Shown here: positions 1-64,000 of the stretch, one piece after another
Layout of the letters: each line of letters starts with the position of its first letter
How positions within the stretch are numbered: the stretch's first letter is position 1
From: Patescibacteria group bacterium
GTDB lineage: Bacteria; Patescibacteriota; UBA1384; XYA2-FULL-43-10; 1-14-0-10-43-13
Assembly (NCBI GenBank): GCA_041649155.1
Contig: JBAZNP010000001.1
Location: 302,564 to 366,563 of the forward strand
DNA: 64,000 bases
Direction of reading: 5' to 3'
The notes under the pieces: model-generated
Database searches by the model: none
What the model saw: the letters and a program-made list of their open reading frames with translations, nothing else
Told to the model about the DNA's origin: nothing
Position numbers and translations under genes: made by a program

Positions 1-1047
1 GGCCGTAAATCAAAATTATTTTCGATTTTCTTTGCAATTTCTTCATCTGAAATCTTACCAGTTTCAAAGCTATTCACATAGACAGAAAGTGGTTCTGGCT
101 TTCCAATTGCATAAGCAAGCTGCACTTCACATTTATCAGCCAAACCGGAGGCAACAATACTTTTTGCCACCCATCTGGCTGAATATGCTCCAGAACGGTC
201 AACTTTTGAGGGATCCTTACCAGAAAAAGCACCGCCGCCATGACGGGCATAGCCGCCGTATGTATCGACAATTATCTTTCGACCAGTCAAGCCAGTGTCC
301 CCTTCCGGACCGCCGATTACAAATTTACCGGTTGTATTAACGTATATCTTAGTTTTTGAGTCAATTTTGTAGCCATAATCACGAAGAACAGGTTCAATAA
401 CTTTATGAGTTATCTCCTCTTTTAATTTCTTCTGCTCCTTATATTCATCATGCTGAGTGGCAACAAGCACAGTATCAATTCTTGCAGGTTTGCCGTCTAT
501 GTATTCAACCGTCACCTGAGTCTTGCCATCTGGCCGGAGACCTTTAACTATGTTTTTTTTGCGAACTTCAGCTAGTCTCTGGGCTATTCTTTGAGCTAAA
601 ATAATAGGAAGGGGCATAAGCTCCGGAGTTTCATTGCAAGCATAGCCAAACATGAGACCTTGATCGCCAGCACCCAGATGCTCCAAATCTTCTTTTACAA
701 TTTTACCGCTTTCTAATTTTTTAAAGCTATCAACACCTTGAGCTATGTCAGAAGACTGTTCTTTAATGGCGGTCATAACGCCAGAAGTCTGATGATGAAA
801 ACCACAACCATCGTAACCGATATCTTTAATTACCCCTCTGGCGATTTTTGCCATATCAACATAGGCATTTGTTGTAACCTCACCGGCAATGATACAAACC
901 CCATTAGTAAGTAATGTTTCAACTGCCACTCTAGATTTTTCGTCCTTTTCCAACAACGCATCCAAAATAGCATCGGAGATTTGATCAGCCATTTTGTCAG
1001 GATGTCCTTCTGTTACCGATTCAGAAGTAAAAAGTCTCTTTTCCATA
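1..1047 (-). CDS. metK: S-adenosylmethionine synthetase (MetK), C-terminus truncated by the window start
   Basis: My own reverse-strand translation gives the N-terminus [31 protein letters not shown] and the internal signature [21 protein letters not shown]. The gene is absent from the ORF track because it runs off the window edge. Confidence 0.9.
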
Positions 1048-1049
1048 TG

Positions 1050-1212
1050 CTTTCCTTTCAAAAAAACACGCCATCGGCGTGAAATTAATTATCTTGCCTT
1101 AAGGCTTGGACTTAGCACCTTGTCCTGACTTGTTCAGGATAATCCTGAGCATCGTCGAAGGACGGGTTGCTGGACGGTCACAGGGCCAATTCCCTACCGT
1201 CACTCTTGATAA
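1050..1212 (-). promoter_or_regulatory. SAM-I (S-box) riboswitch aptamer plus intrinsic terminator in the metK 5' leader
   Basis: Reverse complement reads UUAUCAAGAGUGACGGUAGGGAAUUGGCCCUGUGACCGUCCAGCAACC...GGUGCUAAGUCCAAGCCUUAAGGCAAGAUAA. This matches the SAM-I consensus: a P1 helix UUAUC/GAUAA, GGCCC...GCAACC and GGUGCUAA. A perfect hairpin CACGCCGAUGGCGUG followed by UUUUUUU lies just before the RBS AAAGGAAAG. Confidence 0.75.
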
Positions 1213-1241
1213 ATATATTCAGTTGTTAATGTTATGGTAAC
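1212..1241 (-). promoter_or_regulatory. Possible sigma70-like promoter for metK (TTACCA-17-TATATT)
   Basis: Hexamers read on the minus strand and placed just upstream of the riboswitch 5' end. The match to consensus is weak. Confidence 0.25.
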
Positions 1242-1331
1242 AGACATTGAGCTTCTGAGTCAACTTGTCTGATCTTGTCTAATCATTTTTTTTACTGTAC
1301 CTTTAAATTAGAAATTTAATTGCACATATTC

Positions 1332-2021
1332 ATGAAACTAGCCATTGTTATACCAGCCTATAACGAAGAAAAAACCCTGCAGAAAGTCTTAGATTCCATT
1401 CCTTGGAATATTTTAGGGATCAAAGAAGTAGTCACCATTGTAATCGATGATGGGTCTACCGACAAAACTTACGAGATAGCAAAAATTCATGCCACATATA
1501 CTCTAAAACATGTGATAAACCTTGGAGTGGGAGCAGCGACTATCACGGGAATTGAAATGGCAAAAAAACTAGGAAACGATATTGTCGTTACAATGGATGC
1601 TGACGGACAGCACAATGCCATGGATTTGCCAAAACTGATTAAACCAATAATCGACGGTGAAGCTGATATAGTGATTGGAAGCAGAATGTTTAATGTACAA
1701 GGAATGCCACATTTAAAAATCTTTGGCAACTGGATGATGAATTTTATCACTTTAATTATTTTTCGTAGATGGGTCACAGATTCACAATCAGGCATGAAAG
1801 CATTATCTGCTAGAGCCCTAAAAAACATGAGGCTACACTCAAAGGGTTATGAAATTTGTTCTGAAATAATCGGTGACGCCAAAGAAAAAAGGCTAAAACT
1901 AGTTGAAATACCGATTGAAACTATATATTCCAAGTACTCAAAAACAAAAGGTCAGAATGTTTTCAATGCAGTGAACATATTTACTCGAATACTATTTTTT
2001 AAAGTCACTGGGAGAAAATAA
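1332..2021 (+). CDS. GT2 glycosyltransferase, polyprenol-phosphate sugar synthase (DPM synthase/GtrB-like)
   Basis: N-terminal VIPAYNEE...DDGSTD and DADGQH motifs typical of GT2 DPM synthase-like enzymes. The track ORF at 1320 starts with TTG; ATG at 1332 is the more likely start. Confidence 0.8.
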   Translation: MKLAIVIPAYNEEKTLQKVLDSIPWNILGIKEVVTIVIDDGSTDKTYEIAKIHATYTLKHVINLGVGAATITGIEMAKKLGNDIVVTMDADGQHNAMDLPKLIKPIIDGEADIVIGSRMFNVQGMPHLKIFGNWMMNFITLIIFRRWVTDSQSGMKALSARALKNMRLHSKGYEICSEIIGDAKEKRLKLVEIPIETIYSKYSKTKGQNVFNAVNIFTRILFFKVTGRK

Positions 2022-2374
2022 TGATAATTATAGTAAAATTACTTTCAATAATTTTAGGATTAATGGTTATATCTAAAACCTACCATGATTTTAGAAAAAG
2101 CAGAGAAAGTATAACCATGTTCCTTTTCTGGACAATAGCATGGATAGGAATTATATTTGTTTCTCTCTTTCCAGAAATAGTTGATGAAATTATCAGCTTA
2201 TCACAAGGTCAAAGAATCGGAACTGGAACATTCTTCGGTATTGCAATAATATTTTTATTCTTTGTAATTTACCGAATTTACATAAAAGCTGACCGCATTG
2301 AAAGAGATCTTGCAGAAGTTGTGAGACAGGTCGCAATAAAGAAAACTAGCTCCATCAATCGGAGAAAGAAATGA
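2021..2374 (+). CDS. Small 3-TM membrane protein (DUF2304-like partner of polyprenol-P sugar synthases)
   Basis: 117 aa, hydrophobic. ATGA overlap with the upstream GT2 gene suggests translational coupling. Confidence 0.45.
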   Translation: MIIIVKLLSIILGLMVISKTYHDFRKSRESITMFLFWTIAWIGIIFVSLFPEIVDEIISLSQGQRIGTGTFFGIAIIFLFFVIYRIYIKADRIERDLAEVVRQVAIKKTSSINRRKK

Positions 2375-3384
2375 TCTCAATAGTAATCGTTGGCTATAAT
2401 AGCAAAAAATATCTACCAGACTGTTTGTTTAGTATTTTTAAATCCAAATATAATAAATTTCGAGTGATCTTCGTTGACAATCACTCATCGGATAATTCAT
2501 CTGAATATGTAAAGAAGGTATTTAAAGAAGTGGTGGTAATTGAAAGCGAAAAAAACCTGGGATTCGCTAGTGGAAATAATCTGGGAATCAAGAAGGCGTT
2601 AGAACTAAAATCGGATTATATTTTTCTACTAAATCCTGACACAGTCATCGATGAGGATTGCCTTTCAAGTCTCATAAAAAATGCAAACGACCGAACTATT
2701 TTGCAACCATTGATTTTATTGTTCAAGAATGGTAAAAAAACCAATATAGTAAATACTGCAGGAGGCTATTTAAACTTTCTGGGTTTCAGCTATTGTGGAG
2801 GTTATAAGAATCCTTCAAGTAATTTTCAATCCACTCAAGAAATTATTGTAGCAAGCGGTGCTGGTGTATTTATACCCAATAAGGTTTTTAAAGAAATCGG
2901 GGGGTTTGATGAACTTTTTTTTATGTATCATGAAGATGTTGATCTTTTCTGGAGAGCTAGGCTTGCCGGTTATAAGATAATGCTCCTTCCTTCAGCAAAA
3001 ATGTGGCATAAATATGAATTCTCTCGAAATAAAAAGAAATTCTTTTATTCAGAAAGAAATCGTTTGCTTTTTTTGTTTAAAAACTTCAGCATTAAAATGA
3101 TATTGGTGGTTTTACCTGCACTAATTATTAGTGATATATTGATGATTTTATTCTCGATTAAAGAAGGTTGGTTTGGTTACAAACTTAGATCATACTTTAG
3201 CCTCATTTCTCTTTTCCCGCACGTCGTAAAAGAAAGAATGATTACGAAACACAAAGTTTCTTACCATGATTTAAAATTACTAATTGATTCAGAAATTTCT
3301 TTTTCAGAAGTTAAGATTCCCGCCTTAAAACTATATAATCTGTTTAATACCTATTATTGGTCAACCGTTAAGAAATTAATTTAG
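2371..3384 (+). CDS. GT2 family glycosyltransferase
   Basis: ISIVIVGYNS...FVDNHSSD...DED motifs and a C-terminal membrane segment. Overlaps the upstream gene by 4 nt. Confidence 0.8.
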   Translation: MISIVIVGYNSKKYLPDCLFSIFKSKYNKFRVIFVDNHSSDNSSEYVKKVFKEVVVIESEKNLGFASGNNLGIKKALELKSDYIFLLNPDTVIDEDCLSSLIKNANDRTILQPLILLFKNGKKTNIVNTAGGYLNFLGFSYCGGYKNPSSNFQSTQEIIVASGAGVFIPNKVFKEIGGFDELFFMYHEDVDLFWRARLAGYKIMLLPSAKMWHKYEFSRNKKKFFYSERNRLLFLFKNFSIKMILVVLPALIISDILMILFSIKEGWFGYKLRSYFSLISLFPHVVKERMITKHKVSYHDLKLLIDSEISFSEVKIPALKLYNLFNTYYWSTVKKLI

Positions 3385-3390
3385 AGCAAG

Positions 3391-4530
3391 ATGAGCAAAG
3401 AAAAGAAAACTAGAATCGCCCATGTTTCAGCTGTTTTTGTAAGAAATGGAGGCGGAACCGGCCAAGCATGCTATCAGTTGGTCTCAAAATTGAATAAAAT
3501 GCCTGACTTAGAAGTTGAGGTTTTTTTGCCCGCATCTCAAAAACAAAGTTCTGAAATTGAAAAAGAAGTAAAGATAAACTACATCGAACCTCATTTCTCA
3601 TTCGGCAACAGTGCCCTTATTCCCCGATTAACCAATCAGCTTAAAGGTTTTGACATTATTCATTTGCATTATCCTTTTTTCGGTGGAGCAGAATATGTTC
3701 AAAAAGCCTCTTCAAAATTTGATATTCCCTATATAATCACTTTTCACACTGATACTGTTTTCCAAAGCATCGTTCTGACAACAATTTTAAAGATTTATAA
3801 TTTTATTTACCAAAAAAAGATTATTAGTGATGCTACTAAAGTAATTGGGGTTACTAAGTCCCATTTAAATAGCTCTTCTATAGCCAATCTCGCAAATAAG
3901 GCCAAAAAAGTTTTTATTCCGAATGGTGTTGCTGACATTTTTTTCACCAAGCAAAGATTCAAGCAACAAATCAACAAAAACAAAGCATGTTTAACTCTCG
4001 GATTTTGCTCTGTTATTGATAACGCACATTATTATAAAGGCTTAGAGATATTAATGGAGGCTATTAAGGATATTGATGCAAAATTATTAATTTGCGGTGA
4101 CGGCAATCTCTTGTCTCACTACAAAAAAGTTTCTTATGGTCTTGGAGTCAATGCTAAATGCCATTTTCTTGGTGCACTGGAGAGCGAAAAACTAGTTGAT
4201 TTTTATGATTCTATAGATATTTTAGTTTCGCCTTCGACAATTGCTGAATCGTTTTCAATAGTCAATATTGAATCTCTCTCTAGGGGAAAACCTATAATCA
4301 CCGCTTCTTGGCCAGCTACAAAAGAGATCGCACAATCTTTTCCTGCAGGTTATTATAATCTACTAACCGAAATTACTCCAAAGGCAATTGAAAATAAAAT
4401 CAATGAAGTTGCTTCTAATTTAGAGAGTTTTAAGCCGCAAGAAGCTTTGGTGATTAATGTGACCCGCGATCAATATAATTGGGGAAATATATCAAAAAAA
4501 ATAGTTAGGGAGTATCTTAATGTTCATTAA
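3391..4530 (+). CDS. GT4 family glycosyltransferase (GT-B retaining type)
   Basis: 379 aa. Architecture and a C-terminal EX7E-like region (ESFSIVNIESLSRGKP) match GT4. Confidence 0.7.
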   Translation: MSKEKKTRIAHVSAVFVRNGGGTGQACYQLVSKLNKMPDLEVEVFLPASQKQSSEIEKEVKINYIEPHFSFGNSALIPRLTNQLKGFDIIHLHYPFFGGAEYVQKASSKFDIPYIITFHTDTVFQSIVLTTILKIYNFIYQKKIISDATKVIGVTKSHLNSSSIANLANKAKKVFIPNGVADIFFTKQRFKQQINKNKACLTLGFCSVIDNAHYYKGLEILMEAIKDIDAKLLICGDGNLLSHYKKVSYGLGVNAKCHFLGALESEKLVDFYDSIDILVSPSTIAESFSIVNIESLSRGKPIITASWPATKEIAQSFPAGYYNLLTEITPKAIENKINEVASNLESFKPQEALVINVTRDQYNWGNISKKIVREYLNVH

Positions 4531-6445
4531 TCTTCAAGACATATTCGCAATTTGCAAAATATTTTTAATACTATTTTTGAGTTGTTTTGCGTTTTACTAC
4601 CCGCTCGTTTTTCTAACTAAAAATAGAAAGATATCTGCTGGTCTATCAATACCCATATCCTTGTCATTTGAAATAATTATTGGTTATATTTTTTATACTC
4701 TTGGAACCATCAAACAGTTTCCTATATACTACTTACTTTTAATCATTGTTCTTAACATAGTTTTTACCATTCTAATTAGGCAAAAAAGAATTGTGATTAA
4801 AGAAAAGGTTATAAACCTTAACTATAAGAACTTTTTCTTGATGGCCATGTTGGCAATACCAGTACTATTCACGCGTTTTTATGATGCCATTAAAAATGTT
4901 GCTCCAGGCGGTATCGATACGTTTGCTCACATCGCTCTGCTAAAGCAACTAGATGAAATCGGTTACTTGGGTGATACTTTTTATGCTCCAGGTTTTCACC
5001 TGATCATGTATCCCCTCACAAGATTTGTAGACTATGCTGACATTTATCGATTTGCAGGCCCCGCGATAGGAGTAATAATCGTTTTATCTTTTTGGCTGAT
5101 TATGAGATTAATCCTTAAAAATAAGATTGTCTTAGTTGTTGCTGTGTTATTATTATGCCTTCCGGTTTTCAATCAATTAATTCTTCAAATGATCTATTTT
5201 TTTCCTTCAGCTCTAACATTCACATTTTTACTCGGTTCAATTTATCTTCTCCTTTCTCCTAAAGAACTTTCTACAAAATTGAAACTACTGCTCTACTTAA
5301 TCATTTCTATTGGGATATCATTTTCTGTGCCTTATTTTTTTATTGAATATATCGTAGCAATTTTAGCTTTAGTTATTATTTCGATTTTTGCCTCATTTCG
5401 CGATCCTAAATACAAAAAGTTTCTATTCATTGTCTTTTTTATAATATCTTGTTTCGGACTATTTCTTTCTTTAGGTCATGTTTATCTGCAGACGAAACTT
5501 CATAAAGGAGGTTTCCCCGAAATTGCAATTGCCAAAAATCAAGGAGGAAAAATTGTTAGCAGTATAAATACCGATATAGATGATGCTAAGACAGATAATA
5601 AATTAGGACTAGTAGCAAAAAACAGCTTTAATGTTTGCGCCTTCTTATCAAAAGGACTTTTTGCAAAAAAATATCTTTTTCCTGTTTGCCAGACAGGGAA
5701 AGATGTATTAAATATCAAAAATATTCGTGAGCCAGCAGGTTTACTATCTGTGGGAGCCTATTTATGGATTGTTGTTTCGTTGCTTATGCTTTTTTATGGA
5801 ATAAAGAGACGAGACCAGAAGAAAGTCGTTTTTGCTGTTTTTAGCTTGGTTTACGGAATATCAACCCAAACTGGAATTTTAGAAATGAGCTATTATCGCG
5901 GTCGTAGCGGCTGGTATCTTCTCTTTCTGTCGATATTAGGCATATCATCTATAATAGATGAATTACCGCTGAAGAAAATTTCAAAACCAGTATGCTTTTT
6001 TTCTATTCTATTATACCTTCTCGCCTTCACATCTCCACCTGTTTTTTATCGTGCCTATTTCACAGAACCGTTTCTTGTCGCATACAACGCAATAAAAGAA
6101 AACCCTCAAGACAAATTAGTATTCATCACAAATCAGAAAAATTTAACCTTATTGTCAGACAATGTTTCTGTGCTAAACTTACAAAAAACCTCGCTTAATC
6201 AAATAAGTTCAAAAGAGAAAGCATTTGTTGTGTTAGATAAGAAATTCTTTCAAAAAGATCCCGTTCTCTCTCAACAAGCATTATCAATTGATAAGGGATA
6301 TAAACAATTTAGTTCGCAACAAAAACTCCAACAAAAAATACAAGAAAACACTAATTCAGAAATAAAATCCTCCCTTGAATTTTCCAATTATGCGATCTAC
6401 TGGGAAAACGATAATATAGAAGTTTATCAACTAAAGAAAGAGTAA
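4520..6445 (+). CDS. Polytopic membrane protein, putative GT-C fold glycosyltransferase (ArnT/PMT-like) using a polyprenol-P-sugar donor
   Basis: 641 aa with ~11-13 predicted TM helices followed by a soluble C-terminal domain. The context (GT2 polyprenol-P sugar synthase plus small membrane protein upstream) supports the call. No motif-level proof. Confidence 0.4.
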   Translation: MFINLQDIFAICKIFLILFLSCFAFYYPLVFLTKNRKISAGLSIPISLSFEIIIGYIFYTLGTIKQFPIYYLLLIIVLNIVFTILIRQKRIVIKEKVINLNYKNFFLMAMLAIPVLFTRFYDAIKNVAPGGIDTFAHIALLKQLDEIGYLGDTFYAPGFHLIMYPLTRFVDYADIYRFAGPAIGVIIVLSFWLIMRLILKNKIVLVVAVLLLCLPVFNQLILQMIYFFPSALTFTFLLGSIYLLLSPKELSTKLKLLLYLIISIGISFSVPYFFIEYIVAILALVIISIFASFRDPKYKKFLFIVFFIISCFGLFLSLGHVYLQTKLHKGGFPEIAIAKNQGGKIVSSINTDIDDAKTDNKLGLVAKNSFNVCAFLSKGLFAKKYLFPVCQTGKDVLNIKNIREPAGLLSVGAYLWIVVSLLMLFYGIKRRDQKKVVFAVFSLVYGISTQTGILEMSYYRGRSGWYLLFLSILGISSIIDELPLKKISKPVCFFSILLYLLAFTSPPVFYRAYFTEPFLVAYNAIKENPQDKLVFITNQKNLTLLSDNVSVLNLQKTSLNQISSKEKAFVVLDKKFFQKDPVLSQQALSIDKGYKQFSSQQKLQQKIQENTNSEIKSSLEFSNYAIYWENDNIEVYQLKKE

Positions 6446-6450
6446 AAAAA

Positions 6451-7251
6451 ATGAAACTAACAATTGTAACACCGAGCTATAATCAAGGACAATTTATTTC
6501 CGATACACTTCAAAGTATTTTGAGGCAGGAATTAGATTTTGAATTAGAGTACCTTATATTTGATGCTGTCTCAACAGACGATACTAAAGAAATAGTTTCT
6601 AAGTACTCCCAGAAATTTAAGAAAAAAGACATCGACTTTAGATTTATTTCGGAAAAAGATAAAGGGCAATCTGATGCAATTAATAAGGGTTGGAAAGTAG
6701 CAACCGGCGATATTATTACCTATATTAATTCCGATGATTATTATGAGCCAAATGCTTTAGCACGGGTTATTAGATATTTTCAGGCCAATCCAGAAATTAA
6801 CTGGGCTTATGGCGGTTGCAATTTAGTTAGCGAGAATGGCCATGTTTATTCCACATCAAAACCAAAAAAATATTCAAAAAACCAACTATTAAATTACTGT
6901 AATATTCCTCAACCAGCCTGTTTTTTTAGAAAAAAGACATTGAAGCAATGTGGTATGATGCGAGAGGACTTACACTTAGGAATGGATTATGATCTTTGGC
7001 TACGATTTGCAGAAAAATATCCTGCTGGAATAATGGATTTTGTTGTAGCAAACATGCGCCATCAATCCAGCGGGAAAACTGGCAGTCAATCAATGGCCAG
7101 CTTAAAAACTGTATATGCTTTAGCAAAACAACATTCCACTCCTTACAGCTGGCGCCGATTATCTCAAAGTTATTATTTTATGAGAGGCTGGTTAGTAACA
7201 AAGTTTGGTTTAGATATAACAAAAAGGATTGAAAAGAGCTCAAAAAAATAA
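6451..7251 (+). CDS. GT2 family glycosyltransferase
   Basis: LTIVTPSYNQGQFI...SDD motifs. Confidence 0.8.
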   Translation: MKLTIVTPSYNQGQFISDTLQSILRQELDFELEYLIFDAVSTDDTKEIVSKYSQKFKKKDIDFRFISEKDKGQSDAINKGWKVATGDIITYINSDDYYEPNALARVIRYFQANPEINWAYGGCNLVSENGHVYSTSKPKKYSKNQLLNYCNIPQPACFFRKKTLKQCGMMREDLHLGMDYDLWLRFAEKYPAGIMDFVVANMRHQSSGKTGSQSMASLKTVYALAKQHSTPYSWRRLSQSYYFMRGWLVTKFGLDITKRIEKSSKK

Positions 7252-7254
7252 TGC

Positions 7255-7283
7255 TTGACTACTAGTTTCCGGTTAAGATAATA
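7255..7283 (+). promoter_or_regulatory. Sigma70-like promoter TTGACT-17-ATAATA
   Basis: Located immediately upstream of the 7312 CDS, whose start is preceded by a GGGAG ribosome-binding site. Confidence 0.35.
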
Positions 7284-7311
7284 TGTTTTTATTAAAAATG
7301 GGAGAAAAAAT

Positions 7312-8397
7312 ATGAAAAAGAGCGCACTCGTCTGTGGAGCAGGTGGATTCATCGGCAGCCATTTAGTTAAATTTTTAAAAAATGAAGGATTTTGGGTTAG
7401 AGGAGTAGATATAAAAAAACCAGAATTTAGTGATAGCGCAGCCGATGAATTTATCATCGGCGACCTTAGAGATCAAATGGTTTGTAGAAAGATACTAGAT
7501 ATGCCTTTCGATGAAGTATATCAACTAGCTGCAGATATGGGCGGTGCTGGATACATTTTCTCCGGAGAACACGACGCTGATGTAATGCACAACTCTGCTC
7601 AAATCAATTTGAACATAGTAGATCTAAGCCAGAAAATGAAAGTTAAGAAGATATTTTACTCATCCTCAGCCTGTATTTATCCTGCTTACAATCAAACAGA
7701 CCCAAACAATCCGAAATGCTCTGAGGAATCTGCCTATCCGGCTGCACCAGATAGCGAATATGGCTGGGAAAAGCTTTTTAGCGAGAGAATGTATCTTTCT
7801 TATCACCGTAACTATAATCTGAATATACGTATCGCTAGATTCCATAATATCTTCGGCCCAGAGGGTTCATGGAATAACGGAAAAGAAAAAGCTCCTGCAG
7901 CAATCTGCCGCAAAGTGGCAGAAGCTAAAGATGGAGGAGAAATAGAAATTTGGGGCGATGGCAAACAAACACGTTCCTTTCTTTATATTGATGAATGTCT
8001 TAAAGGGATTAGACGGCTCATGGATTCCGACTTTATTGGTCCAGTTAATATTGGATCTGAAGAAATGGTTACTATAAACCAATTAGCTGAAATGGCTATG
8101 AGTATTGCTGGGAAAAAATTGAAATTCAAACACATTTCGGGACCGCTCGGAGTCAGAGGAAGAAATTCGGATAACAATCTAATAAATAAAAAAATAAATT
8201 GGGCTCCTTCTGAACCACTTCGAGCAGGACTTGAGAAAACTTACAGATGGATTAACGCTAATGTAATTGCTAGTGATATAAATGCGCTTTGGATAAAAAA
8301 GCTAAAAAATGCGAACACTGATCCTAACAGCATCAGTTTGATATTAGGCCCGTCGGGTACGCAAGTCGCTCTTTTGGGAGATAACATAAATCAATAA
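7312..8397 (+). CDS. NAD-dependent nucleotide-sugar epimerase/dehydratase (extended SDR)
   Basis: N-terminal GAGGFIGSHL Rossmann motif and YxxxK region. 361 aa. Confidence 0.75.
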   Translation: MKKSALVCGAGGFIGSHLVKFLKNEGFWVRGVDIKKPEFSDSAADEFIIGDLRDQMVCRKILDMPFDEVYQLAADMGGAGYIFSGEHDADVMHNSAQINLNIVDLSQKMKVKKIFYSSSACIYPAYNQTDPNNPKCSEESAYPAAPDSEYGWEKLFSERMYLSYHRNYNLNIRIARFHNIFGPEGSWNNGKEKAPAAICRKVAEAKDGGEIEIWGDGKQTRSFLYIDECLKGIRRLMDSDFIGPVNIGSEEMVTINQLAEMAMSIAGKKLKFKHISGPLGVRGRNSDNNLINKKINWAPSEPLRAGLEKTYRWINANVIASDINALWIKKLKNANTDPNSISLILGPSGTQVALLGDNINQ

Positions 8398-8522
8398 TTT
8401 CTTGGAATCTACTTGAAAAGCCAGTTCTTCGATTAAAAAACTTAATATAATATAATGAGTTCTTTAGTTTTTTTACTAAGAAGAATTTTAAAGGAAAATA
8501 TTGCTGAAACCACCAACTGAGC

Positions 8523-9224
8523 TTATTTTTTCCTTAATGAGCGTTTGAAATTCTTAATATCATATGTAGACGAGTAGTTCTCCTTAAGCCATGTGATGTC
8601 TTTATTCCACCATTTGTTCTTTAGTAAGAATTCTATGTCTTTGTTGCTAAATCGATAGCGTATCAATTTAGCTGGAACACCGCCCATAATTGCGTAAGGG
8701 GGCACATCCTTCGTTACTACTGCCCCAGCTCCGATAATCGCTCCATCGCCTATTGTAACGCCATCCAGAACTATTGAATTTGCACCAATCCAAACATCAT
8801 TTCCAATTATTATTAATTTACTCTCTTCAAAGTGATCATTTTCGGCGAAGGACAAACCACACTGTTTTTTTGTAGAATAAAAAATTGGATGAGTAGAGAC
8901 ATAAACACTGGCCGGATGCATTCCTAGTCCACATTGAACGTTTTGAGCTATTGAACAAAATTTTCCTACTTTAGTATTAGCCATATTTGTATTACTTGAT
9001 ACATAAGTGAAATCTCCCAACTCCACTTTTGATAACAGGGAATAATCATATAACGTATTATTCTTCCCAAATTTACAATTATAAGCACAGGCCAAATAGC
9101 CTATTCTTAAATTTTGTCGTCTATACTTGAACTCTAGCAGTAAAGCGTTTAGTGAGCGCTTAACATAAACACTAAATGGATTTGTAATTAACTTATTCAT
9201 TGATATCCAGCCTTTCAAAAGCAT
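8523..9224 (-). CDS. Left-handed beta-helix (hexapeptide) acetyltransferase
   Basis: Hexapeptide repeats near the C-terminus: IIIGNDVWIGANSIVLDGVTIGDGAIIGAGAVV. Confidence 0.75.
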   Translation of the reverse strand: MLLKGWISMNKLITNPFSVYVKRSLNALLLEFKYRRQNLRIGYLACAYNCKFGKNNTLYDYSLLSKVELGDFTYVSSNTNMANTKVGKFCSIAQNVQCGLGMHPASVYVSTHPIFYSTKKQCGLSFAENDHFEESKLIIIGNDVWIGANSIVLDGVTIGDGAIIGAGAVVTKDVPPYAIMGGVPAKLIRYRFSNKDIEFLLKNKWWNKDITWLKENYSSTYDIKNFKRSLRKK

Positions 9225-10071
9225 CTATAAATGATTTTGGGCTAATATTATATACCTTTGTATTTAACTCTTTCGAGTACTTCTCTAATTCAATGTATGA
9301 TTTAAACATCCTAGAGAGGTCCCTAAAAAGATTGTACATTTGATAAGGTTTCGTTTCACCAGGATCTTCGTAGAAAAGTTGATGTTCAATTTTGTCCTTT
9401 TCATAAAATCGAGAATATTTCATATAAAGAGTATTGTCTTTGCTAATTTCTATGTTTTCATGCCAAGAATGGTCTGCTCCTGCAAGATAAATTTTTCTGA
9501 AACCAAGTTTCAGAGTGACAAAAACAGACATGACTAAAACATTCTGCGCTGATGGCATCGCCAAATCCAGATTATAGAAAAAATGTCTTAGTTTTTCAGA
9601 ACCATATACTTCGGTTGTATTGATATAGAAGATACTGATTCTAGGATTGAGTTCTGGAAGGTTCAAAAAATAATTCCATTTCCGGGCAGCCACCGGCAGA
9701 ATGAGTGTCATTTTCCAATCAGCCGTTTTCATTGAATCCAAACACTGCTCAAGTCTTTTTTTGTGCTTTTCTGAATTATCCTTTGACCAGAAAACAGGAT
9801 CCGCTAATACATAGTATCTTGGTTTTAATACCTTAAAGTCAGGTGAACCAGCAAAATCATTTACGCATAATAAATACTTATTTCTTAAAATTTTTTTCCC
9901 TTTAGTTAGCACATGGTTGAGCGAGGGTCCATTCCCTAAAATTACACATTGTTTTTTGGTGTTCTTTTTATTAGTTCTAATAGGCCTGACTAGTCTTGAA
10001 AATAATATTACTGCTACCGCTGATTTCAGTAAGTTGATCGGTCCTCTGACAATGCGAATAATTTTATCCAT
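9193..10071 (-). CDS. DUF115/MAF_flag10-like protein, putative nonulosonic-acid glycosyltransferase
   Basis: CVILGNGPSLN motif. Sits in a glycan cluster beside TagF-like genes. Weak assignment. Confidence 0.35.
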   Translation of the reverse strand: MDKIIRIVRGPINLLKSAVAVILFSRLVRPIRTNKKNTKKQCVILGNGPSLNHVLTKGKKILRNKYLLCVNDFAGSPDFKVLKPRYYVLADPVFWSKDNSEKHKKRLEQCLDSMKTADWKMTLILPVAARKWNYFLNLPELNPRISIFYINTTEVYGSEKLRHFFYNLDLAMPSAQNVLVMSVFVTLKLGFRKIYLAGADHSWHENIEISKDNTLYMKYSRFYEKDKIEHQLFYEDPGETKPYQMYNLFRDLSRMFKSYIELEKYSKELNTKVYNISPKSFIDAFERLDINE

Positions 10072-11452
10072 TTCCCTTCTTGTCCATCTCTATAGATAAT
10101 TCATTAATTGCCTTTATTATCCTTTCTCCTGACTTGCCATCAAGCATACCCCATTCCGAAGCGATTGATTTCTGAATCTTTTCTAATTTCGCAAAGTATC
10201 CCTGGTCATTTGCAATTTTCGACATTTCTTTAATGAAATCGTCTTTTAAATCTACAGTCACTACCCCATCAACTTTTTTATAATCATCATAATTATAATG
10301 GTAGACATCATAATTAATTACAGGTTTTCCGCAAGTAACTGCCCATTGGATAGTAGCAGATATACATGCTACAAAAATATCACATAAGGGAATTAAATTA
10401 ATAATAGATTCTTGAATAATCTTAACCTTCCATTTTTTTTCTATATAGCAAATATCTTTATATTCAGCAGAAGGGTGTAAAGATATAATAATATTGTAAT
10501 TTGTAAATTTAGAAATCGTTTCAACCCAAAATTCTACAAGCTTTTTATAACTTTTAAATTCGCAAACGTTCACTCTAGATCCATGCAACATATCTGGTGG
10601 TATAGCGCATAAAATAATAGGTTTTTGTGGATCTAAATTAAATTTTAGATAAGCCTCTTTCTTCCTCTTGGTTGAATTGTCGATGTTATTCGCCAAAACA
10701 TCATCCGATAATGAACCGACCACTTTTATCTTCTCCTCAGTCAATCCCTCTCTAACCATATAACGATGCATTGCCTTGCTTTCAGCTAGAATAATATCTG
10801 CATAACCGCTGTTTAAGGCCCACGGTTTAGGCGGAACAATTTTGAATAACTTTATTGCTAAGATCTTAGACGCCGGCCATCTCAGCAATTTCTTTTTTTT
10901 ATGTTCATAAACCCATTTACTATCCAGCAAACCAATCAGTTTATTTAATGGACGCTTAAGATCAAAATCAGGATTTTTATAATAAGCTTCCGCTGCCTCT
11001 TTGGCTCCGGCCATCCAAGAAGGGATTATTACCGAAGGAATTCTAAGTAAATGGCCGACTTTGATAAATATCTCTGTATTGTAACCTATATTATCACCGG
11101 CAAGTATAATAACAGATGGTTTAACTTTTAAAATAAAGGTCTTTATGGATTTTGTTTCGTTCAAATAGTAAGAAATATCAGAGATAAATCTACTGATAAA
11201 TAGTCTGCTAAAGATATAACAAATTATTTTTACAAATTTGTTGGTTTTTTTTCCCTCTGCCCGGCTGTACCCAACCACATAATGCAATCTTTCTTTTTTG
11301 CATACAAGTAAATCTCTATCGATTGTCGGATAATGCATTGGGAAATATAAAATAGGATTATAGTGAAATCGTTTGAACAATTTTACTACTTCAAGAAGAA
11401 TAGTAAAATAAGTCATTGTATTTATTACGAATATAATAGTTTTGTTTTTCAT
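10064..11452 (-). CDS. TagB/TagF-like or capsule-polysaccharide biosynthesis family protein
   Basis: 462 aa. C-terminal pattern CDIFVACISATIQWAVTCGKPVI resembles the DxLITDYSS region of CDP-glycerol glycerophosphotransferases. Weak. Confidence 0.35.
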   Translation of the reverse strand: MKNKTIIFVINTMTYFTILLEVVKLFKRFHYNPILYFPMHYPTIDRDLLVCKKERLHYVVGYSRAEGKKTNKFVKIICYIFSRLFISRFISDISYYLNETKSIKTFILKVKPSVIILAGDNIGYNTEIFIKVGHLLRIPSVIIPSWMAGAKEAAEAYYKNPDFDLKRPLNKLIGLLDSKWVYEHKKKKLLRWPASKILAIKLFKIVPPKPWALNSGYADIILAESKAMHRYMVREGLTEEKIKVVGSLSDDVLANNIDNSTKRKKEAYLKFNLDPQKPIILCAIPPDMLHGSRVNVCEFKSYKKLVEFWVETISKFTNYNIIISLHPSAEYKDICYIEKKWKVKIIQESIINLIPLCDIFVACISATIQWAVTCGKPVINYDVYHYNYDDYKKVDGVVTVDLKDDFIKEMSKIANDQGYFAKLEKIQKSIASEWGMLDGKSGERIIKAINELSIEMDKKGNG

Positions 11453-12696
11453 AACATTAATTTATTTGATAATATCTTTAAAGATTTTACTGTATTAGGA
11501 TAAGTAAAATTAAAAAAACTATGAAATTCCTTTGACCTAAAAGAATCTTTTGCTATCGCTCTTTTAAGGTAATCTCTGCTGCTTATTACTTCTATATAAG
11601 GAGAAAAATCATCATAAGGAATTAAACTATGCTGCCCCTTTTTAATATTATAGTTAATGAAGAATGTTTTATCGCAGATATGTTTTGCTTCAATACACAT
11701 AAAAGACATAACAGAAATGCAGATATGAGATTTTTTTATTAATGTATAATTATCAACTTCGTTATATTTAACAATCTTGCACTTCTTAGAATTTATAAAA
11801 ATGTTATATTTATTTAAATCTTCTCGTGGATGGACTTTAACATATAAAACATAGCCATCTTCAATAACAGAAAGAATTTCTTTGATATAAAAAATGTCAT
11901 CAACTATTCCCCCATGAGCAGTGAAATAGGTAATTATTTTAGGATCTTTTTGAGGCCTATATTTTAGCTTTTTGATTGCATCAAGATGAGGGAATCCACC
12001 CTCTACATAATTTAACTTTTTATTGATCAAAAATGCCTTTCTTACATTCCTATGAAATGTGCTGGGGTAAAAATAATAATCACATAAAACATTATTATGA
12101 TTTATGCCATCTATAAATGAATATTCGATTTTTATTGTTTTAATTCCCATCTCTTTAGCTTTCAGAATTACTGCGACGTTTATTGGATCTATATCATTTT
12201 CTGTAATTAGCACCTTGTTTGTTTTATTAAATAAAGAAGAATTGTAGTAAACTAAAAAGTCAAAAAGGCTATTCCAGCATAACAGAGCATCTTTCTTATT
12301 TAGGTTGCTTCTAACTAAAAATTTACATACCCTAAAAAAATCTAGCGTCACCTTAAGGAACAAGGGGAAATTGATTTTCTTGTTATATCTTTGCGTCATC
12401 ACAAGACCGCAATGTAATTCCGAACTTAATTGCTGATCTTGTTTACTATTTCCCAAAACTAAAACCTTGTTCGGATTATTTATATCAGGTCTAACGAATA
12501 GTATTGAGATAAATTTAGGTACTAACCTAACAATACCTTTAATCGCATCTAAATGTCCTAACTGGCTTTTTGTTATATAAACGCAGTAGTGAGTCCTGAT
12601 AGACAATAAGGAATCATATATGAAAGAGTTGCTTTTCTGGGAAAAAAGCAACTTATCAAAATCTTTAAATTTTTGTTTTATCTCTAAATCGAACAT
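11449..12696 (-). CDS. TagB/TagF-like or capsule-polysaccharide biosynthesis family protein (paralogue of the preceding gene)
   Basis: 415 aa with a similar C-terminal pattern. Overlaps the neighbouring gene by 4 nt. Confidence 0.3.
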   Translation of the reverse strand: MFDLEIKQKFKDFDKLLFSQKSNSFIYDSLLSIRTHYCVYITKSQLGHLDAIKGIVRLVPKFISILFVRPDINNPNKVLVLGNSKQDQQLSSELHCGLVMTQRYNKKINFPLFLKVTLDFFRVCKFLVRSNLNKKDALLCWNSLFDFLVYYNSSLFNKTNKVLITENDIDPINVAVILKAKEMGIKTIKIEYSFIDGINHNNVLCDYYFYPSTFHRNVRKAFLINKKLNYVEGGFPHLDAIKKLKYRPQKDPKIITYFTAHGGIVDDIFYIKEILSVIEDGYVLYVKVHPREDLNKYNIFINSKKCKIVKYNEVDNYTLIKKSHICISVMSFMCIEAKHICDKTFFINYNIKKGQHSLIPYDDFSPYIEVISSRDYLKRAIAKDSFRSKEFHSFFNFTYPNTVKSLKILSNKLML

Positions 12697-12721
12697 AAAA
12701 ATTAAGATCAGACTGCAATCA

Positions 12722-13213
12722 TCATTTAACCATTGTTACATGTATCCCATCGATGATGTTACTAAGGAATCTTGATACAAATTTTAATAATCTTTGACTT
12801 CTAAATATTCTTTTTGCATATGCATCATAAGTTAATTTAATACTTTCAATTTTAAAGCGGCATTTTGTATAATAACCTTTTCTTTTCCCAGTATAAAAAT
12901 CCCAACTGTATTCATTAAAAAAAGAAACATGCTGTGGGTCAGTAATTGAATGGAAGTGATTCCAATATACAGTTACTATTTTAACCTTTCCTCCTTTTTT
13001 CAATATTCTATAAACCTCTTCCATAACCTTAATAGAATCTGGAAGATGCTCAATAATATTATTGAGATAAACTAAATCATAGCTATTGCTTTTAATGGGC
13101 CACGGGTAGGAATTCAGATCATGTACGATATCAACTCCAGGCAAAGCAGCGCAGTCTATACCAATCGCACCTTCAACCTTAGCATCTCCACAACCCACAT
13201 CTAAAATTTTCAC
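12722..13213 (-). CDS. Class I SAM-dependent methyltransferase
   Basis: ILDVGCGDAK motif I. Confidence 0.7.
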   Translation of the reverse strand: MKILDVGCGDAKVEGAIGIDCAALPGVDIVHDLNSYPWPIKSNSYDLVYLNNIIEHLPDSIKVMEEVYRILKKGGKVKIVTVYWNHFHSITDPQHVSFFNEYSWDFYTGKRKGYYTKCRFKIESIKLTYDAYAKRIFRSQRLLKFVSRFLSNIIDGIHVTMVK

Positions 13214-13214
13214 A

Positions 13215-14195
13215 TTACCTCCGACTTCTTGTTATATTGATAATTGTTTTCTTTATTTTAAGTTTTGTATTCCGCCAAAAAACCTTTAGAATTATTTTTT
13301 CTGGTTTTATATATTTTAACCAATCAGGATTAACTTTTTTAGCCCATTCTCTGAATTCATGAAGGTCTACTTTTTTATTTTCCATAAGGTAAAGGAGGTT
13401 ATCGTTTACACAGGCTTGTTGAAACTGGTTTGGCTCAAGATATTTTACCACTCCCTTTGCTTGTGTTTCAGCAGATCTTACTTTTTCGTGCTCCTCTATG
13501 TCCATATTCAAACTAACACTATTTATTTTCCTACCAAATGGACTTTTTTTATGCATCACTTGATGGTAATGAAAGGTATCTTCTATTTTACCATGCTTAA
13601 ATCCACCTTTCTCAATCAAGCTGGCAAATACAAAATCTTCCTGTCTATATACATAGTCATCATCTATCTTCTCTAAGCCCTCTTCAAAAGCAGCTTTGCG
13701 ACCCATTTGGCTGCCTGCATATGGTCTAATCTTATCCACTAAGTCATACTCCGCCATAACGGTCATTCTCATCGGACAACCAAACCAATCGTATTCCGAT
13801 TGATGAGACTTCATTCTATTAAACCACCCTGGCGGCAGATAAACATCGGAATGAGGATATATAAACCATTCTGTATCAACTTCTTCTATTAATTTGCGGA
13901 TACTATAGCCCAACGATTTATATTTTTTATGGTCAATTACTTTTACTCTAGGGAATTTTTTCGCTATTTTTATTGAGTCATCAATACACCCGCCATCTCC
14001 AATTAATAATCTGTTAATCGGTATTTCTCGATAAAGTGAGTTCAAATTTACTTCCCAAAGTTCGTTAGTGTGAATAATTGGGATAATTACATCAACCGCA
14101 TCTTTGGAATCACTGGTAAATCTATCACAAAAAGGAGTATCAGTGTAATACTTTTGAAAAATAGATGCTGTTGTATCTTTTTCTTTAGGCATCAA
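13215..14195 (-). CDS. Putative GT2-like glycosyltransferase
   Basis: VDVIIPI...LLIGDGGCIDDS region. Confidence 0.45.
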   Translation of the reverse strand: MMPKEKDTTASIFQKYYTDTPFCDRFTSDSKDAVDVIIPIIHTNELWEVNLNSLYREIPINRLLIGDGGCIDDSIKIAKKFPRVKVIDHKKYKSLGYSIRKLIEEVDTEWFIYPHSDVYLPPGWFNRMKSHQSEYDWFGCPMRMTVMAEYDLVDKIRPYAGSQMGRKAAFEEGLEKIDDDYVYRQEDFVFASLIEKGGFKHGKIEDTFHYHQVMHKKSPFGRKINSVSLNMDIEEHEKVRSAETQAKGVVKYLEPNQFQQACVNDNLLYLMENKKVDLHEFREWAKKVNPDWLKYIKPEKIILKVFWRNTKLKIKKTIINITRSRR

Positions 14196-15114
14196 TATTT
14201 CTTTCCTCTATCTCTAATAGTATCCTTACCATTTGAGGAAAATCAACTGTAGGGCTCCAGCCGGTTTTCGTTGTTAACTTTTTAGAATTACCGACTAATG
14301 ATCTTTTCTGTCTTTTAACAATGTCTTTGTCTTCAACCACATACTTTTCCCAATCCATACCTAGGCAATCAAAAGCCGTTTTAACGAAATCCAATACGGT
14401 CTTTTTCACTCCCGTAGCCACAATAAAATCGTCAGGTCTGTCTAAATTTAATATCTTGTAAAAAGCATCTATATAATCAGGCGCATATCCCCAATCCGTT
14501 TCTGCTGATAGGTTTCCCACTACTAATCTCTGTTTCTCGCCCTTTTTTATCGCAATCGCGTTTTTGATTATTTTTTTTGATAAAAAGTTATCTGTCCTAT
14601 AATTCGATTCGTGGTTATATAGGATTCCCACTGAAGCAAAAACGTTATATTCGTCTCGATATAACTTGCAAAGCTCTGCTCCATCCTGTTTTGTTATTCC
14701 GTAAATACATTTGGGGCTGTACGGCGTTGCTTCATCTTGCATGCTTGTATCTGTGCCAGCAAAAACAAGGGACGAAGAAGCATAAAATATTTTAGTGTTT
14801 TTTGAGCAAACTCTTATGGCTTCCAAGAAGTTGGCTAATCCAAATACGTTTACTTCATAACTCTGTTTTATCAATTCTAGTTGATTTTCGTCTTTTTCCT
14901 CAGAAGAATGATGATATGCTGCCAGATAATAGATTTCGTTTGGCTTATGTTTTTTTACCAGTTTAAAAACCTCATCGCTTTTTGTAATATCAATATCTGA
15001 AGTTTTAATCTTTTTACCAACACCAATTAAAGAATAATTCTTACTTAGCAGATAATCTGTTAAAATTCTCCCATCTTGCCCCTCAGAACCAATAATGATA
15101 GCAAGTTTTTTCAT
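14185..15114 (-). CDS. GDP-4-dehydro-6-deoxy-D-mannose reductase (Rmd)-like SDR
   Basis: N-terminal IIGSEGQDGRIL resembles the GMD/RMD GxxGQDG motif. 309 aa, shorter than Gmd. Confidence 0.55.
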   Translation of the reverse strand: MKKLAIIIGSEGQDGRILTDYLLSKNYSLIGVGKKIKTSDIDITKSDEVFKLVKKHKPNEIYYLAAYHHSSEEKDENQLELIKQSYEVNVFGLANFLEAIRVCSKNTKIFYASSSLVFAGTDTSMQDEATPYSPKCIYGITKQDGAELCKLYRDEYNVFASVGILYNHESNYRTDNFLSKKIIKNAIAIKKGEKQRLVVGNLSAETDWGYAPDYIDAFYKILNLDRPDDFIVATGVKKTVLDFVKTAFDCLGMDWEKYVVEDKDIVKRQKRSLVGNSKKLTTKTGWSPTVDFPQMVRILLEIEERNIDA

Positions 15115-16358
15115 TATACTATGTTAATTTTTGGTAAAGGAAAGATAAAATGCCCATTAGATGAAAGATAATCTTGTTCTCTCCGTAGTATGTTTTCTTT
15201 GAAATGCCAGGGAAGAACCATGAAGTAATCAGGATTTAATTTTTTAGCCTCTTCTTCAGAAATAATAGGAATTAAAGAACCTGGGGTAAATCTACCAAAT
15301 TTGTATTCATTAACTTCAGCGATATAAGGAACATCTTTTTCCGATAAGTTACAATATTGAAGAATAACATTACCTTTAGTTGAAGCCCCGTACCCAATTA
15401 CCTTTTTCCCTTTGGATCTTAGATCATTTAAGAAATCTATAAGGTCTTTTTTGTGTTTTTCGACTTGTTTTTCAAATCCTCTAAAAACATCAATTTCTGA
15501 GTATCCTTCTTTCTTTTCTTTTTCTAAGATCTGATTAACTTTTGGACTTTCAGTAAATTTTGAGTTTCTTTTAGCTAGTGTTAGACAAAAGCTAGCTCCA
15601 TTAATCTCATTGAATTCCACATCGACGATCTTAAAACCAACCTTATCTACCATCCACTTGATTTGTTTTAAAGCATAATATTCGAGATGTTCATGACAAA
15701 CCGTATCATAAGACACATTCTCAATCATTTTAGGCATATAGCTCTGTTCTAAAATCCAAATGCCCTCGTCATCAAGAACTTCGTAAATTTCCTGCATAAA
15801 CTGAGTAGGATTTTCTAGATCATAAAACATAGCGATTGAAGTGACCACCTTGGCTTTATCTTCTGAAAAATCTTTCAATCTCGATGCAGAAAAGAAATCA
15901 GGGATATGTTTAATATGAGGAGGATAATATTCTTTAAATTTTTCTGAAGTAGGATCAATTCCTACTAGCTGTAAATTCTTATTTTTGTACGCTTTTAATA
16001 GAGTCGAGTCATTGCTAGCTATATCAACTACCAGATCTTTATCTTTAAGATTGATCGTTTTCTCTATTCTTTCTACAATTAATCCAAGATGATCAACCAT
16101 AGACTTATTTAAGCTAGAACGATAACCATAATTTTCGCCGTATAACAGGCTCAAATTATAATTATGTTTGAGCTGAAGCAGACCACAAGCATTTGGATTA
16201 GCTTGATCATCGCATTTAACTAACTCGAGCGGGCCCTTCTCAACCTCTTGATCTTTCTTGGGAAAGACACCGGTTAAGGCCTGATTTCCTAAATTTAATA
16301 CTGGAACCAGTTTATGATTACCACAAATTCTACAGTTTTTTATCTCTTCGTAAATCAC
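15114..16358 (-). CDS. Sugar C-methyltransferase (TylC3/NovU-like) with an N-terminal zinc-ribbon
   Basis: CRICGNHKLVPVLNLGNQALTG zinc-ribbon, followed by a methyltransferase domain. Confidence 0.65.
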   Translation of the reverse strand: MIYEEIKNCRICGNHKLVPVLNLGNQALTGVFPKKDQEVEKGPLELVKCDDQANPNACGLLQLKHNYNLSLLYGENYGYRSSLNKSMVDHLGLIVERIEKTINLKDKDLVVDIASNDSTLLKAYKNKNLQLVGIDPTSEKFKEYYPPHIKHIPDFFSASRLKDFSEDKAKVVTSIAMFYDLENPTQFMQEIYEVLDDEGIWILEQSYMPKMIENVSYDTVCHEHLEYYALKQIKWMVDKVGFKIVDVEFNEINGASFCLTLAKRNSKFTESPKVNQILEKEKKEGYSEIDVFRGFEKQVEKHKKDLIDFLNDLRSKGKKVIGYGASTKGNVILQYCNLSEKDVPYIAEVNEYKFGRFTPGSLIPIISEEEAKKLNPDYFMVLPWHFKENILRREQDYLSSNGHFIFPLPKINIV

Positions 16359-17311
16359 TTCGCAATTCCTCCGATTATTTTATAGAATTCAATATTTTTG
16401 ACCTGCTCTTTTATTGAACATAATTTTTTTGTTTGATTACTTAAAAAAGCGTCTACCTGTCTGTAAAGGCCTGGTTTATACAAATTGTCCAGTTTTTCAT
16501 CCATCGCTACTTCATCGATAGCAACTGAACCGATATTCTGAATCTGCAATTTTTCCATTGGTCGAAAAATTAGACGGTGTTTCTTGGTTAATATTTCAAC
16601 GCTCCAGCGCCCAGGGGACTCCCAATTCGCTTGATAAGAGAAAAGTGCACCGTTTTTAGCTTTGCCCGAACCAACAAAAATAGATGCTCTAGGATGCCAG
16701 TTTAGACCGCCTGCTGTATAAGCAGAAATTTTTTCAGGATCTCCACCAAGGAAAAAGGCTAAATCGATTACATGAGTTGAATTATGTAAAAACCACTCTT
16801 CTTTAACGCCTGGAGCTTTTTTTAAATCTGCTATCACATGGCTCCATTCAGTAAACTCAAAATTAAACGAAGTGACGCCACCATCTTTTTTAATTATTTT
16901 CTCAGCAGCAATTGTAGAAGCATAAAAACGGCGGTTATATCCGACATAAACTTTCGCTTGTTTTTTTTGAGCTAGATTGGCTACTTTTTGTATTTGCTGA
17001 TAATCAAAACCGCCCGGCTTCTCAACCAATATGTCCTTGAAGCCACTTTTTAAAAGCTCAATTGTAACATTGCCGATCTCATTTTCGCTTACAGCAACAA
17101 TCGCCTTTTTCGGGTAATCTTTATTTTCCTTAAGCCATTTGGTAATGCCGCCAACAATAACTTCAAGGTTTGTTGCTTTTTTAAAAGCATTAGCTGATTC
17201 ATTGCCACGCCCAATAACAACAATGTTTTGTTTCAAACTTTTTAATACTTTGGCATATTCTAAAGCCATTGGACCGGTTCCTACGAGCAAAATTTTTTGG
17301 TTATTTTTCAT
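16355..17311 (-). CDS. Gfo/Idh/MocA family oxidoreductase
   Basis: N-terminal Rossmann KILLVGTGPMALEYAKVL and overall architecture. Confidence 0.65.
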   Translation of the reverse strand: MKNNQKILLVGTGPMALEYAKVLKSLKQNIVVIGRGNESANAFKKATNLEVIVGGITKWLKENKDYPKKAIVAVSENEIGNVTIELLKSGFKDILVEKPGGFDYQQIQKVANLAQKKQAKVYVGYNRRFYASTIAAEKIIKKDGGVTSFNFEFTEWSHVIADLKKAPGVKEEWFLHNSTHVIDLAFFLGGDPEKISAYTAGGLNWHPRASIFVGSGKAKNGALFSYQANWESPGRWSVEILTKKHRLIFRPMEKLQIQNIGSVAIDEVAMDEKLDNLYKPGLYRQVDAFLSNQTKKLCSIKEQVKNIEFYKIIGGIAK

Positions 17312-17316
17312 GATTG

Positions 17317-18291
17317 TTATGTAAATGGATAATAATCGAACTTATCTTTTGAGTTTTTATTCAAGAAGTTTCTTAATGGCTCAAGCAACAAAAGGTGAAG
17401 TTTGGCTGATTCATCAAATTTTGGCAGAATGCATTTGCCGTTTTTTAAAAGATCTTCAACTATTTGAGCTGTTCTTTCGCTCTGAAATGGAATTGGCGCT
17501 TCAATTTCTTTCCATTGCCAACCATCCTTTTCTCTTGATATCCATGCCTTTTGTTCAGATTCCTTAGAAACGCAACGGCATTTATCCGATGTTATCTCAA
17601 CAACAACAGGTAATTCACCTTCTGGAAAGCAAGTGAAACTGCCAGAGCTTCCGTTTTTGAAAATTATATTTATAGTGCCATTAAACTCAAGGAATCCTTT
17701 TCGTTTGCTCTCAATTGGCTTCTTTGTTAACCCTGATGTTTCTATTTTGTAGTCAGTGCAGTCGGAAAGAAAAGCCATGTGATCAATGTAATGTATGGCG
17801 TTTGTAATAAGACCGTATTGGCTGCCAGTTACAGAATATGTAATTAAACTGTTAGAAAGAGTTTTTTTAATATTAAAATAAAAGGGCATGCTTCTCATAC
17901 TACAGTTCACCCATGCAATGCTTTTCTTTTTTTTGAGTAATTTCCCAACAACAGCATAATCTTCAAATTTTTGAAAAAGAAGTTTCTCCAGAATAAAGTG
18001 TTTGACTGTTTTATTCCTAAGAAGTTCCTCTACCACTTGCCGTCTAACATTTGAACTGGTTGGAATAATAGCAATATCAATTTCTTCCAGCTCATTATTT
18101 ATTTTATTCAGATACTTTATTGAGTGTTTAACGTCGCCATCAGGTATTAAATCATACCTCTCCTTGGCAGTTTCGAGCGAAGCTGGAAAAGGATCTACCA
18201 CAGTAATATTCAGTGGAGTTTTTACATTTTTAAGGGCTTGAAGATGTCTGCTTCCAAGTTGTCCTGCTCCAATTATATAAATATTCTTCAT
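17317..18291 (-). CDS. Gfo/Idh/MocA family oxidoreductase
   Basis: N-terminal IYIIGAGQLGSRHLQAL. Confidence 0.6.
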   Translation of the reverse strand: MKNIYIIGAGQLGSRHLQALKNVKTPLNITVVDPFPASLETAKERYDLIPDGDVKHSIKYLNKINNELEEIDIAIIPTSSNVRRQVVEELLRNKTVKHFILEKLLFQKFEDYAVVGKLLKKKKSIAWVNCSMRSMPFYFNIKKTLSNSLITYSVTGSQYGLITNAIHYIDHMAFLSDCTDYKIETSGLTKKPIESKRKGFLEFNGTINIIFKNGSSGSFTCFPEGELPVVVEITSDKCRCVSKESEQKAWISREKDGWQWKEIEAPIPFQSERTAQIVEDLLKNGKCILPKFDESAKLHLLLLEPLRNFLNKNSKDKFDYYPFT

Positions 18292-18425
18292 AATGATTTT
18301 ACAATCCTCTATTGTGCAGCTTCATTATTACATTTTTACTCATGATAAATCAATCCTTCATAAAAGCGAAAAGCGGGCCAATTAAGACTCGCTTTTCGGT
18401 TCTCCCTTCCATTTGTAGTTATTGT

Positions 18426-19550
18426 TTACATGAACTGGCGCATGATCTCGTCAGCAATCCGCTCTGCATTACCGCCGTTGGCCTTGATATGCTCGATCTG
18501 GTTCGGCATAAGTTGCTCTCCCAGCTTTCCGCTGTAGCCCAAGCTGAGCAGACGAGTAAGTTCGTCGAGACTGTCCGCGTAGCCGCAGGCACCTAGTTCA
18601 CAAAGCGGAAAACCTCCCATAAGACCTTTGGTCACATCGAGCCATTCCTGCATGCCGGTCTTCGGGAAGAGAAGAGCAAGGTTCTGCTTTCTCCATGCTG
18701 CGCTTTCGATCAGTGTGGTAGTAAACGCGCCGGTAATAAGATCAGACGCTGCGATGAGGTCCCGCACATTGTAAGCAGGACCGGTGCAGTCAAGATACTT
18801 GCCCTTGTCCCAGCGAGCAAAAGAAGCGCACGCCACTTTCCACTCCTCCCGCTCATGCTCCCATTTCCCGTCCTTGTCTCTTTCTAGAAGCATTGCCGGA
18901 TGCTGGCGAGCGATCAGGGTAACCGGCTGGTTAGCCTCAATGATTCCGGCAACCAGCTCCGCGAAGACCTCTCCAGTACGGTTAAGCTGCCCTGCAAAGA
19001 GCACTACGGTCTCGTCACTGCCAATTGCGAGGCCTTCTCGTGTCCTCTTGCCCAGGGCGTCAATCTCAGTTAGTTCACAATTGTAACCGTCCAAATACGG
19101 CCAACCCTCGATGAAAGTATCCGAGATCGGCATTCTAGGGAAAGTAATATGCGCCAGCTCAGCATCAAGCTTATCGTTGCAGAAAACGCCGGTGGGCACG
19201 ATCGTGCTCCAGTCATCCTTCTTATAGATTCCGGAGCCCCAGAAGTCGGTCTGCAGGTTGACCGGGCAGGTTATCCCCCTGCGCTTCATCTCCCGCACCA
19301 CCTCGAGTGAAGGCAAACGGTCGTTGCAGTCGATCGCACCATAGAACAGGTCGATCTCTCCGCAGGAGTCAAGGGCCTCTTCGGCTGTCGTATATGGCAG
19401 AAATTCGATTCCCGCCTTCGCCAGCGCATCGGTTGCCGGACCGACAGCATAAGAAATCACCTCGACCCCTCGCTGACGTAGAACTTGAACAACCGGACCG
19501 ACATTGTTTGCCGGACCAGCATCAAAACATGCCGATAAGATCTTCACCAC
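18426..19550 (-). CDS. Hypothetical protein in a GC-rich (~55%) gene, possibly a GT-B/TagF-like fold
   Basis: Clean 374-aa ORF whose base composition differs sharply from the neighbours. C-terminal DLITGAFTTTLIESAAW resembles the TagF-family signature. No confident function. Confidence 0.5.
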   Translation of the reverse strand: MVKILSACFDAGPANNVGPVVQVLRQRGVEVISYAVGPATDALAKAGIEFLPYTTAEEALDSCGEIDLFYGAIDCNDRLPSLEVVREMKRRGITCPVNLQTDFWGSGIYKKDDWSTIVPTGVFCNDKLDAELAHITFPRMPISDTFIEGWPYLDGYNCELTEIDALGKRTREGLAIGSDETVVLFAGQLNRTGEVFAELVAGIIEANQPVTLIARQHPAMLLERDKDGKWEHEREEWKVACASFARWDKGKYLDCTGPAYNVRDLIAASDLITGAFTTTLIESAAWRKQNLALLFPKTGMQEWLDVTKGLMGGFPLCELGACGYADSLDELTRLLSLGYSGKLGEQLMPNQIEHIKANGGNAERIADEIMRQFM

Positions 19551-19633
19551 AATATTCCCTCCGTTCGTTAGTCAATAAAACAATTGACTTGTCTTATTGC
19601 CAAGCGAATAATAACATAAAAGTTCTTTTTTGT

Positions 19634-20863
19634 CTAGTCGTCAATCCCATCTAGATTCACTGTATGGCGAAGCTTCCATTCTGAACCGACTTTTTTCCAG
19701 AGATGGGGAGAGCGAGCTTTATCACAAAGTTCAAGAAAACGTTCTGGCTTCATTTCAAGATAGTCCATAATTTCCTGAAAATATCGATCAGGGAACTCGC
19801 CATCAAATTTCCTGACCAGAGCTTGGCCTTCTTCGCGGGTTAAATGTTTGTTTCTAATCTCTTGAGAAGCATCATAAGTCGCACGACCAATGCCGAACTT
19901 CATGAAAGTAGTATAATAGTGCAAATCATCAATCTTATCGTCAATGCTGTTGTATTTGCTGTATGTGCCTTGTGTTCGAAACGGACGAGCCTTAAATCCT
20001 GTATTTTCGACAGCATAATAATAGACTTCCTGCGGAGTCCACTTAAGATAATAGCCTAAATAATGAACCTCTATGTTTGATTTTTCAAGTTCATTATGGT
20101 TAGCTGGCAAGAAAGCCATCAAATCCGCTGTATCAACCTTGTATTTTTCTTTTAACTCTTTAATAGAGACTCCGCCCAAATAAACATCGTCAATGCTTTT
20201 CATGCTAAAGTATGATTTATCTCTTAGTGATGAGGCATTATCGGCTATAGGATTACCATACTCAGCCTCGTTTTCTCCATAAAAAATAAGGGGAATATCA
20301 TACTTTAGAGCAATTTTGGGGCCAATATTTTTCTGCCCCAAAATGAACGTTTGGAATGGATGAAGCAAATTCTCAATCGAAAGTTTAGTTAGAAGTTTCA
20401 TCACCCGACCATTTTGCTTGAAAGTAATATTGTCAAAACCACCGATTTCAATCCAATTTTTCCAGTTTTTATAACCATAATCCGTATAAAGAATTGGGGG
20501 CCAAGTAACGGTTAATGGATGCATTCCATATTTATATTTAAGCACATGAGCCTGAAAGGCGCTGTCTTTTCCGCCGCTGCCTGGAACAATGCAATCATAG
20601 GAACCATCATTTTTACGATGTTTATCAAGAAGTTTAACTAACTCCTCTTCACGTTTTTTCCAATCAATCTGCTCTTTAACCTCAGCCTGACGACAAGCAT
20701 CGCAAACTCCTTCTTGATCCATATTTAAAGTAGTCTTTTTGCTTGATTTTGTATGTTTAAACTCTGGTGTTGAAGCAGGTCTCTGGTTGGAAGTCACGCA
20801 TTTAGTACAAAAAACTACTTTTTCCGGCAGTCCGTAGTACGTCTTAGGCTTGTCTTTACTCAT
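19634..20863 (-). CDS. N-acetyl sugar amidotransferase (PseA/WbuX family, PP-loop ATP pyrophosphatase)
   Basis: PP-loop CIVPGSGGKDS, N-terminal Cys cluster, and HisH/HisF paralogues immediately downstream. Confidence 0.85.
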   Translation of the reverse strand: MSKDKPKTYYGLPEKVVFCTKCVTSNQRPASTPEFKHTKSSKKTTLNMDQEGVCDACRQAEVKEQIDWKKREEELVKLLDKHRKNDGSYDCIVPGSGGKDSAFQAHVLKYKYGMHPLTVTWPPILYTDYGYKNWKNWIEIGGFDNITFKQNGRVMKLLTKLSIENLLHPFQTFILGQKNIGPKIALKYDIPLIFYGENEAEYGNPIADNASSLRDKSYFSMKSIDDVYLGGVSIKELKEKYKVDTADLMAFLPANHNELEKSNIEVHYLGYYLKWTPQEVYYYAVENTGFKARPFRTQGTYSKYNSIDDKIDDLHYYTTFMKFGIGRATYDASQEIRNKHLTREEGQALVRKFDGEFPDRYFQEIMDYLEMKPERFLELCDKARSPHLWKKVGSEWKLRHTVNLDGIDD

Positions 20864-20879
20864 TTTTATTCTCCTTGAA

Positions 20880-21548
20880 TTACTTTATTGTCTTTGCCCA
20901 ATTTTGATATATCTTAATCCCTTCACCAGCACTTTTCTCAGGATGAAATTGGGTAGCGAAAATATTATTTTTTTTAATACTGGAACAATATTTAATCCCT
21001 TCATAATCGGTCAGGGATAATATGTCCTCTGAATCGGAAGGTTTTACAAAAAAAGAATGAACAAAATACATGAATTCTCCGGGAGCTGTGTCAGATAAAG
21101 GCGAGTTACTCCAATAGTTTTTGTCATTATTAGGCGGGACTATTTGATTCCAACCAATTTGTGGTACTTTAATAACTTGTCCTTGATCATTATGAGTTGG
21201 AAATTTAACTACCCTCCCTTTCACTAAATCTAGACCTTTATGTAATCCAAATTCTTCGCTCTCAGAGAATAAGAGCTGTAACCCCAAACATACACCCATA
21301 AAAGGCTTACCGCTCTTTACAAAATCCCTAATAGGATCAATCAGCTCCATAGCTTTAATATTTTCCATCGCCTCACCAAATGCACCAACTCCAGGCAGAA
21401 TCGCACCGTCTGCTTTTAAGATTTCGTCTTTATCAGAAGTAATTTTTGAATCAAGGCCGATAAAAGAACAGGCATGCTGTACGCTATATAAATTGCCGGC
21501 CTTATAATCAATAATTGCAATCTTTTTCTTTTTTTTATCACTAGTCAT
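20880..21548 (-). CDS. Glutamine amidotransferase, HisH-like (WbuY-type)
   Basis: Class I GATase motifs GVCLGLQ and HPE. Confidence 0.85.
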   Translation of the reverse strand: MTSDKKKKKIAIIDYKAGNLYSVQHACSFIGLDSKITSDKDEILKADGAILPGVGAFGEAMENIKAMELIDPIRDFVKSGKPFMGVCLGLQLLFSESEEFGLHKGLDLVKGRVVKFPTHNDQGQVIKVPQIGWNQIVPPNNDKNYWSNSPLSDTAPGEFMYFVHSFFVKPSDSEDILSLTDYEGIKYCSSIKKNNIFATQFHPEKSAGEGIKIYQNWAKTIK

Positions 21549-21551
21549 TTT

Positions 21552-22433
21552 CTATTCCTTAATCTTGTATCGGCAATTAATACCATGAGCATGCAAATGA
21601 CTCTTAATCTCGCTTAAATCACAGGGTTTTATGTGTCCAAATTCTTTACCGCTTTTAAGGAATTCTATATTACCCTCTGTGCTATAATCGCCATCTTTTA
21701 TGTTTTTTCTAATAAAATCATAATGGAGAACGGAGGCCACAGCCACAGCATTTGCACCGCCATCTTTTACAACCTTTTCAATGTCAGTAGCATTTCCTGT
21801 TCCGCCATGAGCGATAACAGGAATTGAGACTGAATTAGCTACTTTTTTCACAAGATCCAAGTCAAAGCCCTTTCCCGTTCCTTCATTATCAACCGAGGTA
21901 AGAACTATTTCACCGGCTCCTAATTCTTCGACTTTTTTAGCCCAATCAAAAACTTCAACACCAGTATATTCTCTGGCATTGTCCGTATAAGCAAGATATG
22001 TGCCATCGGCCTGTTTAATTGCCTCAATCGCAACAACTATTGTTGATGAACCAAATATTCTTGAAGCCTCTTTGATAATCTCGGGGGTTTTTATTGCAGC
22101 TGTATTGAGACAGACTTTATCAGCGCCTGCCCTCAAAGCTTCTCTAATATCATCAACCGTTCTTATGCCACCACCAACAGTGAGAGGGATAAAGATCTCT
22201 TTCGCTGTACGAGTGATTATATCCTTTAAACTGTTTCTTTCATAAAGAGAGGCGACAACGTCCATATACATCAGTTCATCAGCGCCATTTTCATAATAAT
22301 ATTTAGCAAACTGCTCCGGTTTACCTAAAACCCTTAAGCCCTCAAGATGAATGCCTTTAACTAAGTTTGGCCCCTTAATATCCAACCTGGCAATTACTCT
22401 AATATTTTGCATTACTAAAATGATCCTTAACAA
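21552..22433 (-). CDS. Imidazole-glycerol-phosphate synthase cyclase subunit HisF-like (WbuZ-type)
   Basis: (beta/alpha)8 HisF signatures LDIKGPNLVKG...GGGIR...GADKV. The true start is probably the internal M at ~22412. Confidence 0.85.
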   Translation of the reverse strand: MLRIILVMQNIRVIARLDIKGPNLVKGIHLEGLRVLGKPEQFAKYYYENGADELMYMDVVASLYERNSLKDIITRTAKEIFIPLTVGGGIRTVDDIREALRAGADKVCLNTAAIKTPEIIKEASRIFGSSTIVVAIEAIKQADGTYLAYTDNAREYTGVEVFDWAKKVEELGAGEIVLTSVDNEGTGKGFDLDLVKKVANSVSIPVIAHGGTGNATDIEKVVKDGGANAVAVASVLHYDFIRKNIKDGDYSTEGNIEFLKSGKEFGHIKPCDLSEIKSHLHAHGINCRYKIKE

Positions 22434-23427
22434 ATTGTATTAATAATTCATACCCCATCACTTCACATTTATCGCTTCTGAAATATTTGTTAGATGTTGG
22501 AATAAAATCGCTATGCGGTTTTCCCCTAGATAGGCAATACATCTCATTATTTTCATAAAGGCATTCAAGCTCTTCTTCAACCATCAAAAGCTCATACATT
22601 TTTTCTCCGTTGATCTTCCCTATCGTATCAATTTTTATATTATCTGGTTTATGACCAAAATCAGGTGCCAGAACTTCAATCATCGCCTTAGCTAAATCTT
22701 TAATTTTAATCACTGGCATTTTTAGAATAAAAAGTTCACCGCCCTTTGACATTAGAGCCGCTTTTAAAACTAGTTCTGCTGCATCCGGTATCCTCATCAT
22801 AAAACGAGTCATTTTTCCATCCGTTAGGGTAACAGGCCCCCCTTTTTTTATTTGCTCATGAAAAATTGGGGCTACCGAACCTCGTGAACCAAAAACATTA
22901 CCAAATCGAACAGCTGAGAAAACAGTTTTATGATCGCCTTTATAATATTCTGCCGAAAGTGTAATTTTCTCTGCCAAGAGTTTCGTAGCGCCCATCACAT
23001 TGACAGGCATAGCTGCTTTATCCGTACTAACATGCACAAATTTTTCTACGTCAACAGAACGTGCGGCTTCAACCAGATTTTGAACCCCTAAAACATTGGT
23101 TTTAACAGCTTCGAAAGGATTTGACTCACAGAGTCCGACATGTTTCATGGCGGCAGCATTAAAAACAATGTCGGCACCCTCCATAGCTAAGAATACTCGA
23201 TCGCGATCTCTTACATCTCCAATCAAGAAAGTCACTTTACCAAGTGGCAGATATTGTAGCTCTCGTTTGAGCAAGAATTGTTTATGTTCATCACGAGAAA
23301 AAACTCTAACTTGTTTAACTGGATACTTGAGCAACCGTCTAACTATCTCACTACCAATTGAACCAGTTCCTCCCGTGACCAAAACAACTTTATCTTTAAA
23401 AAACCTTGTGAACTCTTTTTCGATCAT
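22399..23427 (-). CDS. UDP-GlcNAc 4,6-dehydratase (PseB/LegB/CapD-like)
   Basis: VLVTGGTGSIGSEIVRRLL plus polysaccharide-biosynthesis-protein architecture. Confidence 0.85.
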   Translation of the reverse strand: MIEKEFTRFFKDKVVLVTGGTGSIGSEIVRRLLKYPVKQVRVFSRDEHKQFLLKRELQYLPLGKVTFLIGDVRDRDRVFLAMEGADIVFNAAAMKHVGLCESNPFEAVKTNVLGVQNLVEAARSVDVEKFVHVSTDKAAMPVNVMGATKLLAEKITLSAEYYKGDHKTVFSAVRFGNVFGSRGSVAPIFHEQIKKGGPVTLTDGKMTRFMMRIPDAAELVLKAALMSKGGELFILKMPVIKIKDLAKAMIEVLAPDFGHKPDNIKIDTIGKINGEKMYELLMVEEELECLYENNEMYCLSRGKPHSDFIPTSNKYFRSDKCEVMGYELLIQFVKDHFSNAKY

Positions 23428-24545
23428 TTCTTTACCTTTAAGAGATTAGATTTTAATCGTTTTACCACATAATCAATCTCTTTATCAGTTAGTTTATTAT
23501 AAAACGGCAAAGCAATAGTTCTCTCAGAAACTGCTTCAGTTTTAAGAAAGTCGCCTTTCTTAAAACCATATTCTTTAAGGTAAGGCTGCAAATGAATGGC
23601 CGGAAAATAAACATTACAGCCAATACCATCAGCTTTTAGCAACTCAATAAGGTGATCTCTTTGTTTGCTTGAATAACTGGAGTTAAGTCTAATAACGTAG
23701 ACGAACCAGCTTCTTTTAATTTTATCAGAATCTGATGGAGGAAGAATTATCTCGTTAGTTCCCGCCAAAGCTTTATTATATTTTTGTGCAATCTTTTTTC
23801 TCTTATCCAATAAATCAGAAATTCTATCCAGTTGAGCTAAACCTAGAGCACAATTAATATCACTTAATCTGTAATTGTAACCAAGACGATTGTGAGACAA
23901 CCATGCCATAGTATCGCGTCCCTGATTTCTGAGGCTTTTTGCTGTCTCGGCAATTTTTTTATTATTCGTTACCAACATTCCGCCTTCGCCAGTTGTCATT
24001 TGTTTATTTGGGTAAAATGCAAAAACAGCACAGTCACTAAAAGTGCCTGCTTTTTTCTTGTCAATCTCAGCTCCAATTCCCTCGCAGGCATCTTCAATAA
24101 CATAAAGGTTATGCTTCTTTGCAATTTGTCTAATTTTTAACATGTTGGCCGGATAACCGAACACATGAACAGGGATAATTGCTTTTGTTTTCTTTGTTAT
24201 CTTAGATTCAATCTCATTTTCATCGATATTCAATGTATCTAGATTTATATCAACAAAAACCGGTTTGGCTCGTTCAAACAAAAAGCAGTTAGTTGAAGCA
24301 ACAAAACTAAAAGGAGTAGTTATAACTTCATCACCGTCTTTTATATCTAGGGCACGAATGCAAAGATGTAGAGCGCTGGTACCGCTATTTAGGGCAACTG
24401 CATACTTTGTGTCAATATATTTAGCAAATTTTTCTTCAAACTCAGGTAATTTTGGACCAAGACTTAAATAGCTTGTCTTTAACACAGAGACAACAGCCTC
24501 TATTTCCTTCTTTGTAATATCAGGACCAGAAAGTGGAATGTTCAT
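23424..24545 (-). CDS. DegT/DnrJ/EryC1/StrS family nucleotide-sugar aminotransferase (PseC/LegC-like)
   Basis: PLP fold and family motifs. Confidence 0.85.
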   Translation of the reverse strand: MNIPLSGPDITKKEIEAVVSVLKTSYLSLGPKLPEFEEKFAKYIDTKYAVALNSGTSALHLCIRALDIKDGDEVITTPFSFVASTNCFLFERAKPVFVDINLDTLNIDENEIESKITKKTKAIIPVHVFGYPANMLKIRQIAKKHNLYVIEDACEGIGAEIDKKKAGTFSDCAVFAFYPNKQMTTGEGGMLVTNNKKIAETAKSLRNQGRDTMAWLSHNRLGYNYRLSDINCALGLAQLDRISDLLDKRKKIAQKYNKALAGTNEIILPPSDSDKIKRSWFVYVIRLNSSYSSKQRDHLIELLKADGIGCNVYFPAIHLQPYLKEYGFKKGDFLKTEAVSERTIALPFYNKLTDKEIDYVVKRLKSNLLKVKK

Positions 24546-24937
24546 TTTTTAACCTCTTTTTTAATCTTTATGGGAACTCCGAAAGCAACGCTGTTTGCCG
24601 GTACATCTTTATTAACAAAAGAAAAAGCGCCAACTACTGCATTTTCACCAATAGTAACCCCTGGCATGACGACAGAATGACTACCCAAACAAGCGCCTTT
24701 TTTAAGATGAACCTTTCCGCTTTTTTCGTCAATAGTTGAGACTGAATAGATTGAACAATGAGAACCGATCTGAACCTCGTCCTCAATGATAACCCCTTTT
24801 TTAGCATTAATATAAGTAAAAGCACCAATATCGGTCATTTTACCTAACAAAAAACTATCAATATTTTGAACCACCCAATTGTACTTGGTCGGTTTACCAT
24901 CCTCAATTTTTGGATATTGCCAGTTGCTAAATCTCAT
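24542..24937 (-). CDS. Hexapeptide-repeat N-acetyltransferase (LegH/PglD-like, short)
   Basis: 131 aa LbH repeats: GENAVVGAFSFVNKDVPANSVAFGVP. Confidence 0.55.
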   Translation of the reverse strand: MRFSNWQYPKIEDGKPTKYNWVVQNIDSFLLGKMTDIGAFTYINAKKGVIIEDEVQIGSHCSIYSVSTIDEKSGKVHLKKGACLGSHSVVMPGVTIGENAVVGAFSFVNKDVPANSVAFGVPIKIKKEVKK

Positions 24938-24945
24938 TTTCTCTC

Positions 24946-26121
24946 CTAATAGGTAATTTGCTTTGATAATAAGTCATTTCCCAAAGGTGTTTTTTCTAAA
25001 ACAGCAACAATGCGCTGGCTAGCCTTGCCATCACCGTAGGGATTATGATTAGGATTCTTTTCCTTTTTTGCTATCGTACCATACTCAAGAGCTTTTTTGA
25101 TAGCTTTTATAATTTGTTTTTCATCATAATCAACATCTACAACATTAGACGCACGTTCTCGATTGTTCTGCCGCGAGCCGATATTTACGACAGGGAGACC
25201 AAAAGAAGGTGCTTCGATTATTCCACTTGAAGAATTACCAATGAGGACATCTGACGACTTTAGAAAACCGAGGTAATCCTTGTGCGGAACATTCTTCATC
25301 AAATTAAAAAAAGAAGTATCTCGATAACTCTCTAATATTTTTATAATTTTTTGGCCGCCGGCATCAGAGTTGGGATAAATTACCAATGTCTGAGAATTAA
25401 AAGATGCCACGGCTTCAACAATCTTTTTAACATTATTCTCCAAAACATCTAATTCTGAAGCAACAGGATGTTGGATTAGAATAAACAATGATTTATCTTG
25501 ATTAAAATTATATTTCTTGAATAATTTTGATTTTTCAGGCAAAACCTCATTCAAGATACAATCAAGAGATGGAGCACCAGAAATGTGAACGTTCTCCTTT
25601 TTTTCGCCAAGTTTAATTATTCTTTCTTTAGCCTTTTTTGTCGCAGCAAAATGAATATGAGAAAGTTTGGTTATAGCATGACGAATAACTTCGTCGATAT
25701 GGCCAGAGACTTCACCACCATGAATATGAGCAACGGAAATACCAAGATAATTCGCAGCTATGGCACCGGCTAACATTTCTCCACGATCGCCTAGAACAAC
25801 AAGAATGTCAGGCTTATATTTTTTGAATACATCAGCAAACCTATTTATTGCCTCCCCTACAAAATGAGCCATGGAGATACCATCATCTTCCATGCCGATA
25901 GCCACCTCTGCAGTAACAGGAAAGCCATCTTTTTTTATTTCATCTATGGTTCGGCCGAACTGCGGCAGTAGATGCATCCCTGTCACAACTAATTGAAGTT
26001 CAAGCTTATCTGATAATTCAACTGCCTTCATTACAGGCGTTAAGATTCCATAGTCAGCTCTTGTTCCCGTAATAAAACATATTTTTCTTCTATTTTTTTT
26101 CATTATGAAAGATTTTCCCAA
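24946..26121 (-). CDS. UDP-N-acetylglucosamine 2-epimerase, hydrolysing type (NeuC/LegG-like)
   Basis: ICFITGTRADYGIL and HxxGG motifs typical of NeuC. Confidence 0.85.
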   Translation of the reverse strand: MGKSFIMKKNRRKICFITGTRADYGILTPVMKAVELSDKLELQLVVTGMHLLPQFGRTIDEIKKDGFPVTAEVAIGMEDDGISMAHFVGEAINRFADVFKKYKPDILVVLGDRGEMLAGAIAANYLGISVAHIHGGEVSGHIDEVIRHAITKLSHIHFAATKKAKERIIKLGEKKENVHISGAPSLDCILNEVLPEKSKLFKKYNFNQDKSLFILIQHPVASELDVLENNVKKIVEAVASFNSQTLVIYPNSDAGGQKIIKILESYRDTSFFNLMKNVPHKDYLGFLKSSDVLIGNSSSGIIEAPSFGLPVVNIGSRQNNRERASNVVDVDYDEKQIIKAIKKALEYGTIAKKEKNPNHNPYGDGKASQRIVAVLEKTPLGNDLLSKQITY

Positions 26122-27836
26122 AGCAATGGCTCGTCTTTTTTAATAATCTTAATTGCTTTCATCCCAATTATTTTGTCAAAAAATTCAGGTTTTATTCCAG
26201 TTTCAGGCCTCTTAATCACAAGCATTTCATCTGAAATTTTTTCACTTTTTTTTATATCACGATTAGCAAAGATGCTTTTCCTGGCCACTCTCCTTACATT
26301 AAGTTCTGATTCACACAACTTCTTATTTCCATCGCCTATCGCTTTCTCTATATTTCGTATTGCCTTTACAAGCTCTTTCAACTCTTCAGGATTTATTGAA
26401 GCCTTATGATCTGGACCGATCATCTTCTTATCTAAAGTGAAGTGTTTTTCAACCACACGTGCACCCAGTGCTGCAGCTGCAATTGATGCTTCTAGCCCGA
26501 TTGTATGATCTGAATATCCAATAAGTGTCCCAAATTTCTGCTTCAAAGCTTTCATAGCCTTTAAATTAACTGTATCGTGACTGGCTGGATAACTTGAAGT
26601 GCAGTGAAGCAAAATTAGCTGCTTGTTTTCCTTAGTAATAATGTCAACAGCACTTGAAATCTCCTCTATTGTTGACATCCCGGTTGAGAGGATAATTGGT
26701 TTTCCGAACTTAGCAACTTGTTTAAGTAGCTGTGTGTTAGTCAAATCTCCAGAACCAATTTTAAAAGCTGGAACATCTAATTCATTTAGAAAATCCGCAC
26801 TTCTAGGATCAAAAGGAGTTGAAAGAAAAATGATTTTCTTTTCATCGCAATACTTTTTTAATTCCCTAAATTCGCCTTCAGATAATTCTAACTCTTTCAA
26901 CATTTCAAATTGGGTTTTATTAGAGAATTCATCTTTCTGATACTCTGCCTTTGGTGCATCCAGAGATACAAGAAGTTCCGTATTAAATGTTTGGAATTTC
27001 ACCGCGTTTGCGCCAGCTTCCAATGCAGCATCAACCATTTTCTTAGCGATTTCTAAACTGCCATTATGGTTAACTCCCACTTCAGCTATAATAAAGATTC
27101 CGTCACTGAGTGAAAAGTTGGAAATATTATTTTCGAATAACTTTTCAAACATGATTTCTGCAATATTAAAATCAATTGCTTCATCAATATCTACCGACCT
27201 TTCCCGAGGCATAACAATCGCAGAAAGGTTAGAATGATCTGTTAGTTTGCCTTCTTCTAATATGACTTCACGACGGGTAACATAAATTGCACCGTTAAGT
27301 CGATAGGCTTCGGGCAAATCCTGACTTTGAGCATTAATATTATGAACTTTTAATAATGGTTTGGCCTTGTTCTTTTCCAACTGATACATCCATTCTGGCC
27401 GTTCGCTAATTTCACAAACCGAAACACAAGAATTTGTTTTTGTCTCAATCAATCTGTTAATAGCCAAATCAATATCCTCTGTCTGAATAAGAGGAGTAGT
27501 TGGTTGTATCAGAACAACAATGTCATATTTGCTATCGTTCTTCTGTTCGACTAAGTTTAAAGCATGTAATATAACTTGAAAAGTTTTCGCTGTGTTAGTG
27601 GCTAACTCAGCTGGACGAATAAAAGGAATTTCTGCTCCCCATTCTTCTGAGATTTTAGCAATTTCTTTATCATCAGTAGAGACAATAACGCGATCGATAA
27701 AATTCGAGCCCAAAGCTGCACCAATTGCATGAGCAATAAGTGGCTTTCCAGCCAATGTCTTAATATTCTTTCCAGGCAAACGTTGAGAACCACCTCTAGC
27801 AGGAATAATTGTTAAGATTTTATGATTTTTTATCAT
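26103..27836 (-). CDS. Bifunctional fusion: CMP-nonulosonic acid synthetase (NeuA/LegF-like, N-terminal) plus nonulosonic acid synthase (NeuB/LegI-like, C-terminal with SAF domain)
   Basis: N-terminal ILTIIPARGGSQRLPGKNIK cytidylyltransferase. C-terminal FIIAEVGVNHNGSLEIAKKMVDAA NeuB TIM barrel. All in one 577-aa ORF. Confidence 0.8.
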   Translation of the reverse strand: MIKNHKILTIIPARGGSQRLPGKNIKTLAGKPLIAHAIGAALGSNFIDRVIVSTDDKEIAKISEEWGAEIPFIRPAELATNTAKTFQVILHALNLVEQKNDSKYDIVVLIQPTTPLIQTEDIDLAINRLIETKTNSCVSVCEISERPEWMYQLEKNKAKPLLKVHNINAQSQDLPEAYRLNGAIYVTRREVILEEGKLTDHSNLSAIVMPRERSVDIDEAIDFNIAEIMFEKLFENNISNFSLSDGIFIIAEVGVNHNGSLEIAKKMVDAALEAGANAVKFQTFNTELLVSLDAPKAEYQKDEFSNKTQFEMLKELELSEGEFRELKKYCDEKKIIFLSTPFDPRSADFLNELDVPAFKIGSGDLTNTQLLKQVAKFGKPIILSTGMSTIEEISSAVDIITKENKQLILLHCTSSYPASHDTVNLKAMKALKQKFGTLIGYSDHTIGLEASIAAAALGARVVEKHFTLDKKMIGPDHKASINPEELKELVKAIRNIEKAIGDGNKKLCESELNVRRVARKSIFANRDIKKSEKISDEMLVIKRPETGIKPEFFDKIIGMKAIKIIKKDEPLLWENLS

Positions 27837-27844
27837 CAGATCCT

Positions 27845-29095
27845 TTAATTAGTCTGCTTTATCATTTTTGTTTCCCACTTCAAAAAAGGTTGCAATATGC
27901 CGTTCCGAGACGATTCATTAAAAAGCGATTTTGGCGTAGTACCATTATCAACAATATTAAACCGTATTGTTTCTACTCGGTCGAATATCTCATAAGGAAC
28001 TGAATTCGTGTTTAGCCCAACGTTGACATTATAAGTATCAATGTTCAACCACTTAGCAGGCACCACCAGATCAGTTTGATAATATCCTGGTTTACGCTCA
28101 TTTTGTAGTTCTGGGCTTAGGTCATAGTCAGTGCTGCAAAGAACAGTTATCCCATCCATTGTTTGCAATGAAATCCAAACCAGGGCATTTTTAATAGCTT
28201 CATTAACCTCATACTCGACCCTTATGATTGCCTCTTCATTATAATTAATATTTTCAGAAATATTTCTTATTTGCGGGTTTAATTGAACCTTTCTTAAATT
28301 CATTTTTTTTCTAGGGTCTCTTTTCTGCTTATAAATTTTACCCTTTGTAAAACCTGAAACTAAATATTTCTTAATAACCTCTGACGAAGGTCCACTGGCA
28401 ATAATCTTCCCATGTTCGAGCATTATAGATCGTTGGCAAAGACGATTCACTGCTTCTAAATTATGACTTACAAATATGACCGTTCGACCGCCTTTTGCAA
28501 CATCTTGCATTTTACCTAAGCATTTTTTCTGAAATTGAATATCTCCAACTGCTAAAACTTCGTCTACAATCAATATCTCTGGCTCCAAATGAGCTGCAAC
28601 AGCAAAAGCAAGACGAACGTACATTCCAGATGAATAACGTTTTACTGGAGTGTCAAGAAACTTTTCAATTTCAGAAAAAGCAACAATTTCATCAAATTTG
28701 CGTCTTATTTCTCGCTGAGTCATTCCAAGTATAGCACCATTTAAAAAAATGTTTTCGCGACCAGTGAGCTCTGGGTGAAAACCAGTGCCAACCTCCAAAA
28801 GAGAGGCCACGCGGCCACGCATCCTAATTTTCCCTTCAGTAGGAGGAGTAATTTGAGATAAAATTTTTAAAAGAGTACTTTTGCCTGCACCGTTTCTCCC
28901 AATAATGCCAACTGTCTCTCCTTGATTTACCTCAAAATTTAATCCGCTTAGAGCTTTAAAACTCTCTTTAGGAGAAACTCTTTTTTTAAAATCAAACAAT
29001 CCGGCTATAGAATCACGCAAAGAGTGATAGGGCTCTACTGCACCTATCTTATAGACTTTTTCCAAGTTTTCGACTTTTATTATTGCTTCAGACAT
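27845..29095 (-). CDS. ABC transporter ATP-binding protein, Wzt-like, with C-terminal glycan-binding domain
   Basis: Walker A GRNGAGKST, signature LSGG-like YSSGM, Walker B ILIVDE. A ~170-aa C-terminal extension is present. Confidence 0.85.
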   Translation of the reverse strand: MSEAIIKVENLEKVYKIGAVEPYHSLRDSIAGLFDFKKRVSPKESFKALSGLNFEVNQGETVGIIGRNGAGKSTLLKILSQITPPTEGKIRMRGRVASLLEVGTGFHPELTGRENIFLNGAILGMTQREIRRKFDEIVAFSEIEKFLDTPVKRYSSGMYVRLAFAVAAHLEPEILIVDEVLAVGDIQFQKKCLGKMQDVAKGGRTVIFVSHNLEAVNRLCQRSIMLEHGKIIASGPSSEVIKKYLVSGFTKGKIYKQKRDPRKKMNLRKVQLNPQIRNISENINYNEEAIIRVEYEVNEAIKNALVWISLQTMDGITVLCSTDYDLSPELQNERKPGYYQTDLVVPAKWLNIDTYNVNVGLNTNSVPYEIFDRVETIRFNIVDNGTTPKSLFNESSRNGILQPFLKWETKMIKQTN

Positions 29096-29110
29096 TTTAC
29101 CACTCTTCCT

Positions 29111-29971
29111 TTAAAGAACATCGGCAAGAAAACGCTCGGTTTTTCTAAAATAGAAAATTCCGATTAATAAGAATATTATACTAACCAGAAATGAATATAA
29201 CAGAATTTGGAAATTAATCGCTTCGGTTTTTAATAATGATGCTCTGGCAGTCGTAATAACTCCGGTCATAGGATTTAAATACATAAGCCATTGGAACTTT
29301 GCAGGGATAATGCTTACCGGATAAATAACCGGTGTAACAAATAGTAAAGTTTGAATCATGAAAGGCAGAACATATCTTACATCCCTAAATTTTGCGTTCA
29401 AAGCAGAGAGTAATAGCCCTAATCCTGCTGCGCCAAGAAAAGATATTAACAACAGAACAGGGATTAATATCACTCCGATAACAGTGGGGGTAAAATGATA
29501 ATAGATCATCAAAGCAAAAAGAATAAGTAGGGCAAAAAGAAAATCTATTGCAGGAGTAACTGTGGTCGCAAACGGTAATAAAAGACGAGGGAAGTAAACT
29601 TTCTTAATTATCCCCTCGTTAGCGATCAAACATTCACTGGCCGAAGTGAGAGAAATTGAAAAGTAATTCCATAGTAATAATCCTGTATAAACAAATATCG
29701 GGTATGGAATATTTTCAGAAGGAATCTTTGCAAAGCTGCCAAAGAAAATAGAAAAGACTACCATAGTTATGAATGGTTGAAAAATTGCCCAAGCTATTCC
29801 AAGAATAGTTTGTTTATATTTGACTTTTACATCCCTCCAAGCAAAAATATAGAGCAATTCCCTATACCGCCAAACTTCCGGTAAGTTGAGATCTATTAAC
29901 CCTCTCGGCGGTTTTATTTCGTAACAAACTTCTTTTGCTTTCATCAACGTAATTTCTCTTAAATTAACCAC
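29111..29971 (-). CDS. ABC-2 type polysaccharide exporter permease (Wzm-like)
   Basis: 286 aa with 6 predicted TM helices, adjacent to Wzt. Confidence 0.8.
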   Translation of the reverse strand: MVNLREITLMKAKEVCYEIKPPRGLIDLNLPEVWRYRELLYIFAWRDVKVKYKQTILGIAWAIFQPFITMVVFSIFFGSFAKIPSENIPYPIFVYTGLLLWNYFSISLTSASECLIANEGIIKKVYFPRLLLPFATTVTPAIDFLFALLILFALMIYYHFTPTVIGVILIPVLLLISFLGAAGLGLLLSALNAKFRDVRYVLPFMIQTLLFVTPVIYPVSIIPAKFQWLMYLNPMTGVITTARASLLKTEAINFQILLYSFLVSIIFLLIGIFYFRKTERFLADVL

Positions 29972-29973
29972 AT

Positions 29974-31104
29974 TTACCAGCGGCTATTATTAATAGTTAT
30001 TGTCGAGGCATTTTCAATAAAGACTCCATTTGCTCTTGCTCTCTCTTTTTCAGCCCTACTGATAAGTGGCATTTCTTTTTTCTCAGATTGGTAGTCACTT
30101 TCAGTCATTAATTTAATTAATTCTTGAAATTTTACTTTTGGCTCCCAACCAAGCTCTTTTTTAGCTTTGGAAAAATCACCGATTAGTAAATCCACTTCTG
30201 CCGGTCTAAAATAATTAGTATCTATCCTCACTATCGTTTTTCCTGAATCAATATTTACCCCGACTTCATCAGAGCCTTGACCTTGCCATTTAATATTTAA
30301 TCCTAAATATTTTGCTGCCACTTCAACACATTCTCTGACTGAATGAGTTTCGTTGGTTGCTATAACAAAATCATCCGCTTTTTCTTGTTGTAGCATCAAC
30401 CACATTGCCTCGACATAATCTTTTGCATAACCCCAATCTCTTCTAGCTTCAAGATTTCCAAGATAAATGCACTCTTGTAGTCCTAATTTAATACGTGCTA
30501 ATCCTTGAGTAATTTTTCTAGTTACAAAAGCCTCTCCGCGTCTAGGCGACTCGTGATTAAAAAGTATTCCGTTACAAGCAAAAAGATTGTAACTTTCTCG
30601 ATAATTTTTTGTTATCCAATATGCATAAACTTTAGCACAACCATAAGGGCTTCTCGGATAAAAGGGCGTGGTTTCTTTTTGCGGCATTTCTACAACTTTT
30701 CCGAACATTTCACTACTTGAAGCTTGGTAGAACTTAGTGTTGATGCCTGACTCACGAATGGCGTCTAGGATTCTAAGAGTTCCAAGCCCGGTAGTGTCGC
30801 CAGTGTATTCTGGAATATCAAAGCTAACTTTAACATGGCTCTGGGCTCCAAGATGGTATATTTCATCTGGTTTAATTTTTTCTATTAGCCTACTAATGCT
30901 GCTTGCATCAGATAGATCTCCATAGTGAAGAAATAATTTTATATCTTTCTCGTGAAGGTCTTTATGAAGATGATCTATTCTGCTCCTGTTAAAGGAAGAT
31001 GATCGACGAACCAGCCCATGTACTTCATACCCTTTTTCAAGTAAAAACTCGGCTAGGTATGAGCCGTCTTGTCCAGTGATTCCAGTTATGAGCGCTCTTT
31101 TCAT
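29974..31104 (-). CDS. gmd: GDP-mannose 4,6-dehydratase
   Basis: [27 protein letters not shown] is the canonical GMD N-terminus. Confidence 0.9.
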
Positions 31105-31189
31105 CCAATCTCCAAAGCTTTATATGATACCCTTAATTACTAGTCAATAGTAACAAAAGATTCCTTTAAATTCAAATGAAAGCTTTGAG

Positions 31190-31223
31190 ACACAAAAAGG
31201 TCTGGCGCAAATGCGCCAGACCT
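31190..31223 (-). terminator. Rho-independent terminator for the HD-domain gene
   Basis: Perfect hairpin AGGTCTGGCGC-AAAT-GCGCCAGACCT, followed on the minus strand by UUUUUGUG. Confidence 0.65.
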
Positions 31224-31246
31224 ACTATTTTAAATTCGCCGACTGC

Positions 31247-31948
31247 TCACTCAGTAACAGCGAATTTTTTGACGAGGTGCCTGTTTAGCATCTCACCAGT
31301 TTCAAAACCGGCCATTTTGGCCAATTCATCGAGAATCTCTGAGGCGATCCTCTCCTGAGCTTTAATATAAGTCTCGCCAAGTAAGTCTTGACCCTCCGTA
31401 AGTAACCACGGATAACGCTCCCTTAACCCTTCGATGCGGTCTCGAAGCATGACTACCTCTGTTCCATCGTTTCCGCCGCAGAGATCATCTGCTACGTGAA
31501 AGATCTTCTCCTCGATAGTGGCGCCACACTGATTGAAGTAGTTAAGTGAGGCATGTCCAGACAGAGCTGACATCCGTGTGATCTTTGGGTTAATCCCGAT
31601 CTCATGTAGCCACGCCGTTTGCTCTTCGGCTGCCTGTGTGAAAGCAGCACATTTCTCCATACCGCTGGCGATCAACTCTTCAGCTCTTGCTCTCTCTACT
31701 TTCTTCTTTGCGTCATGAAGTATGGCAGCGAGGACGATATTACTCGAGTCGATTTGCGCCTCCATTGCAAGTGCCTCAGCGACCTCTGCTACTCTTACAC
31801 AGTGACGAGGAACATTGTTCCAGTCCGGATCTCCGAGAAGACCCGATTTCATCATTGCCCCAAAAGCCAGATCTTTTCCCTCTGCTGTGAGGCAGAGAAG
31901 GTTGAGTCGGTCAATATACCACTCATAATCGTCGAACAGCTTTCCCAA
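31247..31948 (-). CDS. HD-domain phosphohydrolase (GC-rich island)
   Basis: H..HD motif (AILHDAKK), helical protein of 233 aa. Composition is ~50% GC. Confidence 0.5.
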   Translation of the reverse strand: MGKLFDDYEWYIDRLNLLCLTAEGKDLAFGAMMKSGLLGDPDWNNVPRHCVRVAEVAEALAMEAQIDSSNIVLAAILHDAKKKVERARAEELIASGMEKCAAFTQAAEEQTAWLHEIGINPKITRMSALSGHASLNYFNQCGATIEEKIFHVADDLCGGNDGTEVVMLRDRIEGLRERYPWLLTEGQDLLGETYIKAQERIASEILDELAKMAGFETGEMLNRHLVKKFAVTE

Positions 31949-32020
31949 TTTACTTTCCTCTCTTTCGCTTGTGTTGCCACTCTCTATTATGGGCTTATGC
32001 TTGTACCATGTAACAAAACC

Positions 32021-32572
32021 TTAAATGTGTTGCTGGTGCCTGAGACTCAAAACCGCCTGGGCGCACTGCTTCACCGCTCCATGGAATTCACCTTCTAAGA
32101 TTTCTTTGGGCGAAGCCCATTGGGCTTCACTGTATTCATTGTTGTGTGCGATCGCATTTTTCTCAGAATCGCTGATTATCGCAAACATGACAATCGAAAT
32201 GGCATGTGTCCCATTTTCCTGCGGAGATTGAGCTCTCTTGCTCCAAACAGTGGAAAAAACTGTCAGAAAACTAAATCTCTCTGGAGCAATGTCCAAATTC
32301 AGCTCCCTTTTGGCGTTCCTCTGCGCTGTCTCTTCAAAACTCTCTCCTGGCCGCATCCTGCCGCCAATGATCCACCAGTCCTTCTGAGGAAACTGGTCTC
32401 TTTTGCCCAGCAGGATCTTACCGTCGTTAACAAGAACAAGATCGACACAGGATATCACCAAGGAGTCCAGTGCTCTCCCATATTCCCTAGCTCTCATAAA
32501 ACGAAAACGAGATATAAAACCGTTCTCAATGTAGTGACCAATTTTTACACATACTACATTTACTATGTTCAC
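32021..32572 (-). CDS. NUDIX hydrolase (GC-rich island)
   Basis: Nudix box GGRMRPGESFEETAQRNAKRELNL. The true start is probably the internal M at ~32497. Confidence 0.75.
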   Translation of the reverse strand: MNIVNVVCVKIGHYIENGFISRFRFMRAREYGRALDSLVISCVDLVLVNDGKILLGKRDQFPQKDWWIIGGRMRPGESFEETAQRNAKRELNLDIAPERFSFLTVFSTVWSKRAQSPQENGTHAISIVMFAIISDSEKNAIAHNNEYSEAQWASPKEILEGEFHGAVKQCAQAVLSLRHQQHI

Positions 32573-32663
32573 GTAAAATCACCCGCCCTTGTTTGTATTT
32601 CCGCACGATCGCGGACTTATCCATATACCATAAAAGTGTTAAATTGTCAAAGATTTTCTTGAC

Positions 32664-32700
32664 AACTAGCGTCAAATATGTAAATATATTGAGTCCACAT
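32664..32700 (+). promoter_or_regulatory. Putative promoter with inverted-repeat operator TTGACAACTAGCGTCAA
   Basis: TTGACA followed at 17 nt by an A/T-rich -10 hexamer, overlapping a 5-7-5 inverted repeat. GGAGGAG RBS before the ATG at 32719. Confidence 0.3.
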
Positions 32701-32718
32701 CGGACGAGGAGGAGCATA

Positions 32719-33141
32719 ATGCCAATACCGGGAGTAAAAGTAGAAATCAATCCTGCTAACCACTCCGATGAACGTCGGAATATTATCGTGGTTAGCAACA
32801 GTTCAACCAACGATATCCCAGTAGGCCAAGTGAAGGTGCTAGTGATCAATCAGAAAGGAGGCGCTTGGCTTGGAGGAGAACGCGGACATTACCATGAGTA
32901 CGCAGAGACGTACACAGTCGCAAAGGGTACGGTCACTTTCTACCTTCAGTATGTCGATCAGCCAGAGATGCGACAAGTCGTAGAAGTCTATGAAGGAGAG
33001 AGGTTGACCATTCCCCAGCATGTAGCCCACAAAGTCTGGGCGCAGGAAAACGCTATATTCGTTGGCATTACGGAGCATCCCTATCTTGGGTCAGACCAAG
33101 ACATCTCCTTTGAGGTCCAGGCTACCGATGCTGACCGCTAG
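32719..33141 (+). CDS. Cupin/WxcM-like small beta-barrel protein, possible sugar ketoisomerase
   Basis: 140 aa beginning MPIPGVKVEINP with a strong RBS. His-containing beta-strand pattern. Low-confidence function. Confidence 0.4.
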   Translation: MPIPGVKVEINPANHSDERRNIIVVSNSSTNDIPVGQVKVLVINQKGGAWLGGERGHYHEYAETYTVAKGTVTFYLQYVDQPEMRQVVEVYEGERLTIPQHVAHKVWAQENAIFVGITEHPYLGSDQDISFEVQATDADR

Positions 33142-33165
33142 ACGGTAGCACCTCAACACCAGTGA

Positions 33166-33216
33166 GGCCACCAGTTCAACCATTAATAATGTGTTGCGGT
33201 GGCCTTTTCTCTTTTT
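33166..33216 (+). terminator. Putative intrinsic terminator
   Basis: GGCCACC...GGTGGCC stem with a large loop, followed by TTTTCTCTTTTTC. Confidence 0.4.
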
Positions 33217-33281
33217 CAGATATTTATTGAATACTTAGCGCCAATTTGATATCTTTTAATCATATAAATAAAGGAGTCTAT

Positions 33282-34166
33282 ATGAAAGGTATTATTTTAG
33301 CTGGTGGGAGCGGTACCCGTCTCTATCCAATGACAATGGCAATGAGTAAGCAGCTTTTGCCGGTATACGACAAGCCAATGGTTTATTATCCTCTTTCTGT
33401 TCTTATGCTGGCTGGCATTAAAGATATCTTAATAATTTCAACTCCTCACGATCTGCCAAATTTTAAAAAATTATTAGGCAATGGTTCAAATTATGGAATC
33501 AACCTTTCCTATGCCGAGCAACCTTCTCCAGACGGATTAGCCCAAGCTTTTCTAATCGGCGAAGAATTCATCGGAGATGATGATGTTGCCTTAATTTTAG
33601 GTGATAATATTCTCTACGGTAGTGGCTTAACCGGTCTTTTAAAAGAGGCCGTTGAAAATAAGGGCCGCGCTACAATTTTCGGATATTATGTAAACGATCC
33701 GGAGCGATTTGGTATTGTAGAGTTCGATAAATCCGGTAAAGTTTTGTCAGTCGAGGAGAAGCCAACCGATCCAAAAAGCAACTACTGCATTATCGGCCTG
33801 TATTTTTATGATAACAAGGCTGTGCAGAATGCTAAAAAAGTTAAACCGAGCAACCGTGGAGAACTGGAAATCACAGCGCTAAATCAAATCTACCTGGACG
33901 AGGGCAAACTTGATGTTAAATTACTTGGACGTGGCTTTGCATGGCTCGACACTGGAACAGTTGACTCTTTGGTGCAAGCCAATGAATTCATACGAATTGT
34001 TGAAGAAAGACAAAATGTAAAGGTTGCGGCTCTTGAAGAAATTGCCTACAACAACGAATGGATTTCAAGAGAAGAATTGCTTGAAGCTGCAGACCGATAT
34101 GGTAAATCACCTTACGGCGCATATCTTAAAAAAGTGGCCGAAGGCAAAGCCCAAATTACACAGTAG
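33282..34166 (+). CDS. rmlA: Glucose-1-phosphate thymidylyltransferase
   Basis: [18 protein letters not shown] is the canonical RmlA N-terminus. Confidence 0.9.
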
Positions 34167-34181
34167 AATTGAGGAATGTTT

Positions 34182-34727
34182 ATGAAAATTGAAAAGACAA
34201 AATTGGATGGTGTTTTTATTATAGAGCCAGACGTTTTCGGAGATGATCGCGGCTGGTTTACAGAATCTTACAATAAACAAAGATTGAGAGATTTTGGGAT
34301 TGACATTGATTTCGTGCAAGACAATCACTCTTTCAGCTCTCAAAAAGGAACTCTGCGTGGACTTCATTTTCAAAATAGTCCTCACGCACAATCCAAACTT
34401 ATCAGATGCACAAAAGGAGAAGTACTTGACGTTGCAGTTGATATACGAAAAGAATCCTCTACTTACAAACAATGGATTTCCGTTGAACTAACAGAAAAAA
34501 ACAATAAGCAACTCTTTATACCAAAAGGGTTCGCTCATGGATTTATCACGCTCACAGACAATGTTGAATTTCAATACAAAGTTGATGAATATTATAACAA
34601 GGAAGCCGATCGAAGCATTCTATATGACGATCCCGAAATTGATATCGATTGGCAACTAGATGATTTAATACTGTCCGACAAAGATAAAGATGCGCCTTTG
34701 CTTAAGGACAGTGATTGTAATTTTTAG
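34182..34727 (+). CDS. rmlC: dTDP-4-dehydrorhamnose 3,5-epimerase
   Basis: RmlC cupin motifs: FIIEPDVFGDDRGWF...RGLHFQ. Confidence 0.85.
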   Translation: MKIEKTKLDGVFIIEPDVFGDDRGWFTESYNKQRLRDFGIDIDFVQDNHSFSSQKGTLRGLHFQNSPHAQSKLIRCTKGEVLDVAVDIRKESSTYKQWISVELTEKNNKQLFIPKGFAHGFITLTDNVEFQYKVDEYYNKEADRSILYDDPEIDIDWQLDDLILSDKDKDAPLLKDSDCNF

Positions 34728-34736
34728 GAGAAAATA

Positions 34737-35750
34737 ATGAAAATCTTAGTTACCGGCGGTGCCGGATTTATTGGTTCAAACTTTATTCTTCACATGATGA
34801 AGAAATATCCCGACTACAAAATAGTTAATTTGGATAAGTTAACTTACGCTGGAAATCTGGATAACTTAAAGTCTGTTGAAAATAATCCAAATTATACTTT
34901 TATCCATGGAGATATTTGCAATCGGGATACAGTCGAAAAAGCAATGGATGGGTGCGATATGGTCGCTCACTTTGCAGCCGAATCACACGTTGACCGTTCA
35001 ATCACCGGACCGGCAATTTTTGTTGAAACAAACGTGATAGGAACTCAGGTTTTGCTTGACGTTGCCAAAGAAAAGAAGATTAAGCGTTTTCACCATGTAT
35101 CGACGGACGAGGTATTTGGAACACTCCCTTTGGATAATCCTGAAAATAAGTTTAACGAGAGCACTCCATATCAACCACACTCACCCTACTCCGCTTCAAA
35201 AGCAGGATCAGATCATATCGTTCGCGCTTATTTTGACACTTACGAATTGCCCGTAACCATTTCAAACTGCACTAATAATTACGGGCTTTACCATTTTCCG
35301 GAAAAAGCAATTCCCCTCTTCATTACAAATGCGATGCAGGACAAGCCGCTGCCAATTTACGGCTCAGGAAAAGCAATCAGGGATTACTTATTCGTGACCG
35401 ATCATTGCGAGGCAATAGATTTAATTATGCACAAAGGTAAAGTCGGCGAAACATATTGCGTCGGTGGCGATTCCGAGAAAAACGGTATCGAAGTAGCTGA
35501 TACTGTTTTGAAGTTATTAGAAAAGCCGCTATCCTTAAAAACATATGTGGAAGACCGCAAAGGCCACGATATGCGCTATGCTATGGACCACTCAAAAATC
35601 ACACGGGAATTGGGCTGGAAACCATCTGTGACCTTTGATGAAGGTATTAGAATTACTATTGAATGGTATAAAATGAACGAGGGCTGGTGGAAAAATATTG
35701 TTTCAGGAGAATATCTAGACGCCAACCGAGAACAAGCAAACAATAAATAA
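34737..35750 (+). CDS. rmlB: dTDP-glucose 4,6-dehydratase
   Basis: MKILVTGGAGFIGSNF...YSASK. Confidence 0.9.
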   Translation: MKILVTGGAGFIGSNFILHMMKKYPDYKIVNLDKLTYAGNLDNLKSVENNPNYTFIHGDICNRDTVEKAMDGCDMVAHFAAESHVDRSITGPAIFVETNVIGTQVLLDVAKEKKIKRFHHVSTDEVFGTLPLDNPENKFNESTPYQPHSPYSASKAGSDHIVRAYFDTYELPVTISNCTNNYGLYHFPEKAIPLFITNAMQDKPLPIYGSGKAIRDYLFVTDHCEAIDLIMHKGKVGETYCVGGDSEKNGIEVADTVLKLLEKPLSLKTYVEDRKGHDMRYAMDHSKITRELGWKPSVTFDEGIRITIEWYKMNEGWWKNIVSGEYLDANREQANNK

Positions 35751-35813
35751 TTTTAGCTATTTATTGTATTATCATTTCGACTCCTTGGCTTTGTCCAAGG
35801 GTGGAGAAATCTT

Positions 35814-36590
35814 ATGAATAAATTAACCTATAAAAGATCCCTCCACTCCGGTCGGGATGACACATTTATGAAAAAAATATTACTTGGCCTGACCACAACT
35901 CCCGGTTCTGATTGGCGAGAAAAAGTTAAAGAAATTGACGAACTTGGTATTAAGGAAATTGCATTGTTTCCGACTTTTTTAAAACACGAGGAAAGGAAAA
36001 TTCTTTACAACCTTCTTGAGAAATCTAAAATTAAATTAATTCCACATGTTCACATAAGAACAGACATGGACGTCGAAGAAGTGATTTATCTGAAAGAAAG
36101 ATTCGGTTCATATTTATTTAATACGCATGCCAATCCTGAATGGATAAATAAAATACTTGAATATAAAAAGGCCAATCTTAAAATCTTTTTGGAGAATACT
36201 AGTTTATTGTGCCTACAAGAGATTGAAAAACACATTAGAGAAGTGGACGGCCTCTGTTTGGATTACTCTCATTGGAAAAGCAAAAAGCTATTGAGAGAAG
36301 AAGACTATGATTTACTAATGAAAAGACTAGTCGATCATAATAAAATCGGCTGTTGCCACATATCGGCAATCTACAATAAACCAAAAGAAATGAGCTGGAG
36401 CACCGAAAGTCCTCATTACTCTGGGCATTACATGTATAAATTATCTGATCTGGATTACATGAAAAGTTATGTGCAATACTTGCCAGAAATTATTAGCATT
36501 GAGCTTGAAAATTCATTTGAGGAGCAGTTAAAGGCAAAAGAATATGTTGAAAAGCTGATAACAATGAACGGTCAGAAGCAACCTATTTAA
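35814..36590 (+). CDS. Hypothetical protein, possibly a TIM-barrel sugar-modifying enzyme, inserted in the rml operon
   Basis: 258-aa ORF. Likely start is MKKILLGL at 35868. No recognisable motif. Confidence 0.4.
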   Translation: MNKLTYKRSLHSGRDDTFMKKILLGLTTTPGSDWREKVKEIDELGIKEIALFPTFLKHEERKILYNLLEKSKIKLIPHVHIRTDMDVEEVIYLKERFGSYLFNTHANPEWINKILEYKKANLKIFLENTSLLCLQEIEKHIREVDGLCLDYSHWKSKKLLREEDYDLLMKRLVDHNKIGCCHISAIYNKPKEMSWSTESPHYSGHYMYKLSDLDYMKSYVQYLPEIISIELENSFEEQLKAKEYVEKLITMNGQKQPI

Positions 36591-36593
36591 TGT

Positions 36594-36621
36594 GTCATCC
36601 CAGACTTGATCTGGGATCCAG
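36594..36621. repeat. Family-A palindromic repeat unit (GTCATCCCAGA-CTTGA-TCTGGGATCCAG)
   Basis: Hairpin with an 8-bp stem. Same unit type as 61900, 44305 and 45315. Confidence 0.7.
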
Positions 36622-36624
36622 AAT

Positions 36625-36942
36625 ATGAAAAATTACTTTGTCTATATCCTGACAAGCAGAAGAAACGGCACATTATATATTGGCGTTACGAATAATTTAA
36701 TTAGAAGAGTTTGGGAACACAAAGAAAAATTAGTTGATGGTTTTACAAAAAAGTATGACATTAATAAATTGGTTTATTATGAAATGACCACGGATATTGA
36801 AGCAGCAATTAGCAGAGAGAAACTGTTAAAATCTTGGAATAGAAAGTGGAAAATGGAATTAATTGAGAAGGTAAATCCAAACTGGAATGATTTATATGAT
36901 GAATTGGTAAATACTGGATCCTCGGGTCAAGCCCGAGGATGA
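36625..36942 (+). CDS. GIY-YIG nuclease family protein (UPF0213/YhbQ-like)
   Basis: YFVYILTSRRNGTLYIGVTNNLIRRVWEHK is the GIY-YIG motif. The last 9 codons are encoded by the flanking palindromic repeat. Confidence 0.8.
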   Translation: MKNYFVYILTSRRNGTLYIGVTNNLIRRVWEHKEKLVDGFTKKYDINKLVYYEMTTDIEAAISREKLLKSWNRKWKMELIEKVNPNWNDLYDELVNTGSSGQARG

Positions 36943-36943
36943 C
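36916..36943. repeat. Family-A palindromic repeat unit, inverted orientation (GGATCCTCGGG-TCAAG-CCCGAGGATGAC)
   Basis: Its reverse complement differs by 1 nt from the unit at 44305-44332. Confidence 0.7.
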
Positions 36944-36985
36944 GAAGTGGAGTTTATGATGACGATATAAAAAAGGAGTTAAACC

Positions 36986-37864
36986 ATGAAACAAAAAGTC
37001 TTAGTTACCGGCGCTAAAGGCCAGCTTGGTAAGAAAATAATAGAAATGCTGGGCAATGATTATGAATTAGTTCTAACAGATTCAGAGGAGATGGATATTA
37101 CCGATAAAGAGAAGGTTTTTGAGGTTATTAGCGAAGTAAAACCTGACTTTATAATTCATGGAGCCGCATATACCAGAGTAGATGATGCAGAGGAAAAAAT
37201 CGATTTATGTCGCAAGATTAATGCCGAGGGATCAAAAAACGTCGCTCTTGCAGCCGAAGCAAATCATACAACATTGTTGTATATTTCAACCGATTTTGTG
37301 TTTGATGGAAAGAAAAAAGCTCCTTACACCGAAGAAGATGAGACTAATCCAGAGTCAATTTACGCAAAAACAAAATTGGAAGGCGAAAATTATGTCAGAG
37401 AATATTGTTCAAAATATTATATCTTCAGAACTGCATGGCTTTTTGGTGAGTTACCGGAAGGTCATCCTGGCACCAATTTCGTAGAAGCAATGCTTAAACT
37501 AGCATCGGAAAGAGATTCTTTAAATGTGGTAAGTGATCAAATCGGATCGCCAACATATACAGGAGATCTGGTTGCTGCAATGAAAAAAATTATCGAGAGT
37601 GATAATAGAGCTCCTTACGGAATTTATCATGTTTCAGGAATCGGAGAGGCTTCGTGGTTTGATTTCGCCAAAGAAATATTTAAACAGACAGATACTCAAA
37701 TCGACCTGAAACCAATTTTTTCCGATCAATATCCACAAAAAGCAAAACGACCTTCGTACTCATATTTAGACAAATCCAAGATAGAAAAGGCGCTAGACAT
37801 CAAAATTCGCCCCTGGCAAGAAATGCTACACGATTATTTACATAATCGGCTCAAAAATGAATAA
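36986..37864 (+). CDS. rmlD: dTDP-4-dehydrorhamnose reductase
   Basis: MKQKVLVTGAKGQLG, 292 aa, RmlD family. Confidence 0.85.
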   Translation: MKQKVLVTGAKGQLGKKIIEMLGNDYELVLTDSEEMDITDKEKVFEVISEVKPDFIIHGAAYTRVDDAEEKIDLCRKINAEGSKNVALAAEANHTTLLYISTDFVFDGKKKAPYTEEDETNPESIYAKTKLEGENYVREYCSKYYIFRTAWLFGELPEGHPGTNFVEAMLKLASERDSLNVVSDQIGSPTYTGDLVAAMKKIIESDNRAPYGIYHVSGIGEASWFDFAKEIFKQTDTQIDLKPIFSDQYPQKAKRPSYSYLDKSKIEKALDIKIRPWQEMLHDYLHNRLKNE

Positions 37865-37961
37865 CTAATTTACCGAATGACTAATAAGCTAATTATTCAA
37901 ATATTAGTAAATTCTCTATTAGAATAATTCGCCATCCATTCTTGAAAAAATAGCCTCAAGG

Positions 37962-38432
37962 CTATTTTTTGTATGTCCAAAGCTTGTTAGCGAAGAAATT
38001 CCAGAAAATGGCTGCTGCTGAAGCAGCTACTAAAGGATAAAAATCCTGAGCGCTAATCGTCTTGCCAAGAAGGGCAATATCATTGAACGTAAAGTTATTT
38101 AGGAAATATCTAAATACAAAATAGTTCACTCCCCAGCCAATCAAGCTAACAACTATAAATTTGATAAAAATTTTGCCAGTTTCACTCACTTTGTCTTTCT
38201 TTACGCCAACACTTTTTTGATATTCTTTTTTAAAAGTCCAGATAGTATTCCATAAATATGAATTAAGAACCGCCACCGCAAAGGAAATTGCTTTTACCGT
38301 TGGTTTCGCGCTTGACTGTGTAATGATATAACCGGCAACAATGTAATAGACTATCCAGTCAACCGCAGTATTGGAGACACCGACTATTCCGAACTTTATA
38401 AATTGAACTATTCCCTCGCTTTTTTTCTCCAT
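37962..38432 (-). CDS. GtrA family membrane protein
   Basis: FIKFGIVGVSNTAVDWIVYY N-terminus with 4 TM helices. Confidence 0.7.
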   Translation of the reverse strand: MEKKSEGIVQFIKFGIVGVSNTAVDWIVYYIVAGYIITQSSAKPTVKAISFAVAVLNSYLWNTIWTFKKEYQKSVGVKKDKVSETGKIFIKFIVVSLIGWGVNYFVFRYFLNNFTFNDIALLGKTISAQDFYPLVAASAAAIFWNFFANKLWTYKK

Positions 38433-38551
38433 TTTTCTCCCTTGCTTAATATTAATTACATTTTATACTAAAATAAGAGACAATAAAACGCCGGATTTGA
38501 CGTCAGTAATGTTTTCAATATACAATCTAAGTAGCTAAACGGAGGAGAATT

Positions 38552-39307
38552 ATGCTTGATGTTAAAATCGAGAAAATTTTGCCGGTAACTGAAGCAAGAG
38601 ATTCTTTTAATAAGTTGATTGATGAGGTGGAAAGCAGCGACGAACTTTATGTATTAACAAAAAACGGCAAGCCTGCTGCCGTATTAGTAGGCGTACATCA
38701 TTTAGAAAAATTAACCGGAACAAGCGAGGAGGAATTAATGGATCAAACAAATCAAAATGCAGCCAGTGATGCAAATGCAGTGCCTGTCACAACAGATGAC
38801 ACCACGCAAACAATAAGTGCTACACCGGCAACCGACATGCCAGAGCAATCAACGGAGGAGGCAACTCCCCCTATAGTTCCTGCGGTCGAAGAAAATAATT
38901 CGGCAATGCCTTTACAATCCGCTATGACAAATAACTCTGCAGAGGAAACCGCTCCTTTAACATCGGCAGCGCCAATTGAAAATATTGCTGCTGAAACTCC
39001 GATCACTGAACCGCAAACATCAGGAGCTACTGCTGATCCTTTGAGCAGTATTAATCAAACTGCTAGTGAGGCGACAACAGCACCTGCTAATAATGCCCCC
39101 GTCGAAGATCCGCTTGATTTTTTAAGCGATAATTCTGACCCGATATCACTAGCCTCAGAAGGTCCTGTATCGGCTCCCGATGCCGCAATGAGCGCTCCAG
39201 CTGCAATGCCAACCGAGGCGCCAGCAGCAACAGAACCAGCACCGGCAGCCCCTGTTCCAACCACAGAAACACCGGCTAATCCGACAACTCCCCCGATTGG
39301 TCAGTAG
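38552..39307 (+). CDS. Phd/YefM antitoxin-like N-domain fused to a ~190-aa Ala/Pro/Thr/Glu-rich disordered tail
   Basis: N-terminal ILPVTEARDSFNKLIDEVESSDELYVLTKNGKPAAVLVGVHHLEKL matches the Phd/YefM fold signature. The remainder is low complexity. Confidence 0.55.
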   Translation: MLDVKIEKILPVTEARDSFNKLIDEVESSDELYVLTKNGKPAAVLVGVHHLEKLTGTSEEELMDQTNQNAASDANAVPVTTDDTTQTISATPATDMPEQSTEEATPPIVPAVEENNSAMPLQSAMTNNSAEETAPLTSAAPIENIAAETPITEPQTSGATADPLSSINQTASEATTAPANNAPVEDPLDFLSDNSDPISLASEGPVSAPDAAMSAPAAMPTEAPAATEPAPAAPVPTTETPANPTTPPIGQ

Positions 39308-39336
39308 TTTGTAGTAAGTATTAAGAGATATAATTT

Positions 39337-39366
39337 AAAAACCTTCGGTGATCCGAAGGTTTTTAA
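39337..39366. terminator. Bidirectional intrinsic terminator AAAAACCTTCGG-TGAT-CCGAAGGTTTTT
   Basis: Perfect 12-bp stem flanked by A and T runs, lying between convergent genes. Confidence 0.75.
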
Positions 39367-39505
39367 ATTAGAAGAGATAAGAGACAAATAGAAATTAATT
39401 TTTAAATCCTAATTTCTAATGTCAAACAAAATATCAAATGCTTAAATAATTTAGAAATTTGGAATTTAGATTTTTGTTTGTAATTTGTTATTTGGATTTT
39501 GAAAT

Positions 39506-40138
39506 TTAACTAGTTGTTGCTTCTTTTTTTGTGTGTTTGATATGTCTTAATACAAATAAAACCACGCAAGCAACAACAAGTATTCCAATGGCCATGTCAA
39601 AATTATGCAACTTTTCCCGTATCAGTTCCCAATTATTGCCCATCTTTATTCCTAACCAAGCAAAAAGTGCAGTCCAAGGCAAAGCACCCAAAGTCGTGTA
39701 AATTGAAAATCTTTTTACATCCATTTTTGATATGCCGGCCGGAAAAGAAATGTAGGTTCGGACAACTGGCAAAAGTCTTCCAAAGAAAACAGTCAGATCA
39801 CCATATTTTGCGAACCATCTGTCAGCCAGATCAAGATCGTGTTTTGAAATTAAAATATATTTACCATATTTTTCAATTAATGGACGACCACCTTTGTAAC
39901 CAATCCAATAAGCCAGAAGAGAGCCAGCTAAATTACCCAGAGTTCCCATTACAACAATTAGCCAGAAAAGCATTTTTCCGTCAGCAACCAAAAAACCGGA
40001 AAAAGGCATAATCACTTCTGAAGGCATTGGAATTCCGCAAGATTCAAGCATCATCAAAAGAAAAATACCCGGATATCCAAGAATTCCGATTGTGTGAACT
40101 ACAAACTGCGCTAGAATATCGATAATGTCTGTAACCAT
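39506..40138 (-). CDS. DedA/SNARE-associated family membrane protein
   Basis: GYPGIFLLMMLESCGIPMPSE motif. Confidence 0.8.
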   Translation of the reverse strand: MVTDIIDILAQFVVHTIGILGYPGIFLLMMLESCGIPMPSEVIMPFSGFLVADGKMLFWLIVVMGTLGNLAGSLLAYWIGYKGGRPLIEKYGKYILISKHDLDLADRWFAKYGDLTVFFGRLLPVVRTYISFPAGISKMDVKRFSIYTTLGALPWTALFAWLGIKMGNNWELIREKLHNFDMAIGILVVACVVLFVLRHIKHTKKEATTS

Positions 40139-40145
40139 TGTTCTC

Positions 40146-41144
40146 CTAGTCCTGAATTAGGTTAATAATTAACTTAATTATAGCATCTTTTTCTCTTGGA
40201 TTGCTCGAAGCAACAAGCAAAGCCAACGCCACTAACGTACGATCAGAAATTTTTGTTTCACCATTTTCTTTAAACAGAAAATTGTTCTTTTCTAAAAAAT
40301 ATAAGAATAAAAGCGACCCAATACGCTTATTGCCGTCAGAAAAAGGGTGGTCTTTTATTACAAAATACAATAAATGAGCTGCCTTTCCCTCGACTGAACC
40401 ATATAAATCTTCTCCACCAAAGGTCTGATAAAGATTGCCAATAATACCCTCAAACTGATGGTCCCTTTCAGAGCCGAAAAGATCGCCAACAATTTTCTTG
40501 GCGATTAAATCATCTTTTAGTCTGTCAATAATTTCACGACATTTGTAATACTTGAGAGCAAATTTAGCTTTCTTTTGCTTTTTAATTTCGATTTTGTTTT
40601 CATCATACTCACCCAGCACTTTCCATGTTTTGGAATACCTTTCGATGACATCTAGAATTTCTTGTTCGTGACCAGTAAGTTCAACTTGTTTCGCTTTTTC
40701 TGTAATAAATCTAATGATCGATTGAACCTCTTTAAATTTTTTATCGTTGATTGCGTAACCTTTGACTAAATAATTGCGCAGCGTTTTGGTCGCCCAGACA
40801 CGAAAATCAGTCGCTTTTTTAGAACTAACACGATATCCAATAGATAAAATCATATCCAAATTATAGAACTTAGTGTCATAAACCTTCCCGTCACTGGCAG
40901 TTATCCGGAATTTCCGGATAACTGAATTCTCTTCCAACTCTGCCTCTTTAAAAATGTTCTTTATATGCTCATTGATCGTTCGAACATCTTTACCAAAAAC
41001 TTCCCCAATTTGTTTTTGCGTCAGCCACACAGTCTCATCTTGGATTTTTGTCTTAATTTCAATGTTACCAGACTTCGATTTGTAAATTATTAATTCCCCT
41101 TCTTGCTTCATAATTCCTTCTTTTTTAAGTATATTGTAACACAA
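40146..41144 (-). CDS. RhuM-family N-domain fused to a Doc/Fic toxin-like domain
   Basis: N-terminal RhuM-like HTH region (WLTQKQIGEVFGKDVRTINEHIKNIF). C-terminal Doc-type motif HPFSDGNKRIG. The real start is probably the internal M at ~41111. Confidence 0.65.
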   Translation of the reverse strand: MCYNILKKEGIMKQEGELIIYKSKSGNIEIKTKIQDETVWLTQKQIGEVFGKDVRTINEHIKNIFKEAELEENSVIRKFRITASDGKVYDTKFYNLDMILSIGYRVSSKKATDFRVWATKTLRNYLVKGYAINDKKFKEVQSIIRFITEKAKQVELTGHEQEILDVIERYSKTWKVLGEYDENKIEIKKQKKAKFALKYYKCREIIDRLKDDLIAKKIVGDLFGSERDHQFEGIIGNLYQTFGGEDLYGSVEGKAAHLLYFVIKDHPFSDGNKRIGSLLFLYFLEKNNFLFKENGETKISDRTLVALALLVASSNPREKDAIIKLIINLIQD

Positions 41145-41187
41145 AACACGCCTAAGCCGCTTAATACTTGATATAAAATACCAAATA

Positions 41188-43494
41188 TTAGCCTTTAGGC
41201 CATTTTGAGATCATTATTGACTCACAAAGTTCTGGATAAATATTCCTAAGCTCCTGCCAGACTGCTTCAGTTACAAAAGGCACAAATGGATGAAGCATTA
41301 TAAGAGTTTCCGAGAGAACTTTTATTAGTACCTTTTTAGTTGTCAGTTGTAAGCCGTGCCTACCGGCAGGCAGGTTGTCAGTTGTAAGTTGCGTTTTAGC
41401 AACTTCGATATACTCATCGCAGAAATCATGCCAGAAATAGTCATAAATTTCCTCGCCGGCATGAGAGAAACGAAATTCGTTCAATTTTTTAGTGATGGAT
41501 TTTTTAACTTCTTCATGCTTTTTCAAAATCTCTTTGTCTGGACCAGTCAATATTTTTTCGTCAATATTCAAATTAGTAACTTTTGTTTCGCCGATTTTTC
41601 CGCTTTGAATGTCGCCTTCAGATACTCGTAGCATTACAAAACGAGAAGCATTCCAAATCTTATTTGAAAAATTACGGTAGCCTTTAATTTTTGCTTCACC
41701 AAGCGCAACGTCCTGTCCCGGTGTCGAACCGACAACCAAAGCCATTCGCAGAGCATCTGTGCCGTACTTATCGATAATATCCAAAGGATCCAAAACATTG
41801 CCAAGAGACTTGCTCATCTTTCGATTATGCTCATCCCGAACCAGACCGTGAAGATATACCGTTTCAAAAGGAACCTCTCCTGTTAGCTCTAGTCCCATCA
41901 TGATCATTCGAGCAACCCAGAAAAATAAAATATCGTAACCGGTTTCAAGCACATTTGTCGGATAAAAAGATTTTAAATCATTTGTTTCTTGTGGCCAACC
42001 TAAGGTTGAAAATGGCCACAAAGAAGACGAAAACCAAGTGTCTAAGACATCTTCGTCTTGCTCCCAATTTTCAATATCTTTCGGCGGCTCGACACCGACG
42101 TAAATATTGTCCTGACCCTGACAGGATTTCTCGCCTTCATTCATCCGCCCAACGGCGGGTTCTGAATGGGTCGAAATGACATCTTGGAATTTGGGATTTG
42201 GGACTTCATTAGAAATTAGAAATTCGGAATTAGAAATTCCCCGTCTGTACCAGACGGGTATCTGATGTCCCCACCAAAGTTGGCGAGAGATGCACCAATC
42301 ACGAATGTTGTCCATCCAGTGAAAATATACTTTTTCAAAACGCTCCGGAATTATTTTGATTTGTCCGGATCTTACAGCCTCTTTGGCTTTTTCTGCCAAA
42401 GGCGCCATTTTTACGAACCACTGCAAAGAAGGAAGGGGCTCAATTGTGCCGCCACATCGATAACAAACGCTCAAATTATTTGTATAATCCTCTTCTTTTT
42501 CGAGCAAATCGTTTTCTTTGAAATATTGAATTAATTTCTCTGCCGCTTCCTTTGTTTTTAAACCTTGATATTTGCCGGCCTCTTCAGTCATTCTGCCATT
42601 TTCATCTATGACTTTGATTTTTTCAAGTTTATGATCTTCGGACATCTTCCAGTCAGTCATTGAATGAGCTGGTGTTACACCAACTGCGCCGGTACCAAAT
42701 TTTTCATCAATTGACCTATCGGCAATAATTTTGATCTTACGCTTAACGCCGTCAAGATCAATTTCATATTCTTTACCGATAAATTCTTTGTATCGCTTAT
42801 CGTTCGAGTTAACAGCAACGGCCACATCACCAAGCTTGGTTTCCGGTCTCGTAGTCGCGATTGTTATCGGGAAATTTTTATCATATTTGAAATAATAAAG
42901 TTTTGATGACTTTTCAATGTGTTCAACCTCGTCATCAGCAATAGCCGTGTGGCATTTCGGGCACCAGTTAACAATGTAATTACCTCGATAGATAAGGCCT
43001 TTTTTATAAAGCCTGGTGAATGCTTCATTAACTGCCTTGTTTAATCCTTCATCAAGGGTAAATCTTTCCCTTGACCAATCACAGGATGAACCAAGCCGGC
43101 GAAGCTGATTTGTAATCGCATTACCATGCTCCTCTTTCCACTTCCAAACCTCCTCAACAAATTTGTCCCTACCGATTTCGTTTTTGTTAATGCCTTTTTT
43201 GCGAAGAGATTTATCAACCACAGTTTGAGTGGCAATGCCAGCGTGATCTGTGCCGGGAAGCCAAAGCGATGGCTCGCCCAAAAGGCGATGGTATCTAGTT
43301 AAAATATCTTCAAGAGTTGAAAACATGGCATGACCAAGGTGAAGTTTGCCGGTTACATTCGGAGGCGGCATCATGATTGTGAACGGCTTGCCATCCAGAT
43401 TCACTTCAGGTTTAAAATAGCCGGATTTTTCCCAGTTATTATAGATCTTCTCTTCAAATTTTTGCGGCTCGTAAGCCTTAGAAATTTCTTTCAT
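41188..43494 (-). CDS. valS: Valyl-tRNA synthetase, carrying a ~47-aa in-frame repeat-derived insertion
   Basis: HIGH-like PPPNVTGKLHLGHA, KMSKS, DVLDTWFSS. The track ORF extends to 43617, but its first 41 codons are translations of the intergenic repeats. The true start MKEISKAYEP is at 43494. Confidence 0.9.
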   Translation of the reverse strand: MKEISKAYEPQKFEEKIYNNWEKSGYFKPEVNLDGKPFTIMMPPPNVTGKLHLGHAMFSTLEDILTRYHRLLGEPSLWLPGTDHAGIATQTVVDKSLRKKGINKNEIGRDKFVEEVWKWKEEHGNAITNQLRRLGSSCDWSRERFTLDEGLNKAVNEAFTRLYKKGLIYRGNYIVNWCPKCHTAIADDEVEHIEKSSKLYYFKYDKNFPITIATTRPETKLGDVAVAVNSNDKRYKEFIGKEYEIDLDGVKRKIKIIADRSIDEKFGTGAVGVTPAHSMTDWKMSEDHKLEKIKVIDENGRMTEEAGKYQGLKTKEAAEKLIQYFKENDLLEKEEDYTNNLSVCYRCGGTIEPLPSLQWFVKMAPLAEKAKEAVRSGQIKIIPERFEKVYFHWMDNIRDWCISRQLWWGHQIPVWYRRGISNSEFLISNEVPNPKFQDVISTHSEPAVGRMNEGEKSCQGQDNIYVGVEPPKDIENWEQDEDVLDTWFSSSLWPFSTLGWPQETNDLKSFYPTNVLETGYDILFFWVARMIMMGLELTGEVPFETVYLHGLVRDEHNRKMSKSLGNVLDPLDIIDKYGTDALRMALVVGSTPGQDVALGEAKIKGYRNFSNKIWNASRFVMLRVSEGDIQSGKIGETKVTNLNIDEKILTGPDKEILKKHEEVKKSITKKLNEFRFSHAGEEIYDYFWHDFCDEYIEVAKTQLTTDNLPAGRHGLQLTTKKVLIKVLSETLIMLHPFVPFVTEAVWQELRNIYPELCESIMISKWPKG
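42110..42262. repeat. Composite palindromic repeat insertion inside valS (GC-rich hairpins plus TTAGAAATT motif)
   Basis: Hairpins CCCGTCTG-TAC-CAGACGGG and GGAATT-AGA-AATTCC, plus a GAAATGAC terminus. They encode RGISNSEFLISNEVPNPKFQDVISTHSEPAVGRMNEGEKSCQGQ between the conserved WY and DNIYVG. Confidence 0.7.
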
Positions 43495-43542
43495 CACAAT
43501 TAAAATATCACAAGAGAGCTTTAAGCGCCAGAACCAATATTT

Positions 43543-43615
43543 GTCATTCCCGTGTAGACGGGAATCTACTAAAAGATATAAAACTATCTTGGATCCCCGC
43601 CTTCGCGGGGATGAC
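43543..43615. repeat. Family-A composite element (two inverted hairpin units plus 21-bp spacer), intergenic between valS and tsaD
   Basis: GTCATTCCCGTGTAGACGGGAATCTAC ... GGATCCCCGCCTTCGCGGGGATGAC. Confidence 0.8.
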
Positions 43616-43632
43616 ATGGAAAATAAGAAATG

Positions 43633-44832
43633 TCATATCTCTAAATTTGAATTGATTTCAATGTCTTTCCATGTTGAAATATTTTTCTTTTGAATATGGT
43701 AGTAAGCCGCTAGCCCGATCATTGCGGCATTATCACCACATAAATTTTTAGGCGCAGGTAAAAATTTTATACTGTTATCTGTTATCTGTATTCTGTATGC
43801 TAACTCGCTTCTCAAGCGAGTATTGGCAGCAACTCCTCCGGCCAGCACAACTGCTTTCGGCTCAAATTTCTCCACTGCCCTCATCGTTTTTGTAACCAGC
43901 ACATCAACAACAGCATCCTCAAAAGCAGCACAGATCTCTTCCTTTTGATCTTCCGAAATTAATCCCTGCTTTCTTGAATCAATCACTTTCTGGAGTACTG
44001 CAGTCTTAAGCCCAGAGAAAGAAAAGTTAAAAGTTCCATTATTCAGGATTGGTCTCGGAAAAATAATCCCTTCTCTGCCCTCTACCTTCCCCTTTCTACT
44101 TCTAAACTTGCTTGCGAGCTTAGAAACCACTGGTCCACCTGGATAGCCTAGCCCGAGCAACTTAGCCACCTTATCAAAAGCTTCGCCTGCCGCATCGTCT
44201 AAAGTCTGCCCGATCGTTTCGTATTCTCCATGATCTTTCATAAGTGTCAGCGAAGTATGACCGCCACTTACAGTTAATGATAAGACTGGAAATTGACACG
44301 AAGTGTCATCCTCGGGCTTGACCCGGGGATCCACTAATAGTAGATTCCCGCCTTCGCGGGAATGACAATAAGCGAAAGCGGAGTATATGTGTCCTTCTAT
44401 GTGATTTACGGGAATAATCGGCTTATCCAAAGAATAAGCCGTGGCCTTTGCAGCATTAAATCCGACTAAAAGAGATCCGATTAAACCTGGACCATTAGTA
44501 ACGGCAATGTGAGTGATATCATTCTGAAGCACTTTTATAGCCTCAGAATAGTTACTAGTTCCTAGTTTCGAATCATTAGAATCCTTGTAACTAGTGACTT
44601 GTAGCTTGTTACTCGCCTGAATCAATGCTTCCGTTATCACTGGAATAATATTTTCCATATGAGCACGACTGGCCACTTCAGGTACGACTCCGCCTGTTAT
44701 CGCATGCAAATCGACTTGAGAATTTACAATATTTGATAGAACAATAGGATTGCCATCTTTTTCGCCAATTACAGAAGCAGCCGTCTCATCGCAGCTCGTC
44801 TCAATAGCTAATATTTTAATATCTTTTTTCAT
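43633..44832 (-). CDS. tsaD: tRNA N6-adenosine threonylcarbamoyltransferase TsaD/Kae1, carrying in-frame repeat insertions
   Basis: ILAIETSCDETAASV...GGVVPEVASRAH...NGPGLIGSLLVG...SGGHTSL. At 399 aa it is ~60 aa longer than a typical TsaD. Confidence 0.85.
   Translation of the reverse strand: MKKDIKILAIETSCDETAASVIGEKDGNPIVLSNIVNSQVDLHAITGGVVPEVASRAHMENIIPVITEALIQASNKLQVTSYKDSNDSKLGTSNYSEAIKVLQNDITHIAVTNGPGLIGSLLVGFNAAKATAYSLDKPIIPVNHIEGHIYSAFAYCHSREGGNLLLVDPRVKPEDDTSCQFPVLSLTVSGGHTSLTLMKDHGEYETIGQTLDDAAGEAFDKVAKLLGLGYPGGPVVSKLASKFRSRKGKVEGREGIIFPRPILNNGTFNFSFSGLKTAVLQKVIDSRKQGLISEDQKEEICAAFEDAVVDVLVTKTMRAVEKFEPKAVVLAGGVAANTRLRSELAYRIQITDNSIKFLPAPKNLCGDNAAMIGLAAYYHIQKKNISTWKDIEINSNLEI
43771..43800. 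repeat. Family-C repeat copy (ACTGTTATCTGTTATCTGTATTCTGTATGC) inside tsaD
   Basis: Near-identical to 60617-60647. Inverted copy at 45554-45580. Confidence 0.6.
44305..44366. repeat. Family-A composite element inserted in-frame within tsaD
   Basis: GTCATCCTCGGGCTTGACCCGGGGATCCAC TAATAGTA GATTCCCGCCTTCGCGGGAATGAC. Translated as ...AYCHSREGGNLLLVDPRVKPEDDTSCQF... Confidence 0.8.
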
Positions 44833-44844
44833 AAATAATGATTT

Positions 44845-44866
44845 GAGCCCCGACGTGTCGGGGCTC
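44845..44866. terminator. GC hairpin GAGCCCCGAC-GT-GTCGGGGCTC, possible terminator or attenuator between convergent gene ends
   Basis: Perfect 10-bp stem. The flanking T run is only moderate. Confidence 0.35.
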
Positions 44867-44891
44867 TGTTCTTTGCCGACATGTAGTAATG

Positions 44892-45194
44892 TTAATATGC
44901 ATTCTTGCTTGCTTTAAGTTTCTTGTTTAGCCGCATATGGTCGATTAATATTCCCAACACCAGCCCAATGATAATCTCTGCTAGATACCAAGACCCGATT
45001 GAAACATGAAGTACCATCGTCCCCACGATAAGCGCACCGAATGGTAGCAGAAAGAAAACATGATAAGAGTATCTGTTGAAATCAAGCGACAAGATGCCAC
45101 CCTGTTTTGGGCTCACACTTATAAACTCTCCAAAACGTACAAACAATACTCCAAGCACTAGTGCGCTTAAAATTACAAAAACTTGAATTGCCAC
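44892..45194 (-). CDS. Small hydrophobic membrane protein, function unknown
   Basis: 100 aa with 3 predicted TM helices. Confidence 0.4.
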   Translation of the reverse strand: MAIQVFVILSALVLGVLFVRFGEFISVSPKQGGILSLDFNRYSYHVFFLLPFGALIVGTMVLHVSIGSWYLAEIIIGLVLGILIDHMRLNKKLKASKNAY

Positions 45195-45314
45195 TATAGC
45201 ACCTCTCTGTCGACACTAAAACTATACCATTTACGCTCGATTAAAGCAACGAAGTTTGTTGGTTATCCTCCCCTCGACTTGCTAGGGCTAATTTGATACT
45301 CTAAAAGTGACGTA

Positions 45315-45381
45315 GTCATCCCCGCGAAGGCGGGGATCCATAAAACTATTTATATAGATTCCCGATCAGGTCGGGAATGAC
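45315..45381. repeat. Family-A composite element overlapping the annotated start of the femAB-like gene
   Basis: GTCATCCCCGCGAAGGCGGGGATCCA TAAAACTATTTATATA GATTCCCGATCAGGTCGGGAATGAC. Confidence 0.8.
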
Positions 45382-46375
45382 ACATGGAATGAATTCATCA
45401 ATCTATCAAACCCCCGAGTGGGAACAATTCAAGCTTAAAACCGGATACGAGAAAAGCTACCGTATTGAAGACATTTTAGTATTGCAAAAAAAGTTACCTT
45501 TCGGCAGAACCATGCTTTACTCACCAATGGTGAGCGAGCACCAGCTCGCTGGTATTCAGAATGCAGATAACAGAATACAGAAAGATTTTGTAACTGGAAT
45601 AAAAAAGGTTGCGGAAGAAAATAATGCAATATTTTATCGCTTAGAATTAGATATTCCAAAAGAACTTTCCACTTTCCACTTTCCACTTTCCACTCGAAAC
45701 TTTCAAAAAAGTTTCGAAGAGATGCAGCCTGAAAATAATTGGGTGGTTGATATTACAAAAACCGAAGATGAAATACTGGCTCAAATGAAGCAAAAAGGCC
45801 GATACAACATTAGAGTGGCAGAGAAAAACAATATCGAGATAACATCATCAGACAAAGCTGGGAAAGAACTGGATGTTTTTTACGATCTGTATTCAAAAAC
45901 CGGCAAACGAAAAGGCGTTACCTATAGAGGCAAGGCATATTTCGAAAATCTGCTTGATATTTTAGGCAAAATTGACTATGCTAGAACGTACGCCGCTACA
46001 GCAAAAATCAACAGTAAAACTGTTCCCCTTGCTGCTGCTGTCATAATTTTTTATAAAAAAGAAGCGCTCTACCTCTACGGCGGATCAAGCGACGAATATA
46101 AAAATTTGATGGCTCCTTACCTTCTCCACTGGAAAATCATGCTTGATGCGAAAGAAAAGAGAATTGAAAAATACAATTTTCTAGGCGTGGCTCCCGCCGG
46201 AACAAGCCCTCTGGGCGAGGCCACTGACGACCCTTCCCATCCATGGGCCGGCATCACAAGATTCAAAAAACAATTTGGCGGTGAACAGAAAGATATTCTG
46301 GGCAGTTACGATTTAATCCTGAAGCCGCTTGAGTATCAATTGTTTAAAATAGCAGAAAAAATAAGACGCAAATAA
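45377..46375 (+). CDS. FemAB-family peptidoglycan aminoacyltransferase
   Basis: KQKGRYNIRVAEKNNIEI and YLLHWKIMLDAKEKRIEKYNFLGV match FemXAB signatures. The true start is probably the ATG at 45389, because the track start lies in the repeat. Confidence 0.65.
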   Translation: MTHGMNSSIYQTPEWEQFKLKTGYEKSYRIEDILVLQKKLPFGRTMLYSPMVSEHQLAGIQNADNRIQKDFVTGIKKVAEENNAIFYRLELDIPKELSTFHFPLSTRNFQKSFEEMQPENNWVVDITKTEDEILAQMKQKGRYNIRVAEKNNIEITSSDKAGKELDVFYDLYSKTGKRKGVTYRGKAYFENLLDILGKIDYARTYAATAKINSKTVPLAAAVIIFYKKEALYLYGGSSDEYKNLMAPYLLHWKIMLDAKEKRIEKYNFLGVAPAGTSPLGEATDDPSHPWAGITRFKKQFGGEQKDILGSYDLILKPLEYQLFKIAEKIRRK

Positions 46376-46481
46376 TTTAAAATTTTTATTTATTAATTTT
46401 TATTCAATTTTTAATGTTCCAATGTTTAAGAATTTAAAATTAGAATTTGATTAGAAATTAGATATTAAGAATTAGAAATTT

Positions 46482-47807
46482 ATGAAGCTTCTTTCTAAGC
46501 TCCTATCTCGATCAACAAAAAATAAACTCCACCTTCTAAAAGCTAAGGTGGCTAATTTTCAGTCTGGTTATCCATCCAAAAAAATCAAGGTTATTGGCGT
46601 GACCGGCACAAAAGGTAAAACTTCAGTATGTAACATGATCGCCTCTGTTCTCGATGCAGCCGGTATAAAGAATGCCATGGAAACAACCATCAACACTAAG
46701 ATCGGCGACAAAGTAACTCCTCACAAAACAAAAACCAGATGGGTTACCACTCCTCCAGCTTCAGTCGTCCAAAAATTCCTGAAAGAAGCAGTTAAGGAAG
46801 GATGTGAATACGCAATTTTAGAAGTCTCCTCTCAGGCAATCGATCAAAATCGAATTTACGGTATCGATTTTGATGTTCTGGTTTATACCAACTTGTCACA
46901 TGAGCACATGGAATATCACAAAACAAGAGAAAATTATTTAGCAGCAAAGTTAAAGCTTTTTATCGATAATCCCGAAGCCAAATCAGTAGTAAATATGGAT
47001 GACGCGAACTGGACCAAATTTCATGGTCTACCAGCAAGAGAAAAGTTTTTGTACTCCGTAAAAAAATCAGTTGATCACGGCATTGTGGCTAGAAAAATTT
47101 TACCAAGCGCAAATAGTATCACCTTTACAGCTGCCTATGAGAACGGACAGAACACTGTAAATTTGAATTTACCCGGTGTGTTTAATGTGCAAAATGCTTT
47201 GGCCGCCTTCTGTGCCGGACTGGCTTTAAATATTGATCCCGAGAAAATCAAGAAGGGTCTCGAGAGTATTGAACTAATCTCTGGTCGGATGGAAGCAATT
47301 AAAGTTTCCAAAGATCAGGATTTCACGGTAATAGTAGATTATGCTCACAATGCTGACTCATTAAAGAATGTCTATGAAACAATCCGTGAAGGAATGAAAA
47401 ACTCCGGAGGAAGATTGATCGCTGTCTTAGGAGCTACCGGCAGAAGAGATGCCACGAAACGGCCAATAATGGGAGCATTGGCTGGCCGATATGCTGACTT
47501 GGTGATTTTTACCGACGAAGATCCATACGACGAAGAGCCTTCTGCAATCATTGAAGAAGTGGCTGAAGGAATTCATAAGGGAGCAAAGAAAAAACATCAA
47601 TGGAGGCTGCACAGAAACTATTGGAAAGTTCTCGACAGAGCACAGGCAATTCACAAAGCAATAAAAGAAGCACAAAAAAATGATGTTGTCGTAATCACAG
47701 GCAAAGGGGCAGAGGAAGTAATGGCAGTCGGCCTTGATAAATTTATTCCTTTTTCAGATCGCAAAATCGCAAAAGAAGAACTCTCTAAAAGATTTCCAAC
47801 CATGTAA
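46482..47807 (+). CDS. Mur ligase family protein (MurE-like)
   Basis: VIGVTGTKGKTS P-loop and Mur ligase middle and C-terminal domain pattern. Confidence 0.65.
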   Translation: MKLLSKLLSRSTKNKLHLLKAKVANFQSGYPSKKIKVIGVTGTKGKTSVCNMIASVLDAAGIKNAMETTINTKIGDKVTPHKTKTRWVTTPPASVVQKFLKEAVKEGCEYAILEVSSQAIDQNRIYGIDFDVLVYTNLSHEHMEYHKTRENYLAAKLKLFIDNPEAKSVVNMDDANWTKFHGLPAREKFLYSVKKSVDHGIVARKILPSANSITFTAAYENGQNTVNLNLPGVFNVQNALAAFCAGLALNIDPEKIKKGLESIELISGRMEAIKVSKDQDFTVIVDYAHNADSLKNVYETIREGMKNSGGRLIAVLGATGRRDATKRPIMGALAGRYADLVIFTDEDPYDEEPSAIIEEVAEGIHKGAKKKHQWRLHRNYWKVLDRAQAIHKAIKEAQKNDVVVITGKGAEEVMAVGLDKFIPFSDRKIAKEELSKRFPTM

Positions 47808-47880
47808 TTGACCGCTCGTTAGTTACTGATATTTGAATATCAAACTTACATATTAAACCACGATTATCAGGCGTTAGGTA

Positions 47881-47918
47881 TTGACAAGTCGTGGCTTTTT
47901 TGGTACAATGATATAATT
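47881..47918 (+). promoter_or_regulatory. Strong sigma70-like promoter TTGACA-17-TACAAT with extended GATATAAT
   Basis: Near-consensus hexamers. A small ORF lies 58 nt downstream. Confidence 0.5.
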
Positions 47919-47975
47919 TATTGTTCGAACTTGTTAAATGTTTGAAGAATAAAAAATATTAAAATTAAAAATATT

Positions 47976-48137
47976 ATGTCAAAAACAAAAAATTTAAAAA
48001 CAAATAACACAAACCCTGGAATATGTCGTATTGAAGAAATCAAATCGACTATTTCTTCCCTAAAACCTCAGGTTTGCCAAGCAGAAGTCTATGAAACCTG
48101 GGACAATATTTTTGAAACCAACGAGAACGATCAATAA
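47976..48137 (+). CDS. Small ORF (53 aa; MSKTKNLKTNNTNPGICRIEEIKSTISSLKPQVCQAEVYETWDNIFETNENDQ)
   Basis: Translated by hand. Too short for the ORF track. Follows the strong promoter. Contains two Cys. Confidence 0.25.
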   Translation: MSKTKNLKTNNTNPGICRIEEIKSTISSLKPQVCQAEVYETWDNIFETNENDQ

Positions 48138-48139
48138 TC

Positions 48140-48273
48140 AAGACACAAGATACAATCAACCAATTAAATCTCAATGCTCAATTAATCAATGTTCAAACGT
48201 TTGAATCTTTGGTGATTGATTGTTGAATATTGTTTGGTTATTGTTCCTTGTCTCTTGTATCTTGCTTGTCTCC
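48140..48273. repeat. Family-D element: inverted heptamer-iteron arrays around a central palindrome TTCAAACGTTTGAA
   Basis: AAGACAC AAGATAC ... TTCAAACGTTTGAA ... CTTGTCT CTTGTAT CTTGCTT. About 80% identical to the copy at 63284-63416. Overlaps the 3' end of the recombinase gene. Confidence 0.7.
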
Positions 48274-49329
48274 TAACAAGCTCTTGCCGTGAAACTTTTG
48301 GTGTATTTCTCTTAAATGCTGATCGGTGACATGGGTATAAACCTGAGTGGTTGTTATCGAAGAGTGGCCAAGAAGTGACTGTACGCTTCTAATATCAGCT
48401 CCAGAAATTAACAAGTCAGTTGCAAAAGAATGTCTCAAGGTGTGAGGTGAAACCTTTTTGGCCAATCCTGCTCTTGTTGAATATTTTTTAACAATTCGCT
48501 CAATGGACCTAACCGTTAATCTCGTTTCTTTATTGGATAAGAATAAAGGAGGACTATTCTTCGAGGTCGATTTATCGGCCGAGAAGTTCTCCTGATAGTT
48601 CTCATCTTTCAGATTCGAACAATAGCCTCTCTCTTCCAAATATTCCTTTGTTGAACTTATTGCGCTCATTGACAAAAAAACGACTCTAAGCTTTTTACCT
48701 TTACCCAAGACAGCAATCTCGCCTCTTTCAAAATTTAAATCAGAAACATTTAATGAAGCAAGTTCTGACACTCTCATGCCGGTAGAAAATAAGATTTCCA
48801 GAATTGCACGATCTCGCAAACCAGAGGTAGAGTTTGTGTTAGGAGCATTTAAAATCGAATTCATTTCCTCTGATTCTAGAAAAGTAATTTCTCTGTCTCC
48901 TGTCTTTGCAACCGATACCTTTTCCGGAGACAAAGAACCTATGCCCCTAAAAGCCAGATACCGCAAAAAAGCCCTCAGCGCTAAAATATGATAATTCTGA
49001 GTCGATTTTTTTAGTTCCTTGCCATATCGATCCAGCAGGCGATTTACATGCAAGCGATATTGGCGAACAGCTTCCTGATCAATATCAGCAGGAGCAAGCT
49101 CTAATTTTTCATTTACCATTTTACATTGATCATTTATTTTGTCATTTATCATTTGATCATTTGGGTTTATTTCGGATTTCGGATTTCGGATTTCGGATTT
49201 ATAAGTTTCTAACCAAGTTAGAAACTTAGTAAGGTATCTATCGTAACCAGAAATGGTCAGGGCGGACCGCCCTTTGTCAAGTTCGCAGTATTCTAAGAAT
49301 TCTCTTTTGAGATTAAACAGATCAGGCAT
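48238..49329 (-). CDS. Tyrosine site-specific recombinase (XerC/XerD/integrase family) with a low-complexity N-terminal insertion
   Basis: Catalytic motifs RVSELASL, HTLRHSFATDLL and GHSSITTTQVYTHV. Confidence 0.85.
   Translation of the reverse strand: MPDLFNLKREFLEYCELDKGRSALTISGYDRYLTKFLTWLETYKSEIRNPKSEINPNDQMINDKINDQCKMVNEKLELAPADIDQEAVRQYRLHVNRLLDRYGKELKKSTQNYHILALRAFLRYLAFRGIGSLSPEKVSVAKTGDREITFLESEEMNSILNAPNTNSTSGLRDRAILEILFSTGMRVSELASLNVSDLNFERGEIAVLGKGKKLRVVFLSMSAISSTKEYLEERGYCSNLKDENYQENFSADKSTSKNSPPLFLSNKETRLTVRSIERIVKKYSTRAGLAKKVSPHTLRHSFATDLLISGADIRSVQSLLGHSSITTTQVYTHVTDQHLREIHQKFHGKSLLGDKQDTRDKEQ
49169..49200. repeat. Heptanucleotide tandem repeat (ATTTCGG) x4.6 inside the recombinase coding sequence
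   Basis: tatttcggatttcggatttcggatttcggattt, encoding ...NPKSEIRNPKSEI.... Confidence 0.8.
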
Positions 49330-49332
49330 GGA

Positions 49333-49884
49333 CTATTCCCAATCTTTCTCAAGTTTTTGCACAATTTTACGGGCAAAAACGCCGGATATTATACCAATAA
49401 TAGCTCCACCGATTACATCTGAAGGATAATGGAGTCCAGTGCCAACCCTGCTAATAGCTACTAGTATTGCCAAGATAAATAAAACAGCACCTAATTTACG
49501 ATGACCATAAAGGAAAATGCTGGTTGCAATAGCAAACGCAATGTAAGTATGACTTGAAGGAAAAGAGAGGTCATCCACTCGTAGTCCTGCAGTATAAGGC
49601 ATAACTAAATCGGCATGAGCAATATAAGGCCTTGGTCTTTGCCATAAAATTGAAATTACAACATCCATAAATCCGGCAATACCCAATGCCAAAAAACCGC
49701 AGAAAAAAGCTTTAATCTTTTTGTTCCAAATCAAATAAGTGAATGATAAAAAGAAAAAAACAATCCCATACTTTGCAAAAAAATAAAACAGGACTTCGTA
49801 AAAAATCCTATTTTTACTAATTTCATATAGGTAAAAATAAGAATTAAAATCATACGCTCTTATTTGTTCCAAAACTTGTTGCAT
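49333..49884 (-). CDS. PAP2 family phosphatase
   Basis: PSSHT and SRVGTGLHYPSDV motifs. Confidence 0.75.
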   Translation of the reverse strand: MQQVLEQIRAYDFNSYFYLYEISKNRIFYEVLFYFFAKYGIVFFFLSFTYLIWNKKIKAFFCGFLALGIAGFMDVVISILWQRPRPYIAHADLVMPYTAGLRVDDLSFPSSHTYIAFAIATSIFLYGHRKLGAVLFILAILVAISRVGTGLHYPSDVIGGAIIGIISGVFARKIVQKLEKDWE

Positions 49885-49942
49885 AAATTAATTCTATGAG
49901 TTCAAGGTACAAAAAGCAACTGGTTTGTGATAAAATAAATAC

Positions 49943-50749
49943 ATGATAGAAGTATATCGATCTTTAATCATTGGAGCCGTTCAAGGTGTAACGGAATTTT
50001 TACCGATTTCGTCGTCGGCCCATTTGGTACTCGTGCCATATATCTTTAATTGGGATTATAAGGGCTTGAGTTTTGATATCGCCCTTCATTTTGGCACCGT
50101 AATTGCAATAGTAGCCTATTTTTGGAAAGACTGGATGGTTTTAATAAAGTCGGCAGCCAGCAGTCGGCAGCCAGCAGATAGTGACCCAGCAAAATATCCA
50201 AAAAATCTTCTTTGGCAGATAATAATTGCAACGATTCCCACAGCTATTATTGGTTATTTAATAAGTGATTACGTAGAAAGTACTTTTCATTCGCCAATTT
50301 TACTTGCATCCAATTTGGTTATATTTGGCATAATCTTATATTTAGTTGATCTTTTTACAAAAACAAGCAGTCAAATTTCCAACATTGGCTACAAACAAAC
50401 ATTTACTGTTGGTCTAGCTCAATGTCTGGCTTTAATTCCCGGCGTGTCACGCTCCGGAATTACAATGATTGCTAGCCGATCACTTGGCCTCGACAGAGAA
50501 AACGCCGCCCGATTTTCTTTCTTATTGGGTACTCCAGCTATGATCGGAGCATTCATATTTGATATTAAGGACTTACCCCTAAGCTCAATAAATTTGCCAT
50601 TCATTTTAGGGGTAATTTCATCAACATTTTTTGGTTTTCTGACAATTAAATATTTGTTACAATATTTAAAGAGGGGCAATTTTTCTGTATTTATGTGGTA
50701 CCGGATCCTGCTTGCAGGAATAGTTCTAGCGATTTATTTTGCAAGATAA
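49943..50749 (+). CDS. uppP: Undecaprenyl-diphosphatase
   Basis: GVTEFLPISSSAHL and ISRSGITM motifs. Confidence 0.9.
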   Translation: MIEVYRSLIIGAVQGVTEFLPISSSAHLVLVPYIFNWDYKGLSFDIALHFGTVIAIVAYFWKDWMVLIKSAASSRQPADSDPAKYPKNLLWQIIIATIPTAIIGYLISDYVESTFHSPILLASNLVIFGIILYLVDLFTKTSSQISNIGYKQTFTVGLAQCLALIPGVSRSGITMIASRSLGLDRENAARFSFLLGTPAMIGAFIFDIKDLPLSSINLPFILGVISSTFFGFLTIKYLLQYLKRGNFSVFMWYRILLAGIVLAIYFAR

Positions 50750-50760
50750 GATCGTTCACG

Positions 50761-50805
50761 AAGATACAAGATAGCAAGAAACAAATTACAAACAAATACA
50801 AATAT
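50761..50805. repeat. Family-D heptamer-iteron array (AAGATAC AAGATAG CAAGAAAC AAATTAC ...) immediately upstream of the four-helix-bundle gene
   Basis: Matches the forward arm of the elements at 48140 and 63284. Confidence 0.55.
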
Positions 50806-50809
50806 TCAA

Positions 50810-51178
50810 ATGTCAAATAATCCAAACGATAAAAAAGAATTCAATTTAGAGGAAAGAACAACAGAATTTGCAAAAAGAGTTATCAGATTGTGTAAATCGA
50901 TACCAAGAAATCCTATAAATGATCGCATTACAGGACAATTGACCGGAAGTTCTGGATCGGTAGGAGCAAATTATCGAGAAGCAAATGATGCACTTGGTAA
51001 GAAGGATTTTATTCTAAGGATTAAGATTTCAAGAAAAGAAGCGAAAGAGGCCATTCATTGGTTAGAATGTTTAAAAGAAGCTAACAATGAAGGATACTAT
51101 CAAGAAATCAATTGCTGTATAAAAGAAGCAACTGAACTGAAGAACATTTTATCTTCAATACTTAATAAAGTCTGTTAA
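50810..51178 (+). CDS. Four-helix-bundle protein (23S rRNA IVS protein / Avd-like family)
   Basis: TGQLTGSSGSVGANYREANDA and KISRKEAKEAIHWL motifs typical of the TIGR02436-type family. Confidence 0.7.
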   Translation: MSNNPNDKKEFNLEERTTEFAKRVIRLCKSIPRNPINDRITGQLTGSSGSVGANYREANDALGKKDFILRIKISRKEAKEAIHWLECLKEANNEGYYQEINCCIKEATELKNILSSILNKVC

Positions 51179-51193
51179 TTGGATATTGAAAAT

Positions 51194-51236
51194 TGTTCCT
51201 TGTTTGTAATTTGTATCTTGTAACTTGTTTCTTAAA
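51194..51236. repeat. Family-D heptamer-iteron array, reverse arm, downstream of the four-helix-bundle gene
   Basis: aattgttccttgtttgtaatttgtatcttgtaacttgtttctt. Shares attgttccttgt and tgtatcttgtaacttgt with 48241-48270 and 63381-63416. Confidence 0.55.
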
Positions 51237-51246
51237 AGGAATCGAA

Positions 51247-51918
51247 ATGGATCAATCTTTAAAAAATAACTTGAATAAACCTTCAGCCAAAAACGATAAA
51301 AAACTACCATTGTGGCTTCGTTGGGTAATTTTGATTGCACTTGTAGTTTTAATATTTTTACTTTTGTTTTTACTGATAAAGCCGCTCCGAACCTACTCGG
51401 CACAAAAATACATCACAGAAGGAGATCAATATTTAGCCAATAAAGAATATTTGCATGCTGACTTGGCCTACGATAAAGCACTTACTCTTTTTCCGAGCAG
51501 TAAAGCAGCCGAAGAAAGAAAGACTTTAAACAAAGAGGCTTCTCAAAATGTTTTGGTTCTGGAAGATTTTTACAAATCAAATAACTTTAATAGTCAGAAA
51601 GAAAAGCTTGATGAGGCAACCGCTTTTCCAACAAATGAGACTGAGGCGGTTAAACTCTCAAAACAATTAATCGAAGAAAACGAATACCAATTAGCCATCA
51701 TTCCTGCTAAAACCGCAACCGAAATGGCGCCGGATTATAAAGACGCGTGGATTTATCTCGGCATCTCCAACTTAAAAACCGCCGAATTAGCGGACTTAAC
51801 CTCAAGTGTTCAAGCCGGATATATTAGCAAAGCAAAAGAAGCTTTTGAAAAAGCAAAACAAATCGATCCAGAATCAAAGACAGTGGATGATTATTTAGAT
51901 TCAATAGATAAATTGTAG
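51247..51918 (+). CDS. Membrane-anchored TPR-like repeat protein
   Basis: N-terminal TM helix (LWLRWVILIALVVLIFLLLFLLI) followed by helical repeats. The track ORF begins upstream at 51193. Confidence 0.5.
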   Translation: MDQSLKNNLNKPSAKNDKKLPLWLRWVILIALVVLIFLLLFLLIKPLRTYSAQKYITEGDQYLANKEYLHADLAYDKALTLFPSSKAAEERKTLNKEASQNVLVLEDFYKSNNFNSQKEKLDEATAFPTNETEAVKLSKQLIEENEYQLAIIPAKTATEMAPDYKDAWIYLGISNLKTAELADLTSSVQAGYISKAKEAFEKAKQIDPESKTVDDYLDSIDKL

Positions 51919-51975
51919 CTCACGTTCTAATATTGATATCTGTTATCTAGCATCTGATTACTAACTTGGGGAGGG

Positions 51976-53022
51976 GTGATGCGAATAAAACTTATCTATA
52001 AAACACTTATTAATACAATTCTAGTTCTATCTTTGTTAATTAATATTTTAGTTATTAATGTCCCAAGATCTCATGCAGAAGATTTTGCCGTGTTTATATC
52101 TATTGGATCTAATCCAGCAGGAGCAACTGTAAAAGTTGACGGAAAGACCCTCCGAGATGTTTATACTCTTGGTTATGTTACAGATACATACGGCGGAGAA
52201 AGTTGTTTTGCATTAAGAGACCCAAGTAAAGCAAAGGAGTACTCACTTGAAGTTTCTTACCCTGGTTACAAAAGTTACACAAAAAAATTTGATCTGGCCT
52301 TGAATATAATAACGGATGAATGGGCAGCAGAAACAGAAGTTGATAAGCCTAAACCATGCACAAGTTCCACAAAAAGCAGTACTATCGATCTTGGAACTGT
52401 TAAACTTAGTAAGAATACAGAAGCAACAACTCCCAAAGGATCAGTGATTAAGGAATCATCTGGTGACACAGGAGCTTCCCAAGACGCTACCGGACTATCC
52501 ATTCCAACACTAAAAGCTACTGTCCAGCTGTATGAAAACGGTGTTGGAAAAATTAATTTAAACTGGTCTCCCCCAACAAAGCTGCCTTCTGGTGCGACTA
52601 TTTCCGGATATGAAATATCAAGAGGTTCTCCAGACAATAGTAACGCTAACGCTCAAAATAATATGGTAGAAATTGGACAATCAACCACCACCTCTTTTAC
52701 AGATACAGTTGCCGGCAGTCAGACTTATAATTACCAGGTATCATATAATCTATCAAACGGAGATGGCGGCGATTCTTCGAATATTTTGTCCATTACTCTT
52801 ACTAATAACGATATTCAGTTTAATAAATTTATAGTGCAAAACGTCCAGGAAAATACAGACGTAGACTATTGCCCTGGATCCAAGCTTTCACAACCAGCCA
52901 CATGGTTTGCTAGCAGTTTATGCGGACTAGGAGTAGTGCTTTGGAAAGCAGGAGAAAGCCTTATGGATTTCGCCCAAAAACAACTTTTAGCTGTATTAGG
53001 TTACACCAAAACAGGCTATTAA
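51976..53022 (+). CDS. Secreted protein with PEGA-like and fibronectin type III-like domains
   Basis: Signal peptide, then PAGATVKVDGK...PGYKSYTK (PEGA-like), then WSPPTKLPSGATISGYEISRG (Fn3-like). Confidence 0.45.
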   Translation: MMRIKLIYKTLINTILVLSLLINILVINVPRSHAEDFAVFISIGSNPAGATVKVDGKTLRDVYTLGYVTDTYGGESCFALRDPSKAKEYSLEVSYPGYKSYTKKFDLALNIITDEWAAETEVDKPKPCTSSTKSSTIDLGTVKLSKNTEATTPKGSVIKESSGDTGASQDATGLSIPTLKATVQLYENGVGKINLNWSPPTKLPSGATISGYEISRGSPDNSNANAQNNMVEIGQSTTTSFTDTVAGSQTYNYQVSYNLSNGDGGDSSNILSITLTNNDIQFNKFIVQNVQENTDVDYCPGSKLSQPATWFASSLCGLGVVLWKAGESLMDFAQKQLLAVLGYTKTGY

Positions 53023-53035
53023 GTTATAAATAATC

Positions 53036-55873
53036 ATGATTAGAAATATTAAAACATACAAAAAGACTCTGTTTGTTGCTTTCATATGCTTCATTCTTTC
53101 TGCTTGCTTATTTTCATTTGCTCCGAAAGCTCATGCCGCCTTTCAAATAGAGCCGATATATTCAGTTTTAAAAAATACTGACTCAGGCACAGGCCAACAA
53201 ATTAAAGAAATTTGGAGCAAAATAATTACTTATGTTAATTATTTTATTATTGCAGTGCTAATATTTGTTGCTTTTGCACAGATACTTCGCATTAATGTTA
53301 ATACGTATGGAATAAAAAAAATTCTTCCAGCCCTTTTACTCGCCATAATTGCAGCCAATTTTAGTTTTTTGTTCTGTCGATTACTTGTCGATCTGGCAAA
53401 TGTCACCTTGAGTCTGTTTATTGAAAACCCAGTTGACCATTCTGCTCTTTCGGCTAATTTTAGTGGAAGCTGGGCCAATCCTACAAATGCTTTGGAAGAT
53501 GGTAGCGTCGGAGACATAGTTTGGTTTATGATATCACAACTATTTGTTATAGTTGGCGCTGTTTTAGTACTTATTCTAGCGTATCTTTTTATTATTAGGA
53601 TTTGGATGGTTTACTTTCTAGTTGTCCTTGCCCCTCTTGCTTTTATGTCTACAGTCCTGCCTGCCACAAAAAGCCTTTTCAATCAGTGGTGGAGCAACTT
53701 TGCCAAATGGGTTTTCATGCCGGTAGTTTCAGTATTCTGGATATGGCTAGGCAATCAATGGGTGGGATCAATTAAGAATGATTCTATGATGAGCTATGTC
53801 TTTGCTGGAGTCTGTTACTATCTGGCAATCACCACTCCGTTCAAGATGGGTGGAGCGATAATGAGCGGCTGGGCCAATTTTGGCAAAAAAGCATACAACA
53901 ACTGGGCTACCAGAAAAGCAAAGGAGAAGTGGGTTGATCCTGCAATACAAGAAGTTAAAGATAACGCAATGTCTTGGTACAGATCACAAGGAAGCGGACA
54001 TAAATATAACCCGATTGGCATGATTGCCAGACGAGGAAAGAGAGTTGAAGACAGAAGAAAAGACGCGACAGAAAGAGCAGCAGCATGGGATAATACCCTC
54101 TACAGAGAAGCAATGGGTGGCAAAGAAGGCCAATATTTAAGCAAAGCCAAACAAGAAGCCATAGGAAAACGTAAAGCTGACATTAGTTCTCTATTAGGCG
54201 AAAAAGAATGGATGGAGCAACATTTAGAGGAACTTCACCTGGGAACAGAAGCTGGGAAGGAAGATTTAGACAGCCGCGTTCAGTTTTATTTTAGAACACA
54301 AGGCACCGATAAGGCAGTGGAAAGACTGAATTCTCAAGCGAAAGCTGATGTGCTGGCAGAGGAACCAGGCGAAGGGCAAGGAGACTTTTTCAAGAACCAA
54401 AATTACGTCCATTGGTACAAAAAATGGGTTGAAGAAAATGCGAAAAACAGACCTGCTGTTGCTTCGGCAAAAAAACTTGAGGCTGATATCCTATCAGATA
54501 CATATCTTGATGCAGCGAAACTCAATCTAACTCTTTTGGGCTATAAAGCTTCAAAAAATACTTTGATCGACGTAGAAAAAATCCTGAAGGATCCAACATC
54601 CCTACCAGAAGAAGAGAGAAACAAACTAGAAAAAAAATACCGTATTGGCAATATCGCACAACTTAGCGGGGCCGAAAGAAAGTCTTTAACGACAATATAT
54701 CAAGAGACAAAGAAGAAAAATGATCTTGCAGAATCCGACTTTAGTCTGCAAAGTGCCGCTCTTTTAAAGAAATATGCAAAGACGGACAGTCAGGGAAATG
54801 TTGTTGGGTTTAAAGGCATGTCAGATATTTTAGAGAAAATGTGGAAGGATCAAAATGGTAATTTTACCACCAGCATAAATAAAGTTAGAGAGATGGCTGA
54901 TGTGAACGGAATTTCAGAAGCTGCAAAAGGTATGTGGAATGACAGGCTAGCAAAAGAGCTGGCCAACGACCACAACGAAGAACTCAGGGCGACCCAATCA
55001 AAACGTTCTAGTCTTGGCGCCGAGATCTATCTTCAAACCGAGATGCCTGCTGATTATGAACTTCATCTACAAGGAAGAGATGGCGCTATAATCGGCTCAA
55101 GAAGCAAAAAGGTTTATGCCGAAGTCAACCACTCAACAAAGGCAGCTCCGCAAAATCCCGAAACAGCAACAATTTATCAGCTAAAAGGCGAACAAGAAGC
55201 CAGAATCGCTTCAACCGATTGGGAAAGAGGAAAAGCTTCAAGAGATGTCTTGTCAAGCTCTGTTGCTGAAGCCTTGGAAAAATTTATGAAAAGTAGTCAA
55301 ACTCTCAACAAAGCTACTACAAATGCGATGGAAAAAATGGCCAACGAAATTGCTAAATCACAAAATGTTTCTGCCGAAAAATTAAAGGGATTTGTTGAGA
55401 CCTATAAGAAAAAAACAGATTTCACCGAAGAAGAAAAAACAAAGATGAAACAATACCAAGAAGAAACACTTAAAGATATTGCAAGCGATTTTTATAACAT
55501 AAAGGGGACAAAAAAAGAAGCTGGGTACAACCAGAACATTCATGTTTATCATGATGAAACAGGCAACCTAAAAGTTAGCTTACTAGACAGTGTTAACAAA
55601 GATAGCGCCCAAGGTGCCCTAAAGCAACAAGCTGAGATAGCCAGCATATTAAACACATCAATTATTAATCATACTTCAAGAAGCGGACCGGGCGCCGATG
55701 CCCGAAACGGTTTAATGGCTAGAAGGATCTTAGCAACTCCGGTTGTAAACACAGAAGCACATGTTGCATTTTATGAAAAACCCTACCTGCCTCCAAAGAT
55801 TGTATCTGAAAAAGAGATTGAAGAATATGGAGACGAACCAATAGAATTTAAAGAATTCGGAGAAAATGCATGA
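53036..55873 (+). CDS. VirB6/TrbL/TcpH-like polytopic membrane protein with a long charged coiled-coil C-terminal domain
   Basis: Signal peptide, ~7 TM helices in the first ~300 aa, then ~640 aa of K/E-rich hydrophilic sequence. This is the architecture of Gram-positive VirB6 analogues. No sequence-level proof. Confidence 0.45.
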   Translation: MIRNIKTYKKTLFVAFICFILSACLFSFAPKAHAAFQIEPIYSVLKNTDSGTGQQIKEIWSKIITYVNYFIIAVLIFVAFAQILRINVNTYGIKKILPALLLAIIAANFSFLFCRLLVDLANVTLSLFIENPVDHSALSANFSGSWANPTNALEDGSVGDIVWFMISQLFVIVGAVLVLILAYLFIIRIWMVYFLVVLAPLAFMSTVLPATKSLFNQWWSNFAKWVFMPVVSVFWIWLGNQWVGSIKNDSMMSYVFAGVCYYLAITTPFKMGGAIMSGWANFGKKAYNNWATRKAKEKWVDPAIQEVKDNAMSWYRSQGSGHKYNPIGMIARRGKRVEDRRKDATERAAAWDNTLYREAMGGKEGQYLSKAKQEAIGKRKADISSLLGEKEWMEQHLEELHLGTEAGKEDLDSRVQFYFRTQGTDKAVERLNSQAKADVLAEEPGEGQGDFFKNQNYVHWYKKWVEENAKNRPAVASAKKLEADILSDTYLDAAKLNLTLLGYKASKNTLIDVEKILKDPTSLPEEERNKLEKKYRIGNIAQLSGAERKSLTTIYQETKKKNDLAESDFSLQSAALLKKYAKTDSQGNVVGFKGMSDILEKMWKDQNGNFTTSINKVREMADVNGISEAAKGMWNDRLAKELANDHNEELRATQSKRSSLGAEIYLQTEMPADYELHLQGRDGAIIGSRSKKVYAEVNHSTKAAPQNPETATIYQLKGEQEARIASTDWERGKASRDVLSSSVAEALEKFMKSSQTLNKATTNAMEKMANEIAKSQNVSAEKLKGFVETYKKKTDFTEEEKTKMKQYQEETLKDIASDFYNIKGTKKEAGYNQNIHVYHDETGNLKVSLLDSVNKDSAQGALKQQAEIASILNTSIINHTSRSGPGADARNGLMARRILATPVVNTEAHVAFYEKPYLPPKIVSEKEIEEYGDEPIEFKEFGENA

Positions 55874-56760
55874 TTTTTGAACTTTCCGATTTTGATAGAA
55901 TAAAAAAATACTCTTTTATTATGGAAGAGAAAACTTTTGCTGAATTGCAAGAATATATTTCTTCGCTGTCTAAACAAGAGTTTTATTTAATTTGGTCGTT
56001 TATCTTTGGATCTGAAATTTTTGGCGAGATTTCTTCTCACAAGATAAAACTGACCGAATTTTTAGCCAAAGAGAATAATGTCAAAATTATGTCAGAGGAT
56101 GCAACAAGAATAGTTTTTACTATTGCCATGTATTACAAATCCGGCTTTAATGCGATAAACAAAGCTTTAGAAAATGAAGTCGGCTCATTGTTCCAACTTT
56201 CAGAGTCTTATAATTCAAATGGCCGCATTGTCACATGGCAGACAATTGCCAAAAGAGCTTTTGAAATCAGAAACGGCATACAAAATCACGCATATCTTTT
56301 AGTGAAAGACTCTGTTAAAGAAGTTATGAGTTACTATAAAATCGACAACCATAAGGATGCCGAGGCAATAGAAAAATTACTCTCACTATCTCTTGAGATA
56401 TTGAAGGTATTTGTCTTAAAAAAGGATTTTTCGTTTAAAGATGCGGAATCTAAAGATTTGTTTGTAAAAATAGAACACTTTTATTCCATGACAAACCATC
56501 TGAAGATGGACATCGAATCCCTGAAAAATGAGGAAAGTTACGATAAAGTTCTAACATACATTGTAAATATGAGGAATGTTTTTCAAGCAAAATTGCATTT
56601 AATTAATCAAAAAATGCCATTAAATGATTATACCGCGGCTCAAAATTTTATTATAAAAAACATGGCGAGAAAAGAAATGGACCGGTATTTGAGTCTGGAA
56701 GAAATTAACCGATTGGGCATAAAACTTGATAGGCTGCAGCCGTCACAGCCCAAAGCATAA
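55870..56760 (+). CDS. Hypothetical all-alpha cytoplasmic protein, translationally coupled to the VirB6-like gene
   Basis: ATGA overlap with upstream gene. No TM segments. 296 aa. Confidence 0.4.
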   Translation: MIFELSDFDRIKKYSFIMEEKTFAELQEYISSLSKQEFYLIWSFIFGSEIFGEISSHKIKLTEFLAKENNVKIMSEDATRIVFTIAMYYKSGFNAINKALENEVGSLFQLSESYNSNGRIVTWQTIAKRAFEIRNGIQNHAYLLVKDSVKEVMSYYKIDNHKDAEAIEKLLSLSLEILKVFVLKKDFSFKDAESKDLFVKIEHFYSMTNHLKMDIESLKNEESYDKVLTYIVNMRNVFQAKLHLINQKMPLNDYTAAQNFIIKNMARKEMDRYLSLEEINRLGIKLDRLQPSQPKA

Positions 56761-56770
56761 AGGAGAACAT

Positions 56771-57088
56771 ATGGAAAATGAACACGGGTTATCACCTAAA
56801 GATATGGGCATTGATAATGAAGAAGAAACACAAATAGTAACAGGGCAAGAAGATTTGTCTTCGCTAAATAACGGAATTCATATCGAAAACGAAGCGACTC
56901 CAGTAAATGAAGCCGTGGAACATACAGCAAGTCAAAATGAACATACGGCCCAAAGGCCTGTAATGGGCGGAGAAATCCCAAAATCCTCTCCCCGACCAAC
57001 TATCGGAAATGAAAGCGTGATGAAAGATTTTGCAGATATTGCCGAAGGAATTGAAAAAGAGTCAGGCTTGGACAACTTGTCAAAATAG
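56771..57088 (+). CDS. Small acidic hypothetical protein
   Basis: AAGGAG RBS 6 nt upstream of ATG. 105 aa, E/N/G-rich. Confidence 0.35.
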   Translation: MENEHGLSPKDMGIDNEEETQIVTGQEDLSSLNNGIHIENEATPVNEAVEHTASQNEHTAQRPVMGGEIPKSSPRPTIGNESVMKDFADIAEGIEKESGLDNLSK

Positions 57089-57240
57089 ATTCTTAGTTTA
57101 AGTTAGCATTTAATTTTTGTCTTCTTTTAAAGATTTTTTTTGTGATATAATTAATACAGAAATGGATGGCAAACATCAACTAGAGTAAAGCCCCAGCTAG
57201 ATAACCCCCATGGGATATCAAGCGGGGCATGGAGGAGTAA

Positions 57241-57645
57241 TTGCAGTTTAAGGTTCCGCAAAATATAGACATGCAGGACAGAATCTTGGGGCCTCTTACC
57301 ATGATTCAGTTTATTTATGCTGTAATCGGCAGTGGAATTTGTTACGCAATTTTTAGTACAGTTCCTAAACCTTTTTCATTTGTGCTCATTCTACCAATAG
57401 CATTATTCGTACTAGCTCTAATTTTTCTAAAAATAAACGAACGCCCTTTTCTAGATTTTTTATTCTCACTTTCCGCCTTCATGACCACACCCAAAAATCG
57501 TGTCTGGCAGCACGATGTTGCGTCCAATTTAAGCGTGGAAATCTATCAATCCAGCCCAATAAATCAAAATAACAATATTCAAACGAAGCAGTTTACCCAT
57601 GAGCAAATACAGGAAATGGCCAAACGAATTGATCAAAAAAGATAA
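57241..57645 (+). CDS. PrgI/VirB3-like small membrane protein
   Basis: TTG start with a GGAGGAG RBS. Two TM helices (GPLTMIQFIYAVIGSGICYAIF; FVLILPIALFVLALIFL). Positioned just upstream of VirB4 as in Gram-positive T4SS loci. Confidence 0.5.
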   Translation: MQFKVPQNIDMQDRILGPLTMIQFIYAVIGSGICYAIFSTVPKPFSFVLILPIALFVLALIFLKINERPFLDFLFSLSAFMTTPKNRVWQHDVASNLSVEIYQSSPINQNNNIQTKQFTHEQIQEMAKRIDQKR

Positions 57646-57670
57646 CTAATCATGTAGGTTTGTTAAAAAA

Positions 57671-58627
57671 ATGGCAAATAATGTAGGTAGCACACAATCG
57701 AATATCAAAATTGCAGGCATAAAAGACGGTATTGTTTTTTTGGAAGACGGAGGTTACCGCGTAATCTTGTCATGTTCAACGGTTAATTTTGCTCTTAAAA
57801 GCGAACAGGAACAAAATTCATTGGTTTTCCAATATCAGAGCTTTCTGAATTCACTCCATTTTCCTATTCAAATTGTTATGCAGTCAAAGAAACTCGATTT
57901 AACGCCCTATCTTCAGAAAGTAAATAACTTAAAAGAGAAACAAACGAATGAACTGATCAAAATGCAAGCTACTGACTACATTGATTTCGTAGGCAATTTG
58001 ATTAATGTAGCGAATATTATGAAGAAGAATTTCTATGTGGTCATCCCCTACCAGCCACTTTCTCTCACTAAAGGATCAATGTTTGACAAGATATTTAAAA
58101 AACCGGCAGCAGGCCCACTCCGAGTCTCCGAAGAAGAACTTAAACGGCACAAAGAAGAATTGGTGCAAAGAGCCAATACAGTCGCTATGGGATTAGGAAG
58201 CATGGGCATACAGTGTGTTCAATTAAATACCGAGGAAATTATTGAATTGTTTTATAAGATATATAATCCGGAGATTTCAGGAAAAGAAAGATTGGGAGAC
58301 ACCGACAAATTGACCTCATCATTTATTACAAATGAGAAGGGCCAGCAAGCAGAAGAGCAAAAAACAGAGGAAACCGTGATTGATAATACAGCAATCGTGC
58401 AACAAAAACAGAAGCAAGATTCGCAAATTGCGCACAGACAAGATCTAAATCAGAATACAGATAACGCCGCATCCGACAAAGTCGAAGCAGGCGTCCCTGC
58501 TTCCGCAGAGCGGAATGCGGGACAAACAGCAGATAGTAGTAATCAGGGCACAGCCGCACTAACTCCAGTAAATCCACCAGCACAGGCAGAACAAACCAAC
58601 CAAACTGGGAATGGATTTGGAGCATAA
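57671..58627 (+). CDS. VirB4 N-terminal-domain-like protein with a ~100-aa disordered Q/E/T/N-rich tail (encoded separately from VirB4)
   Basis: IKDGIVFLEDGGYRVILSCSTVNFALKSEQEQNSLVFQYQSFLNSLHFPIQIVMQSKKLDLTPYL resembles the first ~150 aa of long Gram-positive VirB4 proteins (Tn916 Orf16/TcpF type). Confidence 0.45.
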   Translation: MANNVGSTQSNIKIAGIKDGIVFLEDGGYRVILSCSTVNFALKSEQEQNSLVFQYQSFLNSLHFPIQIVMQSKKLDLTPYLQKVNNLKEKQTNELIKMQATDYIDFVGNLINVANIMKKNFYVVIPYQPLSLTKGSMFDKIFKKPAAGPLRVSEEELKRHKEELVQRANTVAMGLGSMGIQCVQLNTEEIIELFYKIYNPEISGKERLGDTDKLTSSFITNEKGQQAEEQKTEETVIDNTAIVQQKQKQDSQIAHRQDLNQNTDNAASDKVEAGVPASAERNAGQTADSSNQGTAALTPVNPPAQAEQTNQTGNGFGA

Positions 58628-58742
58628 CATAATCAATAATTCCAAAATCCTAATGACTAATTACAAATAAAATGTCAAATGATTTAATGTCAAAAAACTC
58701 AGTAATTTGAAATTAGGATTTAGAAATTAGCAAATAATCAAG

Positions 58743-60566
58743 GTGAATATGGCAGACTTAGACAACAACACACAAAATACCTCTTCTGATCCTCGAGCCA
58801 TCGCTCAGGCAAATATAAAAAGCCGGGAAAACATGGCTGCTTTAGGCGTTTCTCCGGAAGAATTAGCCAAAGGCACTTCATCAATAAGAGATATCATCGC
58901 TCCGGCAGCTTTTGCCATTAACTCAAACTTTCTCCAAATAGGATCATTATTCACAAAAACCCTATTTGTTTTTACTTACCCCAGATACATTGAAACAAAT
59001 TGGCTTTCTCCTATTATTAATTACGACATAACGATTGATATGGGAATGTATATTCATCCGCTCGAATCAAAAGATGTAATGATGGACTTAAAGAAACAGG
59101 TCGGTAAGATCGAGTCGTCCATGATGATTGGACAAGAAAAAGGAGCTCCAAGGGATCCAGAAATGGAGACTGCATTAGGGGACGTGGAAGCTTTAAGAGA
59201 TGTTCTTCAACGAGGGGAAGTAAGACTTTTTCAATTCGGCCTATATTTTACGGTGTATGCCACCTCTCAAGAAGAGCTTAAGACCATTACCGAACAACTT
59301 GAATCAACATTGGGTGGTCTTTTAATTTACACAAAAGAAGCACTGTTCCAAATGGAGCAAGGGTTTACTTCCACTCTGCCCTTAATGATGGATGAGCTTA
59401 ACGTTTTGCGAAATTTTGATACTGGCTCTCTGTCCTCCACTTTCCCCTTCACCTCGACAGAATTAACTCAAGATGACGGAATTCTTTACGGAATAAACAG
59501 GCATAATAATTCGCTTATCATTTTTGACCGGTTTAACCTTGAAAACGCAAATGCAGTAGTCTTTGCTAAATCCGGCTCAGGTAAATCTTATTTTGTAAAA
59601 CTTGAAGCACTTAGATATTTAATGCTTGGAACCGATGTGATTGTAATTGATCCTGAGAATGAGTATAAAGCTCTCTCAGAAGCAGTCGGCGGAAGTTATC
59701 TTGAAATATCGCTAAATTCAGATAAAAGAATAAATCCTTTTGATTTGCCGGTCGGATCAGAAGAATCAGGCGAAGATGTCTTAAGATCAACAATCGCCTC
59801 TCTGCATGGCCTGATCAATTTGATGGTTGGAGGTTTAAATCCGGAAGAGGATGCTGTAATAGATAAAACCTTGTATGAAACATATGCCCTAAAAGACATT
59901 ACTACCGATCCGGAAAGCCAGAAAAATGAGCCGCCGTTAATGCAGGACTTTTACAATGTCTTATCAAATATGGCAGGAACAGAATCACTTCGGGCAAGAC
60001 TGTCGAAATATGTGGAAGGTACTTTTGCTTCGCTTTACAACCAAAAGACCAATTTTCAACTAAATCCTGGTTTCGTTGTTTTCTCTGTTCGCGATCTTGA
60101 GGAGCAGCTCAGGCCGGTAGCAATGTACACGATTTTGGATTACATTTGGACCAAAATACGAATGGACATGAAACAAAGAGTGATGATCATAGACGAGGCA
60201 TGGTGGATGATGCAATACGAAGATTCCGCCAAGTTCTTACATGGGCTTGCTAAAAGAGCAAGAAAGTATTACCTCGGCTTAACCATTATCAGTCAGGACG
60301 TGGAAGACTTTTTGGGAAGCAAATATGGCAAAGCAGTCGTGGCAAACTCTTCGATGCAGATTCTAATGAAGCAATCTACCGCATCAATTGACATTGTTTC
60401 CGAGGTATTTAATCTTACTGAAGGGGAAAAATATTTGCTTCTTGAATCAGATGTCGGAGAGGGCTTATTCTTTGCCGGCTTGAATCACGTGGCGATGAAA
60501 GTAGTGGCTTCATACACAGAAGACAAGATTATAAACACCGATCCGAGCAAAATGGTAGAAGGATAA
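58743..60566 (+). CDS. VirB4/TrsE/TraC-family type IV secretion ATPase
   Basis: Walker A FAKSGSGKSYF, Walker B VMIIDEAWWM, and the VirB4 N-domain pattern IRDIIAPAAF...FTKTLFVFTYPRYIETNWL. RBS AAGGTG. Confidence 0.8.
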   Translation: MNMADLDNNTQNTSSDPRAIAQANIKSRENMAALGVSPEELAKGTSSIRDIIAPAAFAINSNFLQIGSLFTKTLFVFTYPRYIETNWLSPIINYDITIDMGMYIHPLESKDVMMDLKKQVGKIESSMMIGQEKGAPRDPEMETALGDVEALRDVLQRGEVRLFQFGLYFTVYATSQEELKTITEQLESTLGGLLIYTKEALFQMEQGFTSTLPLMMDELNVLRNFDTGSLSSTFPFTSTELTQDDGILYGINRHNNSLIIFDRFNLENANAVVFAKSGSGKSYFVKLEALRYLMLGTDVIVIDPENEYKALSEAVGGSYLEISLNSDKRINPFDLPVGSEESGEDVLRSTIASLHGLINLMVGGLNPEEDAVIDKTLYETYALKDITTDPESQKNEPPLMQDFYNVLSNMAGTESLRARLSKYVEGTFASLYNQKTNFQLNPGFVVFSVRDLEEQLRPVAMYTILDYIWTKIRMDMKQRVMIIDEAWWMMQYEDSAKFLHGLAKRARKYYLGLTIISQDVEDFLGSKYGKAVVANSSMQILMKQSTASIDIVSEVFNLTEGEKYLLLESDVGEGLFFAGLNHVAMKVVASYTEDKIINTDPSKMVEG

Positions 60567-60572
60567 TTGGCA

Positions 60573-60647
60573 AGATAACAGCTGGACAGTTAGACAGTTT
60601 TACAGATAGCAGACCCACTGTTATCTGTCTAGCTGTATTCTGTATAC
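60573..60647. repeat. Family-C inverted repeat (AGATAACAGCTGGACAG ... ACTGTTATCTGTCTAGCTGTATTCTGTATAC) upstream of the M15 hydrolase gene
   Basis: Right arm near-identical to 43771-43800. Confidence 0.6.
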
Positions 60648-60658
60648 TTATTTAAAGG

Positions 60659-61831
60659 ATGGGGATGGATAAAAAAGACAGCAATATGAGCATTGCTAAA
60701 ACACTTACAGTCGCCAGTATTTTGTCTGTATTGGCGATAGTTGTGCTGGCAGTAAGCATCGCAGGGATGGGCTTTAAGGGCGAAGGAGAGCCTACGCCTT
60801 ATGGTGATGATGGAATAAAAGCTGGCGCAGGAGGCTGCTACCTGAAAGATGAGGCTTTTACTGATATTGGAACAATAAAAAGTGTCGATGATGTTTTTTC
60901 CAAGATTGGCAGTAACTACTCAGCTTTAAATAACGACAAAAATAAAGAAAACCTTCAAAAAATAATTACCAGCTCAATAAATGCTGAAAACGGCACAAGC
61001 GTAAAAGGCATTAATCCTGCAATTTTAATTTCTTTTTATTACGGCGAACAAACCTTTGATCCAGATGATGATTACAAAGCATTCGGCTGCGGCCACTATT
61101 CAAAAGGAGCTAGTGACGCTGGTTTTGACAACCAACTAACTTGTGCCCTTCCCGCAATTAAAAAGGCCATAGAAAAAGATCCTGTTTACGACACACCTGC
61201 CGGCGAAAATACATGGACCCGTCTTCTTTATCATTATGTTGGGGGCGACAAAGATCACATAGTGGGCAAATATGCTTATGATGTTAAAAAACTAGGCTAT
61301 GTGTCAGATAGTAGCGAAGCTAGAATTCAGCTCTTAAATGATTTAGTGCCGGATCAAGTAACTTGCGAGGCCGCAGCAGGAAAAAGTATTTTCGCCAGCC
61401 TAGATCAAGTTCAAATGTATTTTGGTACGACCCCAGAGCAGATAAAAAAACACCTGGAAACAATGAATTTTATGGGACAGGATATAACTGTAAATGAAAT
61501 GATGGTGGATGATTTGAAAAACGTTGAGACAGCATTAAAGAAAATAAATTACAAGATAACCAGCATAGGGGCATATAATAATAGAGAAAATGTAAATAAC
61601 CCGGGGAATTCAAGTTCACATGCATTTGGATTAGCAATTGATATTAATCCCAGTGCAAATCCGAATGCGAAAAGGCCGACAGACAGTAAAGAACGAGATC
61701 CTTCTGCCTGCAAAACCGACATCCCTACGCAGGTAGTTAAAGCGTTTGAAGATAATAACTTTTTCTGGGGCGCAAAATTCAAGGACATTTGCGATCCAAT
61801 GCATTTCCAATATGGTGGAAACTGGCAATAA
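60659..61831 (+). CDS. Membrane-anchored peptidoglycan hydrolase, peptidase M15 (VanY/LAS) family
   Basis: N-terminal TM anchor. C-terminal zinc-ligand motifs SSHAFGLAIDINP and DPMHFQYGG. Confidence 0.7.
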   Translation: MGMDKKDSNMSIAKTLTVASILSVLAIVVLAVSIAGMGFKGEGEPTPYGDDGIKAGAGGCYLKDEAFTDIGTIKSVDDVFSKIGSNYSALNNDKNKENLQKIITSSINAENGTSVKGINPAILISFYYGEQTFDPDDDYKAFGCGHYSKGASDAGFDNQLTCALPAIKKAIEKDPVYDTPAGENTWTRLLYHYVGGDKDHIVGKYAYDVKKLGYVSDSSEARIQLLNDLVPDQVTCEAAAGKSIFASLDQVQMYFGTTPEQIKKHLETMNFMGQDITVNEMMVDDLKNVETALKKINYKITSIGAYNNRENVNNPGNSSSHAFGLAIDINPSANPNAKRPTDSKERDPSACKTDIPTQVVKAFEDNNFFWGAKFKDICDPMHFQYGGNWQ

Positions 61832-61850
61832 GGCAGGAAAACAAGCTGAA

Positions 61851-61870
61851 CCTGCCTGCCGGCAGGCAGG
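61851..61870. repeat. Perfect GC palindrome CCTGCCTGCC-GGCAGGCAGG after the M15 gene stop
   Basis: 20-bp perfect palindrome with no adjacent T-run. May be a terminator or another repeat unit. Confidence 0.4.
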
Positions 61871-61899
61871 GCTTGGGCAGCAAGCTAATCACATAATGC

Positions 61900-61997
61900 G
61901 TCATCCCAGACTGTGACTTGAGATCTGGGATCCAGTAGAGAATTCAACCTCACCTAGCCTCTCCTTCGAAAGGAGAGGAATTATATCAGAATGACAA
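61900..61997. repeat. Family-A composite element (~98 bp): GTCATCCCAGA...TCTGGGATCCAG, second hairpin CCTCTCCTT-CGAA-AGGAGAGG, then ...AGAATGAC
   Basis: Left unit near-identical to 36594-36621. Terminal GTCAT...ATGAC inverted ends. Confidence 0.65.
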
Positions 61998-62032
61998 TTG
62001 TCCCATAATTCATAATTCAAAATTCTAACCAT

Positions 62033-63280
62033 ATGAATGTTCATCTAAAAAAATTAACTTACAAAGTGTATATTGTCTCAGCGGTTATATTGATGGCAAT
62101 TGTTTTTGGAATTTGGGTTTTGACCAACTCATTTTTAAGCATCAAAGTATCACCTAGAGACGCATCTGTTTTCATTGACGGCGAACAAATAGAAGTAAAC
62201 AGTTTTGGCTTCGCCAAGGAGCGACTTTCTTTCGGCGAGCATCAAATAAAGATTGAACTGGACGGCTATGTTAGCATGATAAAATCAGTTATATTAAAAA
62301 GAGGAAGAACGAATAGTCAAAACATCACTCTTAAGACATTGCCAGCCACGGTAAAAATTGCAAATTTTGGCAGCTTTTTGACAAAAGGCGTTAATTCTGA
62401 TGAGTTTTTCTACCTTGGAAATGACGGAGGGGCAATTTTCAGAACAAAAATTCAGTTGAATGACAGCGGAATTGTAATTCCAACCAGCAATGCTATAACC
62501 AATTCAAATCTCTGGGGAATTAATGAAATAATCTGGTCGCCGAAGAAAGACTTAGCGCTCTTTAGAAAATCTGACGGCGTTTACTTGTTTGACTTCAAAA
62601 AATATGACTTTGTGAACCAGACGGAAACTTTGTGGGGCGAAAATGTCGGAAGCATTGCATGGGCGCCTGATGATTCCAAAATCGCCTATTACGCCTCAGA
62701 TGAAAAAACGCTCATTTTCTCTAACGCAGATAATTCGAGCAAAGAAAGAATTTTAAATCTTGAAAATATAGATATAACCAACCCAGTATTAAGATGGTCC
62801 CCTGATTCAGAATGGTTAGCCATAATCCCCAGAAATTCGAATAAAAATGACAATAAAATATACCTTTTAAATGCATATAGCAGAGTTATAAAACCGGTAA
62901 TCAACACTGGAAATAAACTGGATGTTACTTTTTCTCAAAATAATAAAATATTTTATTCCAGTTTAAGCCGCGGCACGCAAGGTTCTTCGACTATATCAAC
63001 CATAAACACAGATGGGACTGAGGATTCAGCTTTAAACCTTTACACCAATATAAATTGTATTTTAATGCTAGATCAGGGGGACAATATTTTAGCAGCTTCG
63101 CAAGACGGAGAAAGTCAAGAAGAGTCGATTTTCAAATTTAATATCAAAAATAACAAACAGGAAGATTTTTCAATCAAACTATCAGAAAACGAGTCAGTTA
63201 ATACGCTTTTGACCACAGTTGATGATAAAGTTGTAATTTACGAAACAGAAAGCGGAATTTACGCAGTAAATATAAATTAG
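62033..63280 (+). CDS. Membrane-anchored protein with PEGA-like domain and TolB-like beta-propeller repeats
   Basis: N-terminal TM helix. ISIKVSPRDASVFIDGEQ...GEHQIKIELDGYVS (PEGA-like). Repeated WSPD/WAPDD motifs as in TolB. Confidence 0.45.
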   Translation: MNVHLKKLTYKVYIVSAVILMAIVFGIWVLTNSFLSIKVSPRDASVFIDGEQIEVNSFGFAKERLSFGEHQIKIELDGYVSMIKSVILKRGRTNSQNITLKTLPATVKIANFGSFLTKGVNSDEFFYLGNDGGAIFRTKIQLNDSGIVIPTSNAITNSNLWGINEIIWSPKKDLALFRKSDGVYLFDFKKYDFVNQTETLWGENVGSIAWAPDDSKIAYYASDEKTLIFSNADNSSKERILNLENIDITNPVLRWSPDSEWLAIIPRNSNKNDNKIYLLNAYSRVIKPVINTGNKLDVTFSQNNKIFYSSLSRGTQGSSTISTINTDGTEDSALNLYTNINCILMLDQGDNILAASQDGESQEESIFKFNIKNNKQEDFSIKLSENESVNTLLTTVDDKVVIYETESGIYAVNIN

Positions 63281-63283
63281 TAA

Positions 63284-63416
63284 AAGATACAAGAAACAAG
63301 AAAGCAATGACCAAACAATATTCAATAATCAATCGTCAAAGACTCAAATGTTTGAATATTTTGAATTTGGATATTTGAGATTGTTTGTATCTTGTAACTT
63401 GTATCTTGTTTCTTAG
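63284..63416. repeat. Family-D element: inverted heptamer-iteron arrays around central TCAAATGTTTGA, no cargo
   Basis: AAGATAC AAGAAAC AAGAAAG ... TCAAATGTTTGA ... TGTATCT TGTAACT TGTATCT TGTTTCT. About 80% identical to 48140-48273. Confidence 0.7.
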
Positions 63417-63435
63417 TCAGCATGGGGAGGGGTAA

Positions 63436-64000
63436 TTGGCAGTAGGAGAGGAAAATAAAAAGAGAAAACTAGATATTGAGCAAAAACCGGATAGATTATC
63501 TGGCGGTTTTATAGGTGCCAAGCAAACCAATGATGGCTTCAAAAAAACATTGCCTGTTGATTCGCTGACTAAAAAATATACTGTTTCGGTCACAGAAAAA
63601 CACTTAATCGGCAAAGCGGGCGGATCTCAAAGGCCGTCTGCTCCCACAAACAGAAATGCTATTAAACAAGAGCTTTTAGACCAAGCGAAGAAAGACCTAC
63701 GACAAGCGCAGGGGTTATCTCGACAAAAACCAGAGGATGAATACGGAGGCGGACCAGCTCGAAGATCGTACCAATTGTCAAAGCAAGATCAAGACGGTTT
63801 TGCAGATAAAAATGATGAAATCTATTCTGATTTTGACGGTGAGAAACAGTCGCAGCAACGAAGAGATGGCCGTGCTCAAAACAATGGGCCGGTGAATGAT
63901 GATTCTCAAAAAAACCAACCCGAGGACGGGGATAATGATGACGGCTCCAAAGACGGCCCAAACATTAAAAACTCAATTGTAAACAGGGCAACTGATTATT
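63436..64000 (+). CDS. Partial (3'-truncated) hydrophilic low-complexity protein, possible TTG start
   Basis: Open frame to the window end, read by hand: LAVGEENKKRKLDIEQKPDRLSGGFIGAKQ.... GGGAGGGG lies 5 nt upstream of the TTG. The minus-strand track ORFs in this region look spurious. Confidence 0.3.
   Translation, partial: MAVGEENKKRKLDIEQKPDRLSGGFIGAKQTNDGFKKTLPVDSLTKKYTVSVTEKHLIGKAGGSQRPSAPTNRNAIKQELLDQAKKDLRQAQGLSRQKPEDEYGGGPARRSYQLSKQDQDGFADKNDEIYSDFDGEKQSQQRRDGRAQNNGPVNDDSQKNQPEDGDNDDGSKDGPNIKNSIVNRATDY

Follow-up and report, generated by a model that had tools for sequence, protein, structure and literature searches.

Which sugar would be made by a Patescibacteria operon that sets nonulosonate genes beside an amidotransferase module, and by which route? 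The window (i.e., the whole 64-kb stretch of DNA analyzed here) carries eight co-linear genes on its minus strand (19634-27836), separated by overlaps or gaps of at most 16 nt, within a tightly packed minus-strand operon of 22 genes (8523-31104, overlaps included). The original prediction had named these eight genes and read them as a complete legionaminic-type pathway with its own amidination partners. All eight are present, with Pfam and NCBIfam domain matches whose E-values lie far beyond chance:

26103..27836, minus strand: NeuA-NeuB fusion, 577 aa, N-terminal CMP-nonulosonate synthetase and C-terminal nonulosonate synthase with SAF
24946..26121, minus strand: NeuC-type hydrolysing NDP-sugar 2-epimerase (TIGR03568)
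24542..24937, minus strand: LbH acyltransferase, 131 aa, presumed 4-N-acetyltransferase (Hexapep repeats)
23424..24545, minus strand: DegT-family PLP sugar 4-aminotransferase (Pfam E 2e-122)
22399..23427, minus strand: soluble CapD/Polysacc_synt_2 UDP-GlcNAc 4,6-dehydratase, 342 aa (Pfam E 2e-102)
21552..22433, minus strand: HisF-like (WbuZ-type) barrel protein (His_biosynth E 2.5e-62)
20880..21548, minus strand: HisH-like class-I glutamine amidotransferase (TIGR01855)
19634..20863, minus strand: WbuX/NASAT PP-loop N-acetyl-sugar amidotransferase, 409 aa (TIGR03573)

From what the sequence shows directly, i.e., which genes are there, their families and key motifs, where they fall in trees and how their order is conserved, we propose, with a probability of roughly 0.7, that the operon directs synthesis of a CMP-activated 5,7-diamino-3,5,7,9-tetradeoxy-nonulosonate from UDP-GlcNAc by the NeuC-dependent (legionaminic-type) route, one N-acetyl group of which is then amidinated. 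"Legionaminic" (Leg) is to be read as a class assignment with a predicted configuration, because the dehydratase and aminotransferase are of an unexpected lineage, on the pseudaminic (Pse) side. Homology is the guide to every chemical step of this scheme, as it is to the putative D-glycero-D-galacto configuration, the nitrogen that would be amidinated and the acceptor. Specifically, the CapD-family dehydratase would convert UDP-GlcNAc to a 4-keto-6-deoxy sugar by oxidation and dehydration, the DegT enzyme would put in a 4-amino group, and the 131-aa LbH protein would acetylate it; the NeuC-type enzyme would take off UDP and epimerize C2, the NeuB domain would condense the product with phosphoenolpyruvate, and the fused NeuA domain would make the CMP-sugar. 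Ammonia from the HisH-like glutaminase would pass through the HisF-like barrel to WbuX, which would activate the acetamido carbonyl with ATP and yield an acetamidino group, in line with the proposal for Legionella Leg5Am7Ac.

The later enzymes of the route speak most directly to its class. The fusion protein—a common architecture—matches CTP_transf_3 at aa 9-160, NeuB at aa 267-505 (E 1e-99) and SAF at aa 520-576. Its NeuB domain passes TIGR03569 (458.9 bits, cut-off 399.65), whereas it stays below the cut-off of the PseI model (316, cut-off 340), and in unrooted neighbor-joining (NJ) trees, which are small and rely for some references on gene context only, it stays outside the PseI clade and the NeuA domain outside PseF, each with 100% bootstrap. 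Among Leg and Neu5Ac types the NeuB placement has supports of 10–46%, with identities of 47% to Legionella pneumophila NeuB, 44% to E. coli K1 NeuB and 46–51% to lga-type enzymes. The placement proposed as a check thus separates this domain from PseI and leaves Leg and Neu5Ac synthases together. The NeuC-type enzyme (385 aa from the gene caller's start at 26103) scores 454 bits against a TIGR03568 cut-off of 235.9; the closest solved structure is that of a [quoted passage not shown] (5XVS/5ZLR, 261 bits). It groups with the biochemically characterized L. pneumophila NeuC, with the E. coli K1 and lga-type NeuCs on the opposite side of an unrooted NJ tree (100% bootstrap), as the original prediction anticipated.

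The first two enzymes are of another stock. The dehydratase carries T135-D136-K137 and the triad T-x9-M145-x3-K149, has Pen (6BWC, 298 bits) as its best solved relative, and shares 42% identity with a PseB vs. 26–28% with the Leg-type dehydratases compared; in the tree it belongs to its own clade, with the Pen clade as sister, and members of its clade adjoin NeuC/NeuB genes wherever the flank sufficed. The aminotransferase falls short of both the PseC model (360, cut-off 423.5) and the LegC model (298, cut-off 420), and in the NJ tree its own clade branches with enzymes from PseC contexts, away from LegC and L. pneumophila ORF21 (99% bipartition). By these comparisons both enzymes are placed outside the LegB/LegC and PglF/PglE lineages and, within their families, nearer to the Pse-pathway enzymes. 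The LbH protein lacks a PglD_N domain and matches the NeuD/PglD model in its C-terminal part only; four other loci have a full-length orthologue (133–134 aa, 68–75% identical) at this position, and the window's protein is the presumed 4-N-acetyltransferase.

A pseudaminic acid pathway would account for the best NCBIfam matches of the dehydratase and aminotransferase, which are to PseB and PseC, and for C. jejuni PseI as the top solved match of the NeuB domain. Yet the PseB match (290 bits) lies below its cut-off of 407.75, as does the PseC match below its own, and the PseI structure's 222.6 bits, those of N. meningitidis NeuB (214.9) and of SpsE (206) cannot be told apart. No PseG (the PseG-type UDP-sugar hydrolase), PseH or PtmE-like gene was detectable anywhere in the 64-kb window, while the Pse route has no use for the NeuC-type enzyme that is present. 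Together with the NeuB and NeuA placements, this makes a Pse product highly improbable, and the choice of the Leg-type over the Pse route, as a class, holds.

The amidination module is intact in its motifs, as had been claimed. WbuX (365 bits against a TIGR03573 cut-off of 203.2) retains the PP-loop SGGKDS and the Zn-binding tetracysteine C19xxC22...G52xC54xxC57, and aligns with 8WEX, the enzyme of L. pneumophila LPS, at 539 bits and 56–59% identity. The HisH-like protein (195.8 bits against a TIGR01855 cut-off of 105.4) keeps the nucleophile Cys (GVCLG) and His-Pro-Glu. The HisF-like protein (286 aa from the gene caller's start at 22412) scores 273.8 with the WbuZ model, under the cut-off of 299.7, and shares 59.6% identity with the HisF paralogue of the L. 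pneumophila LPS locus; its D11 equivalent is retained and D130 is replaced by E, likewise in all glycan-linked paralogues compared. Grouping of NeuB/NeuC with Neu5Ac or Pse enzymes and a missing PP-loop or Cys in the amidotransferase had been set beforehand as signs against the prediction, and neither was found.

Conserved synteny bears on whether the nonulosonate and amidination genes serve one sugar. The five-gene core NeuB-NeuC-LbH-DegT-dehydratase is kept together in WOR-1 and at three further loci from uncultured bacteria; besides WOR-1, Margulisiibacteriota and other uncultured bacteria carry it. Methanococcoides burtonii shows this order too, with an acetyltransferase of the PglD type where the window has the short LbH protein. 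HisF-HisH-WbuX comes after the core in three loci, of which two are WOR-1 records that are nearly identical. WbuX orthologues 78–79% identical to the window's adjoin NulO clusters in other phyla, e.g., a 79%-identical one after a classical lga-type Leg cluster in one Bacteroidota genome. No chemically characterized member of this cassette was found in the literature searched.

Alternatively, the genes might serve two sugars, as happens in E. coli O145: NeuC and NeuB-NeuA would make Neu5Ac, and the dehydratase, aminotransferase, LbH protein and WbuX/HisH/HisF an amidinated di-amino hexose. NeuB is indeed not separated from Neu5Ac synthases, its identities to the K1 and L. pneumophila enzymes differ little, and hexosamines are amidinated by WbuX-family enzymes in E. 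coli O145 and P. aeruginosa. However, the five-gene core holds together as one block even where WbuX/HisH/HisF are missing, in loci L011 and L014 and in M. burtonii; NeuC is split from K1 NeuC; and WbuX has its nearest orthologues beside NulO clusters and its closest characterized relative in the Legionella Leg-locus amidotransferase. We consider the two-sugar arrangement quite improbable.

Around the block, the operon and a divergent gene set supply further glycan functions:

29974..31104, minus strand: gmd, GDP-mannose 4,6-dehydratase, the operon's first gene (TIGR01472, 579 bits vs. cut-off 415)
29111-29971, minus strand: ABC-2 permease, presumed glycan exporter
27845-29095, minus strand: ABC ATPase with weak Wzt_C-like tail, presumed glycan exporter
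18426..19550, minus strand: 374-aa protein, candidate GT-B nonulosonate transferase (weak BFO_1060 match)
16355..18291, minus strand: two GFO/IDH/MocA oxidoreductases (Pfam)
15114-16358, minus strand: NDP-sugar C-methyltransferase (Methyltransf_14, Methyltransf_13 and Methyltransf_23 domains)
14185-15114, minus strand: short Gmd-like SDR, 309 aa, possible Rmd-type 4-reductase
13215-14195, minus strand: GT2, distal operon
12722-13213, minus strand: methyltransferase, distal operon
11449-12696, minus strand: 415-aa protein, distal operon
10064-11452, minus strand: BFO_1060-like GT-B, distal operon
9193-10071, minus strand: MptE/Maf-like protein, distal operon
8523-9224, minus strand: Vat/CatB-like LbH acetyltransferase, distal operon
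33246..37864, plus strand: divergent rmlA, rmlC, rmlB and rmlD (dTDP-L-rhamnose), all four above NCBIfam cut-offs, with two ORFs between rmlB and rmlD

Across both sets, curated NCBIfam cut-offs are passed by NeuB, NeuC, WbuX, HisH, gmd and rmlABCD. The gmd, C-methyltransferase and dTDP-L-rhamnose genes are as predicted; of the predicted gmd–rmd pair, gmd is firm and rmd weaker, with the 309-aa SDR scoring 172 bits with GDP-mannose dehydratase (Gmd) vs. 64 bits with the sole solved Rmd (2PK3). Export by Wzm/Wzt fares similarly: permease and ATPase are there, and the Wzt_C match (29.0) is just under the Pfam threshold of 30.4; in WOR-1, an ATPase with 44% identity is encoded 2.5 kb upstream of the corresponding cassette. 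The gene for the 374-aa protein stands out by its G+C (46–56% vs. ~35% in the surroundings) and by borders that form the operon's only gaps >25 nt; the protein has an HP motif and a 25-bit match to BFO_1060, an orthologue of Tannerella forsythia Pse/Leg transferases. The operon's GT-B or Maf-like transferases would attach the nonulosonate to a glycan that probably also holds 6-deoxyhexoses from the GDP-mannose and dTDP-rhamnose branches and would be exported by the ABC-2 transporter. As the host is a Patescibacteria MAG, "O-antigen-like" is to be read as an unspecified surface glycan. Nor is such metabolic investment unusual for a reduced genome, as had been suggested, because further Patescibacteria loci carry NulO genes as well.

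The oxidoreductase pair travels with the cassette (orthologues 57–59% identical in L015; present too in L011 and L014) and enters a further alternative within the same pathway class, i.e., that a 5,7-diamino nonulosonate other than legionaminic acid, an acinetaminic- or epi-Leg-type isomer, is made and then amidinated. Such a sugar could arise by PseB-like C5 inversion or an opposite C4 configuration set by the aminotransferase, followed by the C2-epimerizing NeuC, and the GFO/IDH/MocA pair could epimerize it further. The Pse-side dehydratase and aminotransferase beside Leg/Neu-side NeuC, NeuB and NeuA would fit this, as would cassette enzymes that form clades apart from every reference used. 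The dehydratase triad, however, has Met where the PseB and Pen clades have Tyr; Bacillus subtilis SpsM, with the Met triad, makes a Leg precursor and cannot be replaced by PseB; and the partner of NeuC in its tree, the L. pneumophila enzyme, has UDP-diNAcBac as its substrate. Stereochemistry cannot be set by sequence alone in either direction, and we hold an isomer to be unlikely, if the most credible of the alternatives. The legionaminic-type assignment therefore remains our preferred reading, of an operon whose kind is well known and in which the enzyme-recruitment variant of the first two enzymes is uncharacterized.

Among known systems, the B. subtilis sps pathway (SpsM, C, D, G, E, F) is a UDP-linked Leg route that SpsM, replaceable by PglF, starts; its likeness to the window rests on SpsM's described triad, i.e., a soluble CapD-family dehydratase at the pathway start with T-x9-M-x3-K. 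Several sps enzymes are Pse-like and the product is nonetheless Leg, but sps has no amidination module, and the window uses a NeuC-type enzyme. Pen (6BWC) of the B. thuringiensis Pen/Pal pseudaminic route has SSNAA and Tyr vs. STDKA and Met in the window's dehydratase, and two of the loci grouping with Pen have a PseG-like gene downstream, whereas the window's clade adjoins NeuC/NeuB. The Acinetobacter/E. coli lga-type clusters (dehydratase, LegC-family aminotransferase, NeuC, NeuB, acetyltransferase, CBS-nucleotidyltransferase, cytidylyltransferase) follow the same overall logic with a dehydratase (26–28% identity) and aminotransferase (27–30%) of other subfamilies, NeuCs that fall with K1 NeuC, and a CBS-nucleotidyltransferase of which the window has none. 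For the amidination module, the counterparts are the acetamidino-forming WbuX/WbuY/WbuZ (E. coli O145), WbpG (P. aeruginosa), PseA/PtmG (C. jejuni) and AglXYZ (Methanococcus maripaludis), which likewise combine a tetracysteine PP-loop enzyme with HisH-like and HisF-like partners; their substrates are hexosamines in some and nonulosonates in others, and the window's module is predicted to act on the latter.

The L. pneumophila serogroup 1 LPS O-antigen locus (poly-Leg5Am7Ac), whose genes are assigned to Leg5Am7Ac in the literature, comprises NASAT/ORF28, HisF, HisH, NeuA, NeuB, NeuC, NeuD, ORF21, wzm/wzt and rml. It differs from the window, besides the latter's Patescibacteria MAG host, in an acetyltransferase of PglD type rather than the short LbH protein, a 500-aa CBS-DegT aminotransferase of another clade, a dehydratase encoded away from the locus (lpg0966), NeuA and NeuB as separate rather than fused proteins, and a NASAT of a different, longer subfamily. 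Even so, all its Leg-locus proteins find their best window match inside the cluster (e.g., NASAT 56.5%, HisH 41%, NeuC 43%, NeuA 37%), and the two loci share the same functional set, the NASAT-HisF-HisH-NeuA-NeuB-NeuC arrangement, rml nearby and an ABC-2 exporter.

The eight minus-strand genes at 19634-27836, read in the original prediction as a complete legionaminic-acid-like (Leg) pathway with an attached amidotransferase system, were confirmed by Pfam and NCBIfam at exactly coinciding coordinates. They lie within a minus-strand operon of 22 genes, running from gmd (29974-31104) at its start to a left-handed beta-helix (LbH) acetyltransferase (8523-9224) at its end, in which most genes overlap or are ≤25 nt apart and wider spacing, of 83 and 134 nt, occurs only on the two sides of one ORF of atypical G+C (18426-19550). 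We consider a NeuC-dependent, Leg-type route from UDP-GlcNAc, followed by glutamine-/ATP-dependent amidination, to be the best explanation of this gene set. Specifically, Leg-type synthesis would start at UDP-GlcNAc and require NeuC, and an N-acetyl group on the resulting nonulosonate is predicted to be converted to acetamidino at the expense of glutamine and ATP; a D-glycero-D-galacto configuration is what we infer for the product. 

Genes of the feature, with model scores against cut-offs
Minus strand, NeuA-NeuB fusion of 577 aa (NeuB model, 458.9 against 399.65)
Minus strand, NeuC-type epimerase (NCBIfam, 454 against 235.9)
Minus strand, hexapeptide-repeat (LbH) protein of 131 aa, lacking PglD_N
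Minus strand, DegT aminotransferase, within 19634-27836
22399-23427, minus strand, Polysacc_synt_2 (CapD-family) dehydratase
21552-22433, minus strand, HisF-like protein (His_biosynth, E 2.5e-62)
Minus strand, HisH-like protein (TIGR01855, 195.8 against 105.4)
19634-20863, minus strand, WbuX-family amidotransferase (TIGR03573, 365 against 203.2)

NeuC, NeuB and NeuA were placed in small neighbor-joining trees (200 bootstraps) with references partly defined by gene context. NeuC, a hydrolysing 2-epimerase by TIGR03568 (454 bits), has as its top solved relative in the PDB a named GDP/UDP-N,N'-diacetylbacillosamine 2-epimerase (261 bits). It clusters with the NeuC of L. pneumophila, which has a demonstrated role in making CMP-Leg, and the E. 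coli K1 and lga-type NeuCs fall on the opposite side (100% bootstrap), as the proposed Leg assignment had implied. The NeuB domain passes TIGR03569, fails the PseI model and is kept out of the 100%-supported clade of pseudaminic (Pse) synthases, which comprises the C. jejuni PseI of the PDB plus two further PseI proteins assigned by their gene neighborhood. With L. pneumophila NeuB and context-defined references added, its position among Leg and sialic acid (Neu5Ac) references has only 10-46% support; it is 47% identical to the NeuB of L. pneumophila, 44% to that of E. coli K1 and 51% to an lga-type NeuB from Bacteroidota. PDB scores were also tried as a NeuB classifier and rejected, as they did not discriminate (PseI 222.6, N. 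meningitidis NeuB 214.9, SpsE 206 bits). The NeuA domain (CTP_transf_3, E 1.8e-27) belongs to the NeuA/LegF group and is split from PseF at 100%; a PtmE-like nucleotidyltransferase was not detected in the window. Fusion of NeuA to NeuB is not in itself unusual, as collinear fusions of 550-625 aa make up ~50 of the best 150 representatives of 50%-identity clusters.

The Pse route, which the original prediction had set aside, is argued against by tblastn of the whole window with context-defined queries, in which neither PseG nor PseH found a match at E ≤ 1e-3. The Pse equivalog models likewise all stay below their cut-offs (PseI, 316.3 vs. 340.25; PseB, 290.6 vs. 407.75; PseC, 360.4 vs. 423.5; PseF, 187.6 vs. 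205.7).

Gene context bears on a further reading, namely that the operon makes Neu5Ac plus a separate amidino-hexose. The core NeuB-NeuC-LbH-DegT-dehydratase cassette recurs in WOR-1 and three further loci of uncultured bacteria, and the DegT-dehydratase pair on a Margulisiibacteriota contig, at 48-75% identity to the window, varying by protein. HisF-HisH-WbuX comes after the cassette in three loci, of which two are near-identical WOR-1 records. The five core genes stay together even in loci without WbuX, which makes Neu5Ac plus an amidino-hexose unlikely. Neu5Ac synthesis needs neither a 4,6-dehydratase nor a 4-aminotransferase, yet the genes for the dehydratase, aminotransferase and LbH protein are firmly linked to NeuC and NeuB within the conserved cassette, and NeuC itself splits from K1 NeuC at 100% bootstrap. 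The core thus amounts to a conserved mobile unit. In the WOR-1 cassette, the aminotransferase and dehydratase genes are separated by an inserted gene for a B12-binding radical SAM enzyme (L010, 7585-8973).

Judged by their relatives, the first two enzymes of the preferred, Leg-type route are not drawn from the lineages found in characterised Leg pathways. The dehydratase is not of LegB type (TIGR04180, 68 bits) and shares 26-28% identity with the Leg-type dehydratases compared and 42% with a context-defined PseB. Among solved structures it comes closest to Pen, from the Pse route of B. thuringiensis (298 bits), with FnlA, CapE, PseB and PglF next (186 bits for PglF). In a tree built with relatives drawn from named genomes, its clade is sister to Pen, and every member with enough flanking sequence adjoins NeuC and NeuB; clade members carry STDKA and a T-x9-M-x3-K triad, where the Pen and PseB clades have Tyr instead of Met. 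The aminotransferase scores 298 bits against the LegC model (cut-off 420) and forms its own 100%-supported clade that joins PseC-context enzymes, split from LegC and L. pneumophila ORF21 by a 99% bipartition that speaks to lineage, not to product configuration. Its best relative in the PDB is 7B0M, on which a literature search found no paper. The acetyltransferase has LbH orthologues of 133-134 aa in the same slot of other loci (68-75% identical), full-length proteins on whose evidence the idea of the 131-aa gene as a truncated pseudogene was rejected, and in Methanococcoides burtonii a PglD-type enzyme fills this slot.

A precedent for such Pse-looking early enzymes making Leg exists in B. 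subtilis, where SpsM, a soluble enzyme of the same family with a Met triad, starts a UDP-linked Leg pathway and can be replaced by PglF or by Pen + Pal, PseB being absent from the listed Leg-restoring genes (PMC7439481). We therefore favor the Leg-type route. The competing possibility, to which we would give a minor share of the odds, is that a different 5,7-diamino isomer is made instead of Leg; the Pen-sister Met-triad dehydratase, PseC-side aminotransferase, mini-LbH protein, NeuC and NeuB might then, although we think it improbable, constitute a distinct third route to an isomer that is neither Leg nor Pse. An example would be an acinetaminic-type sugar formed via C5 inversion and then C2 epimerisation. 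In its favor, the conserved cassette is often accompanied by a GFO/IDH/MocA oxidoreductase pair, which stands beside it in several unrelated genomes at up to 57-59% identity and could carry out a further epimerisation or modification of the sugar. If this third route were true, its product would have a wide distribution across uncultured phyla and would extend to one methanogen at the least.

GFO/IDH/MocA oxidoreductase pairs in the window and in compared loci of other genomes
16355-18291, minus strand, window
11912-13850, locus L015
13482-15430, locus L011
2385-4260, locus L014

NulO genes occur in other Patescibacteria loci too, and a search of the available literature on nonulosonic acids in Patescibacteria found no paper. 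In four loci from Saccharibacteria and Paceibacterota MAGs (L018-L021), the dehydratase belongs to a separate CapD-family clade with Leu at the triad Met/Tyr position (STDKAAEPN.TLGATK). In 3/4 loci it adjoins a NeuB homologue that shares 41-42% identity with that of the window, the fourth contig being too short to tell, and this set may represent another nonulosonate route in Patescibacteria.

In the amidination module proposed for the Leg-type product, WbuX matches the L. pneumophila N-acetyl sugar amidotransferase (PDB 8WEX) at 539 bits, and against the NASAT motif definitions (PP-loop SGGxDS; tetracysteine CxxC-Xn-[GN]xCxxC) both the PP-loop (SGGKDS, residues 96-101) and the cysteines (C19xxC22...G52xC54xxC57), on whose presence the predicted amidotransferase activity depended, are intact, the latter aligning with the Zn ligands of 8WEX. 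In the HisH-like protein, the nucleophilic Cys and the His-Pro-Glu are both retained. The HisF-like protein scores 273.8 with the WbuZ model, below the cut-off of 299.7, and is 59.6% identical to its Legionella paralogue; the equivalent of Asp11 is kept, and D130 is replaced by Glu. Because this substitution is common to 6/6 glycan-linked paralogues compared (window 21552-22433, minus strand; L029, L010, L015, L004 and L002), including that of Legionella, it looks like a family trait, and Glu in place of the cyclase's catalytic Asp130 would fit an ammonia-channelling barrel, not a cyclase.

Among the best 120 matches of a first WbuX search, all were ~80%-identical metagenomic proteins, and the Legionella locus was recovered via a second search seeded with the 8WEX sequence. 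Orthologues 78-79% identical adjoin nonulosonate clusters of other phyla. In a Bacteroidota genome such an orthologue follows a classical Leg cluster of lga type; in WOR-1 and one further uncultured bacterium it follows the window's kind of cassette; and on a Silvanigrella-like contig it stands between Leg-like and Pse genes. Two WbuX/NASAT subfamilies emerged, one of ~408 aa that includes the window protein and one of 436-460 aa that includes the L. pneumophila enzyme; identity between the two is ~59%, and each is ~80% conserved across phyla. Locus L015 carries a second HisF-WbuX set besides a window-type one, and that second WbuX is 55% identical to the window's. 

Regions of compared loci bearing on the WbuX/NASAT subfamilies
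9127-11910, locus L015
14830-16435, locus L015
2753-4135, locus L029

As to the fate of the sugar, an HP motif is present in each of three ORFs that are candidate GT-B transferases, and two of them match the model of BFO_1060, an orthologue of the Tannerella forsythia Pse/Leg transferases, at scores far below its cut-off. 

Candidate transferases and a neighboring gene
10064-11452, minus strand, candidate GT-B (BFO_1060 family, 53 bits against a cut-off of 200)
11449-12696, minus strand, candidate GT-B (no family match)
18426-19550, minus strand, candidate GT-B of 374 aa (BFO_1060, 25 bits against 200; no Pfam family)
9193-10071, minus strand, MptE/Maf-like protein (just below the Pfam threshold)

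The G+C of the ORF at 18426-19550 is 46-56%, vs. ~35% for the operon, and in L015 the oxidoreductase pair directly follows WbuX with no ORF between; the window ORF has the look of an insertion that was acquired separately and landed between WbuX and the pair. The sugar could be destined for an ABC-exported polymer or be placed directly on protein. For the Wzm/Wzt export originally proposed, an ABC-2 permease (ABC2_membrane) and an ATPase (ABC_tran) are clear, but Wzt_C reaches only 29.0 bits against a Pfam threshold of 30.4, and the exporter's top NCBIfam names are teichoic-acid and galactan exporters, with every score under its cut-off. Of the further sugar genes claimed for the cluster, gmd (579 bits), the NDP-sugar C-methyltransferase and, on the plus strand, rmlA, rmlC, rmlB and rmlD were all borne out. 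The rmd claim is weaker, the gene being a short Gmd-like SDR that is closer to dehydratases (172 bits) than to the sole solved Rmd (64 bits).

Other features of the window lie outside this operon. An additional set of glycan genes, encoded opposite to the operon (1320-8397, plus strand), comprises a GT2 with a DUF2304 protein, two further GT2, a GT4, an unassigned 641-aa protein and an NAD-dependent epimerase with weak GDP-fucose synthase similarity. Between gmd and rmlA, a G+C-rich island (31247-33141, both strands; 45-49%) holds three ORFs: one of 233 aa with an HD-like motif, one of 183 aa with a Nudix box (possibly a GDP-sugar hydrolase) and one of 182 aa with a histidine-rich C-terminal half, for which inspection by eye alone suggested a cupin fold. 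The window's only Rfam match is a SAM riboswitch (RF00162; 1086-1215, minus strand; 56.1 bits, above the gathering score). Housekeeping genes (ValRS, TsaD, MurE, XerD and a VirB4-like ATPase) are consistent with a bacterial chromosome. The VirB4-like ATPase is of the CD1110 family (58743-60566, plus strand), and the match of the valine-tRNA ligase (41188-43617, minus strand) stops near position 700 of NCBIfam models that are 860-863 residues long, so that its C-terminal part appears to be missing.

Cell-surface nonulosonic acids shape recognition by hosts, phages and immune systems, and in this case an operon of 22 genes is given over to such a glycan by a Patescibacteria organism of small genome, the acetamidino group predicted on it being positively charged; a part for it in attachment to a host cell is plausible. 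NCBI names the WbuX protein [quoted passage not shown]; because both the class of pathway and the amidination module are well described and the amidotransferase is publicly annotated, practical value is limited. In our limited searches we found no description of the way in which the cassette has recruited its early enzymes. The finding flags this recruitment as widespread and biochemically uncharacterised, and it cautions that labels such as PseB-like or LegC-like do not decide the isomer, whose stereochemistry cannot be read from sequence.

The closest known system is that of L. pneumophila, in which the genes run NASAT-HisF-HisH-NeuA-NeuB-NeuC-PglD-aminotransferase-rmlC-rmlD-rmlB. Each protein of that locus finds its top window match inside the operon. 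The Legionella amidotransferase belongs to the longer second subfamily and is 59% identical to the window's WbuX.

Follow-up and report, generated by a model that had tools for sequence, protein, structure and literature searches.

The closest described counterpart of the locus analysed here is the system of Ssn nucleases and NTS/SRM hairpin repeats reported by Chenal et al. (2025, Nat Commun 16:2388; PMC11893778). On single-stranded DNA, Ssn binds its hairpin and cleaves immediately to the 5' side, and this site-specific cleavage limits transformation in Neisseria; strand-specific cleavage of this kind, with no action on dsDNA or RNA, is documented for the Neisseria and Wolbachia enzymes alone (PMC11893778). 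REP/BIME or REPIN repeats and their RAYT (TnpA-REP) enzymes follow a parallel plan (Nunvar 2010, PMC2817692; Ton-Hoang 2012, PMC3333891; both as cited in PMC11893778): one or a few nuclease genes per genome have on either side inverted copies of the hairpin that is recognised in single-stranded DNA, and many more copies, mostly inverted doublets and most of them adjoining unrelated genes, are dispersed through the genome. The IS200/IS605 'peel and paste' elements also have subterminal hairpins that are recognised in single-stranded DNA and cut a few nucleotides outside, and the Rickettsia palindromic elements (RPE) are palindromes that lie in frame in housekeeping genes at insertion-tolerant loops (PMC10969869).

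The window, by which we mean the whole 64-kb stretch of Patescibacteria DNA that was analysed, contains a 351-bp SRM-ssn-SRM cassette (Table 1) that is very probably an Ssn-family GIY-YIG nuclease gene bracketed by two outward-facing inverted cognate hairpin repeats (SRM, NTS-like). We assign the gene to Ssn because its product is a full-length SsnA homologue that keeps the essential residues and because the hairpins match the SRM consensus; the reading of the whole as an Ssn/SRM cassette follows also from its being a discrete unit, from its absence from the operons of relatives and from the recurrence of the arrangement across phyla. It is a new example of the system published in 2025, not a new kind of element. 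A sequence-only reading of this DNA had put a GIY-YIG ORF exactly between two inverted hairpin units and had its last codons encoded by the repeat, and the coordinates agree on both points: the 105-aa ORF fills the gap exactly between units whose termini are GTCAT...ATGAC, and the right hairpin encodes the final ssn codons (GSSGQARG) and the TGA stop. The same reading had the cassette between rmlB and rmlD, which has to be corrected, since it lies between a 240-aa ORF and rmlD. This ORF is a regular member of the rml operon in relatives, where it holds the same position in two loci that lack ssn (L085 and L086), and by this comparison it is not part of the insertion. The Shine-Dalgarno sequence and start of rmlD are undamaged, 42 nt downstream of the cassette. 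A promoter and terminator scan found neither specific to the cassette, and its hairpins have no T-run; ssn is therefore probably co-transcribed with the rml operon. No further ssn copy was found in the 64-kb window, in which this is the only enzyme gene that abuts SRM units. An Rfam scan of the whole window placed no family on the hairpins and no intron or RNA family at the locus; its sole match, away from the cassette, is a SAM riboswitch.

Table 1. The cassette, its neighbours and the other SRM units, in window positions
Feature	Position	Strand	Description
SRM-ssn-SRM cassette	36593-36943		351 bp
Left SRM unit	36593..36621 (36594-36621 without leading t)	+	GTCATCCCAGActtgaTCTGGGATCCAG; tGTCAT-CCCAGA-cttga-TCTGGG-ATCCAG; GTCAT is the outer cassette edge
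ssn gene	36625..36942	+	105-aa single-domain GIY-YIG nuclease
ssn conserved core	36625-36909	+	residues 1-95
Right SRM unit	36914..36944 (36914-36943 without outermost base)	-	GTCATCCTCGGGcttgaCCCGAGGATCCAG; minus strand cGTCAT-CCTCGGG-cttga-CCCGAGG-ATCCAG; GTCAT is the outer cassette edge
Upstream neighbour, 240-aa ORF	35868..36590	+	function not assigned; conserved, 451 homologues; no Pfam match
Downstream neighbour, rmlD	36986..37864	+	dTDP-4-dehydrorhamnose reductase; Pfam RmlD_sub_bind, E=7e-99
SRM doublet	43542..43616	+ unit 43543-43569, - unit 43589-43615	19-nt spacer; between tsaD stop and start of class I aminoacyl-tRNA synthetase gene
SRM doublet in tsaD	44304..44367	+ unit 44305-44334, - unit 44340-44366	5-nt spacer; in frame, encoded peptide CHSREGGNLLLVDPRVKPEDD
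SRM doublet	45314..45382	+ unit 45315-45341, - unit 45354-45381	12-nt spacer; directly upstream of FemAB-family gene
SRM pair	61899..61995	+ unit 61900-61935; partner ends ATGAC 61991-61995	intergenic; partner hairpin CCTCTCC/GGAGAGG
Degenerate imperfect palindrome	35772..35861		89 nt; aTCATTTCGAC...GTCGGGATGAC; between rmlB and 240-aa ORF

The product of the ORF matches Pfam PF01541 (GIY-YIG; E=1e-15, residues 3-77 of 105), and 4881 homologues of it were found. We compared it with the 94-aa SsnA orthologue of N. gonorrhoeae, taken from a chromosome wrongly labelled a plasmid and bearing canonical NTS flanks, which we infer from its length, these flanks and the positions of Y6, Y17 and E64 to be orthologous to NMV_0044. 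The two proteins align without gaps over 90 of the 94 residues at 52% identity (E=2e-38, 110 bits; hhalign probability 100%). The cassette protein is thus a homologue by the published criterion (E<1e-10 over >75% of the query), at an identity below that of the stricter published screen (>=60%; PMC11893778). Mutation of Y6, Y17 or E64 abolished cleavage by SsnA (PMC11893778), and the residues that align with these, Y7, Y18 and E65, are invariant in 40 homologues. AlphaFold gives one compact domain (mean pLDDT 90.7) with a disordered tail (residues 99-105, pLDDT <50). The nuclease had previously been called Slx1/YhbQ-like, an assignment that does not hold at the level of sequence: E. coli YhbQ shows only 26% identity to it (E=5e-6) and scores 28 bits, against 110 for SsnA. 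The nearest solved folds, all of them distant, are 1zg2 (BH0048; E=1.7e-4) and then Slx1 structures, and searching the PDB by sequence gave zero matches to the nuclease. By sequence the protein is Ssn-type, and its likeness to UPF0213/YhbQ and Slx1 is one of fold only; those proteins are distant in sequence and no hairpin repeats go with them, and the substrate of Slx1, which works jointly with Slx4, is branched duplex DNA. By tblastn, 50,697 phage records yielded no homologue. There are matches in 33 plasmid records, 32 typed non-mobilizable and one conjugative, and large replicons and mislabelled chromosomes are among them.

Both flanking units form DNA hairpins of 8-9 bp, with fold energies of -7.2 kcal/mol for the left and -10.1 kcal/mol (z=-4.4) for the right. 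The right unit is an exact match to the published degenerate SRM motif. The left one departs in its stem from the strict published pattern, with A in CCCAGA at positions where G/C is expected; its GTCAT, 8-bp stem and ATCCAG tail fit the consensus of the flanking units across phyla, [T/C]GTCAT[T/C]CC...GG[A/G]ATCCAG. Five units in the window match the strict SRM pattern, against 0.09 expected (100 dinucleotide shuffles), and the stems covary, with 7.85 of 8 positions paired versus 6.52 when the arms are permuted among hits (1000 permutations, maximum 6.80). That one enzyme recognises both flanking units is our assumption, since the inner stems of the left and right hairpins differ and, in the N. 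meningitidis system, a changed palindrome whose structure was kept abolished SsnA activity (PMC11893778). At another locus (L008) ssn is flanked by a unit the same as the right cassette unit. Exact 28-nt copies of the right unit occur in at least 120 metagenome contigs, and only four of 131 such copies adjoin ssn, while most do not.

The cassette has a second, diverged copy in an unrelated context (L081/L082), and the two are homologous only from tGTCAT through ATGAC, their flanks agreeing no better than at random (8/40 and 12/40). Between the hairpins 45 of 292 positions differ from the L081 copy (15.4%), as against none of the 59 hairpin positions (left 29/29, right 30/30 identical; P about 5e-5). 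All-against-all blastn likewise limits homology to the cassette in unrelated genomes, and on these alignments the nuclease gene and both hairpins together are a single discrete unit of 351 bp; the termination of homology at the hairpin termini argues that gene and hairpins travel together. It had been suggested earlier to look for presence or absence of the cassette among related genomes. The syntenic rml operons of two related Patescibacteria (L085 and L086, at about 60% protein identity only) do not have the cassette; a search of JGI metagenomes for a strain-level empty allele (left flank, gap of 0-30 nt, right flank) found none. No direct repeat that could be a target-site duplication lies next to the cassette termini.

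It had also been proposed to look for GIY-YIG genes elsewhere with such hairpin flanks, and ssn genes flanked in this way occur in many phyla. Among 80 homologous ssn loci the strict motif lies within 150 bp of the gene upstream in 37, downstream in 38 and on both sides in 23 (90 of 140 strict motifs are within this distance), and a relaxed hairpin scan, which covered 78 of the loci, found outward-facing units on both sides in 49 (63%) and at least one unit in 68. Random placement gives outward units on both sides in 0.18% of cases. In 17 of 64 loci, as in the cassette, the gene stops at the TGA that lies within the terminal ATGAC. The sequence-only reading had held that GIY-YIG copies without hairpin flanks, together with repeats equally frequent beside unrelated genes, would reduce the cassette to a REP element next to a gene. 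The repeats are indeed frequent there, as the metagenome copies show, but this does not discriminate among the explanations; the informative statistic is that ssn genes are almost always flanked by units, not what the neighbours of the repeat copies are. Orientation differs in N. gonorrhoeae, where the GTCAT of the repeats adjacent to ssnA faces the gene, opposite to the cassette; the units here are consistently outward-facing pairs.

The remaining units of the window form four outward-facing doublets, and those of them with 5, 12 and 19 nt between their units confirm the earlier view that the ssn gene occupies the position of the spacer. The left cassette unit had been called near-identical to the unit at 61900; stem and flanks are indeed the same, but the loop of the latter is 8 nt longer, and its partner hairpin is a different one. 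The right cassette unit is, as had been reported, one base off the tsaD unit (44305-44332). That dispersed doublets enter coding sequence also proved correct, and in the alignment to T. maritima TsaD (6n9a_D) the solved structure lacks about 20 residues where the tsaD doublet lies. In-frame residence in an essential gene sets this genome apart from N. meningitidis, in which NTS are rarely intragenic (2%; PMC11893778). It resembles that of the RPE, which are about 150 bp long (PMC10969869) and, as far as tested here, unrelated in sequence. Each window doublet joins an ATCC-type to an ATTCC-type unit, and none has the combination of a CCCAGA left and a CCTCGGG right unit; derivation of the doublets from the cassette by internal deletion was rejected on account of this mismatch of unit types.

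By analogy with the Neisseria and Wolbachia enzymes, the cassette nuclease would bind its hairpin in single-stranded DNA alone and on one strand alone, 5'-GTCAT-stem-loop-stem-ATCCAG-3', and is predicted to cut a few nucleotides to the 5' side of GTCAT. As the units face outward, these cuts would fall just outside the cassette, one per strand, and the same would hold for every doublet; the predicted positions coincide with those at which cross-genome homology stops. Its most likely role here, if it acts as in Neisseria, would be the cutting of hairpin-bearing single-stranded DNA in DNA uptake, replication or repair. The general logic resembles that of REP/RAYT or REPIN/RAYT, with one or a few nuclease genes per genome, cognate hairpin flanks and many dispersed doublets. 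The cassette works like that family and is not a member of it, its enzyme being a hydrolytic GIY-YIG nuclease that forms no covalent strand-transfer intermediate, where RAYTs are HUH/Y1 transposases. It differs from IS200/IS605 in enzyme fold and chemistry (there is no Y1 domain in the cassette protein) and in having inverted end hairpins, whereas those of IS200/IS605 are on the same strand.

The sequence-only reading went further and made the cassette a candidate autonomous parent of MITEs, that is, a transposon whose transposase is the nuclease and whose doublets are derivatives that spread into intergenic and coding sequence. We consider this possible but on the whole doubtful. The discreteness of the cassette, with boundaries exactly at GTCAT/ATGAC in unrelated contexts, the unoccupied site in relatives, the recurrence of the architecture across phyla and the coincidence of the element ends with the predicted Ssn cut sites are all as such an element should have them; in addition, L004 and L010 are diverged copies within a single MAG, doublets that share a conserved 35-nt spacer are found in seven different flanks, and the IS-like architecture was remarked on, as a hypothesis only, in PMC11893778. 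The parentage of the doublets is the part that fails, as they are not deletion derivatives of the cassette, and neither a target-site duplication at the cassette nor an empty allele in the metagenomes searched was found. Moreover, synteny around ssn extends beyond 1 kb in Thiobacillus and in a pair of deltaproteobacteria, so that the gene is stable there, each element has only one cleavable unit on each strand, and the absence of matches among the phage records and the predominance of non-mobilizable plasmids among the matching ones count against the proposal.

Chemistry also has to be considered. DNA hydrolysis by GIY-YIG nucleases passes through no covalent intermediate, so such an enzyme alone cannot rejoin strands, and we know of no strand-transfer chemistry for a hydrolytic GIY-YIG nuclease. 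A speculative route would start from the outward units, which would give one nick outside the element on each strand; separation of the strands between the nicks would leave each flank with one full element strand as a 5' overhang, fill-in synthesis would produce two element copies, and joining would be left to host repair or recombination. That cassette and doublets are in this way a true family of mobile elements driven by a GIY-YIG single-stranded-DNA nuclease is a tentative idea that we would not expect to prove right. If it did, it would be a third route to hairpin-ended prokaryotic transposons besides those of the HUH transposases and the DDE enzymes, and its doublets could colonise essential coding sequences in frame in the compact genomes of Patescibacteria.

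A rather unlikely alternative is that other machinery mobilises or generates the repeats and that Ssn, as a host or selfish nuclease, does no more than target them, for instance in restriction of single-stranded DNA or in repeat control, the flanks of ssn then being due to autoregulation or to a hitch-hiking insertion preference. The function shown in Neisseria is restriction of transforming single-stranded DNA, not transposition (PMC11893778), and the heterogeneous partner units of the doublets and the synteny of ssn in some lineages are in keeping with this alternative. It is harder to reconcile with the published screen, which gave no other gene family with the association (PMC11893778), with the single enzyme gene that abuts units in the window and with cassette homology that stops precisely where the hairpins terminate. 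Chance adjacency, in which a small unrelated gene would just happen to have ordinary REP-like repeats on its two sides, is very improbable: the few ssn neighbours among metagenome copies of the right unit and the four window doublets beside unrelated genes might suggest it, but it is refuted by the excess of outward units on both sides of ssn over random placement and by the unchanged hairpins of a cassette copy whose gene has diverged by 15%, and ssnA was picked out by an unbiased proteome-wide screen (PMC11893778). A free-standing or intron-encoded homing endonuclease of the I-TevI kind is hardly credible and effectively refuted, since the only NCBIfam match, to the group I intron endonuclease TIGR01453, reaches 20.9 bits where the cut-off is 56, the protein consists of one 95-aa domain without a DNA-binding extension, and the searches above found no intron at the locus and no phage homologues.

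The Ssn/SRM reading of the cassette thus extends the system to Patescibacteria, a group not mentioned in PMC11893778, with a doublet in frame in tsaD. Its points of agreement with the published system are a single-domain GIY-YIG protein of about 95 aa with the essential Tyr, Tyr and Glu, the hairpin design GTCAT-stem-loop-stem-ATCYRG and the dispersal of the repeats in the genome. The defining association of the Ssn family, published in 2025, was recognisable from raw sequence; the call was sound, although not a discovery. What the Patescibacteria case adds is comparative evidence that the gene and two hairpins are one discrete unit, namely a unit that is absent from the operon of relatives, has invariant hairpins while its gene drifts and has its ends at just the positions at which the characterised enzymes would be predicted to cut. 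The compact genome is also a clean set of substrates for testing whether Ssn is restriction-only or disperses repeats. One further element of the window may belong to the same set: the imperfect palindrome upstream of the 240-aa ORF (fold -15.2 kcal/mol, z=-3.2) probably represents a doublet, now decayed, of a variant with longer hairpins.

The sequence-only reading placed a nuclease gene between two inverted hairpin units, and this is what the DNA contains. The left unit (36593-36621) reads tGTCATCCCAGACTTGATCTGGGATCCAG and is followed by AAT and the ATG of an ORF (36625-36942) whose 3' end reads ...ACTGGATCCTCGGGTCAAGCCCGAGGATGAC, the last base of the segment being 36943. The terminal hairpins (8-9 bp) are mutually inverted, so that the segment opens with GTCAT and closes with ATGAC. 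The ORF product has a GIY-YIG domain (Pfam PF01541, E=1e-15), and, as also proposed, its final codons (GSSGQARG) and TGA stop are supplied by the right hairpin; residues 99-105 fall below 50 in the AlphaFold model (mean pLDDT 90.7), so the repeat-encoded tail is predicted to lie outside the nuclease fold. Two further likenesses hold: a single base separates the right unit from the one at 44305 within tsaD, and the left unit has its stem and flanks in common with the unit at 61900, whose loop is longer. A promoter and terminator scan identified none as the cassette's own, so ssn is probably transcribed together with the rml operon.

The nuclease belongs to the Ssn family of single-domain GIY-YIG proteins of about 94 amino acids (CDD cd10448), which bind a hairpin repeat in single-stranded DNA only, on one strand only, and cleave a few nucleotides 5' of it; the target repeat is the NTS, CGTCATTCCCGCGMAVGCGGGAATCYRG, and its general form the SRM (Chenal et al. 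2025, PMC11893778). In N. meningitidis Ssn activity reduces transformation by repeat-carrying DNA; across the homologues, 71% are within 5 kb of one or more SRMs and 42% are flanked by SRMs on both sides, and the authors likened NTS-ssnA-NTS, as a hypothesis, to an insertion sequence and to REP/RAYT (PMC11893778). For comparison, tblastn of the plasmid collection PLSDB yielded NZ_CP119140.1, a 2.17-Mb record that is listed there as a plasmid but is a chromosome of N. gonorrhoeae; in it a 94-aa ORF is followed by CGTCATTCCCGCTCAGGCGGGAATCCGG (the NTS with one mismatch) and by additional exact NTS copies. The window nuclease is 52% identical to this protein over 90 residues without gaps (E=2e-38; hhalign probability 100%), and its Y7, Y18 and E65 are invariant in a 40-sequence alignment; they correspond to Y6, Y17 and E64 of SsnA, residues at which mutation eliminated cleavage (PMC11893778). 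The published degenerate SRM pattern finds five units in the window, the right cassette unit among them, versus 0.09 expected from 100 dinucleotide shuffles; the left unit has A bases in its inner stem (CCCAGA) and so misses the strict pattern. The label "Slx1/YhbQ-like" is therefore right for the fold (the nearest solved structures are UPF0213 BH0048 and Slx1) but wrong for the family, since E. coli YhbQ matches at 26% identity and 28 bits only. The cassette is thus a further example of an already described system and not a new kind of system; a literature search found no paper on the Ssn/SRM topic later than Chenal et al. What is added here is comparative evidence for the cassette as one unit, and a doublet that lies in frame within an essential gene.

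The gene-plus-hairpin arrangement is general. Among the 4881 database homologues of the window nuclease, many are extended at the N or C terminus by translated hairpin sequence (for example WIPAYAGMT, SFP..GESRE, GSSGQARG, GFPDQVGE, WIPSQAGNDK). In a sample of 80 genomic loci from many phyla, 37 have a strict-pattern match no more than 150 bp upstream of the gene, 38 have one at this distance downstream, and 23 have both (90 of all 140 matches are this close); the matches are mostly on the gene strand upstream and on the opposite strand downstream. Under a relaxed hairpin definition 68 of 78 loci have at least one unit and 49 have outward units on both sides, against 0.18% of random placements in the same loci. 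The locus of the N. gonorrhoeae ssnA orthologue (NZ_CP119140.1; L087, 1355-1958) differs from most of the 80 in that the GTCAT ends of its NTS point toward the gene. The flanking units have the consensus [T/C]GTCAT[T/C]CC...GG[A/G]ATCCAG and a 5' flank poor in G, their stems covary (7.85 of 8 positions paired, versus 6.52 after permuting arms among matches), and in 17 of 64 loci, as in the window, the terminal ATGAC supplies the TGA that stops ssn. The 12 nt 5' of GTCAT in these loci (L001-L080), and the corresponding flank in metagenome doublets (L092, L190, L206 and others), are G-poor and often CT-rich. Several GC-rich contigs have this flank mirrored on the far side of the doublet, giving an inverted repeat that reaches 10-15 nt past GTCAT, the region of reported Ssn cleavage.

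Hairpin units, rml operon genes and other features of the window
Feature	Position	Spacing	Location or remark
Cassette units	36594+ / 36914-	gene (292 bp)	between 240-aa ORF and rmlD
Doublet	43543+ / 43589-	19-nt spacer	between tsaD and aminoacyl-tRNA synthetase gene
Doublet	44305+ / 44340-	5-nt spacer	within tsaD
Doublet	45315+ / 45354-	12-nt spacer	upstream of FemAB gene
Unit and variant partner	61900+ / partner ending ATGAC		intergenic
Degenerate imperfect palindrome, 89 nt	35772-35861		between rmlB and 240-aa ORF; aTCATTTCGAC...GTCGGGATGAC; tenth repeat in window
rmlA	33246-34166		
rmlC	34176-34727		
rmlB	34737-35750		
240-aa ORF	35868-36590		between rmlB and cassette; no Pfam match; 451 homologues, mostly Patescibacteria
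rmlD	36986-37864		
251-aa protein gene	38552-39307		
tsaD	43633-44832		minus strand
SAM riboswitch RF00162	1086-1215		minus strand; 56.1 bits

The cassette begins 3 nt past the stop of the 240-aa ORF and ends 42 nt before rmlD. Two related genomes (L085 and L086) have the window's order, rmlA-rmlC-rmlB-ORF-rmlD-GtrA-PhdYeFM-like-VTT, without the nuclease gene. The proposal that the cassette interrupts the rml operon stands to that extent, but its upstream neighbour is the ORF and not rmlB; because the relatives keep the ORF in place, it is an operon member, and the inserted DNA is the 351-bp cassette alone. Sites without the cassette were found in these relatives only. In L085 the ORF counterpart and rmlD overlap; in L086 (CAYIJI010000006.1) they are separated by 187 bp containing a GTCAT...ATGAC doublet of a different, longer-hairpin variant (4779-4898), which suggests that this gap has been colonised repeatedly. 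Other contigs of the CAYIJI01 assembly are titled Candidatus Saccharibacteria. An ssn locus (L009) belongs, judged by contig accessions, to the same assembly, so the L086 genome appears to have the nuclease elsewhere and to lack it at this site. In the window, gene callers that start the 240-aa ORF at 35814 run into the degenerate palindrome (peptide SGRDD), and the NCBI start at 35868 is more likely the correct one. The gene for the 251-aa protein keeps its position beside the operon in the relatives, whose orthologues have a PhdYeFM antitoxin-type domain; the window protein has an additional long low-complexity tail rich in Ala, Pro and Thr.

The closest homologue (P0002, 82% amino acid identity; L081/L082) adjoins a TrmB-family gene, a context unlike the rml operon. 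DNA homology between the two copies runs from tGTCAT to ATGAC, with the flanks at random identity; the 45 differences in 351 positions are all internal, with none in the 59 hairpin positions (P ~5e-5 at the internal divergence). By this comparison the cassette is a discrete unit. Between unrelated genomes blastn homology is limited to roughly -35 to -60 and +30 to +75 around ssn. Identical copies of the 28-nt right unit are present in at least 120 metagenome contigs, from AT-rich and GC-rich organisms alike; 64 of its 131 occurrences are in outward doublets and only four are beside ssn, three of these in the Neisseria orientation. One type of doublet, whose 35-nt spacer is conserved (GGGGCTTTCAGAGC.GCTCTCGGTGGCCCC), has seven different flanks (L111, L130, L132, L162, L176, L181, L185), as would be expected if a unit replicates and disperses. 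These observations favour a discrete unit that can move, and the suggestion that the cassette is an autonomous parent of MITEs is supported in part. On the other hand, the cassette has no target-site duplication, the metagenomes yielded no strain-level empty allele, ssn is syntenic over more than 1 kb in Thiobacillus and in a deltaproteobacterial pair, and the phage collection yielded no copies of ssn.

By analogy with the characterised enzymes, Ssn would bind the single-stranded form of each unit, on the strand reading GTCAT, and nick a few nucleotides 5' of it. Outward-facing units would then place the nicks directly outside a cassette or doublet, one per strand, and these predicted positions would be the points where copy-to-copy homology stops. 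Its role may be confined to restricting single-stranded DNA that carries the hairpins, as in Neisseria, or may extend to helping the repeats spread. Staggered nicks followed by fill-in are a conceivable, speculative route for such spreading; GIY-YIG enzymes hydrolyse DNA, and no rejoining step is known for them.

A structural scan for GTCAT with a hairpin after it detects nine clean units in the window, every one in an outward-facing pair. The doublets had been proposed as non-autonomous derivatives of the cassette. Each of the three at 43543-45381 combines a GTCATCC...GGATCC (ATCC-type) unit with a GTCATTCCC...GGGAATCTA (ATTCC-type) unit, whereas both cassette units are ATCC-type, which rules out deletion from the resident cassette. 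The mixed pairs might mean that the genome encodes another cognate nuclease outside the window, or that doublets are built by a rule. The doublet within tsaD (44304-44367) is in frame and encodes CHSREGGNLLLVDPRVKPEDD, about 20 residues in a loop without counterpart in T. maritima TsaD. A second TsaD insertion of about 30 amino acids (residues 68-102) is not repeat-derived. The SAM riboswitch is the sole Rfam family found in the window.

Follow-up and report, generated by a model that had tools for sequence, protein, structure and literature searches.

A Phd/YefM-fold protein with an acidic disordered tail beside a RhuM/Fic/DOC family gene in a Patescibacteria genome

The window analysed here, i.e. 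the whole stretch of 64,000 nucleotides from a Patescibacteria genome (37% GC), carries two genes which are probably unrelated neighbours; we assign this reading a probability of about 75%. The first encodes a Phd/YefM-fold protein restricted to Patescibacteria, which has an acidic tail and no toxin partner (Phd-tail in the following), and the second is an accessory single-gene RhuM/Fic/DOC module (RhuM/Fic). In the Phd-tail protein, the usual short toxin-binding C-terminus appears to be replaced by a strongly acidic disordered tail, which measures 75-330 aa across the family. Its fold, disorder, conservation and tail motif are established by the structure model, the alignments and the motif counts given below. 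The original prediction had regarded the two genes as a rearranged or decoupled Phd-Doc pair; this view was not supported.

Arrangement of the genes in the window

Both open reading frames were confirmed, at 38552-39307 (plus strand) and 40146-41144 (minus strand). The region contains the following features (evidence in brackets):

38497..38526, plus strand: σ70-like promoter of the Phd-tail gene, TTGACG-18 nt-TACAAT (10 of 12 consensus matches)
38552..39307, plus strand: Phd-tail gene, 251 aa, solitary Phd/YefM-fold protein with acidic disordered tail (Pfam, TIGRFAM, AF2, Foldseek, HMMER)
38552..38767, plus strand: Phd/YefM N-domain, residues 1-72 (Pfam, TIGRFAM, AF2, Foldseek, alignment)
38768..39307, plus strand: acidic, P/A/T/S-rich, intrinsically disordered tail, hypervariable between species in length and sequence (AF2, alignment, composition)
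39104..39130, plus strand: acidic-Phe short linear motif EDPLDFLSD, residues 185-193, inside the tail (motif count, alignment)
39331..39370, no strand assigned: bidirectional intrinsic terminator between Phd-tail and dedA (perfect hairpin with 18-bp stem, 100% complementary, flanked by A and T runs)
39506..40138, minus strand: gene for a DedA/VTT-domain membrane protein, UptA-like (PF09335, E 4.4e-24)
40146..41111, minus strand: RhuM/Fic/DOC family gene, 321 aa, accessory cargo in a variable slot (Pfam, PADLOC, AF2, Foldseek)
40149..40550, minus strand: Doc-type Fic domain, residues 188-321 (PF02661, AF2, Foldseek)
40323..40349, minus strand: catalytic motif HPFSDGNKR of the Doc type, residues 255-263 (invariant in 40 homologues)
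40707..41111, minus strand: RhuM-type N-terminal domain, residues 1-135, winged-helix/Bro-N-like (PF13310, Bro-N, PDC-S05)

The stop codons of the two genes are 838 nt apart, which agrees with the predicted spacing of 0.8 kb on opposite strands with a DedA gene in between. The Phd-tail gene is convergent to the strand of dedA and RhuM/Fic, and dedA and the terminator separate the two. The genes do not form an operon, and the earlier statement that this is not a canonical toxin-antitoxin locus was correct. In P1, by contrast, phd and doc constitute a bicistronic operon. The DedA protein scored 196 bits against NF052604 (UptA), which is under the cutoff of 250. Its gene is the terminal one in the string tsaD-valS-(RhuM/Fic)-dedA and a conserved convergent neighbour, which follows Phd-tail in 26 of 35 loci. 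The window was searched for further Phd or Doc genes and none were found, and PADLOC profiles gave no match to the Phd-tail and DedA proteins.

The Phd-tail gene is monocistronic, having its own promoter, a GGAGGAG Shine-Dalgarno sequence at about 38541-38547 and the bidirectional terminator. The upstream regions of 34 family loci were aligned and inspected. A TTGAC(G/A)...TAnAAT box was present in ~13 of them and a GGAGG-like Shine-Dalgarno sequence in nearly all, and no DNA site, conserved operator or palindrome was found in the 34 regions. As only promoter and Shine-Dalgarno sequence are common to them, autoregulation is unsupported. Some upstream regions contain lineage-specific short repeats.

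The Phd-tail protein and its family

Residues 7-70 of the Phd-tail protein match PF02604 (PhdYeFM_antitox) with an E-value of 2.6e-13 and 50 bits (cutoff 29.8), and the protein matches TIGR01552 (phd_fam) with an E-value of 3.3e-10 and 39.2 bits (cutoff 20.8). The protein is a member of the Phd/YefM antitoxin superfamily. In the AF2 model, residues 1-72 adopt a beta-alpha-alpha-beta-beta-alpha fold (pLDDT 71-90), and the best 50 matches of the N-domain in a Foldseek search against the PDB are all Phd/YefM-type antitoxins. The profile searches, AF2 and Foldseek thus agree with the original prediction of a Phd/YefM N-domain. The fold is also like that of P1 Phd in the Phd-Doc system (PDB 3K33, 3DD7), with matches to 3hs2, 4zlx and 3k33_C. 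The nearest solved relatives are M. tuberculosis Rv2865 (RelB2/RelF; E 3.8e-7) and RelB1 (E 5e-4) according to sequence, and the fold agrees (PDB 3G5O, 9G12). Both partner RelE-type toxins, not Doc; they are 85-95 aa long and encoded beside these toxins, whereas the window protein is long-tailed and has no adjacent toxin.

The N-domain is net acidic (14 D+E versus 7 K+R) and near-invariant across the family, with 19 invariant columns in the alignment (A1). Residues 59-72 are modelled as a polar helix whose confidence drops. A Phd-like hydrophobic two-helix segment for neutralising Doc is absent after the N-domain. In P1 Phd, which has 73 aa, residues 52-73 form these two helices, in which six hydrophobic hot spots are spread over ~15 residues (PMC9207808); the window protein has an acidic disordered tail of ~185 aa instead. 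Judged from the model, the short C-terminal segment with which a type II antitoxin folds onto its toxin is missing. No toxin gene adjoins the Phd-tail gene in the window or in the 35 species-level loci, so that the toxin operon of a functional type II Phd/YefM antitoxin is not found.

The tail comprises ~180-185 aa, and its disorder had been foreseen correctly: residues 73-251 are without secondary structure in the AF2 model (pLDDT 41-62), and residues 67-251 contain 26 acidic and 0 basic residues and are rich in P, A, T and S. Tandem DNA repeats encoding the tail were searched for and none were found. The acidic-Phe motif class occurs in 100 of 119 family tails; in shuffled tails, the mean was 24 and the maximum 34. 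The motif spans 4-7 residues, includes Pro and has no predicted helix. Short-tailed members carry it at the extreme C-terminus (NEDLFV-COOH), long members have several conserved motif islands (DDLFSDFDD, KSIFDDD, YNDFIAP, HPNYSFDQN), and most family tails end in a TPP-rich stretch.

A link between the type of tail motif and the presence of RhuM/Fic was considered and rejected, as the variants do not follow it. The DPLDFL variant is shared by the window protein, whose locus has RhuM/Fic, and its nearest homologues (P0121-P0128); the species loci nearest to it (L005, L006) are both without RhuM/Fic, and loci with RhuM/Fic (P0231, P0139) show another tail motif or none.

Members of the family were collected by an exhaustive HMMER search in 1.84 billion representative proteins (E ≤ 1e-10), which yielded 139 members (~139 clusters at 50% identity). 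Nearly all of them have the domain at residues 1-65 and a total length of 145-395 aa, the tails accounting for 75-330 aa. The organism is Patescibacteria wherever it is named by the source, and a search for the family in viral contigs gave no hit. Identity was measured from the window protein to the 35 species-level loci. The median for the N-domain is 74%, and the medians in the same comparison are 54% for TsaD, 68% for ValRS, 72% for DedA and 76% for RmlB; tail identity is ≤ 37% or the tails are unalignable. These sequence comparisons indicate housekeeping-level purifying selection on the N-domain, and the family appears to be tight, Patescibacteria-only, core and lineage-specific. That the gene is an orphan remnant or pseudogene was rejected because of the N-domain identity, the intact and long ORF at 37% GC and the long tails usual in the ~139 clusters.

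The Phd-tail protein is most likely cytoplasmic, separately transcribed and without a toxin partner. The Phd/YefM fold is dimeric in solved relatives, and the globular domain may serve as the anchor, on DNA or on a fixed partner protein, while the acidic tail would display the acidic-Phe motifs ([DE][DE][PLIV]F) and thereby recruit, or compete for, partner proteins. The working logic could resemble that of SSB, in which an OB fold is followed by a disordered linker and an acidic DDDIPF tip. In this purely functional analogy, both proteins have a globular oligomerising domain, a hypervariable linker rich in P/A/T/Q and an acidic motif ending in Phe; they differ in that the fold is Phd/YefM and not OB, and in that the Phd-tail motif frequently lies inside the tail and can be present more than once.

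Upstream of the Phd-tail gene, the neighbour that changes least between loci is GtrA, often divergent over a short shared intergenic region; in the locus L003 and some others, the upstream neighbour differs. Downstream, DedA, a small ferredoxin-like ORF or a DUF59-like ORF is found. Envelope-glycan genes in the vicinity comprise GtrA, the DedA/UptA-like gene, rmlABCD, glycosyltransferases and a flippase-like gene. The protein could be a local transcription factor, namely a DNA-binding dimer regulating the divergent gtrA and the envelope-glycan genes, with the tail acting only as entropic spacer or stability tuner. The position of GtrA would fit, as would the binding of operator DNA by Phd/YefM N-domains (PDB 4zm0, 4zm2, 7v6w), these three structures being among the Foldseek matches. 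However, the 34 loci share no palindrome or operator, the near-invariant N-domain notwithstanding, the upstream neighbour is not constant, and the enriched tail motifs argue for more than a spacer role. We consider such a regulator unlikely.

The RhuM/Fic/DOC gene and the variable slot

The RhuM/Fic gene likely starts with the ATG at 41111, with AAGAAGGA just before it; the reading frame is open to a TTG at 41144. The N-terminal domain matches PF13310 (Virulence_RhuM) with an E-value of 1.3e-23, covering profile positions 1-74 of 252 only, the remaining 178 positions being unmatched. Bro-N is matched with an E-value of 0.019, and PDC-S05 models cover residues 1 to ~131. This domain alone is common in viral contigs. 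Salmonella RhuM (SPI-3; PF13310) shares the N-terminal ~130 residues, whereas the C-terminal part of the window protein is a Doc-type Fic domain.

This second domain matches PF02661 (Fic) with an E-value of 1.6e-10 and 42.1 bits (cutoff 24), and scores 36.8 bits against TIGR01550 (DOC_P1), marginally below the cutoff of 38.65. Residues 188-320 have an AF2 pLDDT of 80-91. In Foldseek, the model matches P1 Doc (3k33_A) with a TM-score of 0.63 normalised to Doc, an rmsd of 3.4 Å over 111 columns and a probability of 1.00, and also FICD with a probability of 0.99. The Doc-type motif is HxFx[D/N][A/G]NKR, in which Lys stands where the Fic motif has its second Gly. Across 40 RhuM/Fic homologues, KDHxFxDGNKR is invariant, and P1 Doc likewise has its counterpart in the window domain with HxFxDGNKR. 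The canonical Fic inhibitory motif [ST]xxxE[GN] was not seen on inspection of the translation. By fold and motif the domain qualifies as Doc-type Fic, with the TIGR01550 trusted score missed; it represents a divergent fused Doc and not a P1-type stand-alone Doc, and is joined, unlike P1 Doc, to a RhuM-type N-terminal region of 190 aa. The domains expected for the ORF at 40146, i.e. RhuM-type and Doc-type with HPFSDGNKR, were recovered by Pfam, AF2 and Foldseek, including the Fic helical core in the AF2 model.

At least 8000 homologues have this two-domain architecture, and PF13310 and PF02661 are both present in the 120 matches listed; the NCBI name is "virulence protein RhuM/Fic/DOC family protein". 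The PADLOC profile PDLC04965 of PDC-S23 matches residues 1-320 at positions 1-324 of 327 (E 1.4e-123), i.e. with the same full-length two-domain architecture and the invariant catalytic motif. PDC systems are candidates derived from genes that lie inside BREX, DISARM and type I RM systems (bioRxiv 10.1101/2024.01.29.577857), and genes of the RhuM family are overrepresented next to phase-variable type I RM systems (PMC9881135). RM-like neighbours recur in metagenome loci of the homologues. The window gene, however, is not part of a BREX, DISARM or type I RM system, and lies between valS and dedA in a tsaD-valS-X-dedA housekeeping string of Patescibacteria. In viral contigs, six full-length homologues (L152-L157, 39-44% identity) and a C-terminal partial match (L161) were detected. 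No papers on PDC-S23 turned up in a literature search. The full-length match fits the suggestion of a defence component in the original prediction, and the gene is best described, going by its sequence, as an ordinary accessory candidate toxin or defence gene of a known widespread family.

In the protein, a helical linker would connect a winged-helix domain of the RhuM type, serving as sensor or in DNA binding, to the Doc-type Fic domain. By analogy with P1 Doc acting on EF-Tu, the invariant HxFxDGNKR predicts a protein kinase blocking translation, which may be self-regulated in cis without a separate antitoxin. The gene occupies a slot between dedA and valS/tsaD that is variable: in related genomes it is empty or holds other cargo.

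Doc-domain ORFs were found in five of the 35 Phd-tail loci, always in this slot. Three are RhuM/Fic genes; the other two belong to an HTH_17 + Doc pair and to a pair of a 54-aa ORF + Doc, so that a separate small gene precedes each of these two Doc genes. Decayed RhuM-N remnants are found in two more loci, five slots are empty, and others hold GNAT, DUF559, PEBP or unknown genes. Conversely, the neighbourhoods of RhuM/Fic homologues were surveyed at 157 loci (~1 Mb in all), and no Phd-domain ORF was found next to them, neither in 77 metagenome loci (404 kb flank) nor in 80 viral loci (626 kb).

Relation between the two genes and significance

The trio of Phd-tail, dedA and RhuM/Fic is kept in close relatives, where RhuM/Fic is 66-69% identical; L003 keeps it even though its upstream flank is dnaA-dnaN-recF-dciA. 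All three Doc architectures lie within ~2.5 kb of a Phd-tail gene and none in the other ~450-475 kb of family loci, hence a relationship in trans is possible. The trio retention, including that in L003, the clustering of Doc near Phd-tail and the acidic N-domain count against the view of two unrelated genes.

In such a relationship, Phd-tail would be a constitutive, core, domesticated antitoxin-fold protein of Berkelbacteria-like Patescibacteria, which restrains Doc-type kinases of any origin via its acidic-Phe motifs. As an anti-addiction or immunity factor, it would make the slot a tolerated landing site for Doc genes. Three independent architectures in the same slot (RhuM-Doc fusion, HTH_17 + Doc, small ORF + Doc) would fit, as would the strong promoter and Shine-Dalgarno sequence of the Phd-tail gene, and the acidic and Phe-containing motifs loosely resemble the Doc-binding helix of P1 Phd. 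This helix carries Phe56 and Phe60. Both residues are hot spots of Phd (PMC9207808). However, both non-RhuM Doc genes are preceded by a small gene of their own, the slot is in other loci empty or filled with unrelated cargo, as in a generic insertion hotspot, and most family genomes are without a nearby Doc gene. Furthermore, a motif of 4-7 residues with Pro and no predicted helix compares poorly with six hot spots over ~15 residues in Phd-Doc (PMC9207808). We regard this role as improbable; if true, it would explain why three Doc architectures settled beside the Phd-tail gene.

Even less is to be said for the decoupled pair, in which Phd-tail is, or recently was, the antitoxin cognate to RhuM-Doc. 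The distance of 0.8 kb between a Phd/YefM and a Doc domain, the retained trio with 66-69% identical RhuM/Fic and the recurrence of Doc-type genes in the adjacent slot speak for it. Yet, unlike the P1 pair, the two genes show no co-occurrence across genomes (a Doc-domain gene is absent from 30 of 35 family loci and a Phd gene from all 157 RhuM/Fic loci), and the phyletic data already largely refute the pair. Convergent genes in separate transcription units with a terminator between them, an N-domain nearest to the RelE-partner antitoxins Rv2865 and RelB1, the missing two-helix neutralising segment (PMC9207808 for Phd) and tail motifs independent of RhuM/Fic presence also argue against it; housekeeping-level conservation of the N-domain would, in our view, be unexpected for an antitoxin tracking a mobile toxin.

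That Phd-tail is a surface or secreted (glyco)protein, as was also proposed, with its tail as extracellular linker or glycosylation substrate, is very improbable: the P/T/S/A-rich composition and the conserved envelope-glycan neighbours would suit it, but no signal peptide, membrane or hydrophobic segment was found in the protein (maximum Kyte-Doolittle value 0.51 over 19 residues), the fold begins at residue 1 and is that of a cytoplasmic antitoxin, and inspection of the family tails revealed no C-terminal sorting motif and mostly TPP-rich ends.

With two unrelated neighbours as the preferred reading, RhuM/Fic is an ordinary accessory candidate, one more member, here from a CPR genome, of a named family that had been listed as a defence candidate before. 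Phd-tail is a moderately interesting domesticated antitoxin-fold protein. In a lineage whose genomes are tiny and in which few regulators are known, a toxin-antitoxin fold has apparently been recruited as a core gene without toxin partner; the globular domain is conserved like aminoacyl-tRNA synthetases, and the tail evolves fast yet keeps the acidic-Phe motifs. The database label "type II toxin-antitoxin system antitoxin" probably misleads censuses of toxin-antitoxin and defence systems in Patescibacteria. A partner of Phd-tail, if identified, could point to a hub or regulatory protein specific to this lineage.

Domains and folds of the two proteins

Three neighbouring genes are concerned:
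38552-39307 (+), Phd-tail gene, 251 aa, Phd/YefM N-domain and long acidic disordered tail
39506-40138 (-), dedA
40146-41111 (-), RhuM/Fic/DOC gene, 321 aa, Doc-type Fic domain at residues 188-321

The original prediction had named a Phd/YefM-like domain with a disordered tail and a RhuM-Doc fusion, and both ORFs were found as described. Residues 7-70 of the Phd-tail protein match PF02604 (Pfam; E 2.6e-13, 50 bits, cutoff 29.8) and the N-domain is also recognized by TIGR01552 (NCBIfam; E 3.3e-10). In the AF2 model, for which a 32-sequence alignment was used as input, residues 1-72 form the canonical beta-alpha-alpha-beta-beta-alpha fold (pLDDT 71-90), and no secondary structure is seen in the 180 residues after it (pLDDT 41-62). 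When the model was compared to the PDB using Foldseek, all of the top 50 matches were Phd/YefM-type antitoxins. The best matches to the N-domain were M. tuberculosis Rv2865 and RelB1, partners of RelE-type toxins. By fold, the Phd-tail protein is a member of the Phd/YefM superfamily, and the fold is dimeric in solved relatives. The tail (185 residues) contains 26 acidic and 0 basic residues, with P, A, T and S being abundant; no tandem DNA repeat was found in its coding sequence.

The RhuM/Fic/DOC protein combines an N-terminal RhuM-type domain (PF13310, E 1.3e-23; profile positions 1-74 of 252 alone aligned) with a Fic/DOC domain (PF02661, E 1.6e-10). The latter carries the Doc-type motif HPFSDGNKR, and KDHxFxDGNKR is present without variation in 40 of 40 homologues. 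When the AF2 model (pLDDT 80-91 across the Fic part) is superposed with P1 Doc, the TM score is 0.63 (Doc-normalised) and the rmsd is 3.4 A over 111 columns. Since the N-domain scores as Phd/YefM in the profile searches and the Fic/Doc core is present in the model, the observation of both domains is confirmed. The ATG at 41111 (-) is preceded by AAGAAGGA, and the TTG at 41144, listed as start of this ORF, is probably not the true start. A perfect palindrome with a 12-bp stem (CAGTTATCCGGAATTTCCGGATAACTG, 40898-40924) was flagged by the terminator scan within the sequence coding for the RhuM-type domain.

Linkage of the two genes

The whole window contains one Phd gene and one Doc gene. Linkage was suggested at first, as the Phd-tail and RhuM/Fic genes of several relatives are found together on one short contig. 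Relatives in which RhuM/Fic is 66-69% identical have the gene order tsaD - RhuM/Fic - dedA with the Phd-tail gene next, converging on dedA, also when dnaA-dnaN-recF-dciA takes the place of gtrA in the far flank. Unbiased sampling anchored on the Phd-tail gene yielded 35 loci (475 kb). Their conserved backbone consists of gtrA, the Phd-tail gene, convergent dedA, (valS) and tsaD; dedA and valS/tsaD enclose a slot of which RhuM/Fic is an optional cargo. The contents of this slot were tallied in the 19 loci with both borders identified.

Contents of the slot between dedA and valS/tsaD in 19 loci. Coordinates of the Doc modules of two species are given in the order L006, L031.
Empty: 5/19
Full-length RhuM/Fic: 3/19
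Decayed RhuM-N remnant without Doc domain: 2/19; L025, 11776-12213 (145 aa), and L034, 13532-13690 (52 aa)
54-aa ORF, then 146-aa Fic/DOC protein: 1/19; L006, 11635-12247
84-aa HTH_17, then 139-aa Fic/DOC protein, genes overlapping by 1 nt: 1/19; L031, 2294-2967
GNAT, DUF559, PEBP (same locus as the 52-aa remnant) or unknown ORFs: other slots

The truncated RhuM-N remnants indicate decay or loss of RhuM/Fic in some lineages. As RhuM/Fic and two other Doc-type modules occupy the dedA-valS slot, three independent Doc architectures are present in one slot. A Doc-domain ORF of any kind occurs in 5 of the 35 Phd-tail loci. Searching with a general Phd HMM detected no Phd ORF near RhuM/Fic/DOC homologues, neither in 77 metagenome loci (404 kb flank) nor in 80 viral loci (626 kb). 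Phd neutralises Doc via a two-helix segment of ~22 residues that directly follows the N-domain and has six hydrophobic hot spots (PMC9207808). The equivalent stretch of the Phd-tail protein is polar and continues into the disordered acidic tail in the AF2 model. On this phyletic, flank and segment evidence, the central reading of the original prediction, a rearranged or decoupled Phd-Doc pair, fails: a functional pair is rejected, considering the low co-occurrence, the absence of Phd from 157 loci and the missing neutralising segment. The adjacency of the two genes is due to lineage synteny and an insertion hotspot.

Some further features of the region were recorded. A short palindrome rich in GC (about TTGTCATTCCCGCGAAGGCGGGAATC) has copies at 43541-43571, 43592-43616 and 44338-44368. 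One copy lies in frame within the tsaD coding sequence and encodes the peptide HSREGGNLLLVDPRVKPEDD (about 44290-44364). Two copies at the valS 5' end / valS-tsaD junction produce a spurious N-terminal extension of valS (MSSPRRRGSK...RLHGNDK); ValRS itself probably begins with MKEISKAY, at residue 42 of the ORF. Between rmlB and rmlD, which abut in the relative L001/L015, a 258-aa ORF without Pfam match (35814-36590) and a 105-aa ORF with a GIY-YIG nuclease domain (36625-36942) were found; 35814-36942 looks like a small insertion in the dTDP-rhamnose operon. The single Rfam match of the window is a SAM riboswitch (RF00162, 1086-1215 (-), 56.1 bits, E 2.9e-10), and no tRNA genes were found across the 64 kb.

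The RhuM/Fic/DOC family

The RhuM/Fic/DOC gene belongs to a very large family of fixed architecture, with at least 8000 homologues. All 120 homologues listed contain PF13310 and PF02661, have a length of 254-350 aa (mostly 318-350) and carry the NCBI name "virulence protein RhuM/Fic/DOC family protein". The full-length protein matches PDC-S23, a single-gene phage-defence candidate of PADLOC (E 1.4e-123), and there is a match of the N-domain to PDC-S05, a RhuM candidate. Candidates of the PDC sets are untested and were drawn from genes lying inside BREX, DISARM or type I RM systems (bioRxiv 10.1101/2024.01.29.577857), and RhuM-family genes are statistically enriched beside phase-variable type I RM loci (PMC9881135).

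In the 77 metagenome loci, homologues with 38-54% identity have varied surroundings, in which RM-like helicase, methylase and HsdS genes recur and other Fic, RhuM and integrase genes are occasional. IMG/VR viral contigs contain six full-length homologues (L152-L157) and a C-terminal partial match (L161), and the RhuM N-domain by itself is common there. RhuM/Fic/DOC is a known, mobile and self-contained module. The gene of the window is a member of this known family, showing its testable features except for embedding in RM, BREX or DISARM systems. Fold, selected Doc-type motif, single-gene distribution and association with mobile elements and RM are directly supported. The protein may be a kinase which, like Doc acting on EF-Tu, halts translation. 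Its control would be exerted in cis, through the helical linker and the winged-helix domain of RhuM type, and it could serve as a toxin or abortive-infection effector.

The tailed Phd family

A word-index search retrieved 217 relatives of the Phd-tail protein. Among the 120 listed, every source naming an organism is from Patescibacteria, the length is 139-316 aa and Phd/YefM is the sole Pfam domain, except in P0134, a single 316-aa ORF joining DciA and Phd-tail (PF05258 + PF02604). For an exhaustive HMMER scan, the 69-aa N-domain was searched against 1.84 billion representatives. At E ≤ 1e-10, 139 proteins were found, nearly all with the domain at residues 1-65 and a total of 145-395 aa, and ordinary Phd/YefM proteins gave far weaker scores only; therefore, the long tail is the rule in a discrete clade. 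No member was found in viral contigs.

In the family alignment, the N-domain is nearly invariant (19 invariant columns) and the tail is hypervariable in sequence and length. Identities were determined against 35 species-representative loci (L005-L039, labelled Berkelbacteria, Saccharibacteria, Woesebacteria or Patescibacteria group). The extremely conserved N-domain has a median identity of 74%, compared to TsaD 54%, ValRS 68%, DedA 72%, RmlB 76% and GtrA 50%; the tail has ≤ 37% identity or is unalignable. Judged by these identities, the N-domain is under purifying selection at housekeeping level, which we would not expect for an antitoxin tracking its toxin.

The acidic disordered tail nonetheless contains conserved acidic-Phe motifs: [DE][DE][PLIV]F or DPLDFL is present in 100 of 119 tails (shuffled mean 24, maximum 34). 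In short-tailed members, the motif forms the extreme C-terminus (NEDLFV-COOH). Members of 346-395 aa (P0301, P0303-P0305, P0311, P0294) have the conserved islands DDLFSDFDD, KSIFDDD, (S/M)YNDFIAP and HPNY(S/T)FDQN and a common TPP-rich C-terminus, the remaining tail being variable; as a sequence pattern, the islands suggest multivalent partner binding. The N-domain might be pictured as an anchor binding DNA or protein, and the tail might recruit or compete for partners, in analogy to the SSB linker and acidic tip. In L003 (3430-8077), the Phd-tail gene lies 22 nt past dciA and shares its strand with the series dnaA-dnaN-recF-dciA that precedes it; this placement and the DciA fusion of P0134, from a single lineage, are compatible with a DNA-related role.

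The gene is transcribed independently, having these signals:
Upstream of the Phd-tail gene, sigma-70-like promoter TTGACG-18-TACAAT and strong Shine-Dalgarno sequence
Between the Phd-tail gene and convergent dedA, perfect 18-bp bidirectional terminator

Nearly all family loci have a GGAGG-like Shine-Dalgarno sequence, and roughly one in three has a similar promoter. About 100 nt 5' of the start, short direct or inverted repeats (e.g., GTTACTCGTAACTCGTTACTTGTAAC, TTACTGCCTTACTGCCTTACTGCG, GCTATTAGCAATTTGCTATCAGCTATTAGCAA) were seen in L006, L008, L014, L017, L023 and L037; they are lineage-specific and not conserved between lineages, although the N-domain is nearly invariant. Degenerate repeats resembling TTAGAAATTTGGAATTTAGATTT occur in the AT-rich stretch 39396-39510, between terminator and dedA stop, and a related inverted stretch lies inside valS (42189-42238).

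As an alternative to partner recruitment, the protein could act locally to regulate gtrA and envelope genes; gtrA is part of the backbone, and no operator-like palindrome is conserved upstream across the family loci. Secretion is another alternative; the protein has cytoplasmic features, and no hydrophobic segment was found in the tail (maximum Kyte-Doolittle over 19 residues, 0.51). A trans guardian against Doc, for which the three different Doc architectures in the slot and none elsewhere in the sampled 475 kb would speak, is of low probability.

No toxin gene adjoins the Phd-tail gene in any family locus. With a Phd/YefM fold, but lacking both toxin operon and neutralising segment of a working type II antitoxin, the Phd-tail protein is classed as a domesticated, tailed form. 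The family of these tailed proteins offers CPR biology a reasonable lead, and TA censuses should take it as a warning.
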